Virus genome (UHGV): UHGV-0374065
Direction: 5' to 3' (one strand)
From: a virus
DNA length: 47,617 nt
In this document: positions 1-47,617 of the stretch, in pieces
How positions within the stretch are numbered: the stretch's first letter is position 1
Layout: each line of letters opens with the position of its first letter
Translations under genes and position numbers: made by a program
The notes under the pieces: generated by a model
The model's input: the letters and a program-made list of their open reading frames with translations, nothing else
What the model was told of the DNA's origin: nothing
Database searches by the model: none

Positions 1-20
1 ACCAATTAAGCTACGCGTCC
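1..20 (-). tRNA. 5' 20 nt of a tRNA gene whose 3' 57 nt lie at 47561..47617 (gene spans the window junction)
   Basis: Reverse complement of 1-20 is GGACGCGTAGCTTAATTGGT. The acceptor 5' strand GGACGCG pairs with CGTGTCC from the window end (one G-U). U8-A9, D-stem GCTT and D-loop AATTGG are present. Confidence 0.6.
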
Positions 21-215
21 ATAAGTGCTGGTTTAAGCATTGCCAGCGTGCTTTCTTAACATCCAGCCCCGAAACCCATACATACCCATACATATGATTG
101 CGATAATGCTGGATATTAAGTGTTGTGGTGGCCGGTGCTGATCTCCGGCATAAGGCGCTTATTCGGCGGCGTCGAGCTTGCTTATTCGCTTGAGCCATCC
201 TCGTGAGTCAGCCAC

Positions 216-282
216 GTCCCACTGCGCATCAGCCTGCGCATTCACCACAACGGAAAGAGCACTGATGCGCTCACTTGGGACT
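216..282. repeat. Large imperfect inverted repeat (about 16-bp arms, about 30-nt loop) inside a roughly 580-bp non-coding stretch
   Basis: GTCCCACTGCGCATCAG ... CTGATGCGCTCACTTGGGAC. Direct repeats GCTTATTCG x2 (156-191) and CATACATA-like repeats (77-96) lie nearby. Confidence 0.5.
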
Positions 283-516
283 CCTTAGCCATAACCCACG
301 GGCTTCTGGTAAACCAATGCTCTTACCTGTTGTGTTCCCTGACTTATTAATCACACCTCAGGGACGCAGTGCGCCGAATTTGTTTACAAGGAATCGGAAG
401 ACCTTGCTGACTTACAGGCTATTACGCCGCCATCAGAACAACATCATCGTTTGCATTTATCTTTGTGGTCAGTTTCTAAAAAGTCCGCAAAGTCGCTCAC
501 GAAAACTATCTGAAAT

Positions 517-563
517 ACAATCTACACCACAAAATAATCGCTGTCAACACCTGTGATATAATC
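517..563. promoter_or_regulatory. Divergent promoter cassette upstream of the major tail gene
   Basis: Plus strand has an extended -10 TGaTATAAT (554-562) followed by RBS GGAG and ATG 599. Minus strand has TTGACA(543-548)-N17-TAGATT(520-525). The box CAATCTACACCAC (518-530) is present. Near-identical architecture recurs at 1912-1960. Confidence 0.5.
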
Positions 564-598
564 ACCACGTTAGCAGCTAACACAATTCGGAGATCGAA

Positions 599-1318
599 AT
601 GGCTATTTGTGCAAATGATAAAGGCGTTCTGGTCGGTCGCATGACCCGACTGTTCCTTGCTGAAGGGTGCGGCGACGCAGTTCCGGATGCAGGCGACTGG
701 AAGTATTTAGGCTCAACCACCAGTAAAGGCGTTGACTACTCGCCGCAGACCACTACGTCGGAAGCGGATACCGCTGGCGGCTTTGTTTCTACTCTCGTTA
801 CCAGCTCTGATATGACCATCAGTGCAGAGGTAGAAATCCGCAAGAATGACCCGAGCGATGAGTTTGGCTTCCATCGTCTTGTTGAGATTTACACCACTGA
901 ACTGAAGGCTCGCCGCCAGCCTTCCTTGTGGGTGCGTCAGGTGACTGGTGCAACTATCGTTACCGCGTATTGCAACATCACCAACATCAGATCCGAAGGT
1001 GGCACGAACGATATCGTTACTGGTAGCCTTGAGTTTAAGGTTTACGATTCTGACAGCGTTACCGTAGAAAGCCTTGAACCTCTGGCATTCACTACCGACC
1101 TGCAATCAACTGGCACGGCCGGAATACCGTTAACCGTTGCTGTTGAAGGTGGCGTTACTCCTTACACTTATGTATGGCGCAAAGATGGCGCAGTTGTTGA
1201 TGGTGAGTCTGGCGCATCTCTGGAAAGCCCTACCGCTGGCGTGTATACCGTCACGGTAACTGATTCATCTACCGACCCGGAAATTATCATCAGCACGGCG
1301 TGCACGGTACCCCGATAA
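599..1318 (+). CDS. Major tail (tube) protein with C-terminal Ig-like (Big_2-type) domain, lambda gpV-like architecture
   Basis: 239 aa. The C-terminal block LAFTTDLQSTGTAGIPLTVAVEGGVTPYTYVWRKDGAVV is Ig-like. The gene sits directly upstream of the tape-measure cluster. RBS GGAG. Confidence 0.65.
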   Translation: MAICANDKGVLVGRMTRLFLAEGCGDAVPDAGDWKYLGSTTSKGVDYSPQTTTSEADTAGGFVSTLVTSSDMTISAEVEIRKNDPSDEFGFHRLVEIYTTELKARRQPSLWVRQVTGATIVTAYCNITNIRSEGGTNDIVTGSLEFKVYDSDSVTVESLEPLAFTTDLQSTGTAGIPLTVAVEGGVTPYTYVWRKDGAVVDGESGASLESPTAGVYTVTVTDSSTDPEIIISTACTVPR

Positions 1319-1320
1319 AG

Positions 1321-1348
1321 AAAAGCCCCGAAAGGGGCTTTGTTTTAT
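1321..1348. terminator. Rho-independent, probably bidirectional terminator
   Basis: AAAAGCCCCG-AAA-GGGGCTTTGTTTT. It abuts the 3' end of the minus-strand gene ending at 1345. Confidence 0.7.
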
Positions 1349-1545
1349 TCTTGTGGTGGTTCTGGCGGATTGGCCCAGTGGGTAGCTGGAATTCCGTGAC
1401 AGCAGTCCAATTCACTAACAAATATCTTGCTGCCAATATTATCGACAGCTTTACATACCGCAGTTCTAACAACACCGCGAAATGCTGTAAGAACCATCGT
1501 TCCTTCTTCTGGCATTCGCTCACTACACTTAATCCACTGGCTCAT
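1345..1545 (-). CDS. DUF551-like phage protein
   Basis: 66 aa starting MSQWIKCSERMPEEGTMVL, a typical DUF551 N-terminus. ATGA overlap with the upstream small ORF. Confidence 0.5.
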   Translation of the reverse strand: MSQWIKCSERMPEEGTMVLTAFRGVVRTAVCKAVDNIGSKIFVSELDCCHGIPATHWANPPEPPQE

Positions 1546-1685
1546 ATCACCTTGTCCTCATCAAAAATCACGCCAATAACGCGAAGTAAGTCTTTCGCCA
1601 TGCGTTCCGCTTCCTCGTAGTCGTAACCTGCATCAACATACAAATCAGTGTAGAAAATCAGGTCAGCTTTTGTTTGTTCGTTCAT
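1542..1685 (-). CDS. Small hypothetical protein (47 aa), translationally coupled between Imm-like and DUF551 genes
   Basis: MNEQTKADLIFYTDLYVDAGYDYEEAERMAKDLLRVIGVIFDEDKVI. ATGA start/stop overlaps at both ends. Below the ORF-track size cutoff. Confidence 0.4.
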   Translation of the reverse strand: MNEQTKADLIFYTDLYVDAGYDYEEAERMAKDLLRVIGVIFDEDKVI

Positions 1686-1888
1686 TTCTTGTCGCCACTG
1701 TTAACTAATGCCCAAACAAGTGCCGCAACCCATCCAATAAAGCTCCACCCGACAAGAATATTCAGTACACAGATTGCTGTCGTGTTTGTGTGCTTGCGTT
1801 GCAAAGCCACAAATGATGGAAGAAGATAAACAAATATAACCAATCCAGCAAAAAGCAACAAAATAACAACATCCATAACTCGCCTCAT
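1682..1888 (-). CDS. Superinfection-immunity-like small membrane protein (Imm_superinfect family)
   Basis: Two transmembrane segments, motif GWSFIGWVAALVWAL. Likely true start at ATG 1876 (MDVVILLL) with SD AGGCGAG. Transcribed from minus-strand promoter TTGACA-N17-TAGATT at 1912-1940. Confidence 0.55.
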   Translation of the reverse strand: MRRVMDVVILLLFAGLVIFVYLLPSFVALQRKHTNTTAICVLNILVGWSFIGWVAALVWALVNSGDKK

Positions 1889-1911
1889 TCATATCTCGTT
1901 TCGATGATTTG

Positions 1912-1960
1912 AATCTACATCACCACCTCGCAGGTGTCAACACTACTGAGATGATATAAT
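1912..1960. promoter_or_regulatory. Divergent promoter cassette inside the tail gene cluster
   Basis: Minus strand has TTGACA(1935-1940)-N17-TAGATT(1912-1917) driving the Imm-like operon. Plus strand has an extended -10 TGaTATAAT (1952-1960) driving the gene at 1981. Box AATCTACATCACC is present. Confidence 0.55.
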
Positions 1961-1980
1961 CAACATCAGTCAAATTCAGG

Positions 1981-2727
1981 ATGCAAAACATGAGCAATCG
2001 CACGCCACTAACAGAAATCGGGGAGATGAGCATCTCGCTTTCTGACAGGAGTTTTTTCTTTAAGCCATCATTCCGTGCCATGAATGAAATTGGCACGCCA
2101 AAAGAAATCGTCGAGGTATACGCTAAGCTCAATGGCATTGATTATATTGCGCCGTTGCAGCACGTCGAATACCTGCCATTTGGCGCGCAGATGCAGGTTA
2201 TGAAGACCATCAGCAAACCTGTGTATGGTCGCCATGTACTGAGCGCAGCCTATATCGTCATGCAATCATGCTGTGAAGATGATATTTCTGTGCTGATTGG
2301 TGGATGGAAGCCAACACCGCGCGGTGTGCGATACGTGCCGGGAGTAATGCCAATTGGCGGCACTGGACATTTGCCAGGTGGAACAGGTGGAATTATTGAG
2401 ATTGCCCGCTCATTAATGGAGCACGGCATTATTGGCAAATCACCACTCAAAGTGCCTGAGCGTCTGGAAGAGCAGGGTAAGAAAACCACAAATGAGTTTC
2501 ATGCGTCGCAATACATCATCTCAGCGCGCACGCATTTCGACATGACGCGTGATGAGGCCGAAAACCTGTCCATGACAGAGTTTCAGATGATGATTAAAAA
2601 TAAATATCCAGAGCCGAAAGGGTTAACGAAAGAAGAGCGCGCGGCAGAGTACGATCAGGCTAAAGCAGACCGTGAGCGCATGAAGGCACTGGCTGAACGC
2701 AAAGCGAAAAAAGCGAGGAATACATAA
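1981..2727 (+). CDS. Putative tail assembly chaperone (position of lambda G/GT)
   Basis: 248 aa between the major tail and tape-measure genes. Stop overlaps tape-measure start (TAATG). No recognisable motif, so the call is by synteny. Confidence 0.35.
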   Translation: MQNMSNRTPLTEIGEMSISLSDRSFFFKPSFRAMNEIGTPKEIVEVYAKLNGIDYIAPLQHVEYLPFGAQMQVMKTISKPVYGRHVLSAAYIVMQSCCEDDISVLIGGWKPTPRGVRYVPGVMPIGGTGHLPGGTGGIIEIARSLMEHGIIGKSPLKVPERLEEQGKKTTNEFHASQYIISARTHFDMTRDEAENLSMTEFQMMIKNKYPEPKGLTKEERAAEYDQAKADRERMKALAERKAKKARNT

Positions 2728-5101
2728 TGGCTGAAGAAGTCGGCGGAATTGTCTATGAAGTCGGGATGGATGTTAAAGGCCTGAAGGCTGGCGCGACAAC
2801 AGCCAATAAGACTTTAGATGACCTTGAATCATCAACCAACAAAACCACAAGCGCCCTTGGCAAGCTGGATAAAAACGCCAGAAATGCTGGCAGCGGAATG
2901 AAAAATGCTGGCGGCGCAGCTTCAGGGCTAAAAACGCAGATGACGGCTCTTGCTGGCGCAATATCCGTGTCACTGATTATCGAATGGGGAAAGCGATTCC
3001 TTGATGTTGCCGATAACATGACACAACTTCAGGCAAGGATTGCTCGCTTGTCAACTGATGCGAAAACCGCGAACGAAACATTCAGTACACTGGCAAATAT
3101 CGCCTCGACCACTGGCGCAAGTCTCAGCGACACCACGAAGCTGTGGGAAACATTGACGTCATCACTGAAAGAGGCTGGCGCGACAAATGCGCAGGTTCTT
3201 AACCTTACTGACACTCTGCAAAAGATAGGACGAATCGGCGGGTCATCAACAGAAGAAATGGCGAACGCCCTGCGTCAGTTCGGTCAGTCAATTGCTTCTG
3301 GCACAATCCGCGCCGAAGAATTTAACTCCATCCTTGAACAGATGCCTGAACTTGCGCGCCAGATTGCAGCTGGACTTGGCATTTCAATGGGCGAACTTCG
3401 CGCCAGAATGCTTGACGGAAAGCTGACGGCAGAAGATGCACTGAATGCCATTCAGGACAGGACAAGCATCGTCAATGCTGAGTTTGAAAAACTTCCTCGC
3501 ACAATGGATCAGGCCGTTGGATCTCTTGAGGTTTCATTCTCCAAACTTGTGGTTGCCGTTAATGATGCTACTGGCGCATCAAAAACAGCAGTAGAGATTA
3601 TCGACCAGCTGGCAAAATACATTGATTTCCTCGGAGACAAATCAACCAGCACAAGCGACAAGATTCTATCTCTCGCCACTGTTATCTCGAAGTTAAACCC
3701 TGGCGCATGGGCGCAGATGGGAGTCGATGCGCTTTTTGGTGATGACGATATTGAAAAGCAAAAACAATATAACGATCAAGTCGAGCGATTCGTTAAGGCG
3801 TCAAAAGAAGGTTACGAGCAGACAAAGAAACAGGCTGAAGCGACAAAACACCTGAAGATTGCACAAGCACCAACCAAGGACAAAAAAGGCAAAGGAAAGG
3901 GCAAAAGCGCCGAAGAACGACAAGCTGAGTCAGTGGCTGAAAAGCTGGAGAAATTACGCCAGCAAACCATGCTTAATGCCACATCTACCAGCGAACTCTC
4001 CCGCGATCAAGCCATCCTCAACGCGCAGCAATCGCTTGGCAAGGCTGCCACTCAGGAACAAATAAAACTGGCTGGCGAGTACGCTGCGAAGATTTGGGAC
4101 CAGAGAAACGCGCTGAAGGAGCAGGCAGCAGCTGAGAAAGAAAAGCAGCGCGTAGAAAAATCATATCAGGGGTTGCGCGCCATTGCGTCACCAACATCTG
4201 GCATTGATAGTGAATACCAGCAACGCATGGCTGACCTTGACGCCTACGCCGCAGCATATCCACAAAAAATCACGGAGATTGAGCAGACTCGCGCAGCAAT
4301 TGAGGCACAGTACCGCCAGCAGAGAATGGACGCCATGTGGGCTGAATGGCAGCAGCAAAGCCTCGGGGCGCAATTGTTCGGCACGGCGCTTGATTCAGCG
4401 ATGAGTACAGCATCAAACAGCATCACTGGATTGCTCACAGGCACAATGAGCGTTCAGGATGCAATGCGCAGCCTCGGCTCTACGGTGCTGAATTCTCTGG
4501 TAAACAGCTTTGTTGAAATGGGCGTTCAGTGGGTTAAATCCGCCGTTATGGGGCAGACTGCGCAGGTTGCGGCAACAGCTACCACCACAGCGGCGCAAAC
4601 GGCAGGACTGGCAACCACAACAGCAGCATCAACTGCAGCGGCAGCAACCACTACCGCAGCATGGACTCCAGCGGCAATCGTAGCATCAATCGGTTCATTC
4701 GGCGGGGCGGCTGCAATTGGTGTAGGTGCTGTTCTCGGGGCACTGGCAATGGGTATCGCTGGCAAGCGAAAAAATGGCGGCTCAGTTAGCGCCGGAAGTA
4801 TGTACGAAGTGGGCGAAAATGGCTTGCCTGAAATATTCCAGGCGTCCAACGGTCGCCAGTATATGATTCCCGGCAACGATGGCTCAGTTATCAGCAACAA
4901 AGACATTACCGGAAGTGGCAGTGGCGTTGTGGTTTATAATAACGTGATAAATAACAGCTCTGCTCAGGTTAGCAGCAGTGCCAGAGATAATGGTGATGGC
5001 AGTGTGACGATTGAGACTATCGTTAGTGATATCGAAAACAACGGCCCTATCGGGCAAAGCATTGGAAGAAACTACTCAGCAAGCCGGAGGGCAACTGAAT
5101 A

Positions 5102-5102
<1 letters not shown>
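2727..5102 (+). CDS. Tail tape measure protein
   Basis: 791 aa. Lambda-type tape-measure N-terminal region (NANALRQFGQSIASGTIRAEEFNSILEQMPELARQIAAGLGISMGELRA), coiled coil, then Ala/Thr-rich hydrophobic repeats (4560-4790). Confidence 0.85.
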
Positions 5103-8906
<3,804 letters not shown>

Positions 8907-8945
8907 TACAATATACATCAAATTCACAAAGGAGCATTTATTATA

Positions 8946-11213
8946 ATGGCTACCACACCAACCAATAAACCAATTCCGTCAGAATACCCGCGCGACCTGA
9001 AGTTTAATGCTGGTAAAATTGACGAAGTTGTCAACTCTGACAATCACTACTACACCGATCGCTTTGGTCATCGCCGCTTTACAATTGCAGGATTCCAACA
9101 CACCGCAGAAGAAGCAATTCGTAACTATGGCTACATCACAATGGATAGCTTCGAGGATGGCGCGACGCTGACGTTACCGAATCAGGTTTTGCGCTATGAA
9201 GCTACTGGAGAATATTACCGCTGGGATGGTGAATTCCCTAAAACAGTCGCTTCTGGTTCAGCTCCTGCATCCGCTGGCGGTGTTGGAATTGGGAAATGGT
9301 TGAGTGTTGGTGATGCAGCCCTGCGCAGCCAGATTTCAGACCCGGATGGTGCGTCCAGTTACCCTGAATTGCAGATGGCAAGATGGCGTGATGAGGGTGA
9401 TGTTCGAGGCTGGGGTGCTAAAGGGGATGGTGTAACGGATAGTACGGAGAATATAGCTGCTTCACTAAATTCTCAAAAAGCTGTCGTAGCATCAGACGGT
9501 GTATTCTCTAGTTCTGGTATTAATAGTAATTACTGTAACTTAGACGGTAGAGGCAGTGGTGTACTAAGTCACCGTTCAAGTACAGGTAACTACTTAGTAT
9601 TTAACAATCTACGCTCAGGTCGCTTAAGTAATATTACGGTAGAAAGTAATAAGGCGACCGATACCACTCAAGGGCAGCAGGTATCTCTTGCTGGTGGTAG
9701 TGATGTTACTATAAGTGATGTTAATTTCTCAAACGTTAAGGGCATTGGTTTCAGTTTAATCACATACCCTAATGATGCACCCTCTGATGGGCTTATGATT
9801 AAAGGCATTCGAGGTAGCTACTCCGGCTATGCTACTAATAAGGCGGCTGGATGCATACTTGCTGATTCCTCGGTTAACTCCCTCATAAATAACGTCATTG
9901 CTAAGGACTACCCTCAGTTCGGGGCTGTAGAACTGAAAGGTACAGCCAGTTATAACATAGTCAGCAATGTTATAGGGGCAGACTGCCAGCATGTAACTTA
10001 CAACGGTACAGAAGGGCCAATAGCTCCCTCCAACAACCTTATCAATGGTGTAGTGGCTAATAATCCTAAATATGCAGCGGTTGTTGCAGGCAAAGGTAGT
10101 GCCAACTTAATCTCAGATGTGCTTGTAGATTTCTCAATCTCTGATGCTAGTAAGGCTCACGGTGTTACAGTAGAAGGCTCTGATAACGTAATAAGCAATG
10201 TGCTTATGTCAGGATGTGATGGTACTAACTCTTTAGGGCAAACTCAAACTGCTACAATTGCGCGCTTTATAGGTACAGCTAATAACAACTATGCGTCTGT
10301 ATTTCCTAGCTACAGTGCTACAGGTGTTATTACTTTCGAATCAGGTTCTACCCGTAACTTCGTAGAGGTAAAGCATCCGGGAAGGAGAAACGACCTTCTC
10401 AGTGCTACTGGTACTATTGAAGGTGCAGTTACTATTGACGGCACTAGTAATAGCAACGTAGTGCACGCTCCTGCATTAGGACAGTACATAGGCAGTATGT
10501 CCGGTAGGTTCGAATGGCGGATTAAGTCCATGTCACTTCCGTCAGGCGTTCTTACCTCGGCTGATAAGTACAGAATGCTTGCCGATGGGGATGTGTCATT
10601 AGCTGTAGGCGGAGGTACTTCTTCTCAAGTACGCCTGTTCACTTCTGACGGCACTTATCGAAATATATCACTTACTAGAGGTGACGTACGTCTTCCTACC
10701 AGTATAACAGGTTATTTGCGGTTAGGTTCTGATGTAATGACCCCAGATAGTACTAATACATACGCATTAGGTTCCGCAAATCGAGCATGGTCTGGCGGTT
10801 TTACTCAATCAGCATTCACTGTTATCTCAGATGCTAGGGATAAAACAGAGCCTCTTAATATCTCAGATGCTTTACTGGATGCTTGGTCTGAAGTTGACTT
10901 TGTGCGGTTTCAGTACTTGGACCGAATTGAGGAGAAGGGTGCAGACTCAGCTAGATGGCACTTCGGCATCATCGCTCAGCGAGCTAAGGAGGCCTTCGAA
11001 CGTCACGGTATAGATGCACATCGCTATGGCTTCCTGTGCTTCGACAGTTGGGATGATGTATACGATGAAGATGCCAATGGCTCTCGTAAACTGATTACAC
11101 CAGCAGGTTCCCGCTATGGTATTCGTTACGAGGAAGTACTGATATTAGAGGCTGCGTTGATGCGGCGTACTATTAAGCGTATGCAGGAAGCATTAGCTGC
11201 TATGTCTAAGTGA
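8946..11213 (+). CDS. Tailspike/tail fibre: conserved N-terminal anchor, pectate-lyase-like beta-helix domain, C-terminal intramolecular chaperone (peptidase S74-type) domain
   Basis: GAKGDGVTDST motif begins the beta-helix domain. C-terminal DARDKTEPLNISDALLDAWSEVDFVRFQYLD...WHFGIIAQ matches S74 chaperone domains. Strong RBS AAAGGAG. Confidence 0.75.
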   Translation: MATTPTNKPIPSEYPRDLKFNAGKIDEVVNSDNHYYTDRFGHRRFTIAGFQHTAEEAIRNYGYITMDSFEDGATLTLPNQVLRYEATGEYYRWDGEFPKTVASGSAPASAGGVGIGKWLSVGDAALRSQISDPDGASSYPELQMARWRDEGDVRGWGAKGDGVTDSTENIAASLNSQKAVVASDGVFSSSGINSNYCNLDGRGSGVLSHRSSTGNYLVFNNLRSGRLSNITVESNKATDTTQGQQVSLAGGSDVTISDVNFSNVKGIGFSLITYPNDAPSDGLMIKGIRGSYSGYATNKAAGCILADSSVNSLINNVIAKDYPQFGAVELKGTASYNIVSNVIGADCQHVTYNGTEGPIAPSNNLINGVVANNPKYAAVVAGKGSANLISDVLVDFSISDASKAHGVTVEGSDNVISNVLMSGCDGTNSLGQTQTATIARFIGTANNNYASVFPSYSATGVITFESGSTRNFVEVKHPGRRNDLLSATGTIEGAVTIDGTSNSNVVHAPALGQYIGSMSGRFEWRIKSMSLPSGVLTSADKYRMLADGDVSLAVGGGTSSQVRLFTSDGTYRNISLTRGDVRLPTSITGYLRLGSDVMTPDSTNTYALGSANRAWSGGFTQSAFTVISDARDKTEPLNISDALLDAWSEVDFVRFQYLDRIEEKGADSARWHFGIIAQRAKEAFERHGIDAHRYGFLCFDSWDDVYDEDANGSRKLITPAGSRYGIRYEEVLILEAALMRRTIKRMQEALAAMSK

Positions 11214-11291
11214 GTAATACTGGTACGGTTAGATCAGTAGAGTTGGTTAACAGTAGCCTACGTACTACCAGGCTATTATTTATCAAGGTAT

Positions 11292-11320
11292 AAAACCCCG
11301 CCCAGGCGGGGTTTGTTTTA
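11292..11320. terminator. Bidirectional rho-independent terminator between tailspike (+) and ssb (-)
   Basis: AAAACCCCGCC-CAG-GCGGGGTTTGTTTT. Confidence 0.75.
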
Positions 11321-11323
11321 TCA

Positions 11324-11830
11324 TCAGAACGGAATGTCGTCGTCGAAGTCAATCGGCGGCTCATTGCCTCCTTGTGGGCTTTGTTGTTTTTGTGGCTGTT
11401 GTTGTTGCGGATTTGTCCCCCATCCACCTTGAGGTTGCTGTCCTGATTGCTGGCGTGGTTGTTGCTGATCAGAATCATCACGTCTACCACCAAGCATCTG
11501 CATAACACCACCCATCTGCGGAATGACAATCTCAGTGGTGTATTTGTCCACGCCGTTGCTGTCAGTCCACTTACGAGTGCGTAGCTGGCCTTCGATATAA
11601 ACCTGAGAACCTTTGCGAAGGTATTCGCCTGCAATCTCAGCAAGTTTCCCGAAGATGACCACGCGATGCCACTCGGTCTGTTCTTTCTTTTCTCCTGTCT
11701 GCTTATCTTTCCACTGCTCAGATGTTGCAACAGAAAGGTTGGCAATTGAAGAGCCTGATGCTGAATATTTAACTTCAGGATCGTTTCCGAGGGTACCGAC
11801 AATAATTACTTTATTTACGCCGCGTGCCAT
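11324..11830 (-). CDS. ssb: Single-stranded DNA-binding protein
   Basis: OB-fold N-terminus, Gln/Pro/Gly-rich linker, canonical acidic tail DDDIPF. Confidence 0.9.
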
Positions 11831-11863
11831 TTATTAAAATCCTTCAATTGGAGTTGGTTTATG

Positions 11864-12883
11864 TTAGGTTTTTGTTTCTTCCTGCTGTTCTGGCTGATGA
11901 TGTTGCGGTTTAGCCAGTTTTGCAGGGTTGAAATTATCCTGTGGAGTTATTACCACAGGAGGTAATTGCTCATCATTGATAAAAGACTCAATGCGATCAT
12001 ATTCAGCAGCAGAAGCAGCGAGAGAAGGCCATATTGCACGAATCTTATCTTTCAGGTTATCAGGTATTGATTTCGCCTCTTCCTTCAGTCCTTCCATTCC
12101 TTTTGCTGCTGAAAGCTGAAGTCGTGAGCGCCATGATTCAAACTCTTCGTCAACTTTAACACCAGAGTCCACCCATTTGATGAGTCCTCGACCATGAGAC
12201 TCTCCAATATAGCCATGACGAACGCTTTCACGACCAGACTCAAAGAAGATGGGGCGTAGCTCTTCTGGTAATTTGGTGAACTCCTGAATTTTTCCTCCAT
12301 CGTGCATCATCATGCTCACGGTCATCTCGAACATGAAATCTTTCTCGCACACTGGCTGTAACCCAAGTGATACAGGTTCCTTCGGGTTTGCGAAGTCAGT
12401 TTTCTGGCGAGCGCGAAGACAGACAATGATATGCATATTGCTTTGTAGCATGGCATTCATGAACTTCTTGTGTTCAGCTTTGGCGCGCTTCCAGTCAGCC
12501 ATCTTTTTACCGTTAAGCAGCGGCTTTTCAGCAATCTCCGTGCAACTGCCTTCACCTTCCCATTCATGCGAACCTGAATCAATAACAAGAACCTTAACGC
12601 CGGCAGCCTGAAACTCTTCAATGGCCTGACGGTAACGGGCCGGGCTGAATGGAGCATACATATCAGCGTGCAGGAATTTGCCATCAAGGATGTTTGAGTA
12701 CAGGCGACCGCGACCATTTTCAGTATCAAGGAATCCGATTTCTTCTGGTGAGTCAACCATCCCGCGAGCCAGCTTAAGTGCGCTGTATGTTTTTCCGCTA
12801 CCAGACTGGCCTGAAATACCGATGACTACACGAGAACCTGAACGCTCTGCTGGTTTAATATTGAGAATACCCATTTTCATCAC
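11864..12883 (-). CDS. Sak4-like RecA-fold ATPase (AAA_24 family) of the recombination module
   Basis: Walker A GISGQSGSGKT. Lies between ssb and the exonuclease. Confidence 0.65.
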   Translation of the reverse strand: MMKMGILNIKPAERSGSRVVIGISGQSGSGKTYSALKLARGMVDSPEEIGFLDTENGRGRLYSNILDGKFLHADMYAPFSPARYRQAIEEFQAAGVKVLVIDSGSHEWEGEGSCTEIAEKPLLNGKKMADWKRAKAEHKKFMNAMLQSNMHIIVCLRARQKTDFANPKEPVSLGLQPVCEKDFMFEMTVSMMMHDGGKIQEFTKLPEELRPIFFESGRESVRHGYIGESHGRGLIKWVDSGVKVDEEFESWRSRLQLSAAKGMEGLKEEAKSIPDNLKDKIRAIWPSLAASAAEYDRIESFINDEQLPPVVITPQDNFNPAKLAKPQHHQPEQQEETKT

Positions 12884-12891
12884 CTCACTAA

Positions 12892-13836
12892 TTATAAATT
12901 AAACTGTTTTTTGAACCATTCAGGCGTTTCCATTTCTATGACAGGATTACCCATTGAATAACCGGGCCACGAATTGGCTTTTTTGCACGCCTTGTAAATT
13001 TCCATAGCGCCATGCAACTGAATTCGACCGATGCGTAATTGCTCTTCAGTCAAGCGAATTAACGCAGGAATAAATGGTGCTTTCTTTTCCTGAACGAGAA
13101 GATTAACAGAGCGTGGCGCATGACCATATGCCGCAACAAACATGTCGTGCTGCATCGCCATTTTCATAAAGTACCCAAGTCTCGCAGCATGACGGAAAAA
13201 CTCTTCTGGCTTGGCGCTCACCGCTGTTTTGTAGTCGATGATGTCGCCACCTTTGGTAAGGCAGTCAAAGCGAACTTTTGCCTTCTCTCCGTTAAGTTCA
13301 CCTAGAATTGACACTTCAGCATAAGCACCAGCGAGAAGACTGCTGTAATAGCTGTTTGCGTGGATTACAGCACGCATTTGCTGAATAGCGTCATAATCAC
13401 CACCTTCCAGCATTTGCTTTCCTACAGCAGCTTTTTCAGCCTCTTCACGGATGACATCGTAAATTTTCACTGGCTCGCCAGTCGCCTGGATGATTTTGAT
13501 CACCTCAGCTTTCGACTTTCCTGAAAGTCCTTTGATGCCTCGTTCTTTTGCCCATGAGTTCATATCACTTACAGTAACAAGCAGGTCATCACCAAAATCT
13601 TCTTTGGTTGGCATTCGTGCATATTCAGCATCAAAACGCTCTGGTTCAAGCAACGCAGTATGGCTACCTGTACCGAATATAAGAGCTTTTGATTGCTCAT
13701 CCTCTTCGTCTTTGTATCGCCATGCTGCCGGGCATCTGTCAAGTATATTCCATAATCCAGAACCATTAATGTGCTCTGTGTCAGCATGATAATCCTGATT
13801 GCTTAATTCATTGTTGAAATAAACTCTCATCATCAC
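12892..13836 (-). CDS. PD-(D/E)XK recombination exonuclease (YqaJ / Cas4-like fold)
   Basis: 314 aa. Start overlaps HNH stop (ATGA). Lies in the recombination module next to Sak4 and SSB. Confidence 0.5.
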   Translation of the reverse strand: MMMRVYFNNELSNQDYHADTEHINGSGLWNILDRCPAAWRYKDEEDEQSKALIFGTGSHTALLEPERFDAEYARMPTKEDFGDDLLVTVSDMNSWAKERGIKGLSGKSKAEVIKIIQATGEPVKIYDVIREEAEKAAVGKQMLEGGDYDAIQQMRAVIHANSYYSSLLAGAYAEVSILGELNGEKAKVRFDCLTKGGDIIDYKTAVSAKPEEFFRHAARLGYFMKMAMQHDMFVAAYGHAPRSVNLLVQEKKAPFIPALIRLTEEQLRIGRIQLHGAMEIYKACKKANSWPGYSMGNPVIEMETPEWFKKQFNL

Positions 13837-14459
13837 TCTCCGTGGTTACAGAATTCTTTATGCATCTTTTCTCTGAATTTCATCACAGACAACCTCGCTC
13901 TCTCAATATCATTGAATAACCCAAGATGGTATCTTTTCCCGTTAACATCACAGTAAGCATGCCACTTTTTAACCTGTTTTTGCCAATACACACCTTTAAC
14001 TCCTGATGTGTTATTTTTTGGTTTTTTAGCGTTATACTGGTTCTGCATATTTGTTGCGATTCTTAAGTTGCAAATCCTGTTATCGTCACGCACACCGTTA
14101 ATGTGATCAATTTGACCTTCAGGCCAGAAACCATAATAAATCAACCATGCCAAGCGATGCGCGTAGTATCTTTTATTATTTATGCTTATCTCTATGTATC
14201 CGTTATGTTTTTTCCTGCCAGCGACACTACCCTTTCTTACACCTCCACCCGTCTTATTTCTAATGAAAACACCTGTTTCATGGTTGTAATTTAAGCTATC
14301 CAAAACAACATAACGTGGTATTCTTTTTCTTCTTCCTATGGTGTTTGACTCTGCACTTCCCTGAGCAAAATCTTGCTTTTGCAGTTCCGATAAACTCATT
14401 TCCACAAACCTCGCACTTCTTAACGGTGATAGCCATTTCTTACCCTCTATTGTAATCAT
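13833..14459 (-). CDS. HNH homing endonuclease with AP2 DNA-binding domain
   Basis: QIDHINGVRDDNRICNLRIAT (HNH_3) followed by NTSGVKGVYW...KWHA (AP2). One of four paralogues. Confidence 0.8.
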   Translation of the reverse strand: MITIEGKKWLSPLRSARFVEMSLSELQKQDFAQGSAESNTIGRRKRIPRYVVLDSLNYNHETGVFIRNKTGGGVRKGSVAGRKKHNGYIEISINNKRYYAHRLAWLIYYGFWPEGQIDHINGVRDDNRICNLRIATNMQNQYNAKKPKNNTSGVKGVYWQKQVKKWHAYCDVNGKRYHLGLFNDIERARLSVMKFREKMHKEFCNHGE

Positions 14460-14504
14460 TTTCCGTTACATTGCAAGTAACTTTTATTTGTTACTAACGA
14501 TACA

Positions 14505-14930
14505 TTAATCTACGTCATCCAGCAAGCCAAAATAGAAAAGCGTGGCTTTTTTTAATTCATCAAGCCCATAAGCTATGGCAGCATAATGACCAAGCCTGCA
14601 CATCTCTGTTAGCACTGCTGATTGATCCTTGCTCACCCTGCTTTTGCTTTTATCGCGGCGCTTTGCTTCAATCATCCCACAACTGTGATTTACCCCCGGA
14701 GTCATTATCACATTGTCGCCTATACCAGCCTTAACCCCCATCTTCTGGCGCTTCAGCACAAACTGCACCCTGCTTGATGTGCCAGTTTCGTTGGGTACAT
14801 GAAACCACAGAACATCAGGGAAGCGGTGTTGCATCCATGTTCCATAACCCATCTGGTCAGTCTCCTCTTTTGGGCATTCTCCTCGATAACCGCTATCAAA
14901 TACCCATATACCGCTATCAAGCTGCTTCAC
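14505..14930 (-). CDS. VRR-NUC domain nuclease
   Basis: 141 aa; FPDVLWFHVPNE...GVKAGIGDNVIMTPGVNHSCGMIEAKR is a PD-(D/E)XK VRR-NUC pattern. Confidence 0.55.
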   Translation of the reverse strand: MKQLDSGIWVFDSGYRGECPKEETDQMGYGTWMQHRFPDVLWFHVPNETGTSSRVQFVLKRQKMGVKAGIGDNVIMTPGVNHSCGMIEAKRRDKSKSRVSKDQSAVLTEMCRLGHYAAIAYGLDELKKATLFYFGLLDDVD

Positions 14931-14940
14931 TTTGTTATCC

Positions 14941-16839
14941 TTAAAATTCTTTTCGGTGGATTATGTCGCGACCTTTATCATTAATGCGATGCGTGATGCG
15001 TTTTGGCGCTTTAATCAACCCCGCATACATCATGAACTGCTTGGCGTTCTGGCATTTCAATATTTTCCCAGCCATTGACTTATCATCAAGGTGTGGGAAT
15101 ACAGCCTTTGCCTTGAACATGTTTTTCATGTGAGTTGCGCCGCCATAAGGGTAGAAAACTTCATTAGCCCAGCCTTCTTTGCCATCACAACGGTTAATCC
15201 AGTAGCGATATAAAATCCCCTCTCCGTCCTTCGTTAGTTGAACCTTGAAATCCATAACATCAGCCCACTCGTTATCTGTATAAGCACGCTCATTCAGTGC
15301 CGAATTAGGGTCGCGCAACACGTGATCGCAATGTCTGCAATAGCGCGCAGTGGGGTCGTTTTTAGTGCCGCAACCATCATCAAAAATCCGGATTCCGTGC
15401 TTATCAAAACCGCAACGGATGTAACTGAAAAATTCTTCGCAGCGACCATCTGGAGATAGCGGGTCTTTCCCTATGCATCGACGCGCATATGGGCTGTTCA
15501 TTGTTCCACATGTATGACACGGAACTTGTTCGCCACTGCGTTTTGAACGTTGCGCTTCAGCCTCTTCCAGAATCGGGTCTTCATACAGCTGACCAAGCTC
15601 AAACATCGTGCCAGAGAAATCAAGAACCAGATGGTCTTCTTTATGATACCCGGCATCAATTTGCTCTTTCTTCAGTAGGCGCATTCCGCGACCAAGAAGC
15701 TGGACAAGGAGAGTTAGCGACATTATTTTTCGCAATATGCAGCTCGTATCCCATAACGGTATATTTACGCCAGTGGTAAGGGCGGCTATCTGGAATGTGA
15801 ATTTTTTACGCCCGGTGTATGCATCTTTTAGAGCCTTCCTTCTGGCTTTTGACCCCATATCTTCTGTAACTATTGAATAACTTCCTTCGGGTAGGTATTT
15901 TGCCGCCTCCTGACAATGTTTTTTACCAGCACATGTAATCAGTACGCCGTTTCTGTTTTTAGTCAACTCCATAACCTTGAGCATGATTTTCTGCGTCAAC
16001 GTACCTTGCTCAAGAATTTCTTTCTGCATCTGCTTGAGCTGCTCGGCGGTAAAGTCCTGAGTACCATCAACATCTGAACCATGAAAATCCGAAAGGTCAT
16101 AATGCAGACTATCAACATCATGAAGACCAAAAATTGTTGGAACAAGAAAACCGTTTTCAACCATGTACTTGGTGTCTATGTTGATAATCTCTTTCTTCCA
16201 GAAAGCGCCTTTTATTGATGTAGTTCCGCGAAACGGTGAGCCTGTATAACCTATTATTCTCAACTCATGGCCATGCTTATCTTTACACCTTTTCATTAGC
16301 TCATTAATTATCACTGCATACTGCGTATCACCATTATTAACAACATCAATGTCATTAACCATATGATTTTCATCGATCAGCAGGAATCTTGGGCAAAAGT
16401 CAGAGAGCGCACCTTTTGCAATAACATTACCATGCTCATCTTTTTTATCAAACAAAGCATTTACAACAGTACCCTCAGAACCACAGATTATTGGGTACGT
16501 AGAACTTTTCCTACCCAACGAAGCACTGAATAGCGAGTTTCTAACACCAAGCAACCATAGCTCTTCCGCATCTTGCTCCACTATTTCGCCCTGTCTTGAT
16601 AAAATCATCCCTGAATAGCCCATCTCCTGAAAACGCTTTGCTATCATGGCAATCATCAGTGACTTTCCGCTACCGACACTTGCTGTTACATAGCTTGGGC
16701 CAACATAATGACGAATCACATCGCCAGTTAACTTATATATCAACCACTGATAGGGTCTTGGCTCGATATCACCAGTATCCAGATAAGATTTCAGCAGATT
16801 AATATCAATCTCTGAAATCATTTTGTCGATTTTATGCAT
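14941..16839 (-). CDS. SF2 DEAD/DEAH-box DNA helicase with C-terminal Cys-rich zinc-ribbon cluster
   Basis: Walker A SVGSGKS, DEAH-like LIDENH, multiple CxxC pairs near the C-terminus. The track ORF begins at a TTG; ATG 16839 (MHKIDK) with SD AGGA is preferred. Confidence 0.75.
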   Translation of the reverse strand: MHKIDKMISEIDINLLKSYLDTGDIEPRPYQWLIYKLTGDVIRHYVGPSYVTASVGSGKSLMIAMIAKRFQEMGYSGMILSRQGEIVEQDAEELWLLGVRNSLFSASLGRKSSTYPIICGSEGTVVNALFDKKDEHGNVIAKGALSDFCPRFLLIDENHMVNDIDVVNNGDTQYAVIINELMKRCKDKHGHELRIIGYTGSPFRGTTSIKGAFWKKEIINIDTKYMVENGFLVPTIFGLHDVDSLHYDLSDFHGSDVDGTQDFTAEQLKQMQKEILEQGTLTQKIMLKVMELTKNRNGVLITCAGKKHCQEAAKYLPEGSYSIVTEDMGSKARRKALKDAYTGRKKFTFQIAALTTGVNIPLWDTSCILRKIMSLTLLVQLLGRGMRLLKKEQIDAGYHKEDHLVLDFSGTMFELGQLYEDPILEEAEAQRSKRSGEQVPCHTCGTMNSPYARRCIGKDPLSPDGRCEEFFSYIRCGFDKHGIRIFDDGCGTKNDPTARYCRHCDHVLRDPNSALNERAYTDNEWADVMDFKVQLTKDGEGILYRYWINRCDGKEGWANEVFYPYGGATHMKNMFKAKAVFPHLDDKSMAGKILKCQNAKQFMMYAGLIKAPKRITHRINDKGRDIIHRKEF

Positions 16840-17102
16840 TACCAAATCCTCGCACCAAGACGTTCAATTGTTTGTTTCTTTGTTTCATCATCTATTCCGC
16901 TATAAAAATACATATAACTAAGATTCCATAGATAATCTTCTGGTCGCTCATCGGCAAACAAATCATCCCACTCAAAAATCCATTCTCCAGTTCTCTGTCT
17001 TCTGTATATGGTTAGCCATGTATTGCTTCGTGGCGGGTATCCGAAGGCAACAGGGATTTGCTTGCCATGAAAAATCCTCTTAAAAATGCTATCAAGGAAC
17101 AC
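16839..17102 (-). CDS. Hypothetical protein, first gene of the minus-strand replication operon
   Basis: 87 aa. GTG start with SD AAGGA. Downstream of minus promoter TTGATT-N16-TATAAG. Confidence 0.4.
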   Translation of the reverse strand: MFLDSIFKRIFHGKQIPVAFGYPPRSNTWLTIYRRQRTGEWIFEWDDLFADERPEDYLWNLSYMYFYSGIDDETKKQTIERLGARIW

Positions 17103-17165
17103 TGCTATATCCTTTTATTGATGTTTCTACGTCAGTTAGCTTATACTCAATCTACACCAACAATC
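17103..17165. promoter_or_regulatory. Divergent promoter region with two operator-like boxes
   Basis: Plus strand has TTGATG(17118-23)-N17/18-TATACT with TCTACGTCA in the spacer and AATCTACACC downstream. Minus strand has TTGATT-N16-TATAAG. Confidence 0.55.
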
Positions 17166-17177
17166 AAGGGTAAATTT

Positions 17178-18131
17178 ATGAGATACGACTGGAAAGACAT
17201 TGAGCCAAAAATGATCGGAAATTGGCAAGCTGCCATCATGTCTATCGTCAATGTGGATAGCAGAGTTTTCAATGGCAAGCACCAGCCATGCCCGTCATGC
17301 TCAGGAAAAGACAGGTATCGCTTTGATGACAACTTCGAAACAAAAGGCGATGGCGGCGCAATCTGCAATCAGTGCGGTTCCGGCAGCGGCATGAATTGGC
17401 TGATGAAACTCTCCGGAATGAGCTTTCCTGAAGCGCTGGAGGCACTTGGTGGATTCCTGAATATGCACCAGCGTGAAAAGCTGGAGGCAATCAGGAAAGA
17501 GCTACCGAAGATAAATCACAGCGATGACTTCATCACCGAGCAGGAAGTCGCAGCAATCATGGCTAAAACGACTCGTGTCGCGATGAATGAGTGGACTTTG
17601 ATAAATGGTATTGGTTGCGACGTTAACGTCACCAGAGGCAAATCTGGAGAACTTATTGCGGTTGAGATGATGCGAGCTGACACAATGAAACTGTGCAACG
17701 TGGCATTCATTGGCATGGATGGTGATTCAATCAGAACGTTTTTCCGCGCAGGATACAACAAGGACTCAGCCATCAACGGCAAACTCACGCGCGGCGCGAT
17801 AAGCCCAATCGGAGAAGACAACGGGAAGTTCATTTACCTGGTATCTGATTATGCCGATGCGTGGAAATGCCACTACTTCACTGGCGCTCATGCCTGGTGC
17901 TGCTGGTCGCCGGAAAACATGTGGGAGGTTGTGCGCTCGGTTAGCGATGAAACGAAGGCGAGATTGCGCTGCATAGTTAATTATAAATTCGACGAACTTT
18001 GCGCTGCGGAAAATGCAGGGCTTCCGGTGATGCTTCCTGATGATGCTGAAACAATAAGGATGGCAAAGAGAATCAGGAGAAAGATTTATGACGCTGGCGA
18101 GCTGATAGAGAAAATGCCAGTAAGCAGATAA
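17178..18131 (+). CDS. DNA primase (zinc-ribbon plus primase core)
   Basis: CPSCSGKDRYRFDD...CNQCGSG zinc-binding motif. The start was re-called at ATG 17178 (MRYDWKD, RBS AAGGG); the track ORF begins at 17058. Confidence 0.65.
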   Translation: MRYDWKDIEPKMIGNWQAAIMSIVNVDSRVFNGKHQPCPSCSGKDRYRFDDNFETKGDGGAICNQCGSGSGMNWLMKLSGMSFPEALEALGGFLNMHQREKLEAIRKELPKINHSDDFITEQEVAAIMAKTTRVAMNEWTLINGIGCDVNVTRGKSGELIAVEMMRADTMKLCNVAFIGMDGDSIRTFFRAGYNKDSAINGKLTRGAISPIGEDNGKFIYLVSDYADAWKCHYFTGAHAWCCWSPENMWEVVRSVSDETKARLRCIVNYKFDELCAAENAGLPVMLPDDAETIRMAKRIRRKIYDAGELIEKMPVSR

Positions 18132-18134
18132 AAT

Positions 18135-18160
18135 AAACCCTCCGACTGGAGGGTTTTTGT
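18135..18160. terminator. Bidirectional rho-independent terminator
   Basis: AACCCTCC-GACT-GGAGGGTTTTTGTT. Confidence 0.7.
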
Positions 18161-18465
18161 TATGCTTTGATGTTAACTTTTATTGCGAACACTTCCACCG
18201 GGTCAGGACCGAAGTGTGGGTGGGTGATGGTCTTAACCGTCCATCCATCGTATGGGATATCAATACGCCTGGATTTATCGTCCTTCTTTGGATATCCTTT
18301 TGTGATAATTAACCTTTCGTACTTCCTTCCAATCTGTCCGCTGTCTTTAAAGTTAATAAGGCGCTTCTTCCAGTAGTCATTAAAAAGGCGATACTCTTCC
18401 GTTTTCTCTCCGCGAATCATGGCATCGAAGTATTCACCTTTGACAGCAAGTTGCAGGTTAGCCAT
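18160..18465 (-). CDS. ASCH (PUA-like) domain protein
   Basis: AVKGEYFDAMIRGEKTEEYRL. Start re-called at ATG 18465 with SD GGAGGAG (TAATG overlap with upstream gene). Confidence 0.55.
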   Translation of the reverse strand: MANLQLAVKGEYFDAMIRGEKTEEYRLFNDYWKKRLINFKDSGQIGRKYERLIITKGYPKKDDKSRRIDIPYDGWTVKTITHPHFGPDPVEVFAIKVNIKA

Positions 18466-18722
18466 TACCGCTCCTCCAGTCTCCATACCGCCTGACCAAT
18501 CCGGCTGGCATAGGTGTCTTTGGATACCGCTCCGTCTTTAGCCAGCTCCATAAGAATTTTTCGCAAATCTGCCGAACGCCATTCTTCATCAGGAAATTCC
18601 TTCTCCATTGCCAACCGCAAATTCCATGTTGCTATCCTGAATGGATATTCCCCGCCGAGAGCTTTCTCTTGCAGGGCAGCCCGGGAACGCATCACCTGCA
18701 AAACCTTCTCTTTTACATCCAT
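18465..18722 (-). CDS. Hypothetical protein
   Basis: 85 aa, operon position, coupled stops/starts. Confidence 0.4.
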   Translation of the reverse strand: MDVKEKVLQVMRSRAALQEKALGGEYPFRIATWNLRLAMEKEFPDEEWRSADLRKILMELAKDGAVSKDTYASRIGQAVWRLEER

Positions 18723-18732
18723 TTCCTTACCC

Positions 18733-18924
18733 TCACTTAATCATCAATTTTGAAATGTCAACATAACCAACAGAAAATCTGTGCCAGTAATCATCAAGTA
18801 CGTGGTAATTAGATCGAATCCATACTTTGTTAATCCCAGACCAGAAAAACCACGTCGAATAACCATACGGTCTGAAATTCCATGAGCCTTCTGAGCGGCA
18901 AAGTTCGCCTGATATTGTTATCAT
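18733..18924 (-). CDS. Hypothetical protein
   Basis: 63 aa. ATGA overlap with upstream gene. Confidence 0.3.
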   Translation of the reverse strand: MITISGELCRSEGSWNFRPYGYSTWFFWSGINKVWIRSNYHVLDDYWHRFSVGYVDISKLMIK

Positions 18925-20477
18925 TTCAACCTCGGATTTATGTGAACAGTGTTTCCGATAAATACGCAGTAACCATCCTCTTCAAGTGATGGCAATACAC
19001 TTGATCTGAGTCGGTCATAAATTTTAGGTATCCCTTTGAATGGTCGCACGTTTTTAAGTGAATCATAAAGCCACTTCACCGTTACGCTATTTTTCCCTTT
19101 CTGAGCGGAGGAGCGTAGTTTTTCGGCAACAACATCAAACTCAGATCGTTCACCAGCATACCCATTTGATTCAACAGCATCAGTGAACGTTTTTGTCAGT
19201 GCGTCATAAACACTGATGGCGCGACTAATTTCATTTTCACCGATAATCTTTGAACGCTTTCCTCCATCGCACCAGTTTTCAGCAGCGTGAAATATTGCTG
19301 CCAGACGTATTATTTGCTTATCAGCTTTACCCATCGCGCCACGAAGAAGAACGTGGTCCCACTTACCGCCGGGAAGGAAGTTTTTCTCCCACTGATTTCG
19401 TAACAGGCCGATCATTCTTGCTGAGTCATTGTGAAGCGTCAGTTTTGTTTTTTCTGCTGACACAACATTATGTATAAATCTTGCATATTCCGACCTCAAG
19501 CTGTCTGGCATTGGCTTGCTTACAGGGCAATCATTAACCATGTCCCAGTGTTCGCGATAGCCAAGCATTGATTGCTCTCGCAACATCAGGAAACGTTCAG
19601 AAAGACCGTTCCCCCTGTCGCCAGCGGCAAGAATGGCATCAATACTTTCATCCTGCGCAATCACACTTATGTTTCCAAGCACGTAACCAGATGAAACGCC
19701 ACGACCAACACGAGCAGAGCCAATGAATCCGCCATCCCATCCCTTCAGGATGACTTCGGCGTTTGCCTTTCCACCTTCCTTTCCGTAAGAGAGGCCAAGA
19801 CATGTGTTAAGAACGCTTGCCTCGTCACTTATCAGATTAAAAAAGCCACCTTCATGGATTGCCTGATGCTGAACAGCCTCCGGCGTTGCGTCAGTAAGTG
19901 GGTATGTAATCGTATAAAGCTCTTCCAGCTTCTCCTTTTCCCGAGCAATATCGTCGCCGATTAGTGCCTTTGCATTCTGATTGCTGGCCTCTTTATATGC
20001 CTTCATCAATTCTTCAATGCGAAGATTTATTTTTATGATCTGCTTTTCCATCTTTTTGGAAAGGTTGTCATATTCAATCTTCACCGGATTCATGTGCATT
20101 GAGTTGATAGCGGTTTTCCCTGCTGATGGAGGCTGAGAAGTAACCACGTAAAGAGAAACTGGAAGCTCTGAATGGTAATACTCAACGCTAAAGTTTCTCG
20201 TCATTGCGCTGGCGACGCAACCAAGTAAATGCATGAACGATGTATTTATTGGGAACTGAACTGCGCGAGCTGCAGCGATTGCATAACGAGACAGCAAATC
20301 AGTCCTGTGCTCACTGGTCAGTTCTGTTTCTGAATACGTTACATCACGCTCCTTACCTTCCTTGATGTCCAGCCACATATTTGAGCTTGGTATCATGCCA
20401 TAATGGAAGGCAACGCGAGCCGGAGATACTTTCAATTCCCTTGCTTCGTTGAAGATGTCTTGAGCTGTGATCATCAT
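18921..20477 (-). CDS. P-loop replication-associated protein (possible DUF3987-type helicase-loader/primase partner)
   Basis: 518 aa. Walker A-like SQPPSAGKT. Encoded between the origin-like region and the helicase/primase genes. Confidence 0.4.
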   Translation of the reverse strand: MMITAQDIFNEARELKVSPARVAFHYGMIPSSNMWLDIKEGKERDVTYSETELTSEHRTDLLSRYAIAAARAVQFPINTSFMHLLGCVASAMTRNFSVEYYHSELPVSLYVVTSQPPSAGKTAINSMHMNPVKIEYDNLSKKMEKQIIKINLRIEELMKAYKEASNQNAKALIGDDIAREKEKLEELYTITYPLTDATPEAVQHQAIHEGGFFNLISDEASVLNTCLGLSYGKEGGKANAEVILKGWDGGFIGSARVGRGVSSGYVLGNISVIAQDESIDAILAAGDRGNGLSERFLMLREQSMLGYREHWDMVNDCPVSKPMPDSLRSEYARFIHNVVSAEKTKLTLHNDSARMIGLLRNQWEKNFLPGGKWDHVLLRGAMGKADKQIIRLAAIFHAAENWCDGGKRSKIIGENEISRAISVYDALTKTFTDAVESNGYAGERSEFDVVAEKLRSSAQKGKNSVTVKWLYDSLKNVRPFKGIPKIYDRLRSSVLPSLEEDGYCVFIGNTVHINPRLK

Positions 20478-20713
20478 GAAATCCTTTTTACGTAAACCAT
20501 GTCTTTATCAGGGTATCCAACCTTTGTTGAGAATTTCATTCCTTCATTCCTGCGCATGAAGTAGTTTAATGCGTTCCTCAGGTTTGCAATTCCTCCAAAC
20601 CTCTTCGAGTTAATCATCACAGTCTCACCTACTGAAACCGCCGACAACCCAGAAAGAGCTGCATTCTTTTTGCCGTACTTGTCAAGTTTCACAAAAGCCT
20701 CCAACAGCAACAA
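20474..20713 (-). CDS. Hypothetical protein adjacent to the origin-like region
   Basis: 79 aa, first gene leftward of the origin-like region. Confidence 0.35.
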   Translation of the reverse strand: MLLLEAFVKLDKYGKKNAALSGLSAVSVGETVMINSKRFGGIANLRNALNYFMRRNEGMKFSTKVGYPDKDMVYVKRIS

Positions 20714-20759
20714 ATTATAATTGAATCATATCATAACTATTGAATCATGCAACATCAAA

Positions 20760-21080
20760 TACGACTCACGTGGGTAGCGTGGGGCAGCCGTGGGGAACAT
20801 CACCTTCCCCACGAAGTTTCACTCTAAGTATATGTAATATAATATAATTATTATTATTTGGGTTAATGGGTAATATTATTATTCATATTATAGATAGTAA
20901 TTAACATAATATTAACAAATGGATTATTTGAATATATTTATAAGGGGATGGGTATGAAATCTTCCCCTTTTTACCCACGAAAAATAAAAACATTAAAATC
21001 AATTATTTACGATGAAAAACGTGGGGCAACTGACCTTCCCCACGACCTGCCCCACGGGTAAAAATTTACCCCACGAGCAC
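20760..21080. repeat. Origin-like region: nine CGTGGGG/CCCCACG heptamer iterons flanking a roughly 180-bp stretch that is over 80% AT
   Basis: CGTGGG(G) at 20769, 20779, 20789, 21019. CCCCACG at 20807, 20971, 21037, 21048, 21069. The 12-mer ACCTTCCCCACGA occurs twice. Hairpin AAGGGGA-N14-TCCCCTT at 20942-20969. TTGAATCAT x2 at 20731-20759. Confidence 0.55.
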
Positions 21081-21098
21081 GTTTTTAACGCATTCATG

Positions 21099-21128
21099 TT
21101 GACGTAGAATCACAACTGATGTAGATTG
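21099..21128 (+). promoter_or_regulatory. Early promoter TTGACG-N17-TAGATT carrying two operator-like boxes
   Basis: TTGACGTAGAAT then TGATGTAGATTG. Drives the small-gene array starting at 21158. Confidence 0.6.
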
Positions 21129-21157
21129 AACTCATAGGAACAAACGAGGGTGAAGAG

Positions 21158-21304
21158 ATGAGAATCAAAGACCGTGAAGAATTTGAAGATGCACAGACTA
21201 TGGCGCGCATTGAAGTTAACCGCACAAACAACAGCATTCCTGCAGAAGCATTCTGGAACGCAGCGATGCAGGCTTTAATCTCAGCGTATGGACTCAGCAA
21301 ATGA
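21158..21304 (+). CDS. Small hypothetical early protein (48 aa)
   Basis: RBS GAGGGTGAAGAG; MRIKDREEFEDAQTMARIEVNR... Below the track cutoff. Confidence 0.45.
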   Translation: MRIKDREEFEDAQTMARIEVNRTNNSIPAEAFWNAAMQALISAYGLSK

Positions 21305-21396
21305 CAGGCGCAACACTCGAACTTATCGCCAGTCTGGTTATCGTTGCTGGCATCATTATCGCAGTGGCAGTTTCCAAATCAGGGTATAAGGAGTGA
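21301..21396 (+). CDS. Small membrane peptide (31 aa)
   Basis: ATGA overlap; MTGATLELIASLVIVAGIIIAVAVSKSGYKE, one transmembrane helix. Confidence 0.35.
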   Translation: MTGATLELIASLVIVAGIIIAVAVSKSGYKE

Positions 21397-21400
21397 CAAG

Positions 21401-21481
21401 ATGAGCAACTGGCATAACGAACACATCATGCAATGGTATCGTCGCCGCATTAAGGCAATCATTAACTCTTATGAGGTTTAA
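21401..21481 (+). CDS. Small hypothetical peptide (26 aa)
   Basis: RBS AAGGAG; MSNWHNEHIMQWYRRRIKAIINSYEV. Confidence 0.3.
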   Translation: MSNWHNEHIMQWYRRRIKAIINSYEV

Positions 21482-21485
21482 CAAG

Positions 21486-21644
21486 ATGAACAACAAGCCA
21501 ATTCAGCCAACAGAAGAAATGATTGAAGCAGGTATCCGTGAGCTTATGGAAAACATTGATGTTGAGTGTATGACAGATGATGAGATGAGTGACACCGTGG
21601 TTTTCATCTGGCAAGCAATGTATCAGGCGCACACGGAGAAATAA
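21486..21644 (+). CDS. Small acidic hypothetical protein (52 aa)
   Basis: MNNKPIQPTEEMIEAGIRELMENIDVECMTDDEM... Confidence 0.4.
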   Translation: MNNKPIQPTEEMIEAGIRELMENIDVECMTDDEMSDTVVFIWQAMYQAHTEK

Positions 21645-21647
21645 CAA

Positions 21648-21830
21648 ATGGCAAAGACTATCTATCGTCGCGAGAAGCTGGAGCCTGAACTCGGTCACGT
21701 TGGCGCACAGAACTTTATGAGTAAGCAGGCACGCAATGCAATGGAATCTATCCGCGTGAATCGCGTTGTGCGCGTGTTTAATGGTGAAGGTAAGCGAAGA
21801 GTAATGGATGAGCTGATTATCGTATTTTGA
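21648..21830 (+). CDS. Hypothetical protein
   Basis: 60 aa, tightly packed in the early array. Confidence 0.45.
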   Translation: MAKTIYRREKLEPELGHVGAQNFMSKQARNAMESIRVNRVVRVFNGEGKRRVMDELIIVF

Positions 21831-21866
21831 CATCGATTCAGCAGGCTTATTTCTAATGGTGATGAT

Positions 21867-22100
21867 ATGGAAAAAGTAAAAACATGCGAATTCTGGTTTG
21901 TGCAGAACAAAATGTATGCAAGCAGGACAATCAAGAGAGTCAGCTGGTGGAATAAGTGGTTAATCATTTCCGGCTGCATCGTGCTGGCAAAGTGCAAATT
22001 CAAAGCGATTGACATCACAGATGAGGATGCGCTAACAATCGCAAAGATTGAGTTTGAAGAAGATGGCTATTACGAAGAAATTATGGGGGTTAGAGTATGA
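21867..22100 (+). CDS. Hypothetical protein
   Basis: 77 aa. Confidence 0.45.
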   Translation: MEKVKTCEFWFVQNKMYASRTIKRVSWWNKWLIISGCIVLAKCKFKAIDITDEDALTIAKIEFEEDGYYEEIMGVRV

Positions 22101-22378
22101 ATAAGGTTAAAACATACACAGTAAACTGCAACGACGCGTGGCTTAACACAGATGGCGATGACACCTCTGGCTCATATGTTAAGTATGCTGATTACGCAGC
22201 TCTTCAAGCTAAATGCGATGAGCTACTTAAAGAAATTAAAAACATGCAGGACCAAGCCCTTGATGATGGATGCCGAATTACAGAGCCTGAAGAAGCCTTG
22301 CAAGATAAGCAGGCACTAATTCCTGATGAGCACGAAACCGCAAACCAGCAATTCGAAAGCCCGGCTAAAAGTGAATAG
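22097..22378 (+). CDS. Hypothetical acidic protein
   Basis: 93 aa; ATGA overlap with upstream gene. Confidence 0.45.
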   Translation: MNKVKTYTVNCNDAWLNTDGDDTSGSYVKYADYAALQAKCDELLKEIKNMQDQALDDGCRITEPEEALQDKQALIPDEHETANQQFESPAKSE

Positions 22379-22441
22379 CTACCCATTCATATTAATTATC
22401 AGTGCGCTCTATGCGGCGCACGCTTTAGTGGAGGTATACCA

Positions 22442-22549
22442 ATGAATAACCACAAAAGACGCTGCTACACCACTGGCGCTAAAATCTTCCTTGCTGTTTA
22501 TGTGCTGGCCCTGGTGGCAGCCATTGCAGGAGTTGTGCATTATGTTTAA
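22442..22549 (+). CDS. Small membrane peptide (35 aa)
   Basis: RBS GGAGG; MNNHKRRCYTTGAKIFLAVYVLALVAAIAGVVHYV. Confidence 0.35.
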   Translation: MNNHKRRCYTTGAKIFLAVYVLALVAAIAGVVHYV

Positions 22550-22895
22550 CGATATCAGCGACGCAATGCAGAACATGTGGGAACGCTACTGGAACAGCAT
22601 GAAGACATGTCACTACATGATGGTACAGATAGGTAGTTACATTGAGGTTGTTCCTGACAATGGTGTGCACGACATTAAGTACATGTGCACGACATTAAGT
22701 ACATGTGCTCAACGAGGGATTATGCTAATGCAAACCACTAAACAGAAAGTCTGGCAACTCGCAAAGCAGCACGAATTAGACGATTTCATCGAGAAGGTTG
22801 CAAAGACATTCCCTGACGCGCTTGAAGTCGTTCATGTGCAGACGCGAAATGAAAATGCATGGTGCTACACAAAAAATCATACAAATGGTAGATGA
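22542..22895 (+). CDS. Hypothetical protein containing a 20-bp tandem duplication
   Basis: Start re-called at ATG 22542 (MFNDISD). CACGACATTAAGTACATGTG is repeated twice at 22670-22710. Confidence 0.4.
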   Translation: MFNDISDAMQNMWERYWNSMKTCHYMMVQIGSYIEVVPDNGVHDIKYMCTTLSTCAQRGIMLMQTTKQKVWQLAKQHELDDFIEKVAKTFPDALEVVHVQTRNENAWCYTKNHTNGR

Positions 22896-23322
22896 AATGA
22901 AGCTAACAAAAAAACAACGCGAAGAGCTACGCATGAAGTTCGGTGGTCGCTGTGCTTATTGTGGGTGTGAGCTACCCGAGAAAGGTTGGCATGCAGACCA
23001 TGTTGAACCAGTGCTACGTAAATCTGAGCAGTGCATGAAGGCAGCGGCGAAAGGGATTTTCAAGCTGAAGGCAACCGGTGAGCTATATCGACCAGAAGCC
23101 GAGCGACTGGAAAACCTTTACCCTGCGTGCGCCCCCTGCAATCTGATGAAAACTTCCTATTCCCTGGAAATGTTCAGGAAGCAGGTATCTCTTCAGGTTG
23201 CTCGTGGGCGCAAAAGCAGCATGAATTTCCGCACTGCAGAGCGTTTCGGTCTTATCGCCGTGGTGGAGAGACCAGTTGTTTTCTGGTTTGAGAAATACCA
23301 GGAAGAGAACGAAAAAAAATAA
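22885..23322 (+). CDS. HNH endonuclease (small, non-AP2 type)
   Basis: CAYCGCEL...WHADHVEP...N...CAPCN motif. Confidence 0.75.
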   Translation: MVDEMKLTKKQREELRMKFGGRCAYCGCELPEKGWHADHVEPVLRKSEQCMKAAAKGIFKLKATGELYRPEAERLENLYPACAPCNLMKTSYSLEMFRKQVSLQVARGRKSSMNFRTAERFGLIAVVERPVVFWFEKYQEENEKK

Positions 23323-23465
23323 ATGTGTTTATGATGCTCTGTTGGCAAGCGCGATAATGATGGTGTACAATAAACGCATAACCACCATTGCTTTCACTTA
23401 TATCATCACCCAACCTTTAACCCGCCTTGTGGCGTATGTGAGTTACTCAAAGAACACAAAAAGAC

Positions 23466-23906
23466 ATGGCGAATCCAAATCCAAAACACAAGTTTTCCTC
23501 TACAAATCAACCGCCTCCGCGCGGTAAGAGTTATCGCACAGTGCTGCTTGAGGCGCTTCGTGCTGCAAATACACCGATGAATGAGATTGAATTCGTCACG
23601 TATTACATCAATAGGGCCATGACATGCGAAGACGCTCAGGCAACTGGTATGCTTCGAGAGATATTCCTGCGGCTCAACCCAATTCCTAAGCCTGTAGCTC
23701 CTCCTGTGGAGTTTGACTTCCCTGCTGACGGAACTCCGGTTCAGAAAATGGATGCAATCATCAAGGGTGTCTCCACTGGCGTCGTGCCTGCTGACATCGG
23801 CAAGATGATGGCTGACATTATCAAGTCTGGCCTTGATATTCAGGAAATCACCGAACTCGCAGCGCGACTTGAGCGACTGGAGAAATTACTGGAGCAGCAA
23901 CAGTAA
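23466..23906 (+). CDS. Putative terminase small subunit
   Basis: 146 aa. Lies upstream of the large subunit with only an HNH gene intervening. C-terminal coiled coil. Confidence 0.4.
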   Translation: MANPNPKHKFSSTNQPPPRGKSYRTVLLEALRAANTPMNEIEFVTYYINRAMTCEDAQATGMLREIFLRLNPIPKPVAPPVEFDFPADGTPVQKMDAIIKGVSTGVVPADIGKMMADIIKSGLDIQEITELAARLERLEKLLEQQQ

Positions 23907-23990
23907 CTGATTTATAATAATTAATGCGGCTAGGGGGCACCCGAAAAGCGACTCATCACCGCCTGCCGCATTCACTTCAATGATGCCCTG

Positions 23991-24521
23991 ATGAGGAATC
24001 TATATATGCTTACGCAAGCAGAATTAAAACACATCCTTGATTACAATCCTGACACCGGAATTTTCACATGGAAAAACCCACACAAGCAGGGAAGGGCTAA
24101 ACCCGGGAAGCCAGCAGGAACAATAAAATTATGCGGTACCGTTGGTAGCAAACGGCCGTATCACTATATTCATTTTGGAAGAAAGTGGTATAGATCGCAT
24201 AGGCTGGCTTGGCTTTACATGACTGGTAGTTGGCCTGAAAAAGAAATAGACCACATAAACAACAATACGCTTGATAATCGTTTTGTTAATCTGCGAGAGG
24301 CTGACCATCAACAAAATGGTTACAACAAAAAGCTACAGGCAAACAACACGTCAGGGGTTAAGGGTGTGTATTGGGATAAATCAAAATGCAAGTGGATGGC
24401 AAGATTAAATATAAATGGCAGGATGGTTAATCTTGGCAGGTTCGCCAACATTGAAGATGCAGTCAAAAAGATAATGGAAGAAAGAGAGAAACATCACGGG
24501 GAGTTTTTTAATCATGGCTAG
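23991..24521 (+). CDS. HNH-AP2 homing endonuclease inserted between terminase subunit genes
   Basis: EIDHINNNTLDNRFVNLREA and NTSGVKGVYWDKSKCKWMA. Stop overlaps terL start. Confidence 0.8.
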   Translation: MRNLYMLTQAELKHILDYNPDTGIFTWKNPHKQGRAKPGKPAGTIKLCGTVGSKRPYHYIHFGRKWYRSHRLAWLYMTGSWPEKEIDHINNNTLDNRFVNLREADHQQNGYNKKLQANNTSGVKGVYWDKSKCKWMARLNINGRMVNLGRFANIEDAVKKIMEEREKHHGEFFNHG

Positions 24522-25938
24522 AAAAAGACTCTCAAGTGTGGCAATCGAAAAACTTGAACAGGCGGTTGGAAACTCAACTTCAAAGCCTGAGTCTGCTGTA
24601 TTTGGCATTGTTAACAAACTGCTTGCCGATGGTACGCCTAATGTTATAAAGCGCCTAAAAATGACATCAACAGGCGTATCTGAAACAAACGAAGAACCAA
24701 CAATCCTCATTCCCGAGAGAATGGAATTACTGCTTTATCCTCGTCGTTTCAAAGTGTTCTATGGTGGTAGGGGGAGCGGAAAGACGGCTAACGTTGTTTC
24801 TTACCTCATCGAAAAGGCAAGATTCCGTAACAGTCGCGTCGGATGCTTTCGTGAGATACAGAACTCAATCAAAGAATCAAGCTATGCCGAACTGGTTGAT
24901 GAGATAAACAGGAAAGGACACACTCAGGAATATCGTTGCGTGGATGGTGAAATAACCCACCATTCAACGAGGTCAAAGTTTGTTTTCCGTGGTTTGTGGC
25001 GAAATATAACCGCCATTAAGGGTATGGCTGGCCTTACAGATGTATTCTGTGAAGAATCAGAAAATATCAGCCAGGTTTCATGGGATACGCTAATCCCAAC
25101 AGTCCGCGCCGCTGGCTCTGAAATTATTATTGTTTTTAACCCAAACAAAGAGACGGACCCGACATGGACTAACTTTGTTGCGCCTTATATTGACAAGATG
25201 GTTGACGGCATATATCAGGATGATGACATCGTTGTTGTTAATGTTAATTACATCCACAACCCGTGGTTCACGGAAGAACTTAAGCAGCACATGAACCAGA
25301 TGAAAGCTGTGGATTATGATCGCTACCTTTGGGTGTATGAAGGCTTATTCAACAAGCGGTCTGACGAAGCTGTTCTCGGGGGGAAATGGCAAACACTCGA
25401 CTTTGAACCATCTCCTGAGTGGGGTGGGCCTTACTACGGCATTGACTTTGGTTTTTCTCAGGATGCAACAGCAGCAACTGAATCATATGTAGAAGATTTG
25501 GGTGATGGACGAAGAAACCTGTATATCTATCGTGACTTTGCAAAGGTTGGCCTTGAGATAACTGACACGCCGGAAGCGATGCGCTCAGCATTCCCAAATT
25601 CAGAGAAGTACAGATGGTATGGGGATTGCGCAAGACCTGAAACAATAAGCCATATACGACGCTCTGGATTCGATATTCATCCGTGCGCAAAATGGCCGGG
25701 GAGCATTGAGGACGGTATTACGTGGCTGCGTGGGTGTGACAGGATTTACGTGCACTCAAGATGCAGGCACGTCATTGAAGAGATGACAATGTACAGCTAT
25801 AAGGTGGACAAATTAACAGGTAACATACTCCCTGATATAGTTGATAAATACAATCACGCGATTGATAGTTTACGCTATGGACTTGGAGATCACATCGTTC
25901 AACGCGGTAGCGGGATGCTAATCCGGCGCAGGCGATAA
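24514..25938 (+). CDS. Terminase large subunit
   Basis: Walker A FYGGRGSGKT; C-terminal RNase H-like nuclease region with acidic residues. Confidence 0.8.
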   Translation: MARKRLSSVAIEKLEQAVGNSTSKPESAVFGIVNKLLADGTPNVIKRLKMTSTGVSETNEEPTILIPERMELLLYPRRFKVFYGGRGSGKTANVVSYLIEKARFRNSRVGCFREIQNSIKESSYAELVDEINRKGHTQEYRCVDGEITHHSTRSKFVFRGLWRNITAIKGMAGLTDVFCEESENISQVSWDTLIPTVRAAGSEIIIVFNPNKETDPTWTNFVAPYIDKMVDGIYQDDDIVVVNVNYIHNPWFTEELKQHMNQMKAVDYDRYLWVYEGLFNKRSDEAVLGGKWQTLDFEPSPEWGGPYYGIDFGFSQDATAATESYVEDLGDGRRNLYIYRDFAKVGLEITDTPEAMRSAFPNSEKYRWYGDCARPETISHIRRSGFDIHPCAKWPGSIEDGITWLRGCDRIYVHSRCRHVIEEMTMYSYKVDKLTGNILPDIVDKYNHAIDSLRYGLGDHIVQRGSGMLIRRRR

Positions 25939-25954
25939 ATCCGCATCACCACAC

Positions 25955-25996
25955 TTGACCAATCTACACCGAGCGCATAGTATAATCTACATCAGG
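25955..25996 (+). promoter_or_regulatory. Promoter TTGACC-N17-TAGTAT with two AATCTACA boxes
   Basis: TTGACCAATCTACACCGAGCGCATAGTATAATCTACATCA. Confidence 0.55.
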
Positions 25997-26014
25997 CTTA
26001 TCGGAGATATCACT

Positions 26015-26221
26015 ATGCGCAGCTATGCAGGGTTCACACAGGAGGAGAAAGAGCAGGTTTATTCACTGGCTCGGGCTGGTGTGCCAGATGAGGTGATTTG
26101 CCGTCGGTATGACATCGACGAGGATTTCCTGCTGCGCGTTATTGATGATGTCTTCGTTAACCTGCAAGAGAAGCGCGGATATAAAGGTATCTGCTGCAAG
26201 AATGATTTTTTGAGAGGGTGA
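26015..26221 (+). CDS. Hypothetical protein
   Basis: Start re-called at ATG 26015 (MRSYAGFTQEEKEQ), RBS GGAG. Confidence 0.45.
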   Translation: MRSYAGFTQEEKEQVYSLARAGVPDEVICRRYDIDEDFLLRVIDDVFVNLQEKRGYKGICCKNDFLRG

Positions 26222-26222
26222 T

Positions 26223-26420
26223 GTGATGATTAAGATGAGCAAGATGAGCAACAGAAGCAAGGTTTGCAGGATTGCTTTATTGCCAATCTTCCTGCCTGTG
26301 TGGTTGTTATGGGTTTTATTTTCTGGGGCGAGAAATCTATTTGAGTATCTTGAATTTTGTCAGGCAAAGGTTATACGAAAATTCCATGATGTCATTGATA
26401 AGTGGTTTCCGCTTGGTTGA
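26223..26420 (+). CDS. Small membrane protein
   Basis: 65 aa; transmembrane segment IALLPIFLPVWLLWVLF. Confidence 0.4.
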   Translation: MMIKMSKMSNRSKVCRIALLPIFLPVWLLWVLFSGARNLFEYLEFCQAKVIRKFHDVIDKWFPLG

Positions 26421-26429
26421 GGTGATGTG

Positions 26430-26597
26430 ATGAAAATTGAAGAAACAGTTAACTGCATGGCGATTAATGTGTTCACGGATTGCGATACCATTTGCGTGCA
26501 GGATTTCACTGGCGATTATGTCAGGATTGACAAACACCAAGCCGCGCAGCTAATCGAAGTCCTGCAACGCTGGGTTAATGGTGAGGAAATTGAGTGA
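26430..26597 (+). CDS. Small hypothetical protein (55 aa)
   Basis: RBS GAGGTGATGTGATG; MKIEETVNCMAINVFTDCD... Confidence 0.4.
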   Translation: MKIEETVNCMAINVFTDCDTICVQDFTGDYVRIDKHQAAQLIEVLQRWVNGEEIE

Positions 26598-26782
26598 TGA
26601 GTGTTTATTTCATTCATGCTGAAGTGCTTGATGGTGGTGATGTTGTTACCAAGGTTTGCGCGACATCTACGGCATCAAACGCCAGTGAAGCGTTTGATTT
26701 GTTTTTGGGTTGCGAATTGGTTGTAAAGTACGAAATAAAAGGCTACGACGTCATCATTGATAAACTGGAAAAGGTGGAGTGA
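26597..26782 (+). CDS. Hypothetical protein
   Basis: TGATG coupling; the conserved junction GAGGAAATTGAGTGATG. Confidence 0.4.
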   Translation: MSVYFIHAEVLDGGDVVTKVCATSTASNASEAFDLFLGCELVVKYEIKGYDVIIDKLEKVE

Positions 26783-27000
26783 TGAAAGCTGTCAAAACAA
26801 TCCTGTTCTGCATCATCAACCCGCACCTGATTGTGATGCTAATCTGCGGCGCCATGATTATTGGCGCGAGAAAGTCGCTTTATTATCTTTCCGATAAGCT
26901 GGATGACGCGGCGCGTTACATTCAGAAGATTGATCATAAACTCGGGTCGAAGTCATACCCCGCATGGTTCAGATCGCTTGTTGATGATGAGGTGGAGTGA
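26782..27000 (+). CDS. Small membrane protein
   Basis: Junction GAGGTGGAGTGATG; transmembrane segment ILFCIINPHLIVMLICGAMII. Confidence 0.4.
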   Translation: MKAVKTILFCIINPHLIVMLICGAMIIGARKSLYYLSDKLDDAARYIQKIDHKLGSKSYPAWFRSLVDDEVE

Positions 27001-27161
27001 TGGCGCTATTCTGGTCGTTCTGGATTCCACTTAATTTTATGTTCTGGTGGTTTATAGCAGCCGGAGTGCAAGAGCCAAGCAAGATACATTTCATGATTAG
27101 TTCATTTTTCGCTGTGATGACTGGTGTTGTGCCATGCTTGTTGTATCAATATTTCAAATAG
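27000..27161 (+). CDS. Small membrane protein (53 aa)
   Basis: Junction GAGGTGGAGTGATG; MALFWSFWIPLNFMFWWFIAAG... Confidence 0.35.
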   Translation: MALFWSFWIPLNFMFWWFIAAGVQEPSKIHFMISSFFAVMTGVVPCLLYQYFK

Positions 27162-27171
27162 AGGTGGAGTG

Positions 27172-27369
27172 ATGCATTTCAAATCACTAAATACCATAAG
27201 GAACGAGATGGTTGGTGGCAAATATAAAAACCACAGAGACGAAGTAGTAACCGTTGTTAATGTTGTTGGCGCTGGCGGTGGTTATCAGGTCCATTTTAAT
27301 TACGGCATGCCATACAATGTGGTTTGCGGACTTGGCAAGTTCAGGCAGCGATACCCGCATAAGGTTTAG
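27172..27369 (+). CDS. Hypothetical protein (65 aa)
   Basis: Junction GAGGTGGAGTGATG; Gly-rich VGAGGGYQVHF. Confidence 0.4.
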   Translation: MHFKSLNTIRNEMVGGKYKNHRDEVVTVVNVVGAGGGYQVHFNYGMPYNVVCGLGKFRQRYPHKV

Positions 27370-27389
27370 CCATATACCATCCATGCTAT

Positions 27390-27419
27390 AATCCCATCCA
27401 ACGTGATGGGATTTTTTAT
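27390..27419 (+). terminator. Hairpin plus U-tract upstream of the portal gene (terminator, or 5'-UTR structure of an overlapping extended -10 promoter)
   Basis: AATCCCATC-CAACGT-GATGGGATTTTTTATT, immediately preceded by TGcTATAAT at 27383-27391. Confidence 0.5.
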
Positions 27420-27428
27420 TGGTGACAT

Positions 27429-28841
27429 ATGTCAAAAATTGATGCACTAAACGCTTATATACGCGACCGCGTAGCGAACAATAACCGGGCGATCCAGCAG
27501 CAACGGCTTTGCGCTGGCGGGAAGAATCTGGACCAGAAGCGAGAGTTCATGTGGAAGGAACTTGGCTACCCGCAGGAAATCACCGCCGAGATGTTCCGCT
27601 ATGCCTATGAGCGACACCCAGCCGCCGCCGCTGGAATTAACCGCATTATTAATAAATGTTGGCAGAAATACCCTGAAGTTGTCGAAGATGGCGAGGATGA
27701 CAAGAACTCAACGACATGGGAGCTGTCCATCAACGACATGATGAAGCGCGCCTACCCGTTCATCAAGGAGGCTGATAAGCGCAACGCCATCAACCGCTAT
27801 TCCGCTGTTATCCTGCAAATCCGTGACGGCAAACAGTGGAGTGAGCCTGTAGACATTACAAAAACCCGCCGCATTAAAGATAAATCCATCGCTCGCTTTA
27901 TTCCGGTATGGGAAGAGCAGCTACGCGTTAGCGCATGGAATAACGACGAAACCAGCGAAGACTACGGAATGCCTGAGATGTACGAATATCAGGAAAGCGC
28001 CGTGGAGGACTTCGATAGCGATGGCAAGCCTGAGCGTTCCGTGCAGATTCACCCTGACCGCATCATCATTCTGGCTGAGGGTAGTTTTGACGGCAGTATG
28101 TTCAGTGGCATCCCGATGTTGCGTGCTGGCTACAATAGCCTTATCGACATGGCTAAGGTTTCAGGTAGTTCAGCAGAAGGATTCCTGAAGAATGCCAGCC
28201 GTCAACTGGCTGTTAACTACACGAAGGACAACGTAACGCCAGCAAGCCTTGCGCAGTCTATGGGTGTCGATATTGAAGAACTCACTGACATCATGAATGA
28301 GAACATCGAAGCGCTAAACTCAGGCATCGACGCAGCTATGTTCACAATGGGGGCGGATGCAAAGGTGCTTGCCGTAACGCCAGCCGACCCGAAACCAACA
28401 TGGGAAGTGGCTGCCAACCAGTTCGCTGCATCAATGGCGCTTCCGTTCACCGTCATTTTTGGTCAGCAAACCGGACGCCTTGCGAGTGATGAGGACAAGA
28501 TGCAGGAGGCGATGACAGCCAAGCAGCGCCGCGAAACGTGGGTTGATTATGTCATCTCAATGTTCGTTGAGCGCATGATTCAGTTCGGCATTGTCGATAA
28601 AGCACCGGCAAATGGCTACAAGGTTAAGTGGGATGATCTGCTTGCCCCATCAGAGCTGGATAAAGCTGAATTGCTGTCCAAGCTCGCCACTGCGAACAAG
28701 TCCTTCTTTGATGCTGGTCAATCTGCACTGCTGACCGTCGATGAAGCTCGCGGCATGGTTGGCATGGAGCCAATTGAACTTGACGAAAGCTATCGCGAAG
28801 ACACACCGCCGGAAGATGAAAATGAAGATACTCCGGTTTAA
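27429..28841 (+). CDS. Portal protein
   Basis: 470 aa. Position between terminase and the MuF-like gene. Acidic C-terminus. Family assignment (DUF1073-like) is by recall only. Confidence 0.6.
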
Positions 28842-29772
28842 CGCCAGACTTCCGCAACCCCGCATATCACAGAGCCTGACAGACCCGTTAGGCGCTGCAA
28901 CTCGCCTGTCAAAGATGGACAAGGTGATAACGCGCAAATACAAACAACTCAGGACTCGTTCGCTTGAGTTGTTTCGCACCATTCCGAGCAGTCAGACCAA
29001 CGCAGAATCAAGTGGTCTGTATTTCTACGATTTCAGTAGTGCGCGTGCCGCTACGTTCATGGATGAGTTACAGGAGCTGGTTGACGAGATTCTGCTGGAA
29101 GGTGATGATTTTAGTCATGGCAGGATGTGGGCCAATGTGTTCATTGGTGATGCGTATCAGGCGGGGACGCAGAAGGCTAACTCTGAGCTGTCAAGTCTTT
29201 CTCCGGTTTATGCTGAGCAGAGGCCGATTGCCACGATACTCTACAGTGAGCCTTATCTTAATCGACTGCAACTGGCGCACACAGCAGGATACTCAGACTG
29301 GCGCGGGTTGAGTGATTATTCCCGCCAGCAACTGGCATCTGTCATCATGGAAGGCATTGCGCGTGGTGCCAATCCTCGTGATGTTGAGGATGATATCGTC
29401 AAGCGTGTCGATGTATCTCACAGCTACGCAAAACAGATTGCGCAGACTGAAATAACCGGAACGCTGCGGCAGGCAAACAGACGAGAGGTTATTGAGGCGC
29501 GCGAAGAATTAGGTATTGAAACGGTTATGCTGTGGCAATCAGCATTAATGCGCACAACCCGCCAGACGCACGCGGCGAGACACGGACTGTTTTACACGCC
29601 AGAAGAGATTGACACATTTTATAGCGAGAATGGCAATAGATATAATTGCCACTGCGCCCAGGTACCAACACTGTTAATGGATGGCAAGCCAGTCATTCTT
29701 GAGTCGTCACAGGAAAGGTTAGACAAGCAACGAGATGCGTGGCAATCGGCAAACAAAAAGCCCTCTAAGTGA
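28816..29772 (+). CDS. Head morphogenesis protein (SPP1 gp7 / Mu F family)
   Basis: [21 protein letters not shown]...[22 protein letters not shown] matches the MuF motif. Start re-called at 28816 (MKMKILRF). Confidence 0.7.
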
Positions 29773-29784
29773 GGGCTTGGTTTT
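29757..29784. terminator. Rho-independent terminator
   Basis: AAGCCCTC-TAAGT-GAGGGCTTGGTTTT. Confidence 0.7.
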
Positions 29785-29855
29785 ATCTTATCAGCATGCA
29801 CAGAACAAATACTATTATCGCATAGCACAATATCTCTACGACGCTGAATATTGTT

Positions 29856-30506
29856 TTAATCATCAAGTTTCACGCCGGGAATTTTGCCTGCTGCGATGGC
29901 TTCATAAATTAGCTTGGCCCCATCCTCGCGCTTGTAATCTTGCGCCACCATTTCTAATACCGCACAGATAGATTCAAGTACGGCCTCATGTTTCCTTTCT
30001 GCTTCTGTGCGTAGTGGTTTTAGGCTTTCCGGTACGAAGCAGCATGACCGACCAGCACCACCTTCATCCCAATAGCAAACAGCAACATCGTTTCCGTCCG
30101 TTGTTGTCTTGTGCGCCACAACTTCCATTTCAGTGCCGGCATCAGGAATCCAGGTATTGCGGTATCCTAACTTTGGATTGATGAAGAATTCTACTTTTGC
30201 ACCAACTGGAGGTAGGCCTTCGCCGCTCCATGTTGGCTTTTGTGATGCTGCGAGTGCGGATTCGTATTGGCTTCTAGTTACCATTGCCTTCGTACTGTCG
30301 CATGATAAAACAACATCATTATCAACTCGCCAGTATCCAACTAAACCCTTTCCTGTTCTGTGTCTCCAGCTAAATCCATTGTATCTTGGGTCATCATAAC
30401 GCCAGCAACAGAAATAGCCGTCGGCATCTTGCGTAACCACCACCCAGTTTTCGTTCCACCCACCACGCTTAGGTAATTCTTGAACTAACAGTTCGATAAG
30501 TTTCAT
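29856..30506 (-). CDS. Hypothetical protein (216 aa), accessory cassette gene 3
   Basis: No recognisable domain. Trp/Tyr-rich N-terminus WRYDDPRYNGFSWRHRTGKG, acidic C-terminus. Confidence 0.5.
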   Translation of the reverse strand: MKLIELLVQELPKRGGWNENWVVVTQDADGYFCCWRYDDPRYNGFSWRHRTGKGLVGYWRVDNDVVLSCDSTKAMVTRSQYESALAASQKPTWSGEGLPPVGAKVEFFINPKLGYRNTWIPDAGTEMEVVAHKTTTDGNDVAVCYWDEGGAGRSCCFVPESLKPLRTEAERKHEAVLESICAVLEMVAQDYKREDGAKLIYEAIAAGKIPGVKLDD

Positions 30507-30507
30507 T

Positions 30508-30759
30508 TCATTCTCCTAGCGCTTTGTTGATTGCATCCTGTGCTGATTTAATCACTTCTGGGTATGCGTCATTCCAGTTTTGCTTATACGCTTTACTGAG
30601 CATTTTCTGCAAAGCCTCCAGAAGCTCAGGTGCTGCAGCGATGACGTTGGCATCATCCTTATTGGTAACATCGCACACGAATTGGTCGCCATTACTATAG
30701 ACCCCACCAAGTTCATCATCGTAATGCCACGACCCAGGGATTCCTTTAAATTCTTTCAT
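30508..30759 (-). CDS. Hypothetical protein (83 aa), accessory cassette gene 2
   Basis: Start re-called at ATG (MKEFKG) with SD GAGG. No recognisable domain. Confidence 0.45.
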   Translation of the reverse strand: MKEFKGIPGSWHYDDELGGVYSNGDQFVCDVTNKDDANVIAAAPELLEALQKMLSKAYKQNWNDAYPEVIKSAQDAINKALGE

Positions 30760-30767
30760 CACCAACC

Positions 30768-30911
30768 TCACTTAATATATTCAACAATCTCAACTTCGCG
30801 CATCTGCACCAGACTAAATGGCGCAACCACCTTGCCGCACGGACGGATTTTGATTTGCTCAATGCTGAACATTCTGCGACAACCGCTTTCTTTGAATTTG
30901 ACTATTGCCAT
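30768..30911 (-). CDS. Small hypothetical protein (47 aa), accessory cassette gene 1
   Basis: MAIVKFKESGCRRMFSIEQIKIRPCGKVVAPFSLVQMREVEIVEYIK. Below the track cutoff. Confidence 0.35.
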   Translation of the reverse strand: MAIVKFKESGCRRMFSIEQIKIRPCGKVVAPFSLVQMREVEIVEYIK

Positions 30912-30913
30912 GA

Positions 30914-31016
30914 TTTCTCCCTCACTCATCATTTGATGTAGATACTATGCACCACCACTCAATCTACGTCAATAGTCATTGTGATAGAATTAATCATTAT
31001 TTGAACTGGAGGCAGA
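30914..31016. promoter_or_regulatory. Divergent promoter region with two operator-like boxes
   Basis: TTGATGTAGATAC (30931) and CAATCTACGTCAAT (30964). Minus strand has TTGACG-N17/19-TAGTAT. Plus strand has an extended -10 TGaTAGAAT (30982-90). Confidence 0.5.
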
Positions 31017-31295
31017 ATGAAACTATCGCAACGAGGCGTGGAGACGTTTGGAATTACCGATGCCGTGGATATATCGCCTTACATCACTACCGAGACAACG
31101 CAGAATCAGTTCGACGCGCTGGCAAGTCTTGCCACCGACATTGGCATTTACGCGTTCCGTAAATCAACGCTTCTGAAGAAGCACAACCTCCGCTGCTTCT
31201 CATGTGCTGTTGCGCATTTCATCGCGTGGGGCGAGAAGACTGGCGACAAAGCAAAACGCAAAGCTGAAAAAGAGGTTTACTGGTATGGCTATTAG
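31017..31295 (+). pseudogene. C-terminal half of a GH24 (T4/P22-type) lysozyme, N-terminal catalytic half missing
   Basis: TQNQFDALASLATDIGIYAFRKSTLLKKHN...EKEVYW aligns with the C-terminal lobe of T4-type lysozymes. No Glu/Asp catalytic N-terminus is upstream. Confidence 0.55.
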
Positions 31296-31749
31296 TAAAA
31301 ACATGAAGGCGTTTCTGGATATGCTGGCGTACAGCGAGGGCACTGATAACGGGCGGCAGAAAACCAATAATCATGGTTATGATGTGATTGTTGGCGGCTC
31401 ACTGTTTACCGACTATTCCGACCACCCGCGCAAGCTGATTAGCCTGCCAAGGCTGGGCATTAAATCCACCGCCGCCGGTCGCTATCAGGTACTGGCTAAG
31501 TTTTATGATGCGTACAAAAAGCAATTGCGTTTACCGGACTTCTCCCCCGCATCGCAGGACGCCATTGCAATGCAGCTAATCCGTGAATGCAAGGCCACCG
31601 CTGATATTGAGGCTGGTCGCATTGCTGATGCCATCCATAAATGCCGCTCCCGCTGGGCCTCATTGCCGGGCGCTGGGTATGGTCAGCATGAGCAGAAGCT
31701 GGATAAGCTGATTCAGGTATACAAAGAGGCTGGCGGAGCTGTGGCATGA
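31285..31749 (+). CDS. R: Endolysin, lambda R-type lytic transglycosylase
   Basis: KAFLDMLAYSEGTDNGRQKTNNHGYDVIVGG...DYSDHPRKL...AGRYQ...WASLPGAGYGQ is near-colinear with lambda R. Confidence 0.85.
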   Translation: MAISKNMKAFLDMLAYSEGTDNGRQKTNNHGYDVIVGGSLFTDYSDHPRKLISLPRLGIKSTAAGRYQVLAKFYDAYKKQLRLPDFSPASQDAIAMQLIRECKATADIEAGRIADAIHKCRSRWASLPGAGYGQHEQKLDKLIQVYKEAGGAVA

Positions 31750-31985
31750 AAAAGCTAAGCAACTGGCTGCTCGCCGCGTGGATTTCATTCTGCTCGCTGT
31801 TACAACTATGGCCTGATGCAATGATGCATGTGTGGGTAATGATGCCGGATGACCTGAAAGCAGCGCTACCGCCAATCGTGGTCAAAGGTGTGAGTTACTC
31901 AATTATGCTTGTCGGCATCATCGGCAAAATGCACGGCATGAGGAAGGAAAACCGGAGGCTGCGCAATGATGTCGATTCTCGTTAA
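31746..31985 (+). CDS. Putative holin (two transmembrane segments)
   Basis: 79 aa; transmembrane segments LLAAWISFCSLLQLW and VSYSIMLVGIIGKM; basic C-terminus. Lies between R and Rz. Confidence 0.45.
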   Translation: MKKLSNWLLAAWISFCSLLQLWPDAMMHVWVMMPDDLKAALPPIVVKGVSYSIMLVGIIGKMHGMRKENRRLRNDVDSR

Positions 31986-32457
31986 ATACTGGCGACCGCT
32001 GGCAATTATTATAATTGTTGCCGCTGGCGCGTTGTGGGTGGCAAATAAAGTGTCCGGTTATGGCGAGCAACAATATGCCGCCGGATACGCGAAGGCAGTC
32101 GCAGAACAGAAGGCCGCAGACGAACAAGAGGAGCAACGACGCAATGCAGAACTGCAAAAGATTCAGGCCGACGCACAGCAAAGGATTGATGCTGCGCGCA
32201 ATGATGCTGTTAATGCTGCCGCTAAGTCTGGCAGGTTGCAGCAACAACTCACCAGTATCCGCAAGCAGCTCGTCGGATATTCCACCGCTGAGTCCATTGG
32301 CAACCCAGCCGCAGAAACCGGAGTTTTGCTTGCAGACGTGCTCCGCAAATCTGTCGAAAGAAATCAACAGCTGGCAGATTACGCTGACAGGGCGAGAGAG
32401 GCAGGATTGACGTGTGAGGCACAGTATAATTCTCTGCGTAATAAAAAAGCCCCGTGA
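31966..32457 (+). CDS. Rz: i-spanin (Rz)
   Basis: N-terminal transmembrane segment LAIIIIVAAGALWVA, then a long coiled-coil periplasmic domain. Confidence 0.75.
   Translation: MMSILVKYWRPLAIIIIVAAGALWVANKVSGYGEQQYAAGYAKAVAEQKAADEQEEQRRNAELQKIQADAQQRIDAARNDAVNAAAKSGRLQQQLTSIRKQLVGYSTAESIGNPAAETGVLLADVLRKSVERNQQLADYADRAREAGLTCEAQYNSLRNKKAP
32189..32410 (+). CDS. Rz1: o-spanin (Rz1) embedded in the +1 frame of Rz
   Basis: MLRAMMLLMLPLSLAGC lipobox, then a Pro/Ser-rich mature part. SD AGGA before ATG 32189. Confidence 0.7.
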   Translation: MLRAMMLLMLPLSLAGCSNNSPVSASSSSDIPPLSPLATQPQKPEFCLQTCSANLSKEINSWQITLTGRERQD

Positions 32458-32471
32458 TGGGGCTTTGTTTT
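32446..32471. terminator. Bidirectional rho-independent terminator
   Basis: AAGCCCC-GTGAT-GGGGCTTTGTTTT. Confidence 0.75.
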
Positions 32472-32491
32472 AACCTTCTCCGTAGCCAATG

Positions 32492-32869
32492 TCACGCATA
32501 AAGCGCCTCCATCTTGTACCCAAACATAATTGCATTCTGATGCTCAGTGCTACCAGAAAACACCAGATAGCGTTTACCTCGATTATCCGTAACGATGCAG
32601 GCAGCTGGTGAGTTTTCCTTCCTAAATCTGGCTTCGTCATCACTCCCTTCATACATCCTCCCACTCGCTGGCAGACACAAATCGAATGTTTGAATTTCCG
32701 TTCCGCTGCATTCATTGCTACGTTCATTGAACAGGATAGCCAATCTTGGGTTGCCATTGGAATGCTTTGCAGGGAATGCGATTCTCCAGCCATCGTACAT
32801 ATACTGACTTGGGTAGGATAGCCATGACTTACCGCGCCTACCCTCCGTAAGAATCGGCTTACTCGCCAT
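32492..32869 (-). CDS. Hypothetical protein (125 aa)
   Basis: Start re-called at ATG 32869 (MASKPIL) with SD GGAGGA. Confidence 0.4.
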   Translation of the reverse strand: MASKPILTEGRRGKSWLSYPSQYMYDGWRIAFPAKHSNGNPRLAILFNERSNECSGTEIQTFDLCLPASGRMYEGSDDEARFRKENSPAACIVTDNRGKRYLVFSGSTEHQNAIMFGYKMEALYA

Positions 32870-33134
32870 TATGATCCTCCACAATCCGCACCAGTGAGCA
32901 CTCAAGATTCGGTGCATTGCAATTACCAGCCAGAAACAGCACGCTACCAGTGCTAATAAGCACCTGCTTCGCGTTCGCCTGCGACAGATTCTGCACGATG
33001 AATTGCGCTGTTTCTGTGCCGATTTTCAGCACTGCGCTGCCGTCGCTGTTCAGTGATACAAGTTGTGCGGAAGTGTCAGTAATGTTGGTGAAGTTCGCGT
33101 TTCGCTGCGCGATTGTGATGTCGCAAAAAGACAT
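32859..33134 (-). CDS. Hypothetical protein (91 aa)
   Basis: Operon position; overlaps neighbours by a few nucleotides. Confidence 0.4.
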   Translation of the reverse strand: MSFCDITIAQRNANFTNITDTSAQLVSLNSDGSAVLKIGTETAQFIVQNLSQANAKQVLISTGSVLFLAGNCNAPNLECSLVRIVEDHNGE

Positions 33135-33436
33135 TATTTAATCTCTCCGTTCAGTTCATTAACAATTAACGTTGCATAGCCAGCAATATCTTTCCAGCTG
33201 TCATCATAAGTCGGGTCGCCATTCAGAATGCGCCCAATCTTGTGCTGAATCATGTCGAGCGCCTCGCGTTGACTTGGTGTGAGATTGCGCCAGCCATCTA
33301 CCTTGCGCATCACATCTTTCAACTCCTGCATAATTTCAGCGCCGTCTTTGAATTTACCGTATCGACTACCGCGTTCGGTGATGAGTCGCTCTGTTGCGTC
33401 AGTATGGCGCTTATCGCCCGTGATTTGTGAACTCAT
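33134..33436 (-). CDS. Hypothetical protein (100 aa), possibly DUF6378-like
   Basis: RBS GGAG; ERGSRYGKFKDGAEIMQ...YDDSWKDIAGYATL. Confidence 0.35.
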   Translation of the reverse strand: MSSQITGDKRHTDATERLITERGSRYGKFKDGAEIMQELKDVMRKVDGWRNLTPSQREALDMIQHKIGRILNGDPTYDDSWKDIAGYATLIVNELNGEIK

Positions 33437-33923
33437 TGTGATGCATTCTCCTGAATTCTTTTATTTTTGCTTCTGCTTCTCTTGTGTCGGAAAAGTAACC
33501 AACTGTGAATCTTTTGCCATTTACTCCAACTCTTGCATGCCACTTGTTGTGCGATGAACTCCAGTTAACCCCCTTGATACCGCTAGTGTTGTTTTTGTTC
33601 ATTGCTTTGTTGTGGCTATTCTCAAATTTGCTGGCCTCCCTTAAATTGCACGCCCTGTTGTCATTGCGAATGCCATTAATGTGGTCAATCATTTCACTTG
33701 CTGGCGCGCCATGAATGCATATCCATGCCAATCTGTGAGCAAGAAAAGCCCTACCGCAAAGAATTATTTGCACATATCCATCTGGCTTTAAGTAGCCAGC
33801 CACACTCCCTTTTTCTGCAATCCTATTCCTTGTCTTTAGCCATTTAAATTCCCCAGTTAGTGGATTGTAGTAAAGGTAACTCAATATAAACTCCCTACTC
33901 GGCTCATCTCTCCTATGCCTCAT
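33411..33923 (-). CDS. HNH-AP2 homing endonuclease
   Basis: MIDHINGIRNDNRACNLREA and NTSGIKGVNWSSSHNKWHA. Its 3' end overlaps the downstream gene by 26 nt. Confidence 0.8.
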   Translation of the reverse strand: MRHRRDEPSREFILSYLYYNPLTGEFKWLKTRNRIAEKGSVAGYLKPDGYVQIILCGRAFLAHRLAWICIHGAPASEMIDHINGIRNDNRACNLREASKFENSHNKAMNKNNTSGIKGVNWSSSHNKWHARVGVNGKRFTVGYFSDTREAEAKIKEFRRMHHNEFTNHGR

Positions 33924-34126
33924 TTCTCATCCTCTTTCATTGTCACCCTATTATTCTCGTCAACACTGAAGTTGGCCCGAATCAAATCATACATATCTTC
34001 CTTAGGCATATCAGCCAGCGCCACATAGCAACGGGCGAAGTAGCGAACATCACGGAGTGTCAGCGGTTGTCGCTTCTCCACAATGCTGGTGATAATGTCC
34101 ATCGGCTCGCGTCGTGGTCTTGGCAT
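33920..34126 (-). CDS. Hypothetical protein (68 aa)
   Basis: First gene leftward of the divergent promoter at 34150-34200. Confidence 0.4.
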   Translation of the reverse strand: MPRPRREPMDIITSIVEKRQPLTLRDVRYFARCYVALADMPKEDMYDLIRANFSVDENNRVTMKEDEK

Positions 34127-34153
34127 ATTTACTACTCCTTCTCGAAAAACATC

Positions 34154-34197
34154 TTGACGTTTCTACATCATTTAGTCAATACTTGTTGACGTAGATT
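34154..34197. promoter_or_regulatory. Promoter region with TTGACG-N18-AATACT and a downstream TTGACGTAGATTG box
   Basis: TTGACGTTTCTACATCATTTAGTCAATACT is almost identical to TTGATGTTTCTACGTCAGTTAGCTTATACT at 17118. Confidence 0.55.
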
Positions 34198-34225
34198 GTA
34201 CCACAACGGAAAAGGTGATGTGGAA

Positions 34226-34423
34226 ATGCGATACAAAGAAATAGCAGCGAGATACCAGAAGGAAGTTCGCGAGGTTATGGAAATCCTTAACGTTCGCGAG
34301 GATACCATTAAGTTTGTGGAAACCGCCATGTGTTCACTGGCGCTTGAAGCGGAGGTTGCTGGTCGTGAAAAGGCTGACGAACTTATATCTGCGGTGGTTT
34401 ATAGTTCAACCAGTAACGGTTGA
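34226..34423 (+). CDS. Hypothetical protein (65 aa)
   Basis: RBS AAGGTGA; MRYKEIAARYQKEVREV... Confidence 0.4.
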   Translation: MRYKEIAARYQKEVREVMEILNVREDTIKFVETAMCSLALEAEVAGREKADELISAVVYSSTSNG

Positions 34424-34483
34424 AGATGAAGGTTATCTGTGCGTTGAGCACGTTGTTATCAAATTCTACGGGGGAAATTATAA

Positions 34484-34678
34484 ATGGCGCATGACGAACT
34501 GTACGAAGAATCGTTAATCCAGAGGTTGAATGAAGTTGAGCGCACTCGCGAATGGCTGGAGTGCGAGTTACGAGAAGTGCGCAACCGCCTGCAACGCAAG
34601 CGCAGTCAGCAAAGAGATGTCATCGACTGGTCTGGGGGTACACATAAATTTAACAATCTGGGAGAATGGTTGAAATGA
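34484..34678 (+). CDS. Hypothetical coiled-coil protein
   Basis: 64 aa. Confidence 0.4.
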   Translation: MAHDELYEESLIQRLNEVERTREWLECELREVRNRLQRKRSQQRDVIDWSGGTHKFNNLGEWLK

Positions 34679-35205
34679 GCAACATTAGTAAGGAAAGCAT
34701 TTTAAAGTTCCTCCAGCATGATGAAAATACAGGAAACTTTCTATGGATTGATAATTTCTCAAGAAAATCAAAGAAAGGGAAGGTGGCTGGAGGTATTACA
34801 TCGCATGGGTATTGGAGAATTCAACTCCCCATCGGGAAGTTTTACGCACACAGAATGGCGTGGATTGTTTGCAATGGAGATATACCAAACGGATATGAGA
34901 TTGATCACATAAATGGGAACAAGAAAGATAATCGCATCAGCAACCTAAGATTGGTCACAAGAGGTAAAAATGTTATGAATGTAGGCGTGAAAAACAATAA
35001 TACAAGCGGAGTTAAGGATGTTGTTTGGGACTCTTCGCGAGAAAGGTGGAGGGTTCAAATTACAGCCAATGGCAAGCATTATTATGGAGGTAGATTCTCG
35101 TCAATAACACAAGCAAAAGAGGAGAGGAACAGGCTCATAAAGATGGTTCACGGGAAATTTTTGAATACAAAAGGTGAGCAATATGACACTACTAATGAAC
35201 GATGA
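34675..35205 (+). CDS. HNH-AP2 homing endonuclease
   Basis: EIDHINGNKKDNRISNLRLV and NTSGVKDVVWDSSRERWRV. Confidence 0.8.
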   Translation: MSNISKESILKFLQHDENTGNFLWIDNFSRKSKKGKVAGGITSHGYWRIQLPIGKFYAHRMAWIVCNGDIPNGYEIDHINGNKKDNRISNLRLVTRGKNVMNVGVKNNNTSGVKDVVWDSSRERWRVQITANGKHYYGGRFSSITQAKEERNRLIKMVHGKFLNTKGEQYDTTNER

Positions 35206-35419
35206 GAAATTACTTGAATGCCCGTTTTGTGGTTGTGATGACGTAAGTGTTATTGATGACGGCGAATGGTTGCACGTTGAGTGCGGAGATTGTTTTTGCC
35301 GCACTGACTCGTATTGCTGCGCATCCACGGCAATGAAGAAATGGAACACAAGAGGTGGACACCTCTACACTTCCGACGACTTCAATCAGGCAGCAGAGGA
35401 GCGTGATTATGGACTATAA
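35183..35419 (+). CDS. Lar-family restriction-alleviation zinc-finger protein
   Basis: LECPFCG...LHVECGDCFCRTD...AMKKWNTR matches the Lar CxxC...CxxC...WN(R/T)R pattern. RBS AAGGTGAG. Confidence 0.6.
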   Translation: MTLLMNDEKLLECPFCGCDDVSVIDDGEWLHVECGDCFCRTDSYCCASTAMKKWNTRGGHLYTSDDFNQAAEERDYGL

Positions 35420-35897
35420 ATCACAAATCATGCGCGTGATTATGAATCACCCCGGAGCAACGCGCGCATACATTGAGAAGCATTGCGGAGGTAAGCATTC
35501 AAGCACCACAACGCATCGCTTACATGAGATGCTTGCTCTTGGATTCATTCGTCGCGAGAAGTCAGTGATTCGCGGCGGCAAGTGGCAGTATAAATATTTC
35601 ATCTCTGATGATGCAGCCGGTATTGATGATGCTATTAAGTGCCATTTGCTTGATAACGCTGGCGCGGAAGTGAAAGAAATCAGTACCACCACTGGCATTG
35701 ATTATCGCATCGTGAAAAGCCGCATCCGCATTATGTTTCATAACGGTGATGTGACGCGAAGCTATGACCACCACAAGAAGCTGTGGCGTTATTCATGGAA
35801 GGAGAAGGAAGTCAATGTAAGCAATCTATTTAATTCACTTCTTCGCAGCGTAAGGGGTCAGCATGGGAAAAGCCAAACGCAAGAAGCAAGAGTATGA
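35409..35897 (+). CDS. Protein with two predicted winged-helix DNA-binding domains
   Basis: Start re-called at ATG 35409 (MDYKSQIMRVI). Two wHTH-like segments. Possible regulator. Confidence 0.4.
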   Translation: MDYKSQIMRVIMNHPGATRAYIEKHCGGKHSSTTTHRLHEMLALGFIRREKSVIRGGKWQYKYFISDDAAGIDDAIKCHLLDNAGAEVKEISTTTGIDYRIVKSRIRIMFHNGDVTRSYDHHKKLWRYSWKEKEVNVSNLFNSLLRSVRGQHGKSQTQEARV

Positions 35898-36039
35898 ACC
35901 TCTACCGCCATGCGAAATGTCAGGAATGCCGCAGCAGGAGGATGTGATTCTCACCGAGGCTGAGTGGCGCAAGGTGGCAAGAGTGCAAATCATGTTCCGC
36001 AAACTTGCTGAGGATGTACTAAATGAAATGGGCTATTAA
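35863..36039 (+). CDS. Small hypothetical protein (58 aa)
   Basis: RBS AAGGGG; MGKAKRKKQEYEPLPPCEMSG... Confidence 0.35.
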   Translation: MGKAKRKKQEYEPLPPCEMSGMPQQEDVILTEAEWRKVARVQIMFRKLAEDVLNEMGY

Positions 36040-36214
36040 GCATAAATCCGGCAGAACTCTGTTTGTAACATCGGATGAGTTTATTGCCAATAACCGTAGA
36101 AAGATGGGCTGGATAGTAGAGGAAGTGAAGATGACGAGTAGAGAGCAGTTTGAGCAGTGGGTTAAGGAAGAAACAGGCTTTGATTTATGGCGCACAGAAT
36201 ACCCAATGACATAA
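36023..36214 (+). CDS. Hypothetical protein
   Basis: 63 aa. Confidence 0.4.
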   Translation: MKWAIKHKSGRTLFVTSDEFIANNRRKMGWIVEEVKMTSREQFEQWVKEETGFDLWRTEYPMT

Positions 36215-36426
36215 TGGGATAACCAGCAGTACAAATGCCATCAAACAAACCTTGCATGGATGGCATGGCAAGCATCGCGCGCGGCAATTGAGATTGAGTC
36301 TCCGGATTTCATTGATTCAAGAGCGGCATTAAATAAAGGCTACACGGTTGATTACTCCAATGGATTTGGTGACGCAATGGATGCATATGAACTGGCAATT
36401 CAGCAAGCGGGATTAGAGGTGAAAAA

Positions 36427-36753
36427 ATGATTATCCAGTTAAACGACATCATGAAAGCAGACATCATTCAACTTGAAGATTATGACATGCAACTAGCGTT
36501 TGAAATCGAAACCGTTGAGCGTCAACTTCAATATGCGGATAAGAAGAACGACCGCGTCTGGCACGAGAAAGCACTTAAGGCACGCGACCACATGAGGCGC
36601 ACTCGAGCACTCATCAAAACTCGTCTGGATAAACTTTATTTTGGCGAAGAAAGGATGCTTCACGGAGCTATTCTGGCGCAAATACGCAAGGAAATGCCTA
36701 TTGGCAAGTTCATGTCATATGTTCATCGCGCAAAACAGGAGGCTGGGTTATGA
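36427..36753 (+). CDS. Hypothetical protein
   Basis: 108 aa. Confidence 0.45.
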   Translation: MIIQLNDIMKADIIQLEDYDMQLAFEIETVERQLQYADKKNDRVWHEKALKARDHMRRTRALIKTRLDKLYFGEERMLHGAILAQIRKEMPIGKFMSYVHRAKQEAGL

Positions 36754-36938
36754 GTGAGCCAAAATTTCCAGAGCTGCCTGTTGAGGTTCAGGTTGCATTG
36801 ATTAATGCAGCAAGCGCAATGGCGACAAAGAAGATTGAGGCAATAGGCAGTGATTACAACAGGAACATAGACTGGTTTCAGAGGGAGTATCAAAAAATCT
36901 GCGACGCACTCTACAAAGAAAACAGGGGTAGATCATGA
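36750..36938 (+). CDS. Hypothetical protein
   Basis: 62 aa; ATGA overlaps at both ends. Confidence 0.4.
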   Translation: MSEPKFPELPVEVQVALINAASAMATKKIEAIGSDYNRNIDWFQREYQKICDALYKENRGRS

Positions 36939-37081
36939 TTCCATTACTGTGGATACTATCAGCCTACGCATTCGCAAGGGTATTTGAGGCTGATACTCTG
37001 TACCAGATGATTTGCTATGGCGCGCTGTTCTGCCTGTCAGGTGCTGCGCTCGCATTCATGGATGATGTGATTTCAGACTAA
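36935..37081 (+). CDS. Small membrane peptide (48 aa)
   Basis: MIPLLWILSAYAFARVFEADTLYQMICYGALFCLSGAALAF... Confidence 0.35.
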   Translation: MIPLLWILSAYAFARVFEADTLYQMICYGALFCLSGAALAFMDDVISD

Positions 37082-37275
37082 CACCGTATATCTTTTGTTC
37101 ATCATGGGCTGCTATCATTTAATCAGGCGGTAGCCCATGAATATAATCCCTATCACTTACTTTCTCACGCTATACGCGCTCACAGACTCACCATTGTTTG
37201 CACTGGCTACCGCCTCATGGTGCTATATCTCCCTGTGTTATAATTCGACCACAAACTAACCGTGGAGAGTTAACC

Positions 37276-39155
<1,880 letters not shown>

Positions 39156-39166
39156 GGAGCCGAATA

Positions 39167-40240
39167 ATGGAAAAGATTATTTTTACCAAAGACTTGGTAG
39201 CCAACTCCGCAGTGGTGGCTGACCAGTGGAAACATCTCACCATCGACCGCAAGGTGTTCTGCAATGCAGAAGCTGAACTGGCGAAAACATACGGTGTTAA
39301 CGCCACCGCGCTGGTAACGAAAGATTACTGGCGCGACGTGGATAACGTCACCACCCGTGTTTTCCGCAACGAAGCTGGCCAGGACATGATGGCTGACCTG
39401 ATGGGTATCGCGGCAAACATTAACATTGGTAAGACTGTGGCAATCAGCCGCATTGCTTCCGATGCTGGCAAGGTAGTCCGCACTCTGTCTGGTCAGGAGC
39501 CGGAAGACTTGGATAAAACTCGCTACGATTACACTGGCGACGTGATTCCAATCTTCAAAACTGGCTACAGCCGCGAATGGCGCGAACTGCTGGGTATGCA
39601 GTCTGAAGGTTTTGACCCCCTGCTGGACGATCAGGCTAACGTCACCTTTAACCTACGTTCCGACATGGCGCAGTATCTGCTGACCGGCGACCAGACTCTG
39701 AACGTGAACGGCGTTTACACTGGCTACGGTATCATCAACCACCCGAACACCATTCAGGTCAACCTGAACGTTTCCGATGGCGGCCTGAATATCGACCTGC
39801 AAACCGCAACGCCAGATGAAATCGTGAAATTCTTCAATCAGGATTTCCAGGCTATTCTGGATGCGCAGAACGTATTTGAGCAGGTGACTCTGTGGGTTTC
39901 CCCGGCAGTGCGTCGCAGTTTCATGCGTCCGTATTCTGATGCGGCGGGCTTCAAAGGCGGCACAGTTGAGCAGTACATCACGCAGTTCGGCAACGGTCGC
40001 ATCGGTAAGATTGGCACCAACTTCCTGCTGACTGGTAACCATTTCGTTGGCTACGTTCGCAACGATATGTACATCCGTCCGCGTGTTGCTCAACCTGTCT
40101 CCACCTATGCGGCGGCCCGCGTAAACCCTCACGATAACTTCAACTTCCTAGTGTGGTCAGCTATGGGATTACAGGTGCGCAAGGATTTCGCCGGTAAGTC
40201 CAAAGTGTTCAACGGATACGGCACGCAACCTGCGAAGTAA
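39167..40240 (+). CDS. Major capsid protein
   Basis: 357 aa, high codon adaptation, RBS AAGGAG. Followed by terminator at 40244-40268. Confidence 0.65.
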   Translation: MEKIIFTKDLVANSAVVADQWKHLTIDRKVFCNAEAELAKTYGVNATALVTKDYWRDVDNVTTRVFRNEAGQDMMADLMGIAANINIGKTVAISRIASDAGKVVRTLSGQEPEDLDKTRYDYTGDVIPIFKTGYSREWRELLGMQSEGFDPLLDDQANVTFNLRSDMAQYLLTGDQTLNVNGVYTGYGIINHPNTIQVNLNVSDGGLNIDLQTATPDEIVKFFNQDFQAILDAQNVFEQVTLWVSPAVRRSFMRPYSDAAGFKGGTVEQYITQFGNGRIGKIGTNFLLTGNHFVGYVRNDMYIRPRVAQPVSTYAAARVNPHDNFNFLVWSAMGLQVRKDFAGKSKVFNGYGTQPAK

Positions 40241-40243
40241 TAA

Positions 40244-40268
40244 AAAGGGGCGAATAGCCCCTCTTAAC
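40244..40268 (+). terminator. Rho-independent terminator after major capsid gene
   Basis: AAAGGGGC-GAATA-GCCCCTCTT. Confidence 0.6.
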
Positions 40269-40279
40269 TATCAGAGGTT

Positions 40280-40663
40280 ATGATGACCAGCAAAAGCATT
40301 GAGCAAGAGATTCAGGACAAAGGCAGTGAAGCGCCACGAGTAACCGGGCAACACATTGAAGGAATCATTGTCAGCGAGCACTACTTTACGGGCTATGATG
40401 GCATTGGTGGAGATGGTGCGTGGGCAAAATACAAGTCAGCACTTGACTTGCGTTCGAGCCATGAATCATTAAAACTTATCACATTCTGCGTATTGGTGTT
40501 GAAAAACGGATTCACCGTGACCGGAGAAAGCGCCTGCGCCAGTCCAGAGAATTTCGATGCTGAAATTGGTCGCAAGATTGCCAGGGAGAATGCGGTAAAT
40601 AAAATCTGGATGCTTGAGGGTTATCTCCTTAAGCAAAATCTTTCGGAGGTAAATAATGGCTAA
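40280..40663 (+). CDS. Gp49-like protein (Phage_gp49_66 family)
   Basis: LITFCVLVLKNGFTVTGESACASPENFDAEIGRKIARENAVNKIWMLEGYLL. Confidence 0.6.
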   Translation: MMTSKSIEQEIQDKGSEAPRVTGQHIEGIIVSEHYFTGYDGIGGDGAWAKYKSALDLRSSHESLKLITFCVLVLKNGFTVTGESACASPENFDAEIGRKIARENAVNKIWMLEGYLLKQNLSEVNNG

Positions 40664-40853
40664 ATACGAAGTCATCGCACGCGGAATCTTTGTGAAAGAG
40701 AAAGGCAAGATTCGTGAGTTACAGCTTGGCGAGGTTATCACAGAACCTGCTGAGCATCTGATGTCAAAGCTGCGCGTTATGCCAGAACTGGAAAAGTCTT
40801 TCGAAGTCGCAACCCCACAACAAAAGACGACAAAGAAAAAGAAAGCAGAGTAA
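40656..40853 (+). CDS. Hypothetical protein with Lys-rich tail
   Basis: 65 aa. Confidence 0.4.
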   Translation: MAKYEVIARGIFVKEKGKIRELQLGEVITEPAEHLMSKLRVMPELEKSFEVATPQQKTTKKKKAE

Positions 40854-40857
40854 ACTG

Positions 40858-40884
40858 AACCCGCATAATGCGGGTTTTTTATTG
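40858..40884 (+). terminator. Rho-independent terminator
   Basis: ACCCGCAT-AAT-GCGGGTTTTTTATT. Confidence 0.7.
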
Positions 40885-40893
40885 GGGGTTATC

Positions 40894-41712
40894 ATGGATG
40901 TCAGGTACGAAATAAACACAACTCCGGCTGACGGAGAGGTTTTGCTTAGCGAAACTATGTCTGCGGACTGGTCAGCATTACAGGTGCAGATTGTGCCGCT
41001 AAATTCTTCCGGTGGCTATGAGCCATTAACAAGCGGGTCTGTTTCTGTAATGGTATCGCCGTTCGCGTCTGGTGATTTCTGGATTGACGTTAACAATAAT
41101 AATTATTATGGCGTGGCGCTGCGACTGAAGGTGATTAAGTCACAAATACCCGCTGGCATTGCATCCCTGAAGGTCCTGGTATGGCGAGCTGCTACATCAG
41201 TACCATCAAGTCAGGTTGTCGCGCAGTCTTATGCAGAGCTTGCCAATAAGCAAGGGAAGCTGTTCACTGCGTCGCGCAGGGTGACTGATGTTGCTGGCGG
41301 AGCTAACCTTGATAGCATCTTTATCACCGGTTCAAAACAGGTTGTGTTTAATCAACGCATCATCGGGTACACCGGTAAAGGTGTCGTAGCGTCAATCTAC
41401 CGTGGAGCTGTAGCCACTGGCGGTACGGCGGCAGAGATTAATAATCCCAACGACATAACGCCTCAGGCAGCTACGGCGCAGTTACTTACTGGTGCTACCG
41501 TGACAAACATTGGACAGCTGACGGTGGCAGCAACATACAGTGAGGGTAACGCATCGAATCAGGGTCAGGGTAACTCGCAGGCGAAACTCGGCGAGCAGAT
41601 TATCATGGCACCAAATACGACGTATTTGCTTCGCATAACATCACTGGACACTGCGGTGCAAAATATCAATGCATATGTGTCATGGTTTGAGGATGATACT
41701 TATCTGGCGTGA
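40894..41712 (+). CDS. Putative virion structural protein (272 aa)
   Basis: RBS GGGGG, Gly/Ala/Thr-rich beta-type sequence. Within the head gene block. Confidence 0.4.
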   Translation: MDVRYEINTTPADGEVLLSETMSADWSALQVQIVPLNSSGGYEPLTSGSVSVMVSPFASGDFWIDVNNNNYYGVALRLKVIKSQIPAGIASLKVLVWRAATSVPSSQVVAQSYAELANKQGKLFTASRRVTDVAGGANLDSIFITGSKQVVFNQRIIGYTGKGVVASIYRGAVATGGTAAEINNPNDITPQAATAQLLTGATVTNIGQLTVAATYSEGNASNQGQGNSQAKLGEQIIMAPNTTYLLRITSLDTAVQNINAYVSWFEDDTYLA

Positions 41713-41715
41713 TAA

Positions 41716-41742
41716 AACAAAGCCCCGTGAAGGGGCTTTGAT
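41716..41742. terminator. Bidirectional rho-independent terminator
   Basis: AAAGCCCC-GTGA-AGGGGCTTTG. Confidence 0.7.
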
Positions 41743-41744
41743 TG

Positions 41745-42221
41745 CTACAGACGCATAGGCATAACAACAATCTTCGCAGTCTCGCCAGATGGCGCACTAA
41801 GACAGCAAACTGCGGCATTTGTATTTCCATTCAGTTCAAATTTGACACCACAGAATTTAGGATTAAACAGCTTCGCCACTTTCTCAATATCAACAAGGTA
41901 TCCAGCATTGAAGCCTATTTCCTCTGCTGCTTTCGTTTCCCTTGGTATAACGTGATCAATATCAGGGAATCGACCATCAATCTCTTCGCAGATACCAGCA
42001 CCAACCATTGTGTCCATATGGCCGAAATGATAAGTAACGATTCCAGATTTTGTATCGATGATCGCATGGTTATATTTCTTTTTCGGAGACTTGCTCACCT
42101 TTACAATCACACTTTCTGTCAGCTTATTGTCATGGCTGCCGCCAATAAATGCGCGATGACCGTCAGTTGAGGCAATACGACCATCAGGCATGAAGCAGAT
42201 GCCATTCAGGTAATACCGCAC
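41745..42221 (-). CDS. Truncated DNA polymerase III beta sliding-clamp (DnaN) homologue: domain II plus the C-terminal strands of domain III, GTG start, possibly a pseudogene
   Basis: NDVRYYLNGI, TDGHRAF, IDGRFPDIDHVIP, EIGFNAGYLVDI and terminal IVVMPMRL mirror E. coli DnaN residues about 150-366 (…DVRYYLNGM…DGHRLA…VDGRFPDYRRVLP…EIGFNVSYVLDV…YVVMPMRL). An in-frame TAA lies 9 codons upstream of the GTG. About 75 residues of domain III are absent. Confidence 0.6.
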   Translation of the reverse strand: MRYYLNGICFMPDGRIASTDGHRAFIGGSHDNKLTESVIVKVSKSPKKKYNHAIIDTKSGIVTYHFGHMDTMVGAGICEEIDGRFPDIDHVIPRETKAAEEIGFNAGYLVDIEKVAKLFNPKFCGVKFELNGNTNAAVCCLSAPSGETAKIVVMPMRL

Positions 42222-42280
42222 ATCATTGCGAGCCTGAAATATTAATGCTTATTCAAGTAATAGTTTGCTTGTTTTTAGTT

Positions 42281-42457
42281 TCATTTGATCACCTCAAATT
42301 TATATTTAGGCTCAGGCCATGTCGCGGTTCCGTCTTCCCATCGGACATATACTGGTTGAATTTTGTCCTCAATATCTACCTTCTCAACTACGCAAGGTAG
42401 CGGGTCATATTCTGGAATGATTATCTTATCTCCAACTTTTAAATCAGTTAATTCCAT
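42281..42457 (-). CDS. Small hypothetical protein (58 aa)
   Basis: MELTDLKVGDKIIIPEYDPLPCVVEK...; TGATG coupling with upstream gene. Confidence 0.35.
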   Translation of the reverse strand: MELTDLKVGDKIIIPEYDPLPCVVEKVDIEDKIQPVYVRWEDGTATWPEPKYKFEVIK

Positions 42458-42630
42458 CACTTCACCTTAATCATGTGTTGTTTTGCAACCTTCAGGCATT
42501 CTTCAAAAATGCCGCCCTTCTTAGCGCTCTGATTGCGCTTGTAATACTGAATTGCCACATCAATTGCCATCTGGTCGATGTCAGGCAACTTGGTGCGAAG
42601 TTGTTTTTCAATGAATTGTTCTGGTGTCAT
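42457..42630 (-). CDS. Small hypothetical protein (57 aa)
   Basis: MTPEQFIEKQLRTKLPDIDQMAIDVAIQYYKRNQ...; TAATG coupling with the methyltransferase stop. Confidence 0.35.
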   Translation of the reverse strand: MTPEQFIEKQLRTKLPDIDQMAIDVAIQYYKRNQSAKKGGIFEECLKVAKQHMIKVK

Positions 42631-43430
42631 TAAACGGACCTCATGAATGCTTTAATGAATTCTGCTGCGACTTGTGGAACTATGGCATTACCATAACCGC
42701 GCAATCGTCCCACTCTTGCGGATACCCCATGAGTTGCCTCGCAAAATCCGCCTGGTATGACTCTAGTTTCCTTATCTGCTCCATGGTTGGGTTTCCATGA
42801 ATCCCATAAACATGAAGCCACATCTGGCGATAAAGAGTATCGTTCCTGAATTTCCCGTCCTTTCTGTAAAATGACTTGCTGAGATTCCCGTAATCCTTCC
42901 ATCCTCGCGCCGTTGGTGTCGCCCATCCTCGCGCCAAAGATGATTCTTTTCCTTTCCTGTGGAGAGCCGACGCTGCAAGCTGGCAATACTGACGCCCCGC
43001 AGGCGTAGCCTTTGTCTTCCAGGTTAAGGAATACAAAATCGAGCCAGTGCTTCCCAATTGCTGCTGCAACCTGCTCTCCAAACAGCAATTCAGGCTTGCA
43101 CTCTCTGATGAGCCTGAGAAATGCTGGGGCAAGGTGTCGATCGTCGTCAAATCCGAGAGACTTACCGGCAACGCTAAACGGCTGGCAAGGTGGTGATCCT
43201 GTCCAGAGTCGAGTGCTTTCTGGTATTCCTGCCAGCTGGAGTGCAAGGGGCCACCCTCCGATTCCGGCAAAGAAGTGACACTGTGTAAATCCTTCCAGGT
43301 CTGAAGGGGTGACTTCGGTGATTGATCGTTCATCGACATATCCGTAAGGAATTAGTTTATTGTTAATTAATTCACGCAGCCATGCCGCTGCGCCCTTGTC
43401 CCACTCATTGTAATAGTGGACCATCATCAC
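42630..43430 (-). CDS. DNA (cytosine-5)-methyltransferase, compact phage type
   Basis: Motif I FAGIGG, motif IV GSPPCQPFSVAGK, motif VI-like FGEQV, motif X GNAIVPQVA. Confidence 0.8.
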   Translation of the reverse strand: MMMVHYYNEWDKGAAAWLRELINNKLIPYGYVDERSITEVTPSDLEGFTQCHFFAGIGGWPLALQLAGIPESTRLWTGSPPCQPFSVAGKSLGFDDDRHLAPAFLRLIRECKPELLFGEQVAAAIGKHWLDFVFLNLEDKGYACGASVLPACSVGSPQERKRIIFGARMGDTNGARMEGLRESQQVILQKGREIQERYSLSPDVASCLWDSWKPNHGADKETRVIPGGFCEATHGVSARVGRLRGYGNAIVPQVAAEFIKAFMRSV

Positions 43431-44236
43431 ATCTTCTCCAGAATTGCCATCACCTCGTGAATATCAGCAACAGGAATCTTGATAAACTCCTCATTCTCTG
43501 CCACTACATGACCAGCAGGAAGAATAACGTGGTCAGCTGGCTTCAGTAACTCAATCAGTCGGTCTACTGGCTTAATCTTTTTCGACTTGAGCACTTTCGC
43601 CGTGACCTTGTCTTTGCCTTGTGCCTTCGCTTCTTCGACTGCCTCGTCGATAACTTTAACCGCATCATCGCCATGCTCGCGAGTTACTGCTACGGCATTT
43701 GCATAGCTGATTTGCCCTGCACTGATTCGCGCTTTTACTTCGGCTGGCACATCACCCAGTGACAGGTGCATCTGCACGTCAGAAACTGAGCGCCCTACCT
43801 TCTTGGCGATTTCCTCGTTGGTCCAGCCAAAACCCTTCAGTCGCGTGTAAGCCTTTGCGCGTTCAAACGGGTCAAGCTGCTTACCCTGACTGGACGACAC
43901 CATGAAGGCGATTTTATCTGCTTCGCCTCCTGTGAAATCCTTGCACTCAATACGAACAATTGGTGCGCCACGCTCAATGGCACGCAATGCGCCTAGATAG
44001 CGATACTGACCATCAAGAATGCGGATTCCCTTCTCATCAGGAATAACTGTTAATGCTGGTAATGGCTGACCTGATTCCCAGCACTGCGCGAAATACTCCA
44101 CATGCTGCTCGTCTGCTTCGCGGATGTTGTATCCCGGCTCCAGATAGATTTGCTCCACTGGCACGAGATAGGTTTTGTTAACAGCGATTCCGTTGCGCGT
44201 TTCTTTGTCTGAATAGATTTTGCTAAGTGTTTTCAT
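43427..44236 (-). CDS. ParB-like nuclease-domain protein
   Basis: ParB/Srx box GIRILDGQYRYLGALRA. The start was re-called at 44236 (MKTLSKIY); the track ORF begins at 44329. Confidence 0.6.
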   Translation of the reverse strand: MKTLSKIYSDKETRNGIAVNKTYLVPVEQIYLEPGYNIREADEQHVEYFAQCWESGQPLPALTVIPDEKGIRILDGQYRYLGALRAIERGAPIVRIECKDFTGGEADKIAFMVSSSQGKQLDPFERAKAYTRLKGFGWTNEEIAKKVGRSVSDVQMHLSLGDVPAEVKARISAGQISYANAVAVTREHGDDAVKVIDEAVEEAKAQGKDKVTAKVLKSKKIKPVDRLIELLKPADHVILPAGHVVAENEEFIKIPVADIHEVMAILEKM

Positions 44237-44237
44237 A

Positions 44238-44429
44238 TCATTCACCACTTTCTTCCAATAATTGCTCGTAATATGCGACGTACTCATTAGCAAGATGGTA
44301 CAGGCGCTCAGCAGACTTGCGTTCTGCATTACTTAAGTCACCAATAGACTCAATGTTGCCAATTACATCAACACAATCATTGAAGTCTTGCTCTGTATTA
44401 CGAAATCGACAGTAGGACATGTTTGCCAT
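44238..44429 (-). CDS. Hypothetical protein
   Basis: 63 aa. Confidence 0.4.
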   Translation of the reverse strand: MANMSYCRFRNTEQDFNDCVDVIGNIESIGDLSNAERKSAERLYHLANEYVAYYEQLLEESGE

Positions 44430-44431
44430 GA

Positions 44432-45061
44432 TTAATCCTCATCACCAGAATTAGCAATATCGTAAAACTGACCGTAGGTTATCTGCTTAAAGTTATCAGG
44501 TATCGTTACCTGTCCGTGACCTTCATCTTTTGTATTTGGCACAGCAAAAATCAAACAATCATCCTTTTTCGGGTGTTTGCCTCCATAAGTAGAAAGCATT
44601 GCAAAACCAAATCCGCGACCAGATTGCTCACCAATGCCGGTACGTGCGATGCCATAATGGTTAACAATGTAGTCCTTCCATACTGGCAATAACTTTAATT
44701 TCTCGTTTGCCTCGCGCATCACTGCGTCCAGCTTTTTGTTGTATTCACGACCATCCTTTGTGTTTCCTTTCCCACGAACAATAACCACGCGCTGACCTTC
44801 CCAAAAATCTTCACGTTTTATTGTTACAGGGCATGGAAATTCAAATTTATTGCTCCACGCAAAACTCTCAAGCAGGCCACCGCTAACAGCGCCCCAACTG
44901 CGCGTTGTGGTAAATGCGACAGCTCCAACCTTTTTCATTGCGTCACCGAAAATTTCATTGCGGCGATTCTTGATGTCATCGTATGCGTCGATTAGTTTCT
45001 TAACATCATCACCTTCAACCATGTAATAATCATAATGTTTTGCGTTACTACTCATCTTCAT
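44432..45061 (-). CDS. Hypothetical protein (209 aa), first gene of the ParB/methyltransferase operon
   Basis: Start re-called at MKMSSN (SD GAGGTG). Acidic C-terminus. No recognisable domain. Confidence 0.45.
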   Translation of the reverse strand: MKMSSNAKHYDYYMVEGDDVKKLIDAYDDIKNRRNEIFGDAMKKVGAVAFTTTRSWGAVSGGLLESFAWSNKFEFPCPVTIKREDFWEGQRVVIVRGKGNTKDGREYNKKLDAVMREANEKLKLLPVWKDYIVNHYGIARTGIGEQSGRGFGFAMLSTYGGKHPKKDDCLIFAVPNTKDEGHGQVTIPDNFKQITYGQFYDIANSGDED

Positions 45062-45075
45062 CACCTCTAACATTT

Positions 45076-45127
45076 ATTGTTGTTTCTACGTCACTAACTA
45101 TAAACGCCACATCAATCTACGTCAACA
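45076..45127. promoter_or_regulatory. Face-to-face divergent promoters with two operator-like boxes
   Basis: Plus strand has TTGTTG-N16-TATAAA (45076-45103). Minus strand has TTGACG-N17-TATAGT. Boxes TTTCTACGTCAC and CAATCTACGTCAAC. Confidence 0.55.
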
Positions 45128-45172
45128 GGAATATGCTAAAATCATGCTAATCAAACAACAGGAGATTTAAAC

Positions 45173-45292
45173 ATGGGTTCAACCAACTCACCATCTCGTT
45201 CGCGCGCTACTGGCAACACAAAAACTGGCGGCAAAACTGGCGTGGTGAAGCCAAACGGCTCTACCCGTTCACCATCGCGCGGTAAAAAATAA
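45173..45292 (+). CDS. Small basic Ser/Thr/Gly-rich protein (39 aa)
   Basis: RBS AGGAG; MGSTNSPSRSRATGNTKTGGKTGVVKPNGSTRSPSRGKK. Coordinates are +/-1. Confidence 0.35.
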   Translation: MGSTNSPSRSRATGNTKTGGKTGVVKPNGSTRSPSRGKK

Positions 45293-45732
45293 TGTTCGGC
45301 GCAGATGTTGCCATCATGATCATGTATGTGCTTGGATTTGCCTGCACGGGCATGGTTGCGTTTCTGGTGTTCATTCCGGCAATGGTGATGTCTGTGTATC
45401 TTGGATGGGTGCTTGTTGATTCATTTCCCGCCGAATATCTGTATTACCTTGCGCAGTGTATGGTCTGGTTGTTTCCGGCTATTGCGCTGCGTAAAAGTAC
45501 AAAGATGGCGCTCTGCGTGCTGACGATGAGCCTTTACGAATGGCTGGTTGCGATAGAGTCATTCGTATGGGAATTTATCACGCCTGTAGAAACGCCGCTT
45601 CATGCGCAGTACGCATTTATTATTATCGGCATCCATCTGTTCATCCTTTCCATCACTTTTAAATGGGGCGGCGAAATTGGACATTATTCTTGGCGTGGTT
45701 GCCATCGTTTTTTCGCTGATTCAAATCTATAA
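45292..45732 (+). CDS. Integral membrane protein (about 4 transmembrane segments)
   Basis: 146 aa; TAATG coupling. Confidence 0.45.
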   Translation: MFGADVAIMIMYVLGFACTGMVAFLVFIPAMVMSVYLGWVLVDSFPAEYLYYLAQCMVWLFPAIALRKSTKMALCVLTMSLYEWLVAIESFVWEFITPVETPLHAQYAFIIIGIHLFILSITFKWGGEIGHYSWRGCHRFFADSNL

Positions 45733-45764
45733 GTGCTGGAAACATATTATCAGCGAGACTCGCA

Positions 45765-46049
45765 ATGAACGAAACACTAAGACAGGCCGCAGAGCAAGTT
45801 ATAAGCGGGACGACGGGGCAGGTGATTGACAAGGCTGGATATGCCTCCATTGGTACTGGTATTGGACTGAAAGTTGCAGAGCAAACGCCTGTCACGCAGT
45901 CTTATTTTGAGGCTATGATTCCACACAGTCTGACAGAGTGGGCGGCAGTAGCGTCAATCCTCGGCGCCCTGTCTCTGGTAATAAAGAACCTCTTTGAAAT
46001 GTGGTGGAATGTACGGGAGTCAAAAAAAAATGGCAGCACCAACACCTGA
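45765..46049 (+). CDS. Hypothetical protein with C-terminal transmembrane segment
   Basis: 94 aa; transmembrane segment WAAVASILGALSLVIKNLF. Confidence 0.4.
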   Translation: MNETLRQAAEQVISGTTGQVIDKAGYASIGTGIGLKVAEQTPVTQSYFEAMIPHSLTEWAAVASILGALSLVIKNLFEMWWNVRESKKNGSTNT

Positions 46050-46422
46050 AGAATTAGTAAGCCAGATGGCATCACGTGGAATGACTATCACCACAACGGA
46101 TGCGTCTGGTATTCTGTGTCTTGTGGCATCAATCAGTGAATGCCTTGAGCTGAACTACCCCAATGATGAATGCCGGCAAAATGCGATCATGCTGTGGGCT
46201 TCCATCCTGATTAGCGCAAATACCGCAGGGCGCTACGTCACCAGTCAGAGCGCACCATCTGGCGCATCGCAATCATTCGCTTATGGCAGCAAGCCGTGGG
46301 TGGCGCTATACAATCAGATGAAACTACTGGATACAGCAGGATGCACTGGCGATTTAGTGGAAGACCCGGACGGCGGCGGCAAGCCGTGGTTTGCGGTTGT
46401 GCGTGGGAGTAAATGCAAATGA
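46030..46422 (+). CDS. Head-tail connector protein (gp6-like)
   Basis: Start re-called at ATG 46030, immediately after an A9 tract, with SD GGGAG. Position and composition match a connector. Confidence 0.45.
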   Translation: MAAPTPEELVSQMASRGMTITTTDASGILCLVASISECLELNYPNDECRQNAIMLWASILISANTAGRYVTSQSAPSGASQSFAYGSKPWVALYNQMKLLDTAGCTGDLVEDPDGGGKPWFAVVRGSKCK

Positions 46423-46760
46423 CTTCACTGGCTAACTGGAGCTACACGCAACCATGCACCATCTGGCACAAAAGAGGCACTGACAAGTACGGCAAGCCAA
46501 CTTTTGACGCGCCAGTGAGCATCATGTGCGATTATGGCTTTAACGATGATGTATCGACCGATGCGAAAGGCAATGAGATTGTGCAGAAAAATACATTCTG
46601 GACAGAATACACTGACGCTAATGTTGGTGATTACATCATGATTGGCACGGTGACAGAAGCTGACCCGCTGGCGGCTGGCGCAAATCAGATTCTGAATGTG
46701 ATTAACTATGGCTCAACTTTCAACAGGTCAGAGCCACCTGACTTTGCACTGGTGACATAA
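46413..46760 (+). CDS. Head-tail adaptor / head closure protein
   Basis: 115 aa, connector module position. Confidence 0.4.
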   Translation: MQMTSLANWSYTQPCTIWHKRGTDKYGKPTFDAPVSIMCDYGFNDDVSTDAKGNEIVQKNTFWTEYTDANVGDYIMIGTVTEADPLAAGANQILNVINYGSTFNRSEPPDFALVT

Positions 46761-47158
46761 TGCCAGCGAAATTAAGAGGCGTCCGACAGGCCGTAGAGAG
46801 AACATCGCAGATTGTGGATGAGATAATCGCCACGAAAGCTGTGCGTGCAATTAAGTCAGCGACATACATCATCCGCACCGAATCAGCCACGCTAACGCCA
46901 ATTGATACATCAACGCTAATTAACAGTCAGTTTGATACCGTGGAAGTTAGCGGAACGCGAATCACTGGCAAGGTTGGCTACTCTGCAAAATATGCACTGT
47001 ACGTCCACAATGCCAGCGGTAAACTTGCAGGGAAACCGCGCAGCAACGGCAACGGCACGTATTGGTCGCCGGGTGGTGAACCACAATTCCTGACCAAAGC
47101 AGCGCAACGCACAAAAGACCTTGTTGATAGCGTGATTAAGAAGGAGATGACACTCTAA
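46760..47158 (+). CDS. HK97 gp10-family tail component
   Basis: YSAKYALYVHNASG... matches the gp10-family pattern. Confidence 0.5.
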   Translation: MPAKLRGVRQAVERTSQIVDEIIATKAVRAIKSATYIIRTESATLTPIDTSTLINSQFDTVEVSGTRITGKVGYSAKYALYVHNASGKLAGKPRSNGNGTYWSPGGEPQFLTKAAQRTKDLVDSVIKKEMTL

Positions 47159-47532
47159 TGAATATGCTTGAACTGGTTGATGCATATCTTCAGGATGCAG
47201 GATTGTACGATGGCTGGACTTCGCAGCTGCAGTTCTGGAATGACACCGGAGATGGAAGTGAGCAATTTATTGTTCTGCAATCCAACGGTGGCACTCAGGT
47301 TATGGATGGCCTCGGCGGTGACTTCTATTTTTCGCTGTATGTTGTTGGCAAACAAGGCCAATACAATGTTGCTGATGTTGATTCGAAGGCCAATGAGATT
47401 ATCGAATACATCAAAACACACCCGATTGATTCATGCGTTAACTACATCCAGTTGCAAGCGCCACTTGGCAGGGCAATGCTGACGGAAGAAAAAAGACCAG
47501 TGCATGAACTGCTATTGCGTGTTGTGAAATAA
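47158..47532 (+). CDS. Tail terminator / tail completion protein
   Basis: 124 aa, last gene before the major tail protein once the ends are joined. Confidence 0.4.
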   Translation: MNMLELVDAYLQDAGLYDGWTSQLQFWNDTGDGSEQFIVLQSNGGTQVMDGLGGDFYFSLYVVGKQGQYNVADVDSKANEIIEYIKTHPIDSCVNYIQLQAPLGRAMLTEEKRPVHELLLRVVK

Positions 47533-47533
47533 A

Positions 47534-47560
47534 TAAAGCCGCATGAAGCGGCTTTTAATT
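47534..47560. terminator. Bidirectional terminator serving the connector operon (+) and the tRNA (-)
   Basis: AAAGCCGC-ATGA-AGCGGCTTTTAATTT. Confidence 0.7.
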
Positions 47561-47617
47561 TGGTGGACACGGACGGATTTGAACCTTCAATCAGCCGATT
47601 ATTAGTCGGTTGCTTTA
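47561..47617 (-). tRNA. 3' 57 nt of a canonical tRNA (continues at 1..20); anticodon loop CUAAUAA, predicted anticodon AAU (assignment uncertain)
   Basis: Reverse complement is ...AAAGC-A-ACCGA-CTAATAA-TCGGC-TGATT-GAAGG-TTCAAAT-CCGTC-CGTGTCC-A-CCA. It contains T54 T55 C56, G53-C61, A73 and an encoded CCA. Confidence 0.6.

Follow-up and report, generated by a model that had tools for sequence, protein, structure and literature searches.

Positions 21,099 to 21,128 of a phage genome carry two copies of a short box that recurs in its non-coding DNA, and the question is which protein reads it. The window, i.e., the whole stretch of 47,617 nucleotides that was analysed, forms a complete genome (47.6 kb) from the Salmonella Vi-II-E1 / Skate / Seszw phage group. 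These are lytic phages of enterobacteria, and several abstracts describe members of the group as lytic. The original prediction proposed a regulon controlled by one DNA-binding protein, encoded either at 35409 (a two-winged-helix protein) or at 20474 (a small protein). The first part of this proposal is supported indirectly and the second is not supported: a sharp 11-bp element, its footprint across genera, its misfit with sigma-70 and its lineage-specific variants argue for an operator-like box read by one protein, but for neither of the two named regulators. The box is probably the operator of a single phage-encoded, sequence-specific DNA-binding protein, most likely a ParB-like protein, and sits on the putative early promoters.

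Sequence and distribution of the box

The box has the consensus TGAYGTAGAWW. It is 11 bp long, asymmetric, and also present in about 200 sequenced relatives. The exact pattern TGAYGTAGAT occurs 8 times in the window (0.23 expected) and the looser TGRYGTAGAW 14 times (0.66 expected), always in non-coding DNA; none of 100 shuffled sequences reaches 14. A weight matrix of 14 columns, built from the box sites, finds 16 sites in the window with a score of at least 14.2. Since the matrix was trained on its own sites, the exact-pattern counts are the unbiased measure of enrichment.

The fifteen sites listed in the original prediction are all present, 0-5 nt from the positions it gave, and the matrix scan that it had suggested bears out its claim that the box is confined to intergenic DNA. 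All 16 sites are non-coding, in a genome of which the intergenic share is 7.95%, and it is the matches below the box set (score of 13.0 or less) that lie mostly within genes. The matrix site at 14505-14518 overlaps the upstream ORF only by its stop codon. The scan added one weak copy to that list, at 8908-8921 (TTGATGTATATTGT), which is kept in close relatives; it is doubtful because the invariant G8 is broken and because the site is absent from the distant clade (BUCT610 and pYD38-A).

Boxes are found at all seven divergent gene junctions (7/7), while only 3 sites lie between co-directional genes. They are absent from the convergent junctions, which bear bidirectional terminators, and from a 466-bp ori-like region except at one edge (boxes at 21099-21129). 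Overall, 14-16 sites are spaced 2-12 kb apart around the genome. The predicted pairing is seen in six regions: measured from start to start, the boxes of the direct pairs are 17, 23, 25 and 31 bp apart, those of the convergent pair 26 bp and those of the divergent pair 28 bp. The sites are listed in Table 1. Some copies, called type B, are imperfect palindromes (TGAYG-N6-CRTCA) and read TAGAAA; the other copies are not palindromic. The half-site of the chromosomal parS is ACGT-GAAACA, and the type-B boxes (ACGT-A-GAAACA) resemble it; this resemblance is not used as evidence here.

Table 1. Boxes, promoters and candidate regulators in the window
Feature	Position	Strand	Context
Box core TGGTGTAGATT	519-529	-	Serves as -10 in the leftward TTGACA-N17-TAGATT (547>519), the promoter for a conserved leader of ~500 nt and a tRNA gene split by the window ends
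Extended -10 promoter TGATATAAT	554-562	+	Major tail gene; late class; no box over the core
Box core TGATGTAGATT	1912-1922	-	-10 of the leftward TTGACA-N17-TAGATT (1940>1912), which serves small early ORFs (1682-1876 and following)
Other extended -10 promoters	1952-1960, 27384-27392, 30982-30990, 37236-37244		Late class
Weak, doubtful copy TGATGTATATT	8910-8920	-	Between two tail genes
Box core TGACGTAGATT	14507-14517	-	3' end of ORF 14505-14930, upstream of leftward recombination genes; without a -35 partner
Type-B box TGACGTAGAAA	17124-17134	-	Spacer of the rightward primase promoter TTGATG-N18-TATACT (17118-17147)
Box core TGGTGTAGATT	17149-17159	-	Around the start (about -7 to +7) of the primase promoter (rightward)
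Box core TGACGTAGAAT	21100-21110	+	TTGACG in the box is the -35 of promoter 21099-21127
Box core TGATGTAGATT	21117-21127	+	TAGATT in the box is the -10 of promoter 21099-21127
Box core CGGTGTAGATT	25961-25971	-	Reverse-oriented in the spacer of the rightward TTGACC...TAGTAT/TATAAT (25955-25986)
Box core TGATGTAGATT	25984-25994	-	Reverse-oriented over -10/+1 of promoter 25955-25986; no leftward gene there
Box core TGATGTAGATA	30934-30944	+	Over -10/+1 of the leftward TTGACG-N17-CATAGT (30972>30944)
Box core TGACGTAGATT	30961-30971	-	-35 of the leftward promoter 30972>30944; relative to a rightward extended -10 lysis promoter, at ~-36 to -25
Type-B box TGATGTAGAAA	34160-34170	-	Spacer common to two opposed, overlapping promoters, (+) TTGACG-N18-AATACT and (-) TTGACT-N17-CAAGAT
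Box core TGACGTAGATT	34187-34197	+	Around the start (about -4 to +10) of the rightward promoter 34154-34183; the MarR-like gene is in the operon behind this promoter
MarR-like protein, two putative winged-helix domains	35409-35897	+	Candidate of the original prediction; weaker candidate
ParB/KorB-like HTH protein, orphan, 269 aa	43427-44236	-	Recognition helix RSVSDVQMHLSL; best candidate for the binder
Type-B box TGACGTAGAAA	45083-45093	-	Around the start (about -3 to +8) of the leftward promoter for the ParB-like protein operon
Box core TGACGTAGATT	45114-45124	-	-35 of TTGACG-N17-TATAGT (45125>45097); relative to the rightward extended -10 promoter TGCTAAAAT (~45134-45142), at about -36 to -25

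The box and the promoter elements

The box contains TTGAC and TAGATT, and one reading would be that it is a promoter element for the host RNA polymerase, either as direct composite hexamers or for a polymerase modified by the phage (as with a MotA-like or late motif), and that it marks strong early promoters rather than a repressor site. The composite promoters noted in the original prediction (TTGACG-N17-TAGATT at 21099 and, on the minus strand, TTGACA-N17-TAGATT at 1940>1912 and 547>519) are indeed there. A hexamer partner at 16-18 bp is found for 6 boxes out of 16, three of which serve as -10 and three as -35, in good promoters with 17-bp spacing. Moreover, the boxes are confined to promoter regions, most of them point to a nearby gene on the same strand, and they persist in phages that have lost either candidate regulator.

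Several observations nevertheless make this reading unlikely. The other 10 boxes have no partner and lie in spacers or at +1, in either orientation, which agrees with the earlier view that some copies are part of a promoter and others are placed as an operator would be. The logo made from 194 distinct sites at 38 loci has 11 informative columns, flat flanks and no hexamer partner at a fixed distance. The invariant positions are G5, G8 and A9, which sigma ignores, whereas the first T of the -35 (position 0) and T-7 of the -10 (position 11) are T in only 61% and 74% of the sites, respectively. Thus, with the positions that sigma-70 needs being variable, the invariant ones lying elsewhere and 10/16 copies being partnerless, the box does not fit the sigma-70 hexamers. 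The type-B copies, which read TAGAAA, are at +1 or in spacers. Counted from the start site, boxes lie anywhere between about -57 and +10 and in both orientations, and not in a fixed, MotA-like register; both orientations can even occur at a single promoter (30934+/30961- and 34160-/34187+). Three boxes (25961, 25984 and 8910) are antisense to both flanking genes, and one site is reversed between two clades. Finally, lineage-specific variants of the box would not be expected if a conserved host polymerase read it.

The type-B sequence TAGAAA at +3 to +8 was also considered as a sigma-dependent pause element; this was rejected as a general explanation, the second boxes of three promoters being reverse-oriented.

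A second class of promoters, with an extended -10 (TGNTAKAAT), precedes the late genes (portal, capsid, tail and lysis), and no box covers its cores. The statement that the box is present at every promoter region is nearly right: it holds for the divergent junctions and not for this class. Whole spacer regions can be shared between distant early promoters, and the similarity reported between 17118-17147 and 34154-34183 (24/30 identical positions) was recovered.

Conservation and lineage-specific variants

Five other genomes (including STGO-35-1, DS8 and BUCT610), as far as Vibrio phage pYD38-A, have the box at the corresponding syntenic sites between genes, while the flanks diverge. The identity is 0.987 in the core versus 0.745 in the flanks for a set of 63 distinct sequences, and 0.995 versus 0.838 for a set of 28. 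Phages of Escherichia, Salmonella, Shigella, Klebsiella and Vibrio all share the identical box. One site differs in orientation: the second box of the region 30900-31025 is opposite between two clades, the site orthologous to 30934-30944 being reversed in BUCT610 and pYD38-A.

Related lineages have box variants of their own, GCGGTAGATT and TGAYGCAGATA. In the metagenomic loci, which are ~20 kb each and in which the variant patterns were chosen after inspection, L193 has 5 boxes of the GCGGTAGAT type (0.17 expected) and no canonical copy, and L195 has 5 copies of TGAYGCAGAT (0.15 expected); all are intergenic, and neither pattern is present in the window. An inverted pair, AATCTACtggcgGTAGATT, is located upstream of the parB-like operon of L193, and a AGCGGTAGATT pair directly upstream of the parB-like gene of L194. 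Such lineage-specific variants favor a co-evolving phage protein over the RNA polymerase or a host factor.

No recognizable box family was found in L196 (helix SVSDVQSHLCL), in L118-L120 or in the Jilinvirus ECOO78, in which the ParB-like protein is present. The Jilinviruses, whose helix has diverged further, have 1-2 box-like sites at the promoter of the parB-like operon: ECOO78 has one (score 18.3; 2% of shuffles reach 18), and PT1 has two identical copies of ATGATGCAGAATGA. These sites are a lead only.

The ParB-like protein as a candidate for box binding

The best candidate for the binder is neither of the two proteins first proposed, but the ParB/KorB-like protein. It matches the Pfam families HTH_ParB (44.1 bits, cut-off 22.6) and KorB (26.9 bits, cut-off 22.3), and aligns to Spo0J (1vz0) with E = 1e-12; chains of Noc and KorB were also matched, and the structures 8qa8 and 1r71 were among the matches. 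The alignment to Spo0J starts at residue 40, and Pfam ParBc is not reported at E <= 0.01. In place of the arginine patch GERRxRA, the protein reads DGQ(Y/H)RYLGA, and box III reads SSSQGK. The degenerate arginine patch speaks against a typical CTP-dependent clamp. No ParA-like gene is listed in the annotation tables of five relatives.

This candidate is favored because its recognition helix is identical where the box is identical and different where the box differs. All five genomes with canonical boxes share the helix WTNEEIAKKVGRSVSDVQMHLSL at 100% identity, and the recognition helix of Table 1 is also found in L112-L114, where boxes are present and the protein is 63-72% identical overall. 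A helix ..VQMH.. goes with TGAYGTAGAWW, ..VQQH.. with AGCGGTAGATT in two separate contigs (L193 and L194), and ..IHTH.. with TGAYGCAGATA in L195; this co-variation spans four or five lineages, which are not phylogenetically independent.

In the Klebsiella phage VLCpiS13a, the ParB-like protein is reduced to a remnant of 60 aa that lacks the N-terminal domain and the HTH, and 14 intact boxes remain in the genome. It follows that the protein is not essential. The gene is intact in the sister phage VLCpiS13c; the deletion is restricted to the isolate VLCpiS13a, which leaves little time for the boxes to have decayed.

The same link between helix and box would also be expected if the boxes were mainly parS-like loading sites and not transcriptional elements, from which the ParB-like protein would condense, position or protect the replicating DNA, and which would be in promoters only because coding DNA cannot hold them. 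ParB-family proteins typically load at dispersed sites and spread, and the number and dispersion of the boxes over the genome agree with this. On the other hand, the boxes precisely overlap -35, -10 and +1, mostly as pairs on single promoters, they avoid the convergent junctions with terminators, most of the ori-like region and the late extended -10 promoters, and the arginine patch is degenerate. A role in loading is therefore rather improbable, slightly more so than direct reading by the polymerase.

The CCCCACG repeats (20778-21075) were examined as the true ParB site. This is unlikely, since the Roufvirus-like clade does not conserve these repeats although its ParB-like HTH is 100% identical.

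Other candidate regulators

The MarR-like protein could in principle read an asymmetric site with the two wHTH domains of a single polypeptide. It matches PHROG 1687, "MarR family transcription regulator" (E = 4.6e-58), shows weak matches to Pfam MarR_2 and wHTH, is encoded in an operon with a box-bearing promoter and has homologues in both clades; in addition, VLCpiS13a, which lacks the ParB-like HTH, keeps the MarR-like gene. However, the protein is only 36-37% identical between clades whose box is identical, and its putative recognition helices differ. In two distinct isolates, Akira and 64795_sal3, only 54 aa of it are left, and all the boxes examined in these phages are present. The loci L112-L114 and L193-L196, in which boxes or variants are present, yielded no homologue, including in the neighborhood of the Lar gene of L195. 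The mean pLDDT of its AF2 model is poor (47.7), so that even its fold is only putative. The MarR-like protein is thus a very doubtful reader of the box.

The small protein at 20474 was rejected, as it has no homologue in DS8, BUCT610 and pYD38-A, all of which have boxes. A highly conserved protein of 272 aa (40894-41712) was also discarded: DS8 lacks it, and its high identity is of a mosaic kind.

Least probable of all is a conserved host protein, either a global regulator or a nucleoid protein of gamma-proteobacteria: the box is identical in phages of five host genera and survives the loss of either phage candidate, but no E. coli factor is known to have a matching site (among CRP, FNR, IHF, MetJ, MatP, sigma-32/E/28/54 and others), and the variants of related phage lineages would fit a co-evolving phage protein better. 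The similarity to FNR is limited to the TTGAT half-site; GTAGA, which is invariant in the box, would lie in the spacer that FNR does not contact.

Proposed regulatory circuit

The arrangement of the boxes suggests how a circuit based on the ParB-like protein may work, its binding, repression and timing being predicted from sequence. At most boxed promoters, one copy overlaps the -35 hexamer or the spacer, and the second overlaps the -10 or the start, in either orientation, so that occupancy would repress transcription and shut the early promoters. The late structural and lysis operons would fire from the extended -10 promoters, whose cores are free of boxes. That early promoters are boxed and late cores are not points to an early shut-off or to an early-to-late switch. 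The circuit may also be autoregulated: the promoter of the ParB-like operon has the best-conserved pair of boxes (45083-45124), with one top-scoring site (20.7) and a partner at 16.9, and no other region that was measured is as conserved. Each HTH would recognize a single asymmetric half-site, consisting of the GTAGAWW core and the left arm TGAY, and a flexible dimer could bridge two boxes whose spacing and orientation vary.

Comparison with known systems

KorB of the IncP-1 plasmid RK2 is a global repressor of the ParB family with about a dozen OB operators. The phage protein resembles it by its Pfam domains (KorB and HTH_ParB), and the two systems would share a ParB-family HTH, one operator used throughout the replicon, copies on or near the -35 of promoters, and autoregulation. 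As in a KorB-like regulon, 14-16 sites are distributed over 7 divergent junctions and include the operon of the candidate regulator itself. The differences concern the operator, OB being a palindrome of 13 bp and the box an asymmetric 11-mer found in either orientation and often paired, and the partners, as KorB works with ParA (IncC) and KorA and the phage group has no annotated ParA-like gene. The replicon is a plasmid in one case and a virulent phage in the other, and the CTP-binding motif is degenerate in the phage protein. More generally, the sites of the ParB family are normally palindromes (parS or OB, 13-16 bp), and the phage box is asymmetric.

P1 ParB reads the boxA and boxB motifs of parS, which is a single compact centromere. 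Like P1 ParB and Shigella VirB, the phage protein would use short, asymmetric, heptamer-type half-sites, with variable spacing and orientation, and flexibly linked HTH modules. The sites themselves show only a loose WWTC..AC resemblance; P1 parS is not genome-wide, and VirB is an anti-silencer that acts upstream of promoters. VirB, whose site is virS, is reported to act on transcription at promoters and not on partition (PMC10770331). In this respect it is similar to the circuit proposed here.

The repressor gp71 of mycobacteriophage L5 reportedly binds asymmetric 13-bp operator or "stoperator" sites. As for the box, the L5 site is present in tens of copies in short non-coding regions, and its consensus contains a -35 hexamer. 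Stoperators are strictly oriented relative to transcription and affect elongation within operons, whereas the boxes are on promoters in both orientations, and neither a single orientation nor a spread inside operons is observed for them. Besides, gp71 is the immunity repressor of a temperate phage, and no integrase or immunity repressor is annotated in the phage group.

In the lytic Bacillus phage phi29, the site of protein p4 at the divergent A2b/A2c-A3 promoters overlaps an early -35 and replaces the missing -35 of an opposed late promoter. A similar layout is seen at 30961-30971 and 45114-45124, which form the -35 of a leftward early promoter and, relative to a rightward extended -10 late promoter, lie at about -36 to -25. 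The p4 protein is unrelated in sequence, and its site differs in being an inverted repeat at one locus. By analogy, one may conjecture that the box protein also activates late promoters. The MotA box of the middle promoters of T4 is, like the present one, a phage-specific word (9-11 bp) standing in for, or overlapping, the -35 at promoters whose sigma-70 -10 is retained; it differs by its fixed center at about -30 and its single orientation.

Novelty and biological meaning

A full-text literature search for the motif returned no relevant paper (the one match in a phage was an unrelated primer; the Vi-II-E1 genome paper, PMC2293211, was outside its scope), and nothing on this circuit was found under the genus names or among phage ParB-like regulators. 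In the literature searched, no earlier description of this control circuit was found for the phage group, which has about 200 deposited genomes, many of them from phages isolated as therapeutic or biocontrol candidates against Salmonella, E. coli and Klebsiella.

The map drawn here places boxed sigma-70-type early promoters at every divergent junction, extended -10 promoters ahead of the late genes and bidirectional terminators at the convergent junctions. On a broader scale, it is quite possible, although this is put forward tentatively, that an orphan protein of the ParB/KorB fold serves as a genome-wide transcription switch in virulent siphophages (E1/Skate/Seszw-like and Roufvirus-like, ~200 genomes), through an asymmetric 11-bp half-site placed in the -35, spacer, -10 or +1 of every early promoter, helix and box having co-evolved into at least three specificity pairs. 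If so, the group would offer a case of a KorB-like global regulon in a virus that is lytic, and a natural series for studying how the specificity of ParB-family HTH domains changes.

Provided that the ParB-like protein is the binder, global regulation of the ParB/KorB type extends from plasmids to virulent phages, and the group offers three natural helix/box pairs and two natural knock-out pairs (VLCpiS13a versus VLCpiS13c, and Akira and 64795_sal3 versus their relatives). The box may also serve as a compact and portable engineering handle on early gene expression in these phages.

Distribution and conservation of the box

The window is a complete siphophage genome (47,617 bp), of which Escherichia phage 6947 / HC6 is a circular permutation with about 95% identity. 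Its group includes the Salmonella phages Vi-II-E1, Skate, Seszw, LPST10, STGO-35-1 (Caminolopintovirus) and Akira, and Shigella phage DS8. Roufvirus-like phages of Klebsiella, Aeromonas and Vibrio are more distant: the terminase of BUCT610 and pYD38-A is only about 60% identical to that of the window.

The original prediction of a repeated operator-like box is borne out. The exact word TGAYGTAGAT occurs 8 times in the window (0.23 expected) and TGRYGTAGAW 14 times (0.66 expected), a count reached by none of 100 shuffles. The 15 sites first aligned give the consensus nTGAYGTAGAWWSW, and the weight matrix derived from them finds 16 sites scoring at least 14.2, all 16 in the non-coding 7.95% of the genome (by our own gene calls); the next-best matches score at most 13.0 and are mostly intragenic. 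One of the 16, a new site at 8908-8921, is a doubtful copy, which violates one invariant position and is not conserved in the distant clade. The sites are also paired, as proposed, in six regions. Boxes are present at 7/7 junctions of divergently transcribed units (the tRNA unit counted) and at three junctions of co-directional genes; convergent junctions have bidirectional terminators in their place, several of them hairpins with flanking T-runs (Table). With box promoters and terminators at the junctions, the genome is tiled into alternating units between them.

The box is a functional element. It recurs at the corresponding intergenic sites in 6947, STGO-35-1, DS8, Klebsiella phage BUCT610 and Vibrio phage pYD38-A, and in orthologous alignments its columns are invariant and the adjacent spacer columns variable. 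The identity of the 11-bp core is 0.987 in region 45040-45175 (63 distinct sequences), 0.995 in region 30900-31025 and 0.933 in region 470-605, versus 0.745, 0.838 and 0.785, respectively, for the surrounding sequence. The logo of 194 distinct sites from 38 loci has 11 informative columns, sharp edges and flat flanks. Its core columns are circular, since the sites were picked with the matrix, but the flanks are free of this circularity, and their flatness indicates that no hexamer lies at a fixed distance from the box.

In STGO-35-1, a leftward gene inserted downstream of the terminase gene (1458-2130) has its own box pair (2099 and 2116, 17-bp spacing). Boxes thus seem to move together with gene cassettes, and they may mark the boundaries of mosaic modules.

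Relation to sigma-70 promoters

In every box-bearing region, a box is overlapped by a sigma-70-like promoter. The promoters originally read from the sequence are correct, as is the likeness between the 17118 and 34154 regions (24/30 identical). Two sigma-70 hexamers are nevertheless not enough to account for the box. Read as a -10, it has a good -35 partner in only three cases (517, 1910 and 21116); read as a -35, it has a good -10 partner in only three (21099, 30959 and 45112), and ten boxes have no partner either way. Sigma-70 needs most the first T of the -35 and T-7 of the -10. Both are variable in the box (the latter is box position 11), and the invariant G5, G8 and A9 are not required by sigma-70. 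The three type-B copies read TGAYGTAGAAAC, are poor as -10 elements and are located in the spacer or at the start site.

In the rightward promoters 17118, 25955 and 34154, the spacer right behind the -35 is taken up by a box in reverse orientation and a second box covers -10/+1. Boxes 25959 and 25982 are both antisense to both flanking genes, and the second box of region 30900-31025 has opposite orientations in the E1-like and Roufvirus-like clades, still over -10/+1. The box thus works either way round, from about -57 to +10, which is the behaviour of an operator and not of a promoter element.

Box variants and the candidate binding protein

Related metagenomic phage contigs have lineage-specific variants of the box, still only in intergenic promoter DNA. 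With patterns chosen after inspection of the loci, contig L193 has five GCGGTAGAT-type boxes (0.17 expected, 5/5 intergenic) and no canonical copy, and contig L195 has five TGAYGCAGAT (0.15 expected, 5/5 intergenic) plus two canonical copies. Neither variant is present in the window, and no member of the box family was seen in L196 or L118-L120. Such drift would be unexpected for a site read by the host polymerase or a conserved host factor. The box is quite probably the operator of a phage-encoded protein. The operator and regulon reading is supported indirectly by conservation, lack of fit to sigma-70 and lineage variants, but the two regulators first named with it are not. The Escherichia phage ECOO78 (Jilinvirus) has six copies of a near-palindrome, ACAATCATTGT, one of them (18120) directly upstream of its ParB-like gene; this may be its own repeated regulatory word.

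The protein at 20474 is missing from three box-bearing genomes. The MarR-like protein 35409-35897 (PHROG 1687) shares only 36-37% identity across clades whose boxes are identical, and its putative recognition helices are not the same. In two phages that retain the boxes, Akira and 64795_sal3, it is truncated to 54 aa, and the variant-box loci yielded no match to it.

Both are replaced by a better-supported candidate, the ParB/KorB-like protein 43427-44236. It matches Pfam HTH_ParB and KorB above cut-off, aligns to Spo0J (1vz0, E = 1e-12) and also matches Noc and KorB chains; by these homologies it is a genuine ParB-family member. It is 80% identical between clades, yet its helix WTNEEIAKKVGRSVSDVQMHLSL is 100% identical in five genomes with the canonical box TGAYGTAGAWW. 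The recognition helix of the window, RSVSDVQMHLSL, is kept in L112-L114 (63-72% overall identity), which have canonical boxes. The helix is ..VQQH.. in the separate contigs L193 and L194, with box AGCGGTAGATT, and ..IHTH.. in L195, with box TGAYGCAGATA; it is further diverged in Jilinviruses, where one or two box-like sites lie at the parB-like operon promoter. Helix and box therefore vary together, across a few, mutually related lineages. In the window, the most conserved box pair drives the operon of the ParB-like protein; in L194 a box pair falls within the 86 bp that precede the parB-like gene, and L193 has an inverted pair, AATCTACtggcgGTAGATT, upstream of the operon. The arginine patch of the protein is degenerate, and ParB-family sites are normally palindromic. 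On balance, we lean slightly towards the ParB-like protein as the one that binds the box.

In Klebsiella phage VLCpiS13a (NC_071152.1, 7618-7800), the ParB-like protein is a 60-aa C-terminal remnant and 14 boxes are intact. The deletion is unique to this phage, its sister VLCpiS13c being intact. The protein is thus dispensable, which does not show that boxes are kept up without it.

Promoter classes and other features

The extended -10 TGNTAKAAT occurs six times in the window, always on the plus strand (3.3 expected, not significant as a count alone). No box lies over the core of these motifs or of the related TGCTAAAAT, and they look like a separate class of late promoters without -35 elements. 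Box-covered promoters head leftward replication, recombination and small-ORF operons, and small-ORF leaders of rightward operons. The two classes support the idea that early promoters would be shut off by the box-binding protein and late promoters would escape. Boxes 30961-30971 and 45114-45124 each serve a leftward early promoter as its -35 and also span about -36 to -25 of a late promoter that runs rightward and lacks a -35. This geometry is reminiscent of phi29 p4, and activation of the late promoters through these boxes may be conjectured by analogy.

The leftward promoter 547>519 would transcribe a non-coding leader of ~500 nt (20-547) ahead of the split tRNA gene, and the first ~45 nt (512-470) are conserved even in pYD38-A. 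Rfam detects the 3' part of this tRNA gene; ARAGORN found no tRNA there. The int-alpA match is flanked by ORF 23466-23906 and the HNH/terminase genes. The three HNH genes, which adjoin box-bearing junctions or core genes and whose presence differs among close relatives, are probably mobile homing elements. The CCCCACG clusters border ~200 bp of extremely AT-rich DNA beside the DUF3987 helicase/primase operon; 20778-21075 resembles a replication origin made up of iterons plus an unwinding element, and the repeat is not conserved in the Roufvirus-like clade.

Table. Coordinates of features in the window and, where stated, in a related phage
Feature	Position	Strand	Remark
Split tRNA gene	47564-47617 plus 1-20	-	split by window ends
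int-alpA RNA family	23923-23986	+	Rfam, 42.6 bits (gathering score 35.8)
HNH endonuclease genes (3)	13833-14399, 24006-24521, 34675-35205		
CCCCACG, 7 copies	20778-20813, 21020-21075		two clusters
Extended -10 TGNTAKAAT	554	+	just upstream of major tail gene
Extended -10 TGNTAKAAT	1952	+	just upstream of tail assembly gene
Extended -10 TGNTAKAAT	6322	+	sole copy not directly upstream of late genes
Extended -10 TGNTAKAAT	27384	+	just upstream of portal gene
Extended -10 TGNTAKAAT	30982	+	just upstream of lysis gene
Extended -10 TGNTAKAAT	37236	+	just upstream of capsid gene
Extended -10 TGCTAAAAT	~45134	+	ahead of head-tail genes
Bidirectional terminators	1322-1341, 18135-18156, 29758-29778, 32446-32466, 41718-41740		GC-rich hairpin, T-runs on both sides
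MarR-like gene remnant	1330-1494 of Salmonella phage Akira (NC_054647.1)		54 aa

Comparison with known systems

KorB of RK2 is a ParB-family global repressor whose single operator is repeated over the replicon. The operator/stoperator of L5 gp71 is asymmetric, includes a -35 and has many intergenic copies, and P1 ParB, of the ParB family, reads asymmetric half-sites at flexible spacing. VirB, also a ParB-family protein, is reported to do the same (PMC10770331). These are the closest functional analogues of the box system, which resembles KorB in having one operator at many places of the replicon, gp71 in its asymmetric, intergenic, -35-containing site, and P1 ParB and VirB in its proposed ParB-family reader of asymmetric half-sites. 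It differs in having no palindrome, no annotated ParA or KorA partner and no orientation rule, and in residing in a virulent phage. The box system lacks defining features of each and is therefore classed with none of these families. VLCpiS13a (compared with VLCpiS13c), Akira and 64795_sal3 are natural knock-outs, ready-made for tests of the regulon.

Follow-up and report, generated by a model that had tools for sequence, protein, structure and literature searches.

The 158-residue open reading frame at 41745..42221 (-) of the window (the whole stretch of viral DNA that was analysed, 47,617 nucleotides in length) is the tail part of a 179-codon phage 'mini beta-clamp' gene, which occupies 41745..42284 (-) and is interrupted at codon 12. 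Profile comparison and structure modelling show that the predicted full-length product has the fold of domain II and the C-terminal half of domain III of DnaN, the bacterial beta sliding clamp. As judged from its sequences, the family to which this mini-clamp belongs is ancient, functional and under purifying selection, and the short architecture is its native form. An earlier note on this DNA had described the same frame as an eroded piece of dnaN.

A nonsense codon hides the start of the gene

The 158-residue frame is present in the list of open reading frames, and its translation contains the segments DVRYYLNG, DGHR, DGRFPD, EIGFN..Y..D and VVMPMRL in the order in which they occur in DnaN; the colinearity that the earlier note had read from these hallmarks, from DVRYYLNG through VVMPMRL, was thus borne out. 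The full frame consists of 179 codons followed by a TAA stop at 41745-41747, and is colinear with the gene of phage HC6 (179 codons) and that of phage Bas78 (178 codons), whose proteins both start with MKLKISKLLLESALIFQARNDVRYYLNG. In a tblastn comparison the HC6 protein covered residues 1-179 of the window copy at 97.8% identity, with one stop. This stop is an in-frame TAA (ochre) at codon 12, positions 42249..42251 (-); in the DNA alignment the corresponding codon is TCA (Ser) in HC6 and Bas78, so that a single C-to-A change separates the two states.

The authentic ATG start lies at 42282..42284 (-), where it overlaps by 4 nt (ATGA) with the TGA stop of the upstream 59-residue frame, and its position is that of the annotated starts in HC6 and Bas78. 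A Shine-Dalgarno sequence, GAGGTG, can be read from the sequence at 42290..42295 (-), 5 nt upstream of the ATG. The GTG at 42219..42221 (-), which is listed as the start of the 158-residue frame, corresponds to Val22 of the full protein and has no comparable Shine-Dalgarno sequence ahead of it: this 'start' is an artefact of the nonsense mutation. A product initiated there would be without strand 1 and helix 1 of domain II (residues 3-7 and 8-17 in the AF2 model). The similarity to DnaN had been proposed to continue upstream of the GTG as far as the in-frame TAA; the upstream extension is real, but it runs past the TAA to the ATG.

The exact 158-residue sequence is recorded once, on a 47,627-bp Logan contig, and every other listed member of its 90% identity cluster is 179-180 residues long. 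Apart from the stop, the window and HC6 genes differ by three amino acids and by no synonymous change. When 15 HC6 genes were compared with the window over 8.5 kb, a stop was found in the mini-clamp gene only and frameshifts in none. Because the 14 neighbouring genes are intact and indel-free relative to HC6, sloppy assembly is an unlikely source of the TAA, though a lone base-call error could still produce it. A search of window positions 1-47617 for tRNA genes found none, and hence no suppressor tRNA for the TAA; as a side observation, the relative swi2 has a tRNA-Met, and KlebP_265 has been reported with three tRNAs.

On this sequence record the nonsense codon is very recent and private to the window contig. 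Since codon 12 is a stop, the window copy is probably null or strongly hypomorphic, and in place of the intact frame of phrog_3007, the PHROG that it matches, it has TAA. The nonsense allele suggests that mini-clamp function is accessory, not essential, and dispensable under some conditions.

Profile searches place the protein among beta clamps

In PHROGs, the 158-residue frame matched phrog_3007 (E 1.2e-49) at positions 23-186 of a 190-position profile, and the 22 profile positions that it leaves unmatched are encoded upstream of the TAA; the complete gene, at about 180 residues, therefore gives a full-length profile match. The frame also matched phrog_947, 'DNA polymerase processivity factor' (E 4.6e-9), and a profile built from the family matched beta clamps in the PDB (E 3e-15) and E. 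coli DnaN (95.7 bits). These scores uphold the clamp homology that had been claimed for the 158-residue frame. Mini-clamp scores did not reach the cut-offs of the curated DnaN models: in Pfam the 158-residue frame gave DNA_pol3_beta_3 only, at E 0.012 and below cut-off (PF02768 score 15.8, cut-off 27), and the TIGR00663 score was 31.4 bits against a cut-off of 137.65, a figure that applies to the first family member only. TIGR00663 was matched by 63 of 74 family members, with a best E of 1.2e-20. Pfam alone, with its sub-threshold match, therefore misses the clamp homology, and a search with 74 relatives found no dedicated Pfam or NCBIfam model for short phage beta-like proteins.

The label carried by phrog_3007, and by many RefSeq records, is 'RusA-like Holliday junction resolvase'; the label alone speaks for this identity, to which we give next to no credence, since a Pfam search of the frame and its 74 relatives gave no match to PF05866 (RusA), a fold search with the mini-clamp model returned clamps only, lambdoid contexts have a genuine RusA gene (PF05866) of their own just upstream, and Bcep781 has its own RusA, gp22. 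Profile and fold together refute the resolvase assignment, and the RusA label has probably spread by adjacency.

The name is found on, for example, NC_054649 gp73 and NC_004333 gp15, and is a systematic misannotation that extends even to genomes with a separate true RusA, as with gp22 of Bcep781. Bcep781 gp15 is annotated as 'DNA Pol III b subunit fragment', and the resemblance to the clamp was therefore already known at the level of annotation. A literature search yielded no functional work on these short beta-like proteins of phages; the family is known through annotation alone, much of it wrong. What is corrected here is a widespread misannotation, as RusA-like resolvase or as DNA polymerase III beta subunit, in hundreds of phage genomes.

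Domain II is joined to half of domain III

To define the domain boundaries, the family profile was aligned to an E. coli DnaN sequence that had been checked for length and pocket positions and that agrees with the PDB alignment. Profile positions 7-170 aligned with DnaN 136-303, and positions 118-178 aligned again with 313-366. Residues 1-113 of the mini-clamp (41946..42284, minus strand) are the equivalent of DnaN domain II, E. coli about 130-250 (136-250 in the hmmsearch alignment), and hold the DVRYYLNG loop, TDGHR and DGRFPD. Residues 114-179 (41748..41945, minus strand) form a linker and one beta-alpha-beta3 unit, equivalent to E. coli 313-366 in the C-terminal half of domain III, and hold EIGFN..Y and VVMPMRL. 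A sub-profile of this last unit scored 30-34 bits against domain IIIb, the C-terminal half, 5-8 bits against IIIa, the first half, and 0 or less against the other half-domains. In Foldseek, alignments that skipped about 85 target columns reached a TM score of 0.63, compared with 0.40 for contiguous ones. The alignment to IIIb contains a 5-residue extra loop, NPKF, similar to the SNEKF loop found in IIIa, the half that is absent. A simple unequal-crossover origin of this third unit was considered and set aside, the unit being IIIb-like at both ends and IIIa-like in the middle loop only.

An AF2 model of the mini-clamp, computed from a diverse alignment of 74 sequences, had a pLDDT of 96.2 and a pTM of 0.90; a run with a shallow alignment (30 sequences, at least 70% identity) had given a pLDDT of 51.8 and was discarded. 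Structure prediction against the beta clamp had been put forward as a check on the homology, and the confident model and the clamps-only fold search come out in its favour. The model shows three repeat units with two long helices only. Residues 65-73, which take the place of the second, channel-lining helix of domain II, are predicted as a short loop with no helix, and in the monomer model strand 1 of the last unit is barely formed.

The mini-clamp is without domain I (about 130 N-terminal residues) and without the first half of domain III (about 60 residues, about E. coli 253-312). The earlier note was right that domain I is gone and that domain III carries an internal deletion, but it had put the N-terminal loss at roughly 150 residues including part of domain II, which is in fact complete in extent, and the internal one at about 75. 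The residues reported to form the dimer interface of beta are I78, F106, R103, I272, L273, E298 and E304 (PMC11139829); the first three lie in domain I and the other four in IIIa, and all are absent. Thus, in place of the three clamp domains of a chain of about 366 residues, the mini-clamp has 179 residues equivalent to DnaN 136-250 and 313-366 only, keeps the beta-alpha-beta3 clamp fold, and has no head-to-tail dimer interface. The statement that the protein could not form a complete ring subunit on its own therefore holds, both sides of the interface having gone with domain I and IIIa. The family also differs in charge, with a median pI of 8.4 compared with 5.25 for E. coli DnaN.

Most of the best-conserved positions belong to the predicted partner-binding pocket

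A review (PMC11139829) lists 18 residues, in two subsites, by which beta binds clamp-binding motifs (CBMs). In the 74-member alignment, 14 columns were conserved to at least 90%, and ten of these are pocket residues (Fisher p 5e-9): R152, L155, T172, G174, H175, P242, Y323, M362, P363 and R365. The other four columns (D150, Y154, G157 and G239) lie within the same loops as pocket residues, and N320, V247, R246 and V360 are conservatively kept in the family. Both subsites, I and II, are recognizable at the level of sequence, and the window copy has the E. coli residue at 15 of the 18 positions (all but L177A, R246H and V344T), in agreement with the earlier claim that the partner-binding cleft is retained. 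Pocket residues are the most conserved ones in DnaN generally, and profile searches select for them; the enrichment may therefore derive in part from fold constraints and ascertainment.

The short form is widespread and under purifying selection

At 90% identity, the matches of a protein search fell into 407 clusters, most of which come from contigs of about 47 kb, and all but one of the matches listed were 171-193 residues long. An exhaustive profile search of 1.84 billion representatives (50% identity) gave 4040 matches at E<=1e-3, of which 488 reached E<=1e-10; among the best 150, nearly all were 170-210 residues long and aligned end to end, and the first full-length DnaN came only at E 2.6e-15. 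The length of about 180 residues is kept down to about 27% identity across the family. By tblastn the gene was found in 303 phage records from many genera, including Swiduovirus-like phages of Escherichia, Salmonella and Klebsiella, Dhillonvirus, Bcep781 (Naesvirus), 60-kb Vibrio phages, and phages of Hafnia, Pantoea, Proteus, Acinetobacter, Edwardsiella and Pseudomonas. In BFVD, many viral proteins of 180-210 residues share the mini-clamp fold (TM 0.8-0.89).

Among IMG/VR relatives the frame was intact in 52 of 52, and over 514 pairs the dN/dS ratio (Nei-Gojobori) was 0.10 at the median and never exceeded 0.25. Identity to any chromosomal DnaN was at most 34%; of 80 loci in representative bacterial genomes, 77 proved to be full-length dnaN, with 25-34% identity, the pattern used being one that also matches host dnaN. 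The conserved length, the 52 intact frames and the dN/dS of 0.10 argue that the family is not eroding host DNA. The reading of the gene as a decaying, functionless remnant of captured host dnaN, which was one of the options offered with the label 'eroded', could draw on the premature stop at codon 12 of the window copy and on occasional truncated, fused or internally deleted alleles in metagenomes. For the family it is effectively refuted, and we consider it barely credible: in addition to the selection, intactness, length and host-identity data and the 407 clusters, the fold is predicted with confidence, and beyond the stop the window copy differs from HC6 by those three amino acids without a synonymous change. 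The survey of related phages with dN/dS that had been suggested as a check returned a conserved family, in which the sole decay is the codon-12 stop of the window.

Four metagenomic alleles (P0121, P0122, P0136 and P0057) are truncated, fused or internally deleted. In P0136 (142 residues) the N-terminus of the first gene of the operon described below (MSSNAKHYDYYMVEG...) is fused to the C-terminal third of the mini-clamp, equivalent to window 44432-45073 joined to 41745-about 42000; this implies that the whole ParB-methyltransferase segment was lost. P0122 (110 residues) has an internal deletion between the two DGR motifs. From P0136 and P0122 it follows that broken mini-clamp alleles circulate, at low frequency.

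The gene closes an antisense operon within the head-gene block

The window is the genome of a Swiduovirus-like siphovirus, a placement made via the taxonomy of the relative swi2; the nearest records are the E. coli phages HC6, 6947 and HC8A, at 97.7% nucleotide identity. The mini-clamp is the last gene of a leftward operon of seven genes, which lies antisense inside the head-gene block. Upstream of the operon is a putative sigma-70-like promoter, TTGACG-17-TATAGT, at 45097..45125 (-), recognized solely by its match to the consensus at 10 of 12 positions. Directly after the mini-clamp stop, an intrinsic-terminator-like hairpin with a T run at 41718..41740 (-) (9-bp stem, 6 GC) is, by its sequence, the end of the operon. 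The six frames ahead of the mini-clamp span 42281..45073 (-) and have the identical order in HC6. The first encodes a 213-residue protein (44432-45073, minus strand; phrog_2260 and phrog_22326), conserved in HC6, for which Pfam and PADLOC gave no match; nor was any kinship found with Nmad5, the neighbour of the mini-clamp in Dhillonvirus. A ParB-like HTH protein (43427-44329, minus strand), a C5 cytosine methyltransferase (42630-43430, minus strand) and three small frames of 63, 57 and 59 residues, also within 42281..45073 (-), make up the remainder, so that the earlier description of a ParB/methyltransferase operon is correct. The methyltransferase is short (266 residues), and its match to the Pfam DNA_methylase model is confined to positions 58-165 out of 324; the usual N-terminal motif or target-recognition region may be missing, or the protein may have diverged strongly.

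In three unrelated groups, namely the Swiduovirus-like phage of the window, Dhillonvirus and the Burkholderia myovirus Bcep781, the mini-clamp is antisense and embedded among head genes; the islands span 41745-45125 (-) in the window, 5176-6510 in the Dhillonvirus locus L004 and 5998-6579 in the Bcep781 locus L005. Such an antisense island may limit expression to the time before late transcription. In the window, a 127-residue gene of the Phage_gp49_66 family (PF13876, E 3e-33) at 40280-40663 (+) separates the major capsid gene from the head gene that follows. HC6 has no such gene at this position, where the gap is 42 nt, and the two close relatives therefore differ by an insertion or deletion.

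The replication and recombination genes of the window phage are those for SSB, a Sak4-like protein, an exonuclease, two helicases and a primase; in agreement with the earlier note, no DNA polymerase gene was found in it. The relative KlebP_265 has likewise been reported to be without a DNA polymerase (PMC11769527). The earlier note had tied the clamp-derived protein to this missing polymerase; however, Dhillonvirus and Bcep781 carry the mini-clamp and a PolA in the same phage, and compensation for a missing polymerase was dismissed as a rule for the family. The real genes of the window phage contain no canonical CBM, and neither does the PolA of Dhillonvirus or Bcep781.

Elsewhere, the mini-clamp lies just after NinB and RusA in lambdoid nin regions, and, in another setting, near a primase-helicase. 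DNA-modification genes are neighbours in several lineages: Nmad5 in Dhillonvirus, a methylase in Bcep781 and N6/N4 methyltransferases in two metagenomic phages. The Dhillonvirus gene directly upstream of the mini-clamp encodes the Nmad5 protein (L004 5176-5940, plus strand; PF18757, E 1e-54). Dhillonvirus phages have been reported to evade the Tmn defence system through point mutations in nmad5, in a paper in which the neighbouring clamp-like gene is not mentioned (PMC11846954). The PADLOC defence-system models gave no match to the mini-clamp itself.

What the intact protein may do

Our leading, still tentative reading of the sequence data is that the intact protein would act as a soluble, non-ring pocket module that binds host clamp-binding motifs, either as a decoy or as the holder of a client. 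The two-subsite hydrophobic cleft for QLxLF-type motifs appears to be kept almost invariantly. The loss of domain I and IIIa has removed both sides of the head-to-tail ring interface, and one channel-lining helix is also gone, in the subfamily of the window; with the interface elements and the channel helix gone, the intact protein would therefore form no loaded sliding ring. Transcribed from the putative sigma-70-type promoter as the last gene of the ParB-like and C5 methyltransferase operon, the pocket module would bind the CBMs of host replication and repair proteins, for which the delta subunit, Hda, Pol II/IV/V, MutS/L and RecBCD are candidates. As a decoy, a role that the earlier note had suggested and with which the conserved pocket agrees, it would bind these clients in competition with host clamps loaded on DNA; alternatively, it might hold one client for the benefit of the phage. 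A monomeric variant of beta binds delta and DNA and does not tether Pol III (PMC11139829), and this engineered protein is a precedent for the behaviour of a pocket module. The absence of canonical CBMs from the genes of the window phage and from the PolA proteins fits targets in the host and points to no positive partner. Against a pocket sink, a general sink for CBMs would compete for the host Pol III that a phage without a polymerase needs; and against any single replication logic, some carriers of the family have no polymerase and others encode PolA.

The unpaired half-domain and the hybrid IIIb/IIIa features of the predicted last unit suggest a symmetric dimer. In a possible, if on balance unlikely, extension of this idea, the protein would be a clamp mimic that homodimerizes via its orphan half-domain, each unit providing a pocket wall (the IIIb role) and an NPKF loop (the IIIa role) of a symmetric pseudo-domain III. 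Its two open pockets would sequester host CBM proteins, with the delta unloader, Hda, translesion polymerases, MutL and RecBCD as candidate targets, and the host clamp hub would be reprogrammed for the phage.

An adaptor rather than a sink is also conceivable but unlikely: via a second surface of the mini-clamp, or by direct DNA binding, a client would be brought to the DNA of the phage or to one of its enzymes, for instance the co-transcribed methyltransferase, the ParB-like protein or Nmad5. The conserved pocket accords with such a role, as do the mildly basic character of the family (median pI 8.4), the conservation of D150 and R152 in the DNA-contacting 148-152 loop, and the recurrence near the mini-clamp of DNA-modification genes (C5 methyltransferase with ParB-like protein, Nmad5, methylase, N6/N4 methyltransferases). 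However, no second surface is conspicuously conserved, all columns conserved to at least 90% being at or next to the pocket; the neighbouring genes vary between lineages; and methyltransferases are in any case common in phage early regions.

It is improbable that the protein is a true processivity clamp of unusual stoichiometry, in which half-domains would pair between subunits, giving for instance a three-domain arc from a 2-fold dimer or a tetramer with 12 repeat units, and the assembly would encircle or cradle DNA in the manner of herpesvirus UL44/UL42-type non-ring or C-clamp factors. The IIIb-like third unit, with an NPKF loop like SNEKF of IIIa, could be one dual-role unit of a symmetric pair; strand 1 of this unit is barely formed in the monomer model, and some carriers have their own PolA. 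Set against these points, the canonical interface elements are absent and one channel helix is missing, the phage PolA proteins are without a CBM, and the window phage is without a polymerase. Still weaker is the case for a poison subunit that would co-assemble with host beta monomers and block ring closure or loading, which we regard as very improbable. Such co-assembly was suggested in the earlier note, and in its favour are the origin of the protein from a clamp and a structural comparison in which E. coli beta comes closest (34% identity); but both halves of the interface (domain I and the I272/L273 region) are missing, and nothing is left to pair canonically with domain I or III of the host. 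Co-assembly with the host clamp is thus disfavoured on sequence grounds, because both canonical interface elements are absent.

Relation to known clamps and clamp ligands

Compared with E. coli DnaN (PDB 2POL/1MMI), the mini-clamp is half the size, without domain I, IIIa and the sides of the dimer interface; it has one channel helix fewer, scores 31 bits with TIGR00663, far short of the cut-off of 138, and is mildly basic where DnaN is acidic. It resembles the engineered monomeric beta I272A/L273A in having an accessible pocket and in that ring closure is impossible, but that variant is a laboratory construct that keeps three domains, whereas the mini-clamp is a natural form of 1.5 domains. 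The beta* of E. coli (Skaliter, Paz-Elizur and Livneh, in 1996) is reportedly a UV-induced, internally started product of dnaN without domain I; its start, which we take to be near Met135, would align with Met1 of the phage protein (profile position 7 being DnaN 136). Both are N-terminally truncated clamps from which domain I is gone, but beta* keeps the whole of domain III and has reported clamp activity, whereas the mini-clamp is without half of domain III. The herpesvirus factors HSV UL42, CMV UL44, EBV BMRF1 and KSHV PF-8 are non-ring proteins that bind their own polymerase; they have two full PCNA-type domains, belong to a eukaryotic-virus lineage and have no sequence relation to the mini-clamp.

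The beta clamp is a central hub of bacterial replication and repair, and an antibiotic target. If the pocket-module reading is true, a widespread, soluble, natural clamp reduced to its pocket would be a ready tool for trapping clamp-binding proteins and a minimal scaffold for screening pocket inhibitors, and it would represent a new strategy of host takeover or anti-repair, by mimicry of the clamp instead of mimicry of its ligands. Phage manipulation of the beta-clamp hub is what the mini-clamp would share with Gp168 of Twort and MuC of Mu, which act on the host clamp via its pocket, but these mimic clamp ligands, whereas the mini-clamp mimics the clamp itself. MuC carries a CBM (PMC12867686), and the complex of Gp168 with the clamp (7EVP) is among the fold-search matches of the mini-clamp.

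Follow-up and report, generated by a model that had tools for sequence, protein, structure and literature searches.

In Escherichia coli, AUA is read by tRNA-Ile2 (ileX/ileY), whose CAU anticodon is modified to lysidine-AU; direct AUA readers, with a tRNA-Ile(UAU), are found in Mycoplasma mobile and in tilS suppressors of Bacillus subtilis. MetRS requires C34. To our knowledge, A34 tRNA genes other than that of tRNA-Arg(ACG) are very rare in bacterial systems. An unmodified A34 occurs in the tRNA-Thr(AGU) of Mycoplasma, the yeast mitochondrial tRNA-Arg(ACG), and a Salmonella tRNA-Pro(AGG) mutant. The anticodon loop of tRNA-Arg2 has the frame CU-NNN-AA, which is also that of the phage tRNA described here. 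In an E. coli study of 15 A34 anticodons, placed in a loop stated to be the same as in tRNA-Arg2, inosine was detected only on AAG, AUG, and ACG (the anticodons for CNU codons) and not on AAU; the AAU tRNA decoded AUU at 4.5%, AUC at 0.43%, and AUG at 0.27%, with AUA below detection, so that AUU was read ~10 times better than AUC (PMC11066159). Yeast IleRS recognizes A34 poorly, and I34 raises charging 16-fold (PMC11685878). Literature searches recovered no AAU-anticodon tRNAs in phages.

We analyzed a stretch of viral DNA of 47,617 nucleotides (the window), for which an earlier note had claimed that a tRNA gene is split across the two ends. ARAGORN detects no tRNA on the linear window as given; run on the end-joined sequence, as that note had proposed, or on the sequence made circular, it makes a single call, a 77-nt tRNA-Ile(aat) at complement(47561..20), and the same 77 nt are contiguous in related phages, which bears out the claimed split. 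The gene is thus divided into 57 nt at the right end of the record and 20 nt at the left end, as follows.

47561..47617, minus strand: nucleotides 21 to 77 of the tRNA-Ile(AAU), with the end of the D arm, the anticodon arm, the variable loop, the T arm, the 3' acceptor strand, A73, and a gene-encoded CCA (ARAGORN with the ends joined; partial Rfam match)
47601..47603: window positions to which the anticodon AAU is complementary
1..20, minus strand: nucleotides 1 to 20 of the tRNA-Ile(AAU), with the 5' acceptor strand, U8, A9, the D stem, and most of the D loop

The 3' part alone (47564..47617) scores 31.3 bits in the linear window, above the Rfam tRNA threshold (RF00005; gathering score, 29), and the identical gene of Escherichia phage HC6 scores 62.1 bits on the same model. 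Exactly the same 77 nt are found uninterrupted within many related phage records (e.g., Skate, at 22095..22171, Seszw, HC6, and gmqsjt-1). A 3-kb junction construct, made of 1500 nt taken from each window end, aligned with HC6 as a single collinear 2867-nt block of 97.6% identity that spans the join; the window ends, compared for redundancy, have no sequence in common. Because the 77 nt are intact in relatives and the junction is collinear with HC6, the record must be permuted, and, judged by its sequence, it is a permuted copy of the genome of a virulent Skatevirus-like siphophage. Its closest relatives are the Escherichia phages HC6, 6947, and HC8A (~97.8% identity), and it belongs with the Skatevirus/Swiduovirus cluster of virulent small siphoviruses. 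The split of the tRNA is an artefact, due solely to the point at which the record was opened. Of the two options in the earlier note, a closed circle or a circularly permuted sequence, the permutation is upheld by the collinearity with HC6, but a closed circle is not required: the relative KlebP_265 shows terminal redundancy and complete permutation by PhageTerm (PMC11769527), so that the record is most simply read as a circular assembly broken at an arbitrary base; no closed circle has to be assumed for the DNA in the virion.

The tRNA is phage-borne, as had been claimed. It is flanked by the genes for the tail terminator and the major tail protein, and it lies on the strand opposite to both. 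The surrounding features are as follows.

47158..47532, plus strand: tail terminator protein gene (Pfam PF23842; E = 2.1e-40)
47535..47555, no strand assigned: hairpin AAAGCCGC-ATGAA-GCGGCTTT with T-runs on both strands (terminator scan of the HC6 copy)
21..125, no strand assigned: ~105-nt block at the 5' end of the tRNA, nearly invariant in all relatives (alignment)
519..547, minus strand: sigma-70-like promoter TTGACA-17-TAGATT, pointing toward a tag-like RNA and the tRNA (promoter scan on HC6)
599..1318, plus strand: major tail protein gene (annotation of its orthologues in Skate, KFS-SE2, and Bas79; its product matches no Pfam family at the curated cutoff)

The hairpin directly follows the CCA end of the tRNA and is a probable bidirectional terminator, predicted to serve the tail terminator gene on the plus strand and the tRNA on the minus strand; it is kept in the tRNA-less relatives Bas79 and ST1UNAM. 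The 21..125 block carries a tandem repeat (ACCCATACAT, twice) and is as conserved as the tRNA itself. It stays in place where the tRNA is precisely absent (comparison with Bas79 and ST1UNAM) and hence is not simply a tRNA leader; the possibility of a structured tRNA leader was rejected on the same ground and on a fold z-score of only -1.1. On the plus strand, this block is annotated in Bas79 with a 33-aa open reading frame (window positions 40..141) and in Skate with a longer one that starts at the corresponding position. The promoter scan of HC6 found no strong sigma-70 promoter directly upstream of the tRNA. The promoter at 547..519 is conserved in all of the aligned relatives, even with a different cassette behind it, and the tag-like RNA and the tRNA may be cotranscribed from it.

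Reading of the 77-nt sequence confirms that all of the invariant positions named in the earlier note are there (U8, A14, G18, G19, A21, U33, T54, T55, C56, A58, and A73). The CCA is encoded in the gene, and the 7-nt anticodon loop is C-U-A-A-U-A-A, from which the anticodon AAU, with A34, is read directly, in agreement with the ARAGORN call (aat). With a cloverleaf score above threshold and the conserved nucleotides in place, the molecule belongs to the tRNA family RF00005. To call it canonical was slightly generous, since the stem positions A27.C43 and A51.G63 are not Watson-Crick pairs; both are kept across the lineage.

Several lines of evidence bear on its amino acid identity. In 5423 of 5426 complete E. 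coli genomes, its best match is a gene adjoining mug with a CAU anticodon, annotated as tRNA-Ile by PGAP. In the hosts, no sense codons are rarer than AUA and AGA; AUA is used in these phages more than twice as often as in their hosts (in the window, AUA and AGA account for 11.8 and 9.3 per 1000 codons, respectively), and in several relatives this tRNA sits beside a tRNA-Arg(UCU). All members of a bacterial Ile identity set (A73, C4-G69, U12-A23, C29-G41, A35, U36, A37, and A38; PMC9976931) are present in the phage tRNA; among the D-loop determinants, U20 is present and G16 is replaced by U16, and the place of the determinant G34 or lysidine-34 is taken by A34. The acceptor-stem elements of tRNA-Met are U4-A69, A5-U68, and, as a minor one, C3-G70 (PMC9976931); the phage molecule, with A34, C4-G69, G5.U68, and A3-U70, falls outside elongator tRNA-Met. 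A tRNA-Met identity is thus ruled out by the identity determinants together with the likeness to ileX. The tRNA-Met annotation of the phage CAU alleles is a default name for a CAU anticodon; ARAGORN labels the E. coli ileX "Met" too, and some CAU tRNAs of this phage group are called tRNA-Ile-CAT by tRNAscan-SE 2.0 (PMC11769527). The lineage is best read as one of putative tRNA-Ile2-type AUA readers. The acceptor-stem elements for E. coli TilS are C4-G69 and C5-G68 (PMC11947777), and the phage tRNA has C-G at 4:69 and G.U at 5:68; with this G.U as a caveat, the CAU allele is a putative substrate for lysidinylation. The window gene has ileX as its closest host homologue and has A34 in place of the C34 that would make it a TilS substrate, so that, on sequence grounds, it is a descendant of the tRNA-Ile2 family and not a functional member of it.

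Across relatives, a single tRNA body carries three different bases at position 34. AAU is found in the window, HC6, Skate, Seszw, and two uncultivated contigs; CAU, the majority allele, is found in swi2, Lewi, ECO95, STGO-35-1, Bas80, PSH-1, and KFS-SE2; and UAU is found in the unrelated Mu-like phages BUCT618 and L132, which have the same body with a changed acceptor end. Among the loci compared, close haplotypes numbered 16 with CAU, 6 with AAU, and 2 with UAU, with 13 distant CAU haplotypes in addition. The window gene and the CAU allele of its sister phages are identical at 76 of 77 nt and share the locus and the terminator; by this comparison, the AAU anticodon is a one-base allele (C34 to A) of the tRNA-Ile2-type CAU gene in the sister phages. 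The earlier note had offered either an Ile-reading tRNA or a noncanonical decoder; the Ile-type body agrees with the former, but the one-base relation to the CAU gene had been missed. C34 is taken as ancestral because CAU is carried by the more distant outgroup, the Roufvirus-group phages of Klebsiella and Vibrio. A search of 185,579 bacterial and archaeal genomes with the tRNA pattern of this lineage returned no matches, and there is therefore no bacterial source gene. A broad pattern (CCGACTNATAATCGG) in IMG/VR recovered, among the matches listed, mostly unrelated CAU tRNAs, and so was of little use for the present lineage, but also two other AAU tRNA lineages; AAU was present in every contig found of two unrelated viral tRNA lineages (3/3 and 7/7). 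A tRNA-Ile annotation of the gene is already given in the records of HC6 and Skate; the apparent novelty lies in the series of wobble-base alleles and in the descent from tRNA-Ile2.

On the whole, we consider it probable that the gene is a real accessory Ile-type tRNA that has become an AUU reader with an unmodified A34. In this reading, the record was opened by chance inside a real minus-strand tRNA gene. In the sister phages, the CAU anticodon would be converted by the host TilS to lysidine-AU, and the tRNA would read the rare codon AUA; in the window phage, the wobble base is A in place of C34, which leaves TilS without a substrate because it acts on C34. In an enterobacterial host, this A34 presumably stays unmodified, and, if IleRS charges the tRNA, AUU would be read by Watson-Crick pairing, AUC weakly, and AUA no longer. 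From the published decoding data, the window tRNA most likely no longer serves AUA and would pair with AUU in Watson-Crick fashion. It is probably charged less efficiently than tRNAs with G34 or lysidine-34, and, because yeast IleRS recognizes unmodified A34 poorly (PMC11685878), the allele may be only weakly active. In that case, the A34 tRNA would be a dispensable accessory for reading AUU, independent of both TilS and TadA.

The distribution of the allele indicates that it has been kept for long. Flanks of the A34 carriers diverge by 8 to 14%, and the tRNAs of these carriers differ at 0 to 1 positions, versus the 7 to 9 predicted from flank divergence (pairwise Poisson P, ~1e-3 to 1e-4, with pairs that are not independent). 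Neighbor-joining trees, whichever flank is used, intersperse the A34 alleles with CAU alleles, and A34 occurs on at least three upstream haplotypes, each of which is also found with CAU alleles. This spread reflects either recurrent C-to-A mutation or recombination; the flank trees disagree with each other, and the phages are mosaic. Under either process, the scatter points to a long-persisting allele. The A34 alleles show only two substitutions, both of which preserve pairing: G5A in L144, which turns G5.U68 into A-U, and C28U in L244, which turns C-G into U.G. Positions 35 to 38 are identical in every member of the lineage examined.

The alternative that survives best holds that the change of C34 to A kills AUA reading and leaves a poorly charged, essentially useless tRNA, and that this crippled or neutral allele persists since the gene is dispensable and lies within a DNA block that is conserved for other reasons. 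We regard it as unlikely, though to be taken seriously in both of these parts. The poor recognition of A34 by yeast IleRS speaks for it, and the tRNA gene is indeed dispensable: Bas79, ST1UNAM, and a phage scaffold of a Pantoea assembly all lack exactly this gene and keep the terminator and the adjacent block. Codon usage lends it further support. Ile codons are used alike in AAU, CAU, and tRNA-less phages, with AUA at 11.8 to 13.4 per 1000 codons in all three, so that codon coadaptation to the allele was rejected; the comparison proposed in the earlier note thus finds a phage AUA usage well above that of the hosts, but one that does not track the allele. Since the putative highly expressed late genes, which have almost no AUA, prefer AUC over AUU, there is no need for extra AUU reading. 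Moreover, the leader-tRNA-terminator block is conserved in CAU phages too, and, as the whole block is conserved and the leader, no less conserved than the tRNA, persists without it, some of the low divergence may have causes other than selection for the function of the tRNA. Against a useless molecule stands the retention of A34 across diverged backgrounds, at least five in number, in which no change is disruptive and both substitutions preserve pairing, as do the restriction of variation in the anticodon loop to position 34 and the fixation of AAU in two other viral tRNA lineages. The exact gene is also retained in all of the ~50 genome-reduction derivatives of seszw among the matches listed, though nothing shows that the tRNA was targeted for deletion; the study in question reports 69 sequenced mutants and makes no mention of this tRNA (PMC9825161).

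A separate observation concerns the same spacer: ~400 nt upstream of the tRNA, on the same strand and behind the 547..519 promoter, lies a conserved tmRNA-like tag template, with the following parts.

243..512, minus strand: tmRNA-like RNA module (weak Rfam tmRNA matches, homologous loci, and covarying helices), with the invariant lead-in ...GAAACUGACCACAAAGAUAAAU
454..422, minus strand: tag frame of 10 codons and a stop, GCA AAC GAU GAU GUU GUU CUG AUG GCG GCG UAA, i.e., ANDDVVLMAA*
406-402/391-387, minus strand: post-tag hairpin; pairing of its loop (397-394) with 377-374 makes a pseudoknot
334-318/263-245, minus strand: long stem that encloses a variable insert

The tag of the E. coli tmRNA is ANDENYALAA. 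The phage tag frame has no start codon: an in-frame UAG stands eight codons upstream, with no AUG, GUG, or UUG between. A pattern scan together with loci from relatives yielded at least 58 distinct homologous tag loci, comprising 17 nucleotide versions and 10 peptides, always of 10 codons and a stop, with the consensus A-N-[DE]-[DE]-x-[VIYMF]-L-[AMI]-[AV]-A, the first two residues of which were set by the pattern used in the search, and with an almost invariant lead-in. The post-tag hairpin covaries (CAAGG/CCUUG, UGAGG/CCUCA, and CGGGG/CCCCG), as does the pairing of its loop with the downstream segment (CCGA/UCGG, CCAG/CUGG, and CCAA/UUGG, all compensatory). Two Rfam tmRNA models match weakly, exactly at their tag-template region, at 27 and 18 bits, below threshold; with an E value of 0.0016 in a 700-nt search and only 0.11 for the whole window, these matches prove nothing alone. 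In the window and 10 family members, no tmRNA or tRNA-like Rfam model matched the tag RNA at threshold, in searches that recovered two genuine tmRNAs in control contigs. ARAGORN made no credible tmRNA call, its sole one, in swi2, borrowing the adjacent tRNA, and neither ARAGORN nor Rfam detected a tRNA-like domain or two-piece partner adjoining the element or elsewhere in the window. A protein gene on the antisense strand, as annotated in Bas79, was rejected as an explanation of the element, as the open frame switches frame, length (29 to 144 aa), and ends between members. The element has no match in bacterial genomes other than the phage scaffold in the Pantoea assembly, it occurs both with and without the tRNA, and it is unannotated in the records of relatives that were examined (HC6, swi2, and KFS-SE2). 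With a tag frame and a pseudoknot present and the tRNA-like domain lacking, the tag RNA is not a tmRNA and looks like the messenger half of one. A recent tmRNA database paper describes tag-less phage tmRNAs and nothing like the opposite case (PMC11915505).

One may speculate that a selected, functional unmodified-A34 tRNA-Ile and the 5' tag RNA together form a phage cassette that tampers with host decoding and ribosome rescue, in which, for example, the tag RNA would supply or compete for the trans-translation tag template; we consider this doubtful, both as a whole and in this example. No phage decoding/rescue cassette of such a kind is described in the literature searched.

To return to the tRNA, the reading of A34 as unmodified has to be weighed against deamination, the earlier note having suggested a modified A34 or a noncanonical decoder. 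TadA or another deaminase would make IAU, and the tRNA would read AUU, AUC, and AUA without TilS, in the manner of a eukaryotic decoder. The loop C-U-A-N-N-A-A, in the same frame as that of the TadA substrate tRNA-Arg(ACG), and the continued heavy use of AUA by the phage would be in keeping with it. However, TadA contacts its single substrate base-specifically (PMC9643335), and the published E. coli data, with no inosine detected on AAU in the tRNA-Arg2-like loop and AUA decoding below detection (PMC11066159), make inosine-34 very improbable and lend no support to the modification that had been proposed. There is an even slimmer chance that the anticodon is irrelevant and the tRNA fold acts as a signal for RNA processing or punctuation, a host-nuclease decoy, or the like. 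Possible cotranscription with the upstream structured RNA and the freedom of position 34 to vary would fit such a role; on the other hand, positions 32 to 38 should then drift, yet only 34 varies, always within an NAU Ile-box anticodon (C, A, or U), and the listed IleRS determinants other than N34 (and G16) are kept. A chimeric or miscircularized assembly with ends not truly joined and a coincidental tRNA is already effectively refuted by dozens of independent records in which the exact 77 nt run unbroken and by the collinearity of the junction with HC6.

The split itself is routine and shows only that the record is a permuted phage genome. What matters is a natural isogenic C34/A34/U34 series on a single tRNA body, carried by E. 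coli and Salmonella phages that are easily grown and have tRNA-less relatives alongside, by which the decoding of unmodified A34 in the Ile/Met box in vivo, the acceptance of A34 by bacterial IleRS, and the dependence of phage tRNA-Ile2 genes on the host TilS become testable. It also follows that a tRNA-Met label should not be relied on when a phage tRNA carries CAU. The tag RNA, if functional, would be a new mode of interaction between phages and ribosome rescue.

In comparison with known systems, the tag RNA resembles tmRNA (SsrA) in its 10-codon frame without a start, its resume-type context (AUAAAU followed by GCA), its AND...AA tag, and the pseudoknot after the tag, and it differs in having no tRNA-like domain anywhere in the genome and in scoring below the Rfam thresholds. 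The tRNA shares with E. coli tRNA-Ile2 (ileX/ileY) the CU-NAU-AA loop, C29-G41, G30-C40, A31-U39, C4-G69, U12-A23, and A73, and both it and ileX are non-Watson-Crick at 27.43 (A.C in the phage tRNA and G.U in ileX); it departs from tRNA-Ile2 in A34, which offers no cytidine to TilS, in having G.U and not C-G at 5:68, and in an overall identity of only ~75%. From the sister CAU alleles annotated as tRNA-Met (swi2, STGO-35-1, Bas80, Lewi, and KFS-SE2), it is set apart by A34 versus C34. With the tRNA-Ile(UAU) of BUCT618 and L132, it has the same body, but U34 keeps AUA reading and A34 does not. The eukaryotic cytoplasmic tRNA-Ile(AAU), matured to IAU, has the same encoded anticodon without body homology; it needs the broad-specificity ADAT2/3, whereas the bacterial TadA is specific for tRNA-Arg(ACG) (PMC9643335). 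By analogy with the engineered M. jannaschii tRNA(AAU) in E. coli (PMC11066159), decoding is expected to follow U >> C, with little or no A or G. Unlike the other unmodified-A34 tRNAs, the phage one is a natural gene, conserved in phages of enterobacteria, and belongs to the split Ile/Met codon box.

The tail terminator and major tail protein genes are separated by a spacer that holds the tRNA-Ile(AAU) gene and is a hot spot where tRNAs and mobile genes are gained and lost. An adjacent tRNA-Arg(UCU) is present there in some relatives, phages swi2 and KFS-SE2 have HNH endonuclease insertions, and the tRNA-Ile is precisely missing from the spacers of Bas79 and ST1UNAM. In the ST1UNAM spacer a remnant resembling a tRNA survives, T arm included (GCAGGTTCGATTCCTGT), and a related sequence appears to be present in phage Skate. 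The compared loci that document this turnover and the elements of the window considered with them are as follows.

L006 1584-1659; L137; L008/L009 1414-1490; L002 7964-8455; L152 ~930-990: spacer turnover
Window 21..125: near-invariant block of ~105 nt adjoining the tRNA
Window 243..547, minus strand: conserved, unannotated tmRNA-like RNA (tag frame, 454..422)
Window 334..318 and 263..245, minus strand: long imperfect inverted repeat CACAACAGGTAAGAGCA...AGTGCTCTTTCCGTTGTG
Window 23923..23986, plus strand: hit to int-alpA RNA (RF02996; Rfam, 42.6 bits, E = 1.4e-5)

The block adjoining the tRNA is nearly unchanged in all relatives, including those from which the tRNA has been precisely deleted, and contains two tandem copies of ACCCATACAT. 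It is annotated in Bas79 as part of a 33-aa plus-strand ORF (window 40..141) and in Skate as part of a longer ORF with its start at the corresponding position.

A sigma-70-like promoter precedes the tmRNA-like RNA, which has an invariant lead-in, a tag frame, and a covarying hairpin and pseudoknot. The frame specifies ANDDVVLMAA* in 10 codons without a start codon; across 58 homologous phage loci the peptide occurs in 10 variants, always of 10 codons plus a stop. No tRNA-like domain was found in this RNA, neither ARAGORN nor Rfam gave a credible tmRNA call for the region, and no conserved ORF lies antisense to it. The arms CACAACAGGTAAGAGCA and AGTGCTCTTTCCGTTGTG enclose a hypervariable insert of 40-200 nt, the inverted repeat is duplicated in relatives U133 (L133) and L121, and a third copy of CACCACAACAC lies near window 125; the architecture is that of a modular, repeat-bounded cassette. 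Elsewhere in the window, the int-alpA match exceeds the curated Rfam threshold of 35.8 bits.

A 20-kb scaffold from a Pantoea eucrina assembly (L270; NZ_JAOBTT010000003.1) has the promoter and the tag RNA in common with the window, as well as the major tail gene, but is missing the tRNA. It is evidently a phage of the same group, probably a contaminant or co-sequenced.

Related and unrelated tRNA-Ile genes were recovered from other phages and viral contigs.

L007 1497-1573 (BUCT618); L132: tRNA body as in the window, anticodon UAU, Mu-like phages
L010 498-573: distant tRNA-Ile(GAU) homolog, Pseudomonas Pakpunavirus, >100 records
L085 361-432, with L271 and L272: tRNA-Ile(AAU), first viral contig lineage (ARAGORN)
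L059 9858-9925, with L273-L278: tRNA-Ile(AAU), second viral contig lineage (ARAGORN)

BUCT618 and L132 belong to an unrelated, Mu-like phage type of ~38-40 kb, and their possession of the same tRNA body, with an altered acceptor stem end and G73, implies horizontal movement of the tRNA between phage types. In the Pakpunavirus homolog, the anticodon loop reads C-C-G-A-U-A-A, with C33 replacing the near-universal U33. The AAU anticodon is fixed in two unrelated lineages, in 3/3 (L085 group) and 7/7 (L059 group) of the contigs found, each with a somewhat noncanonical tRNA.
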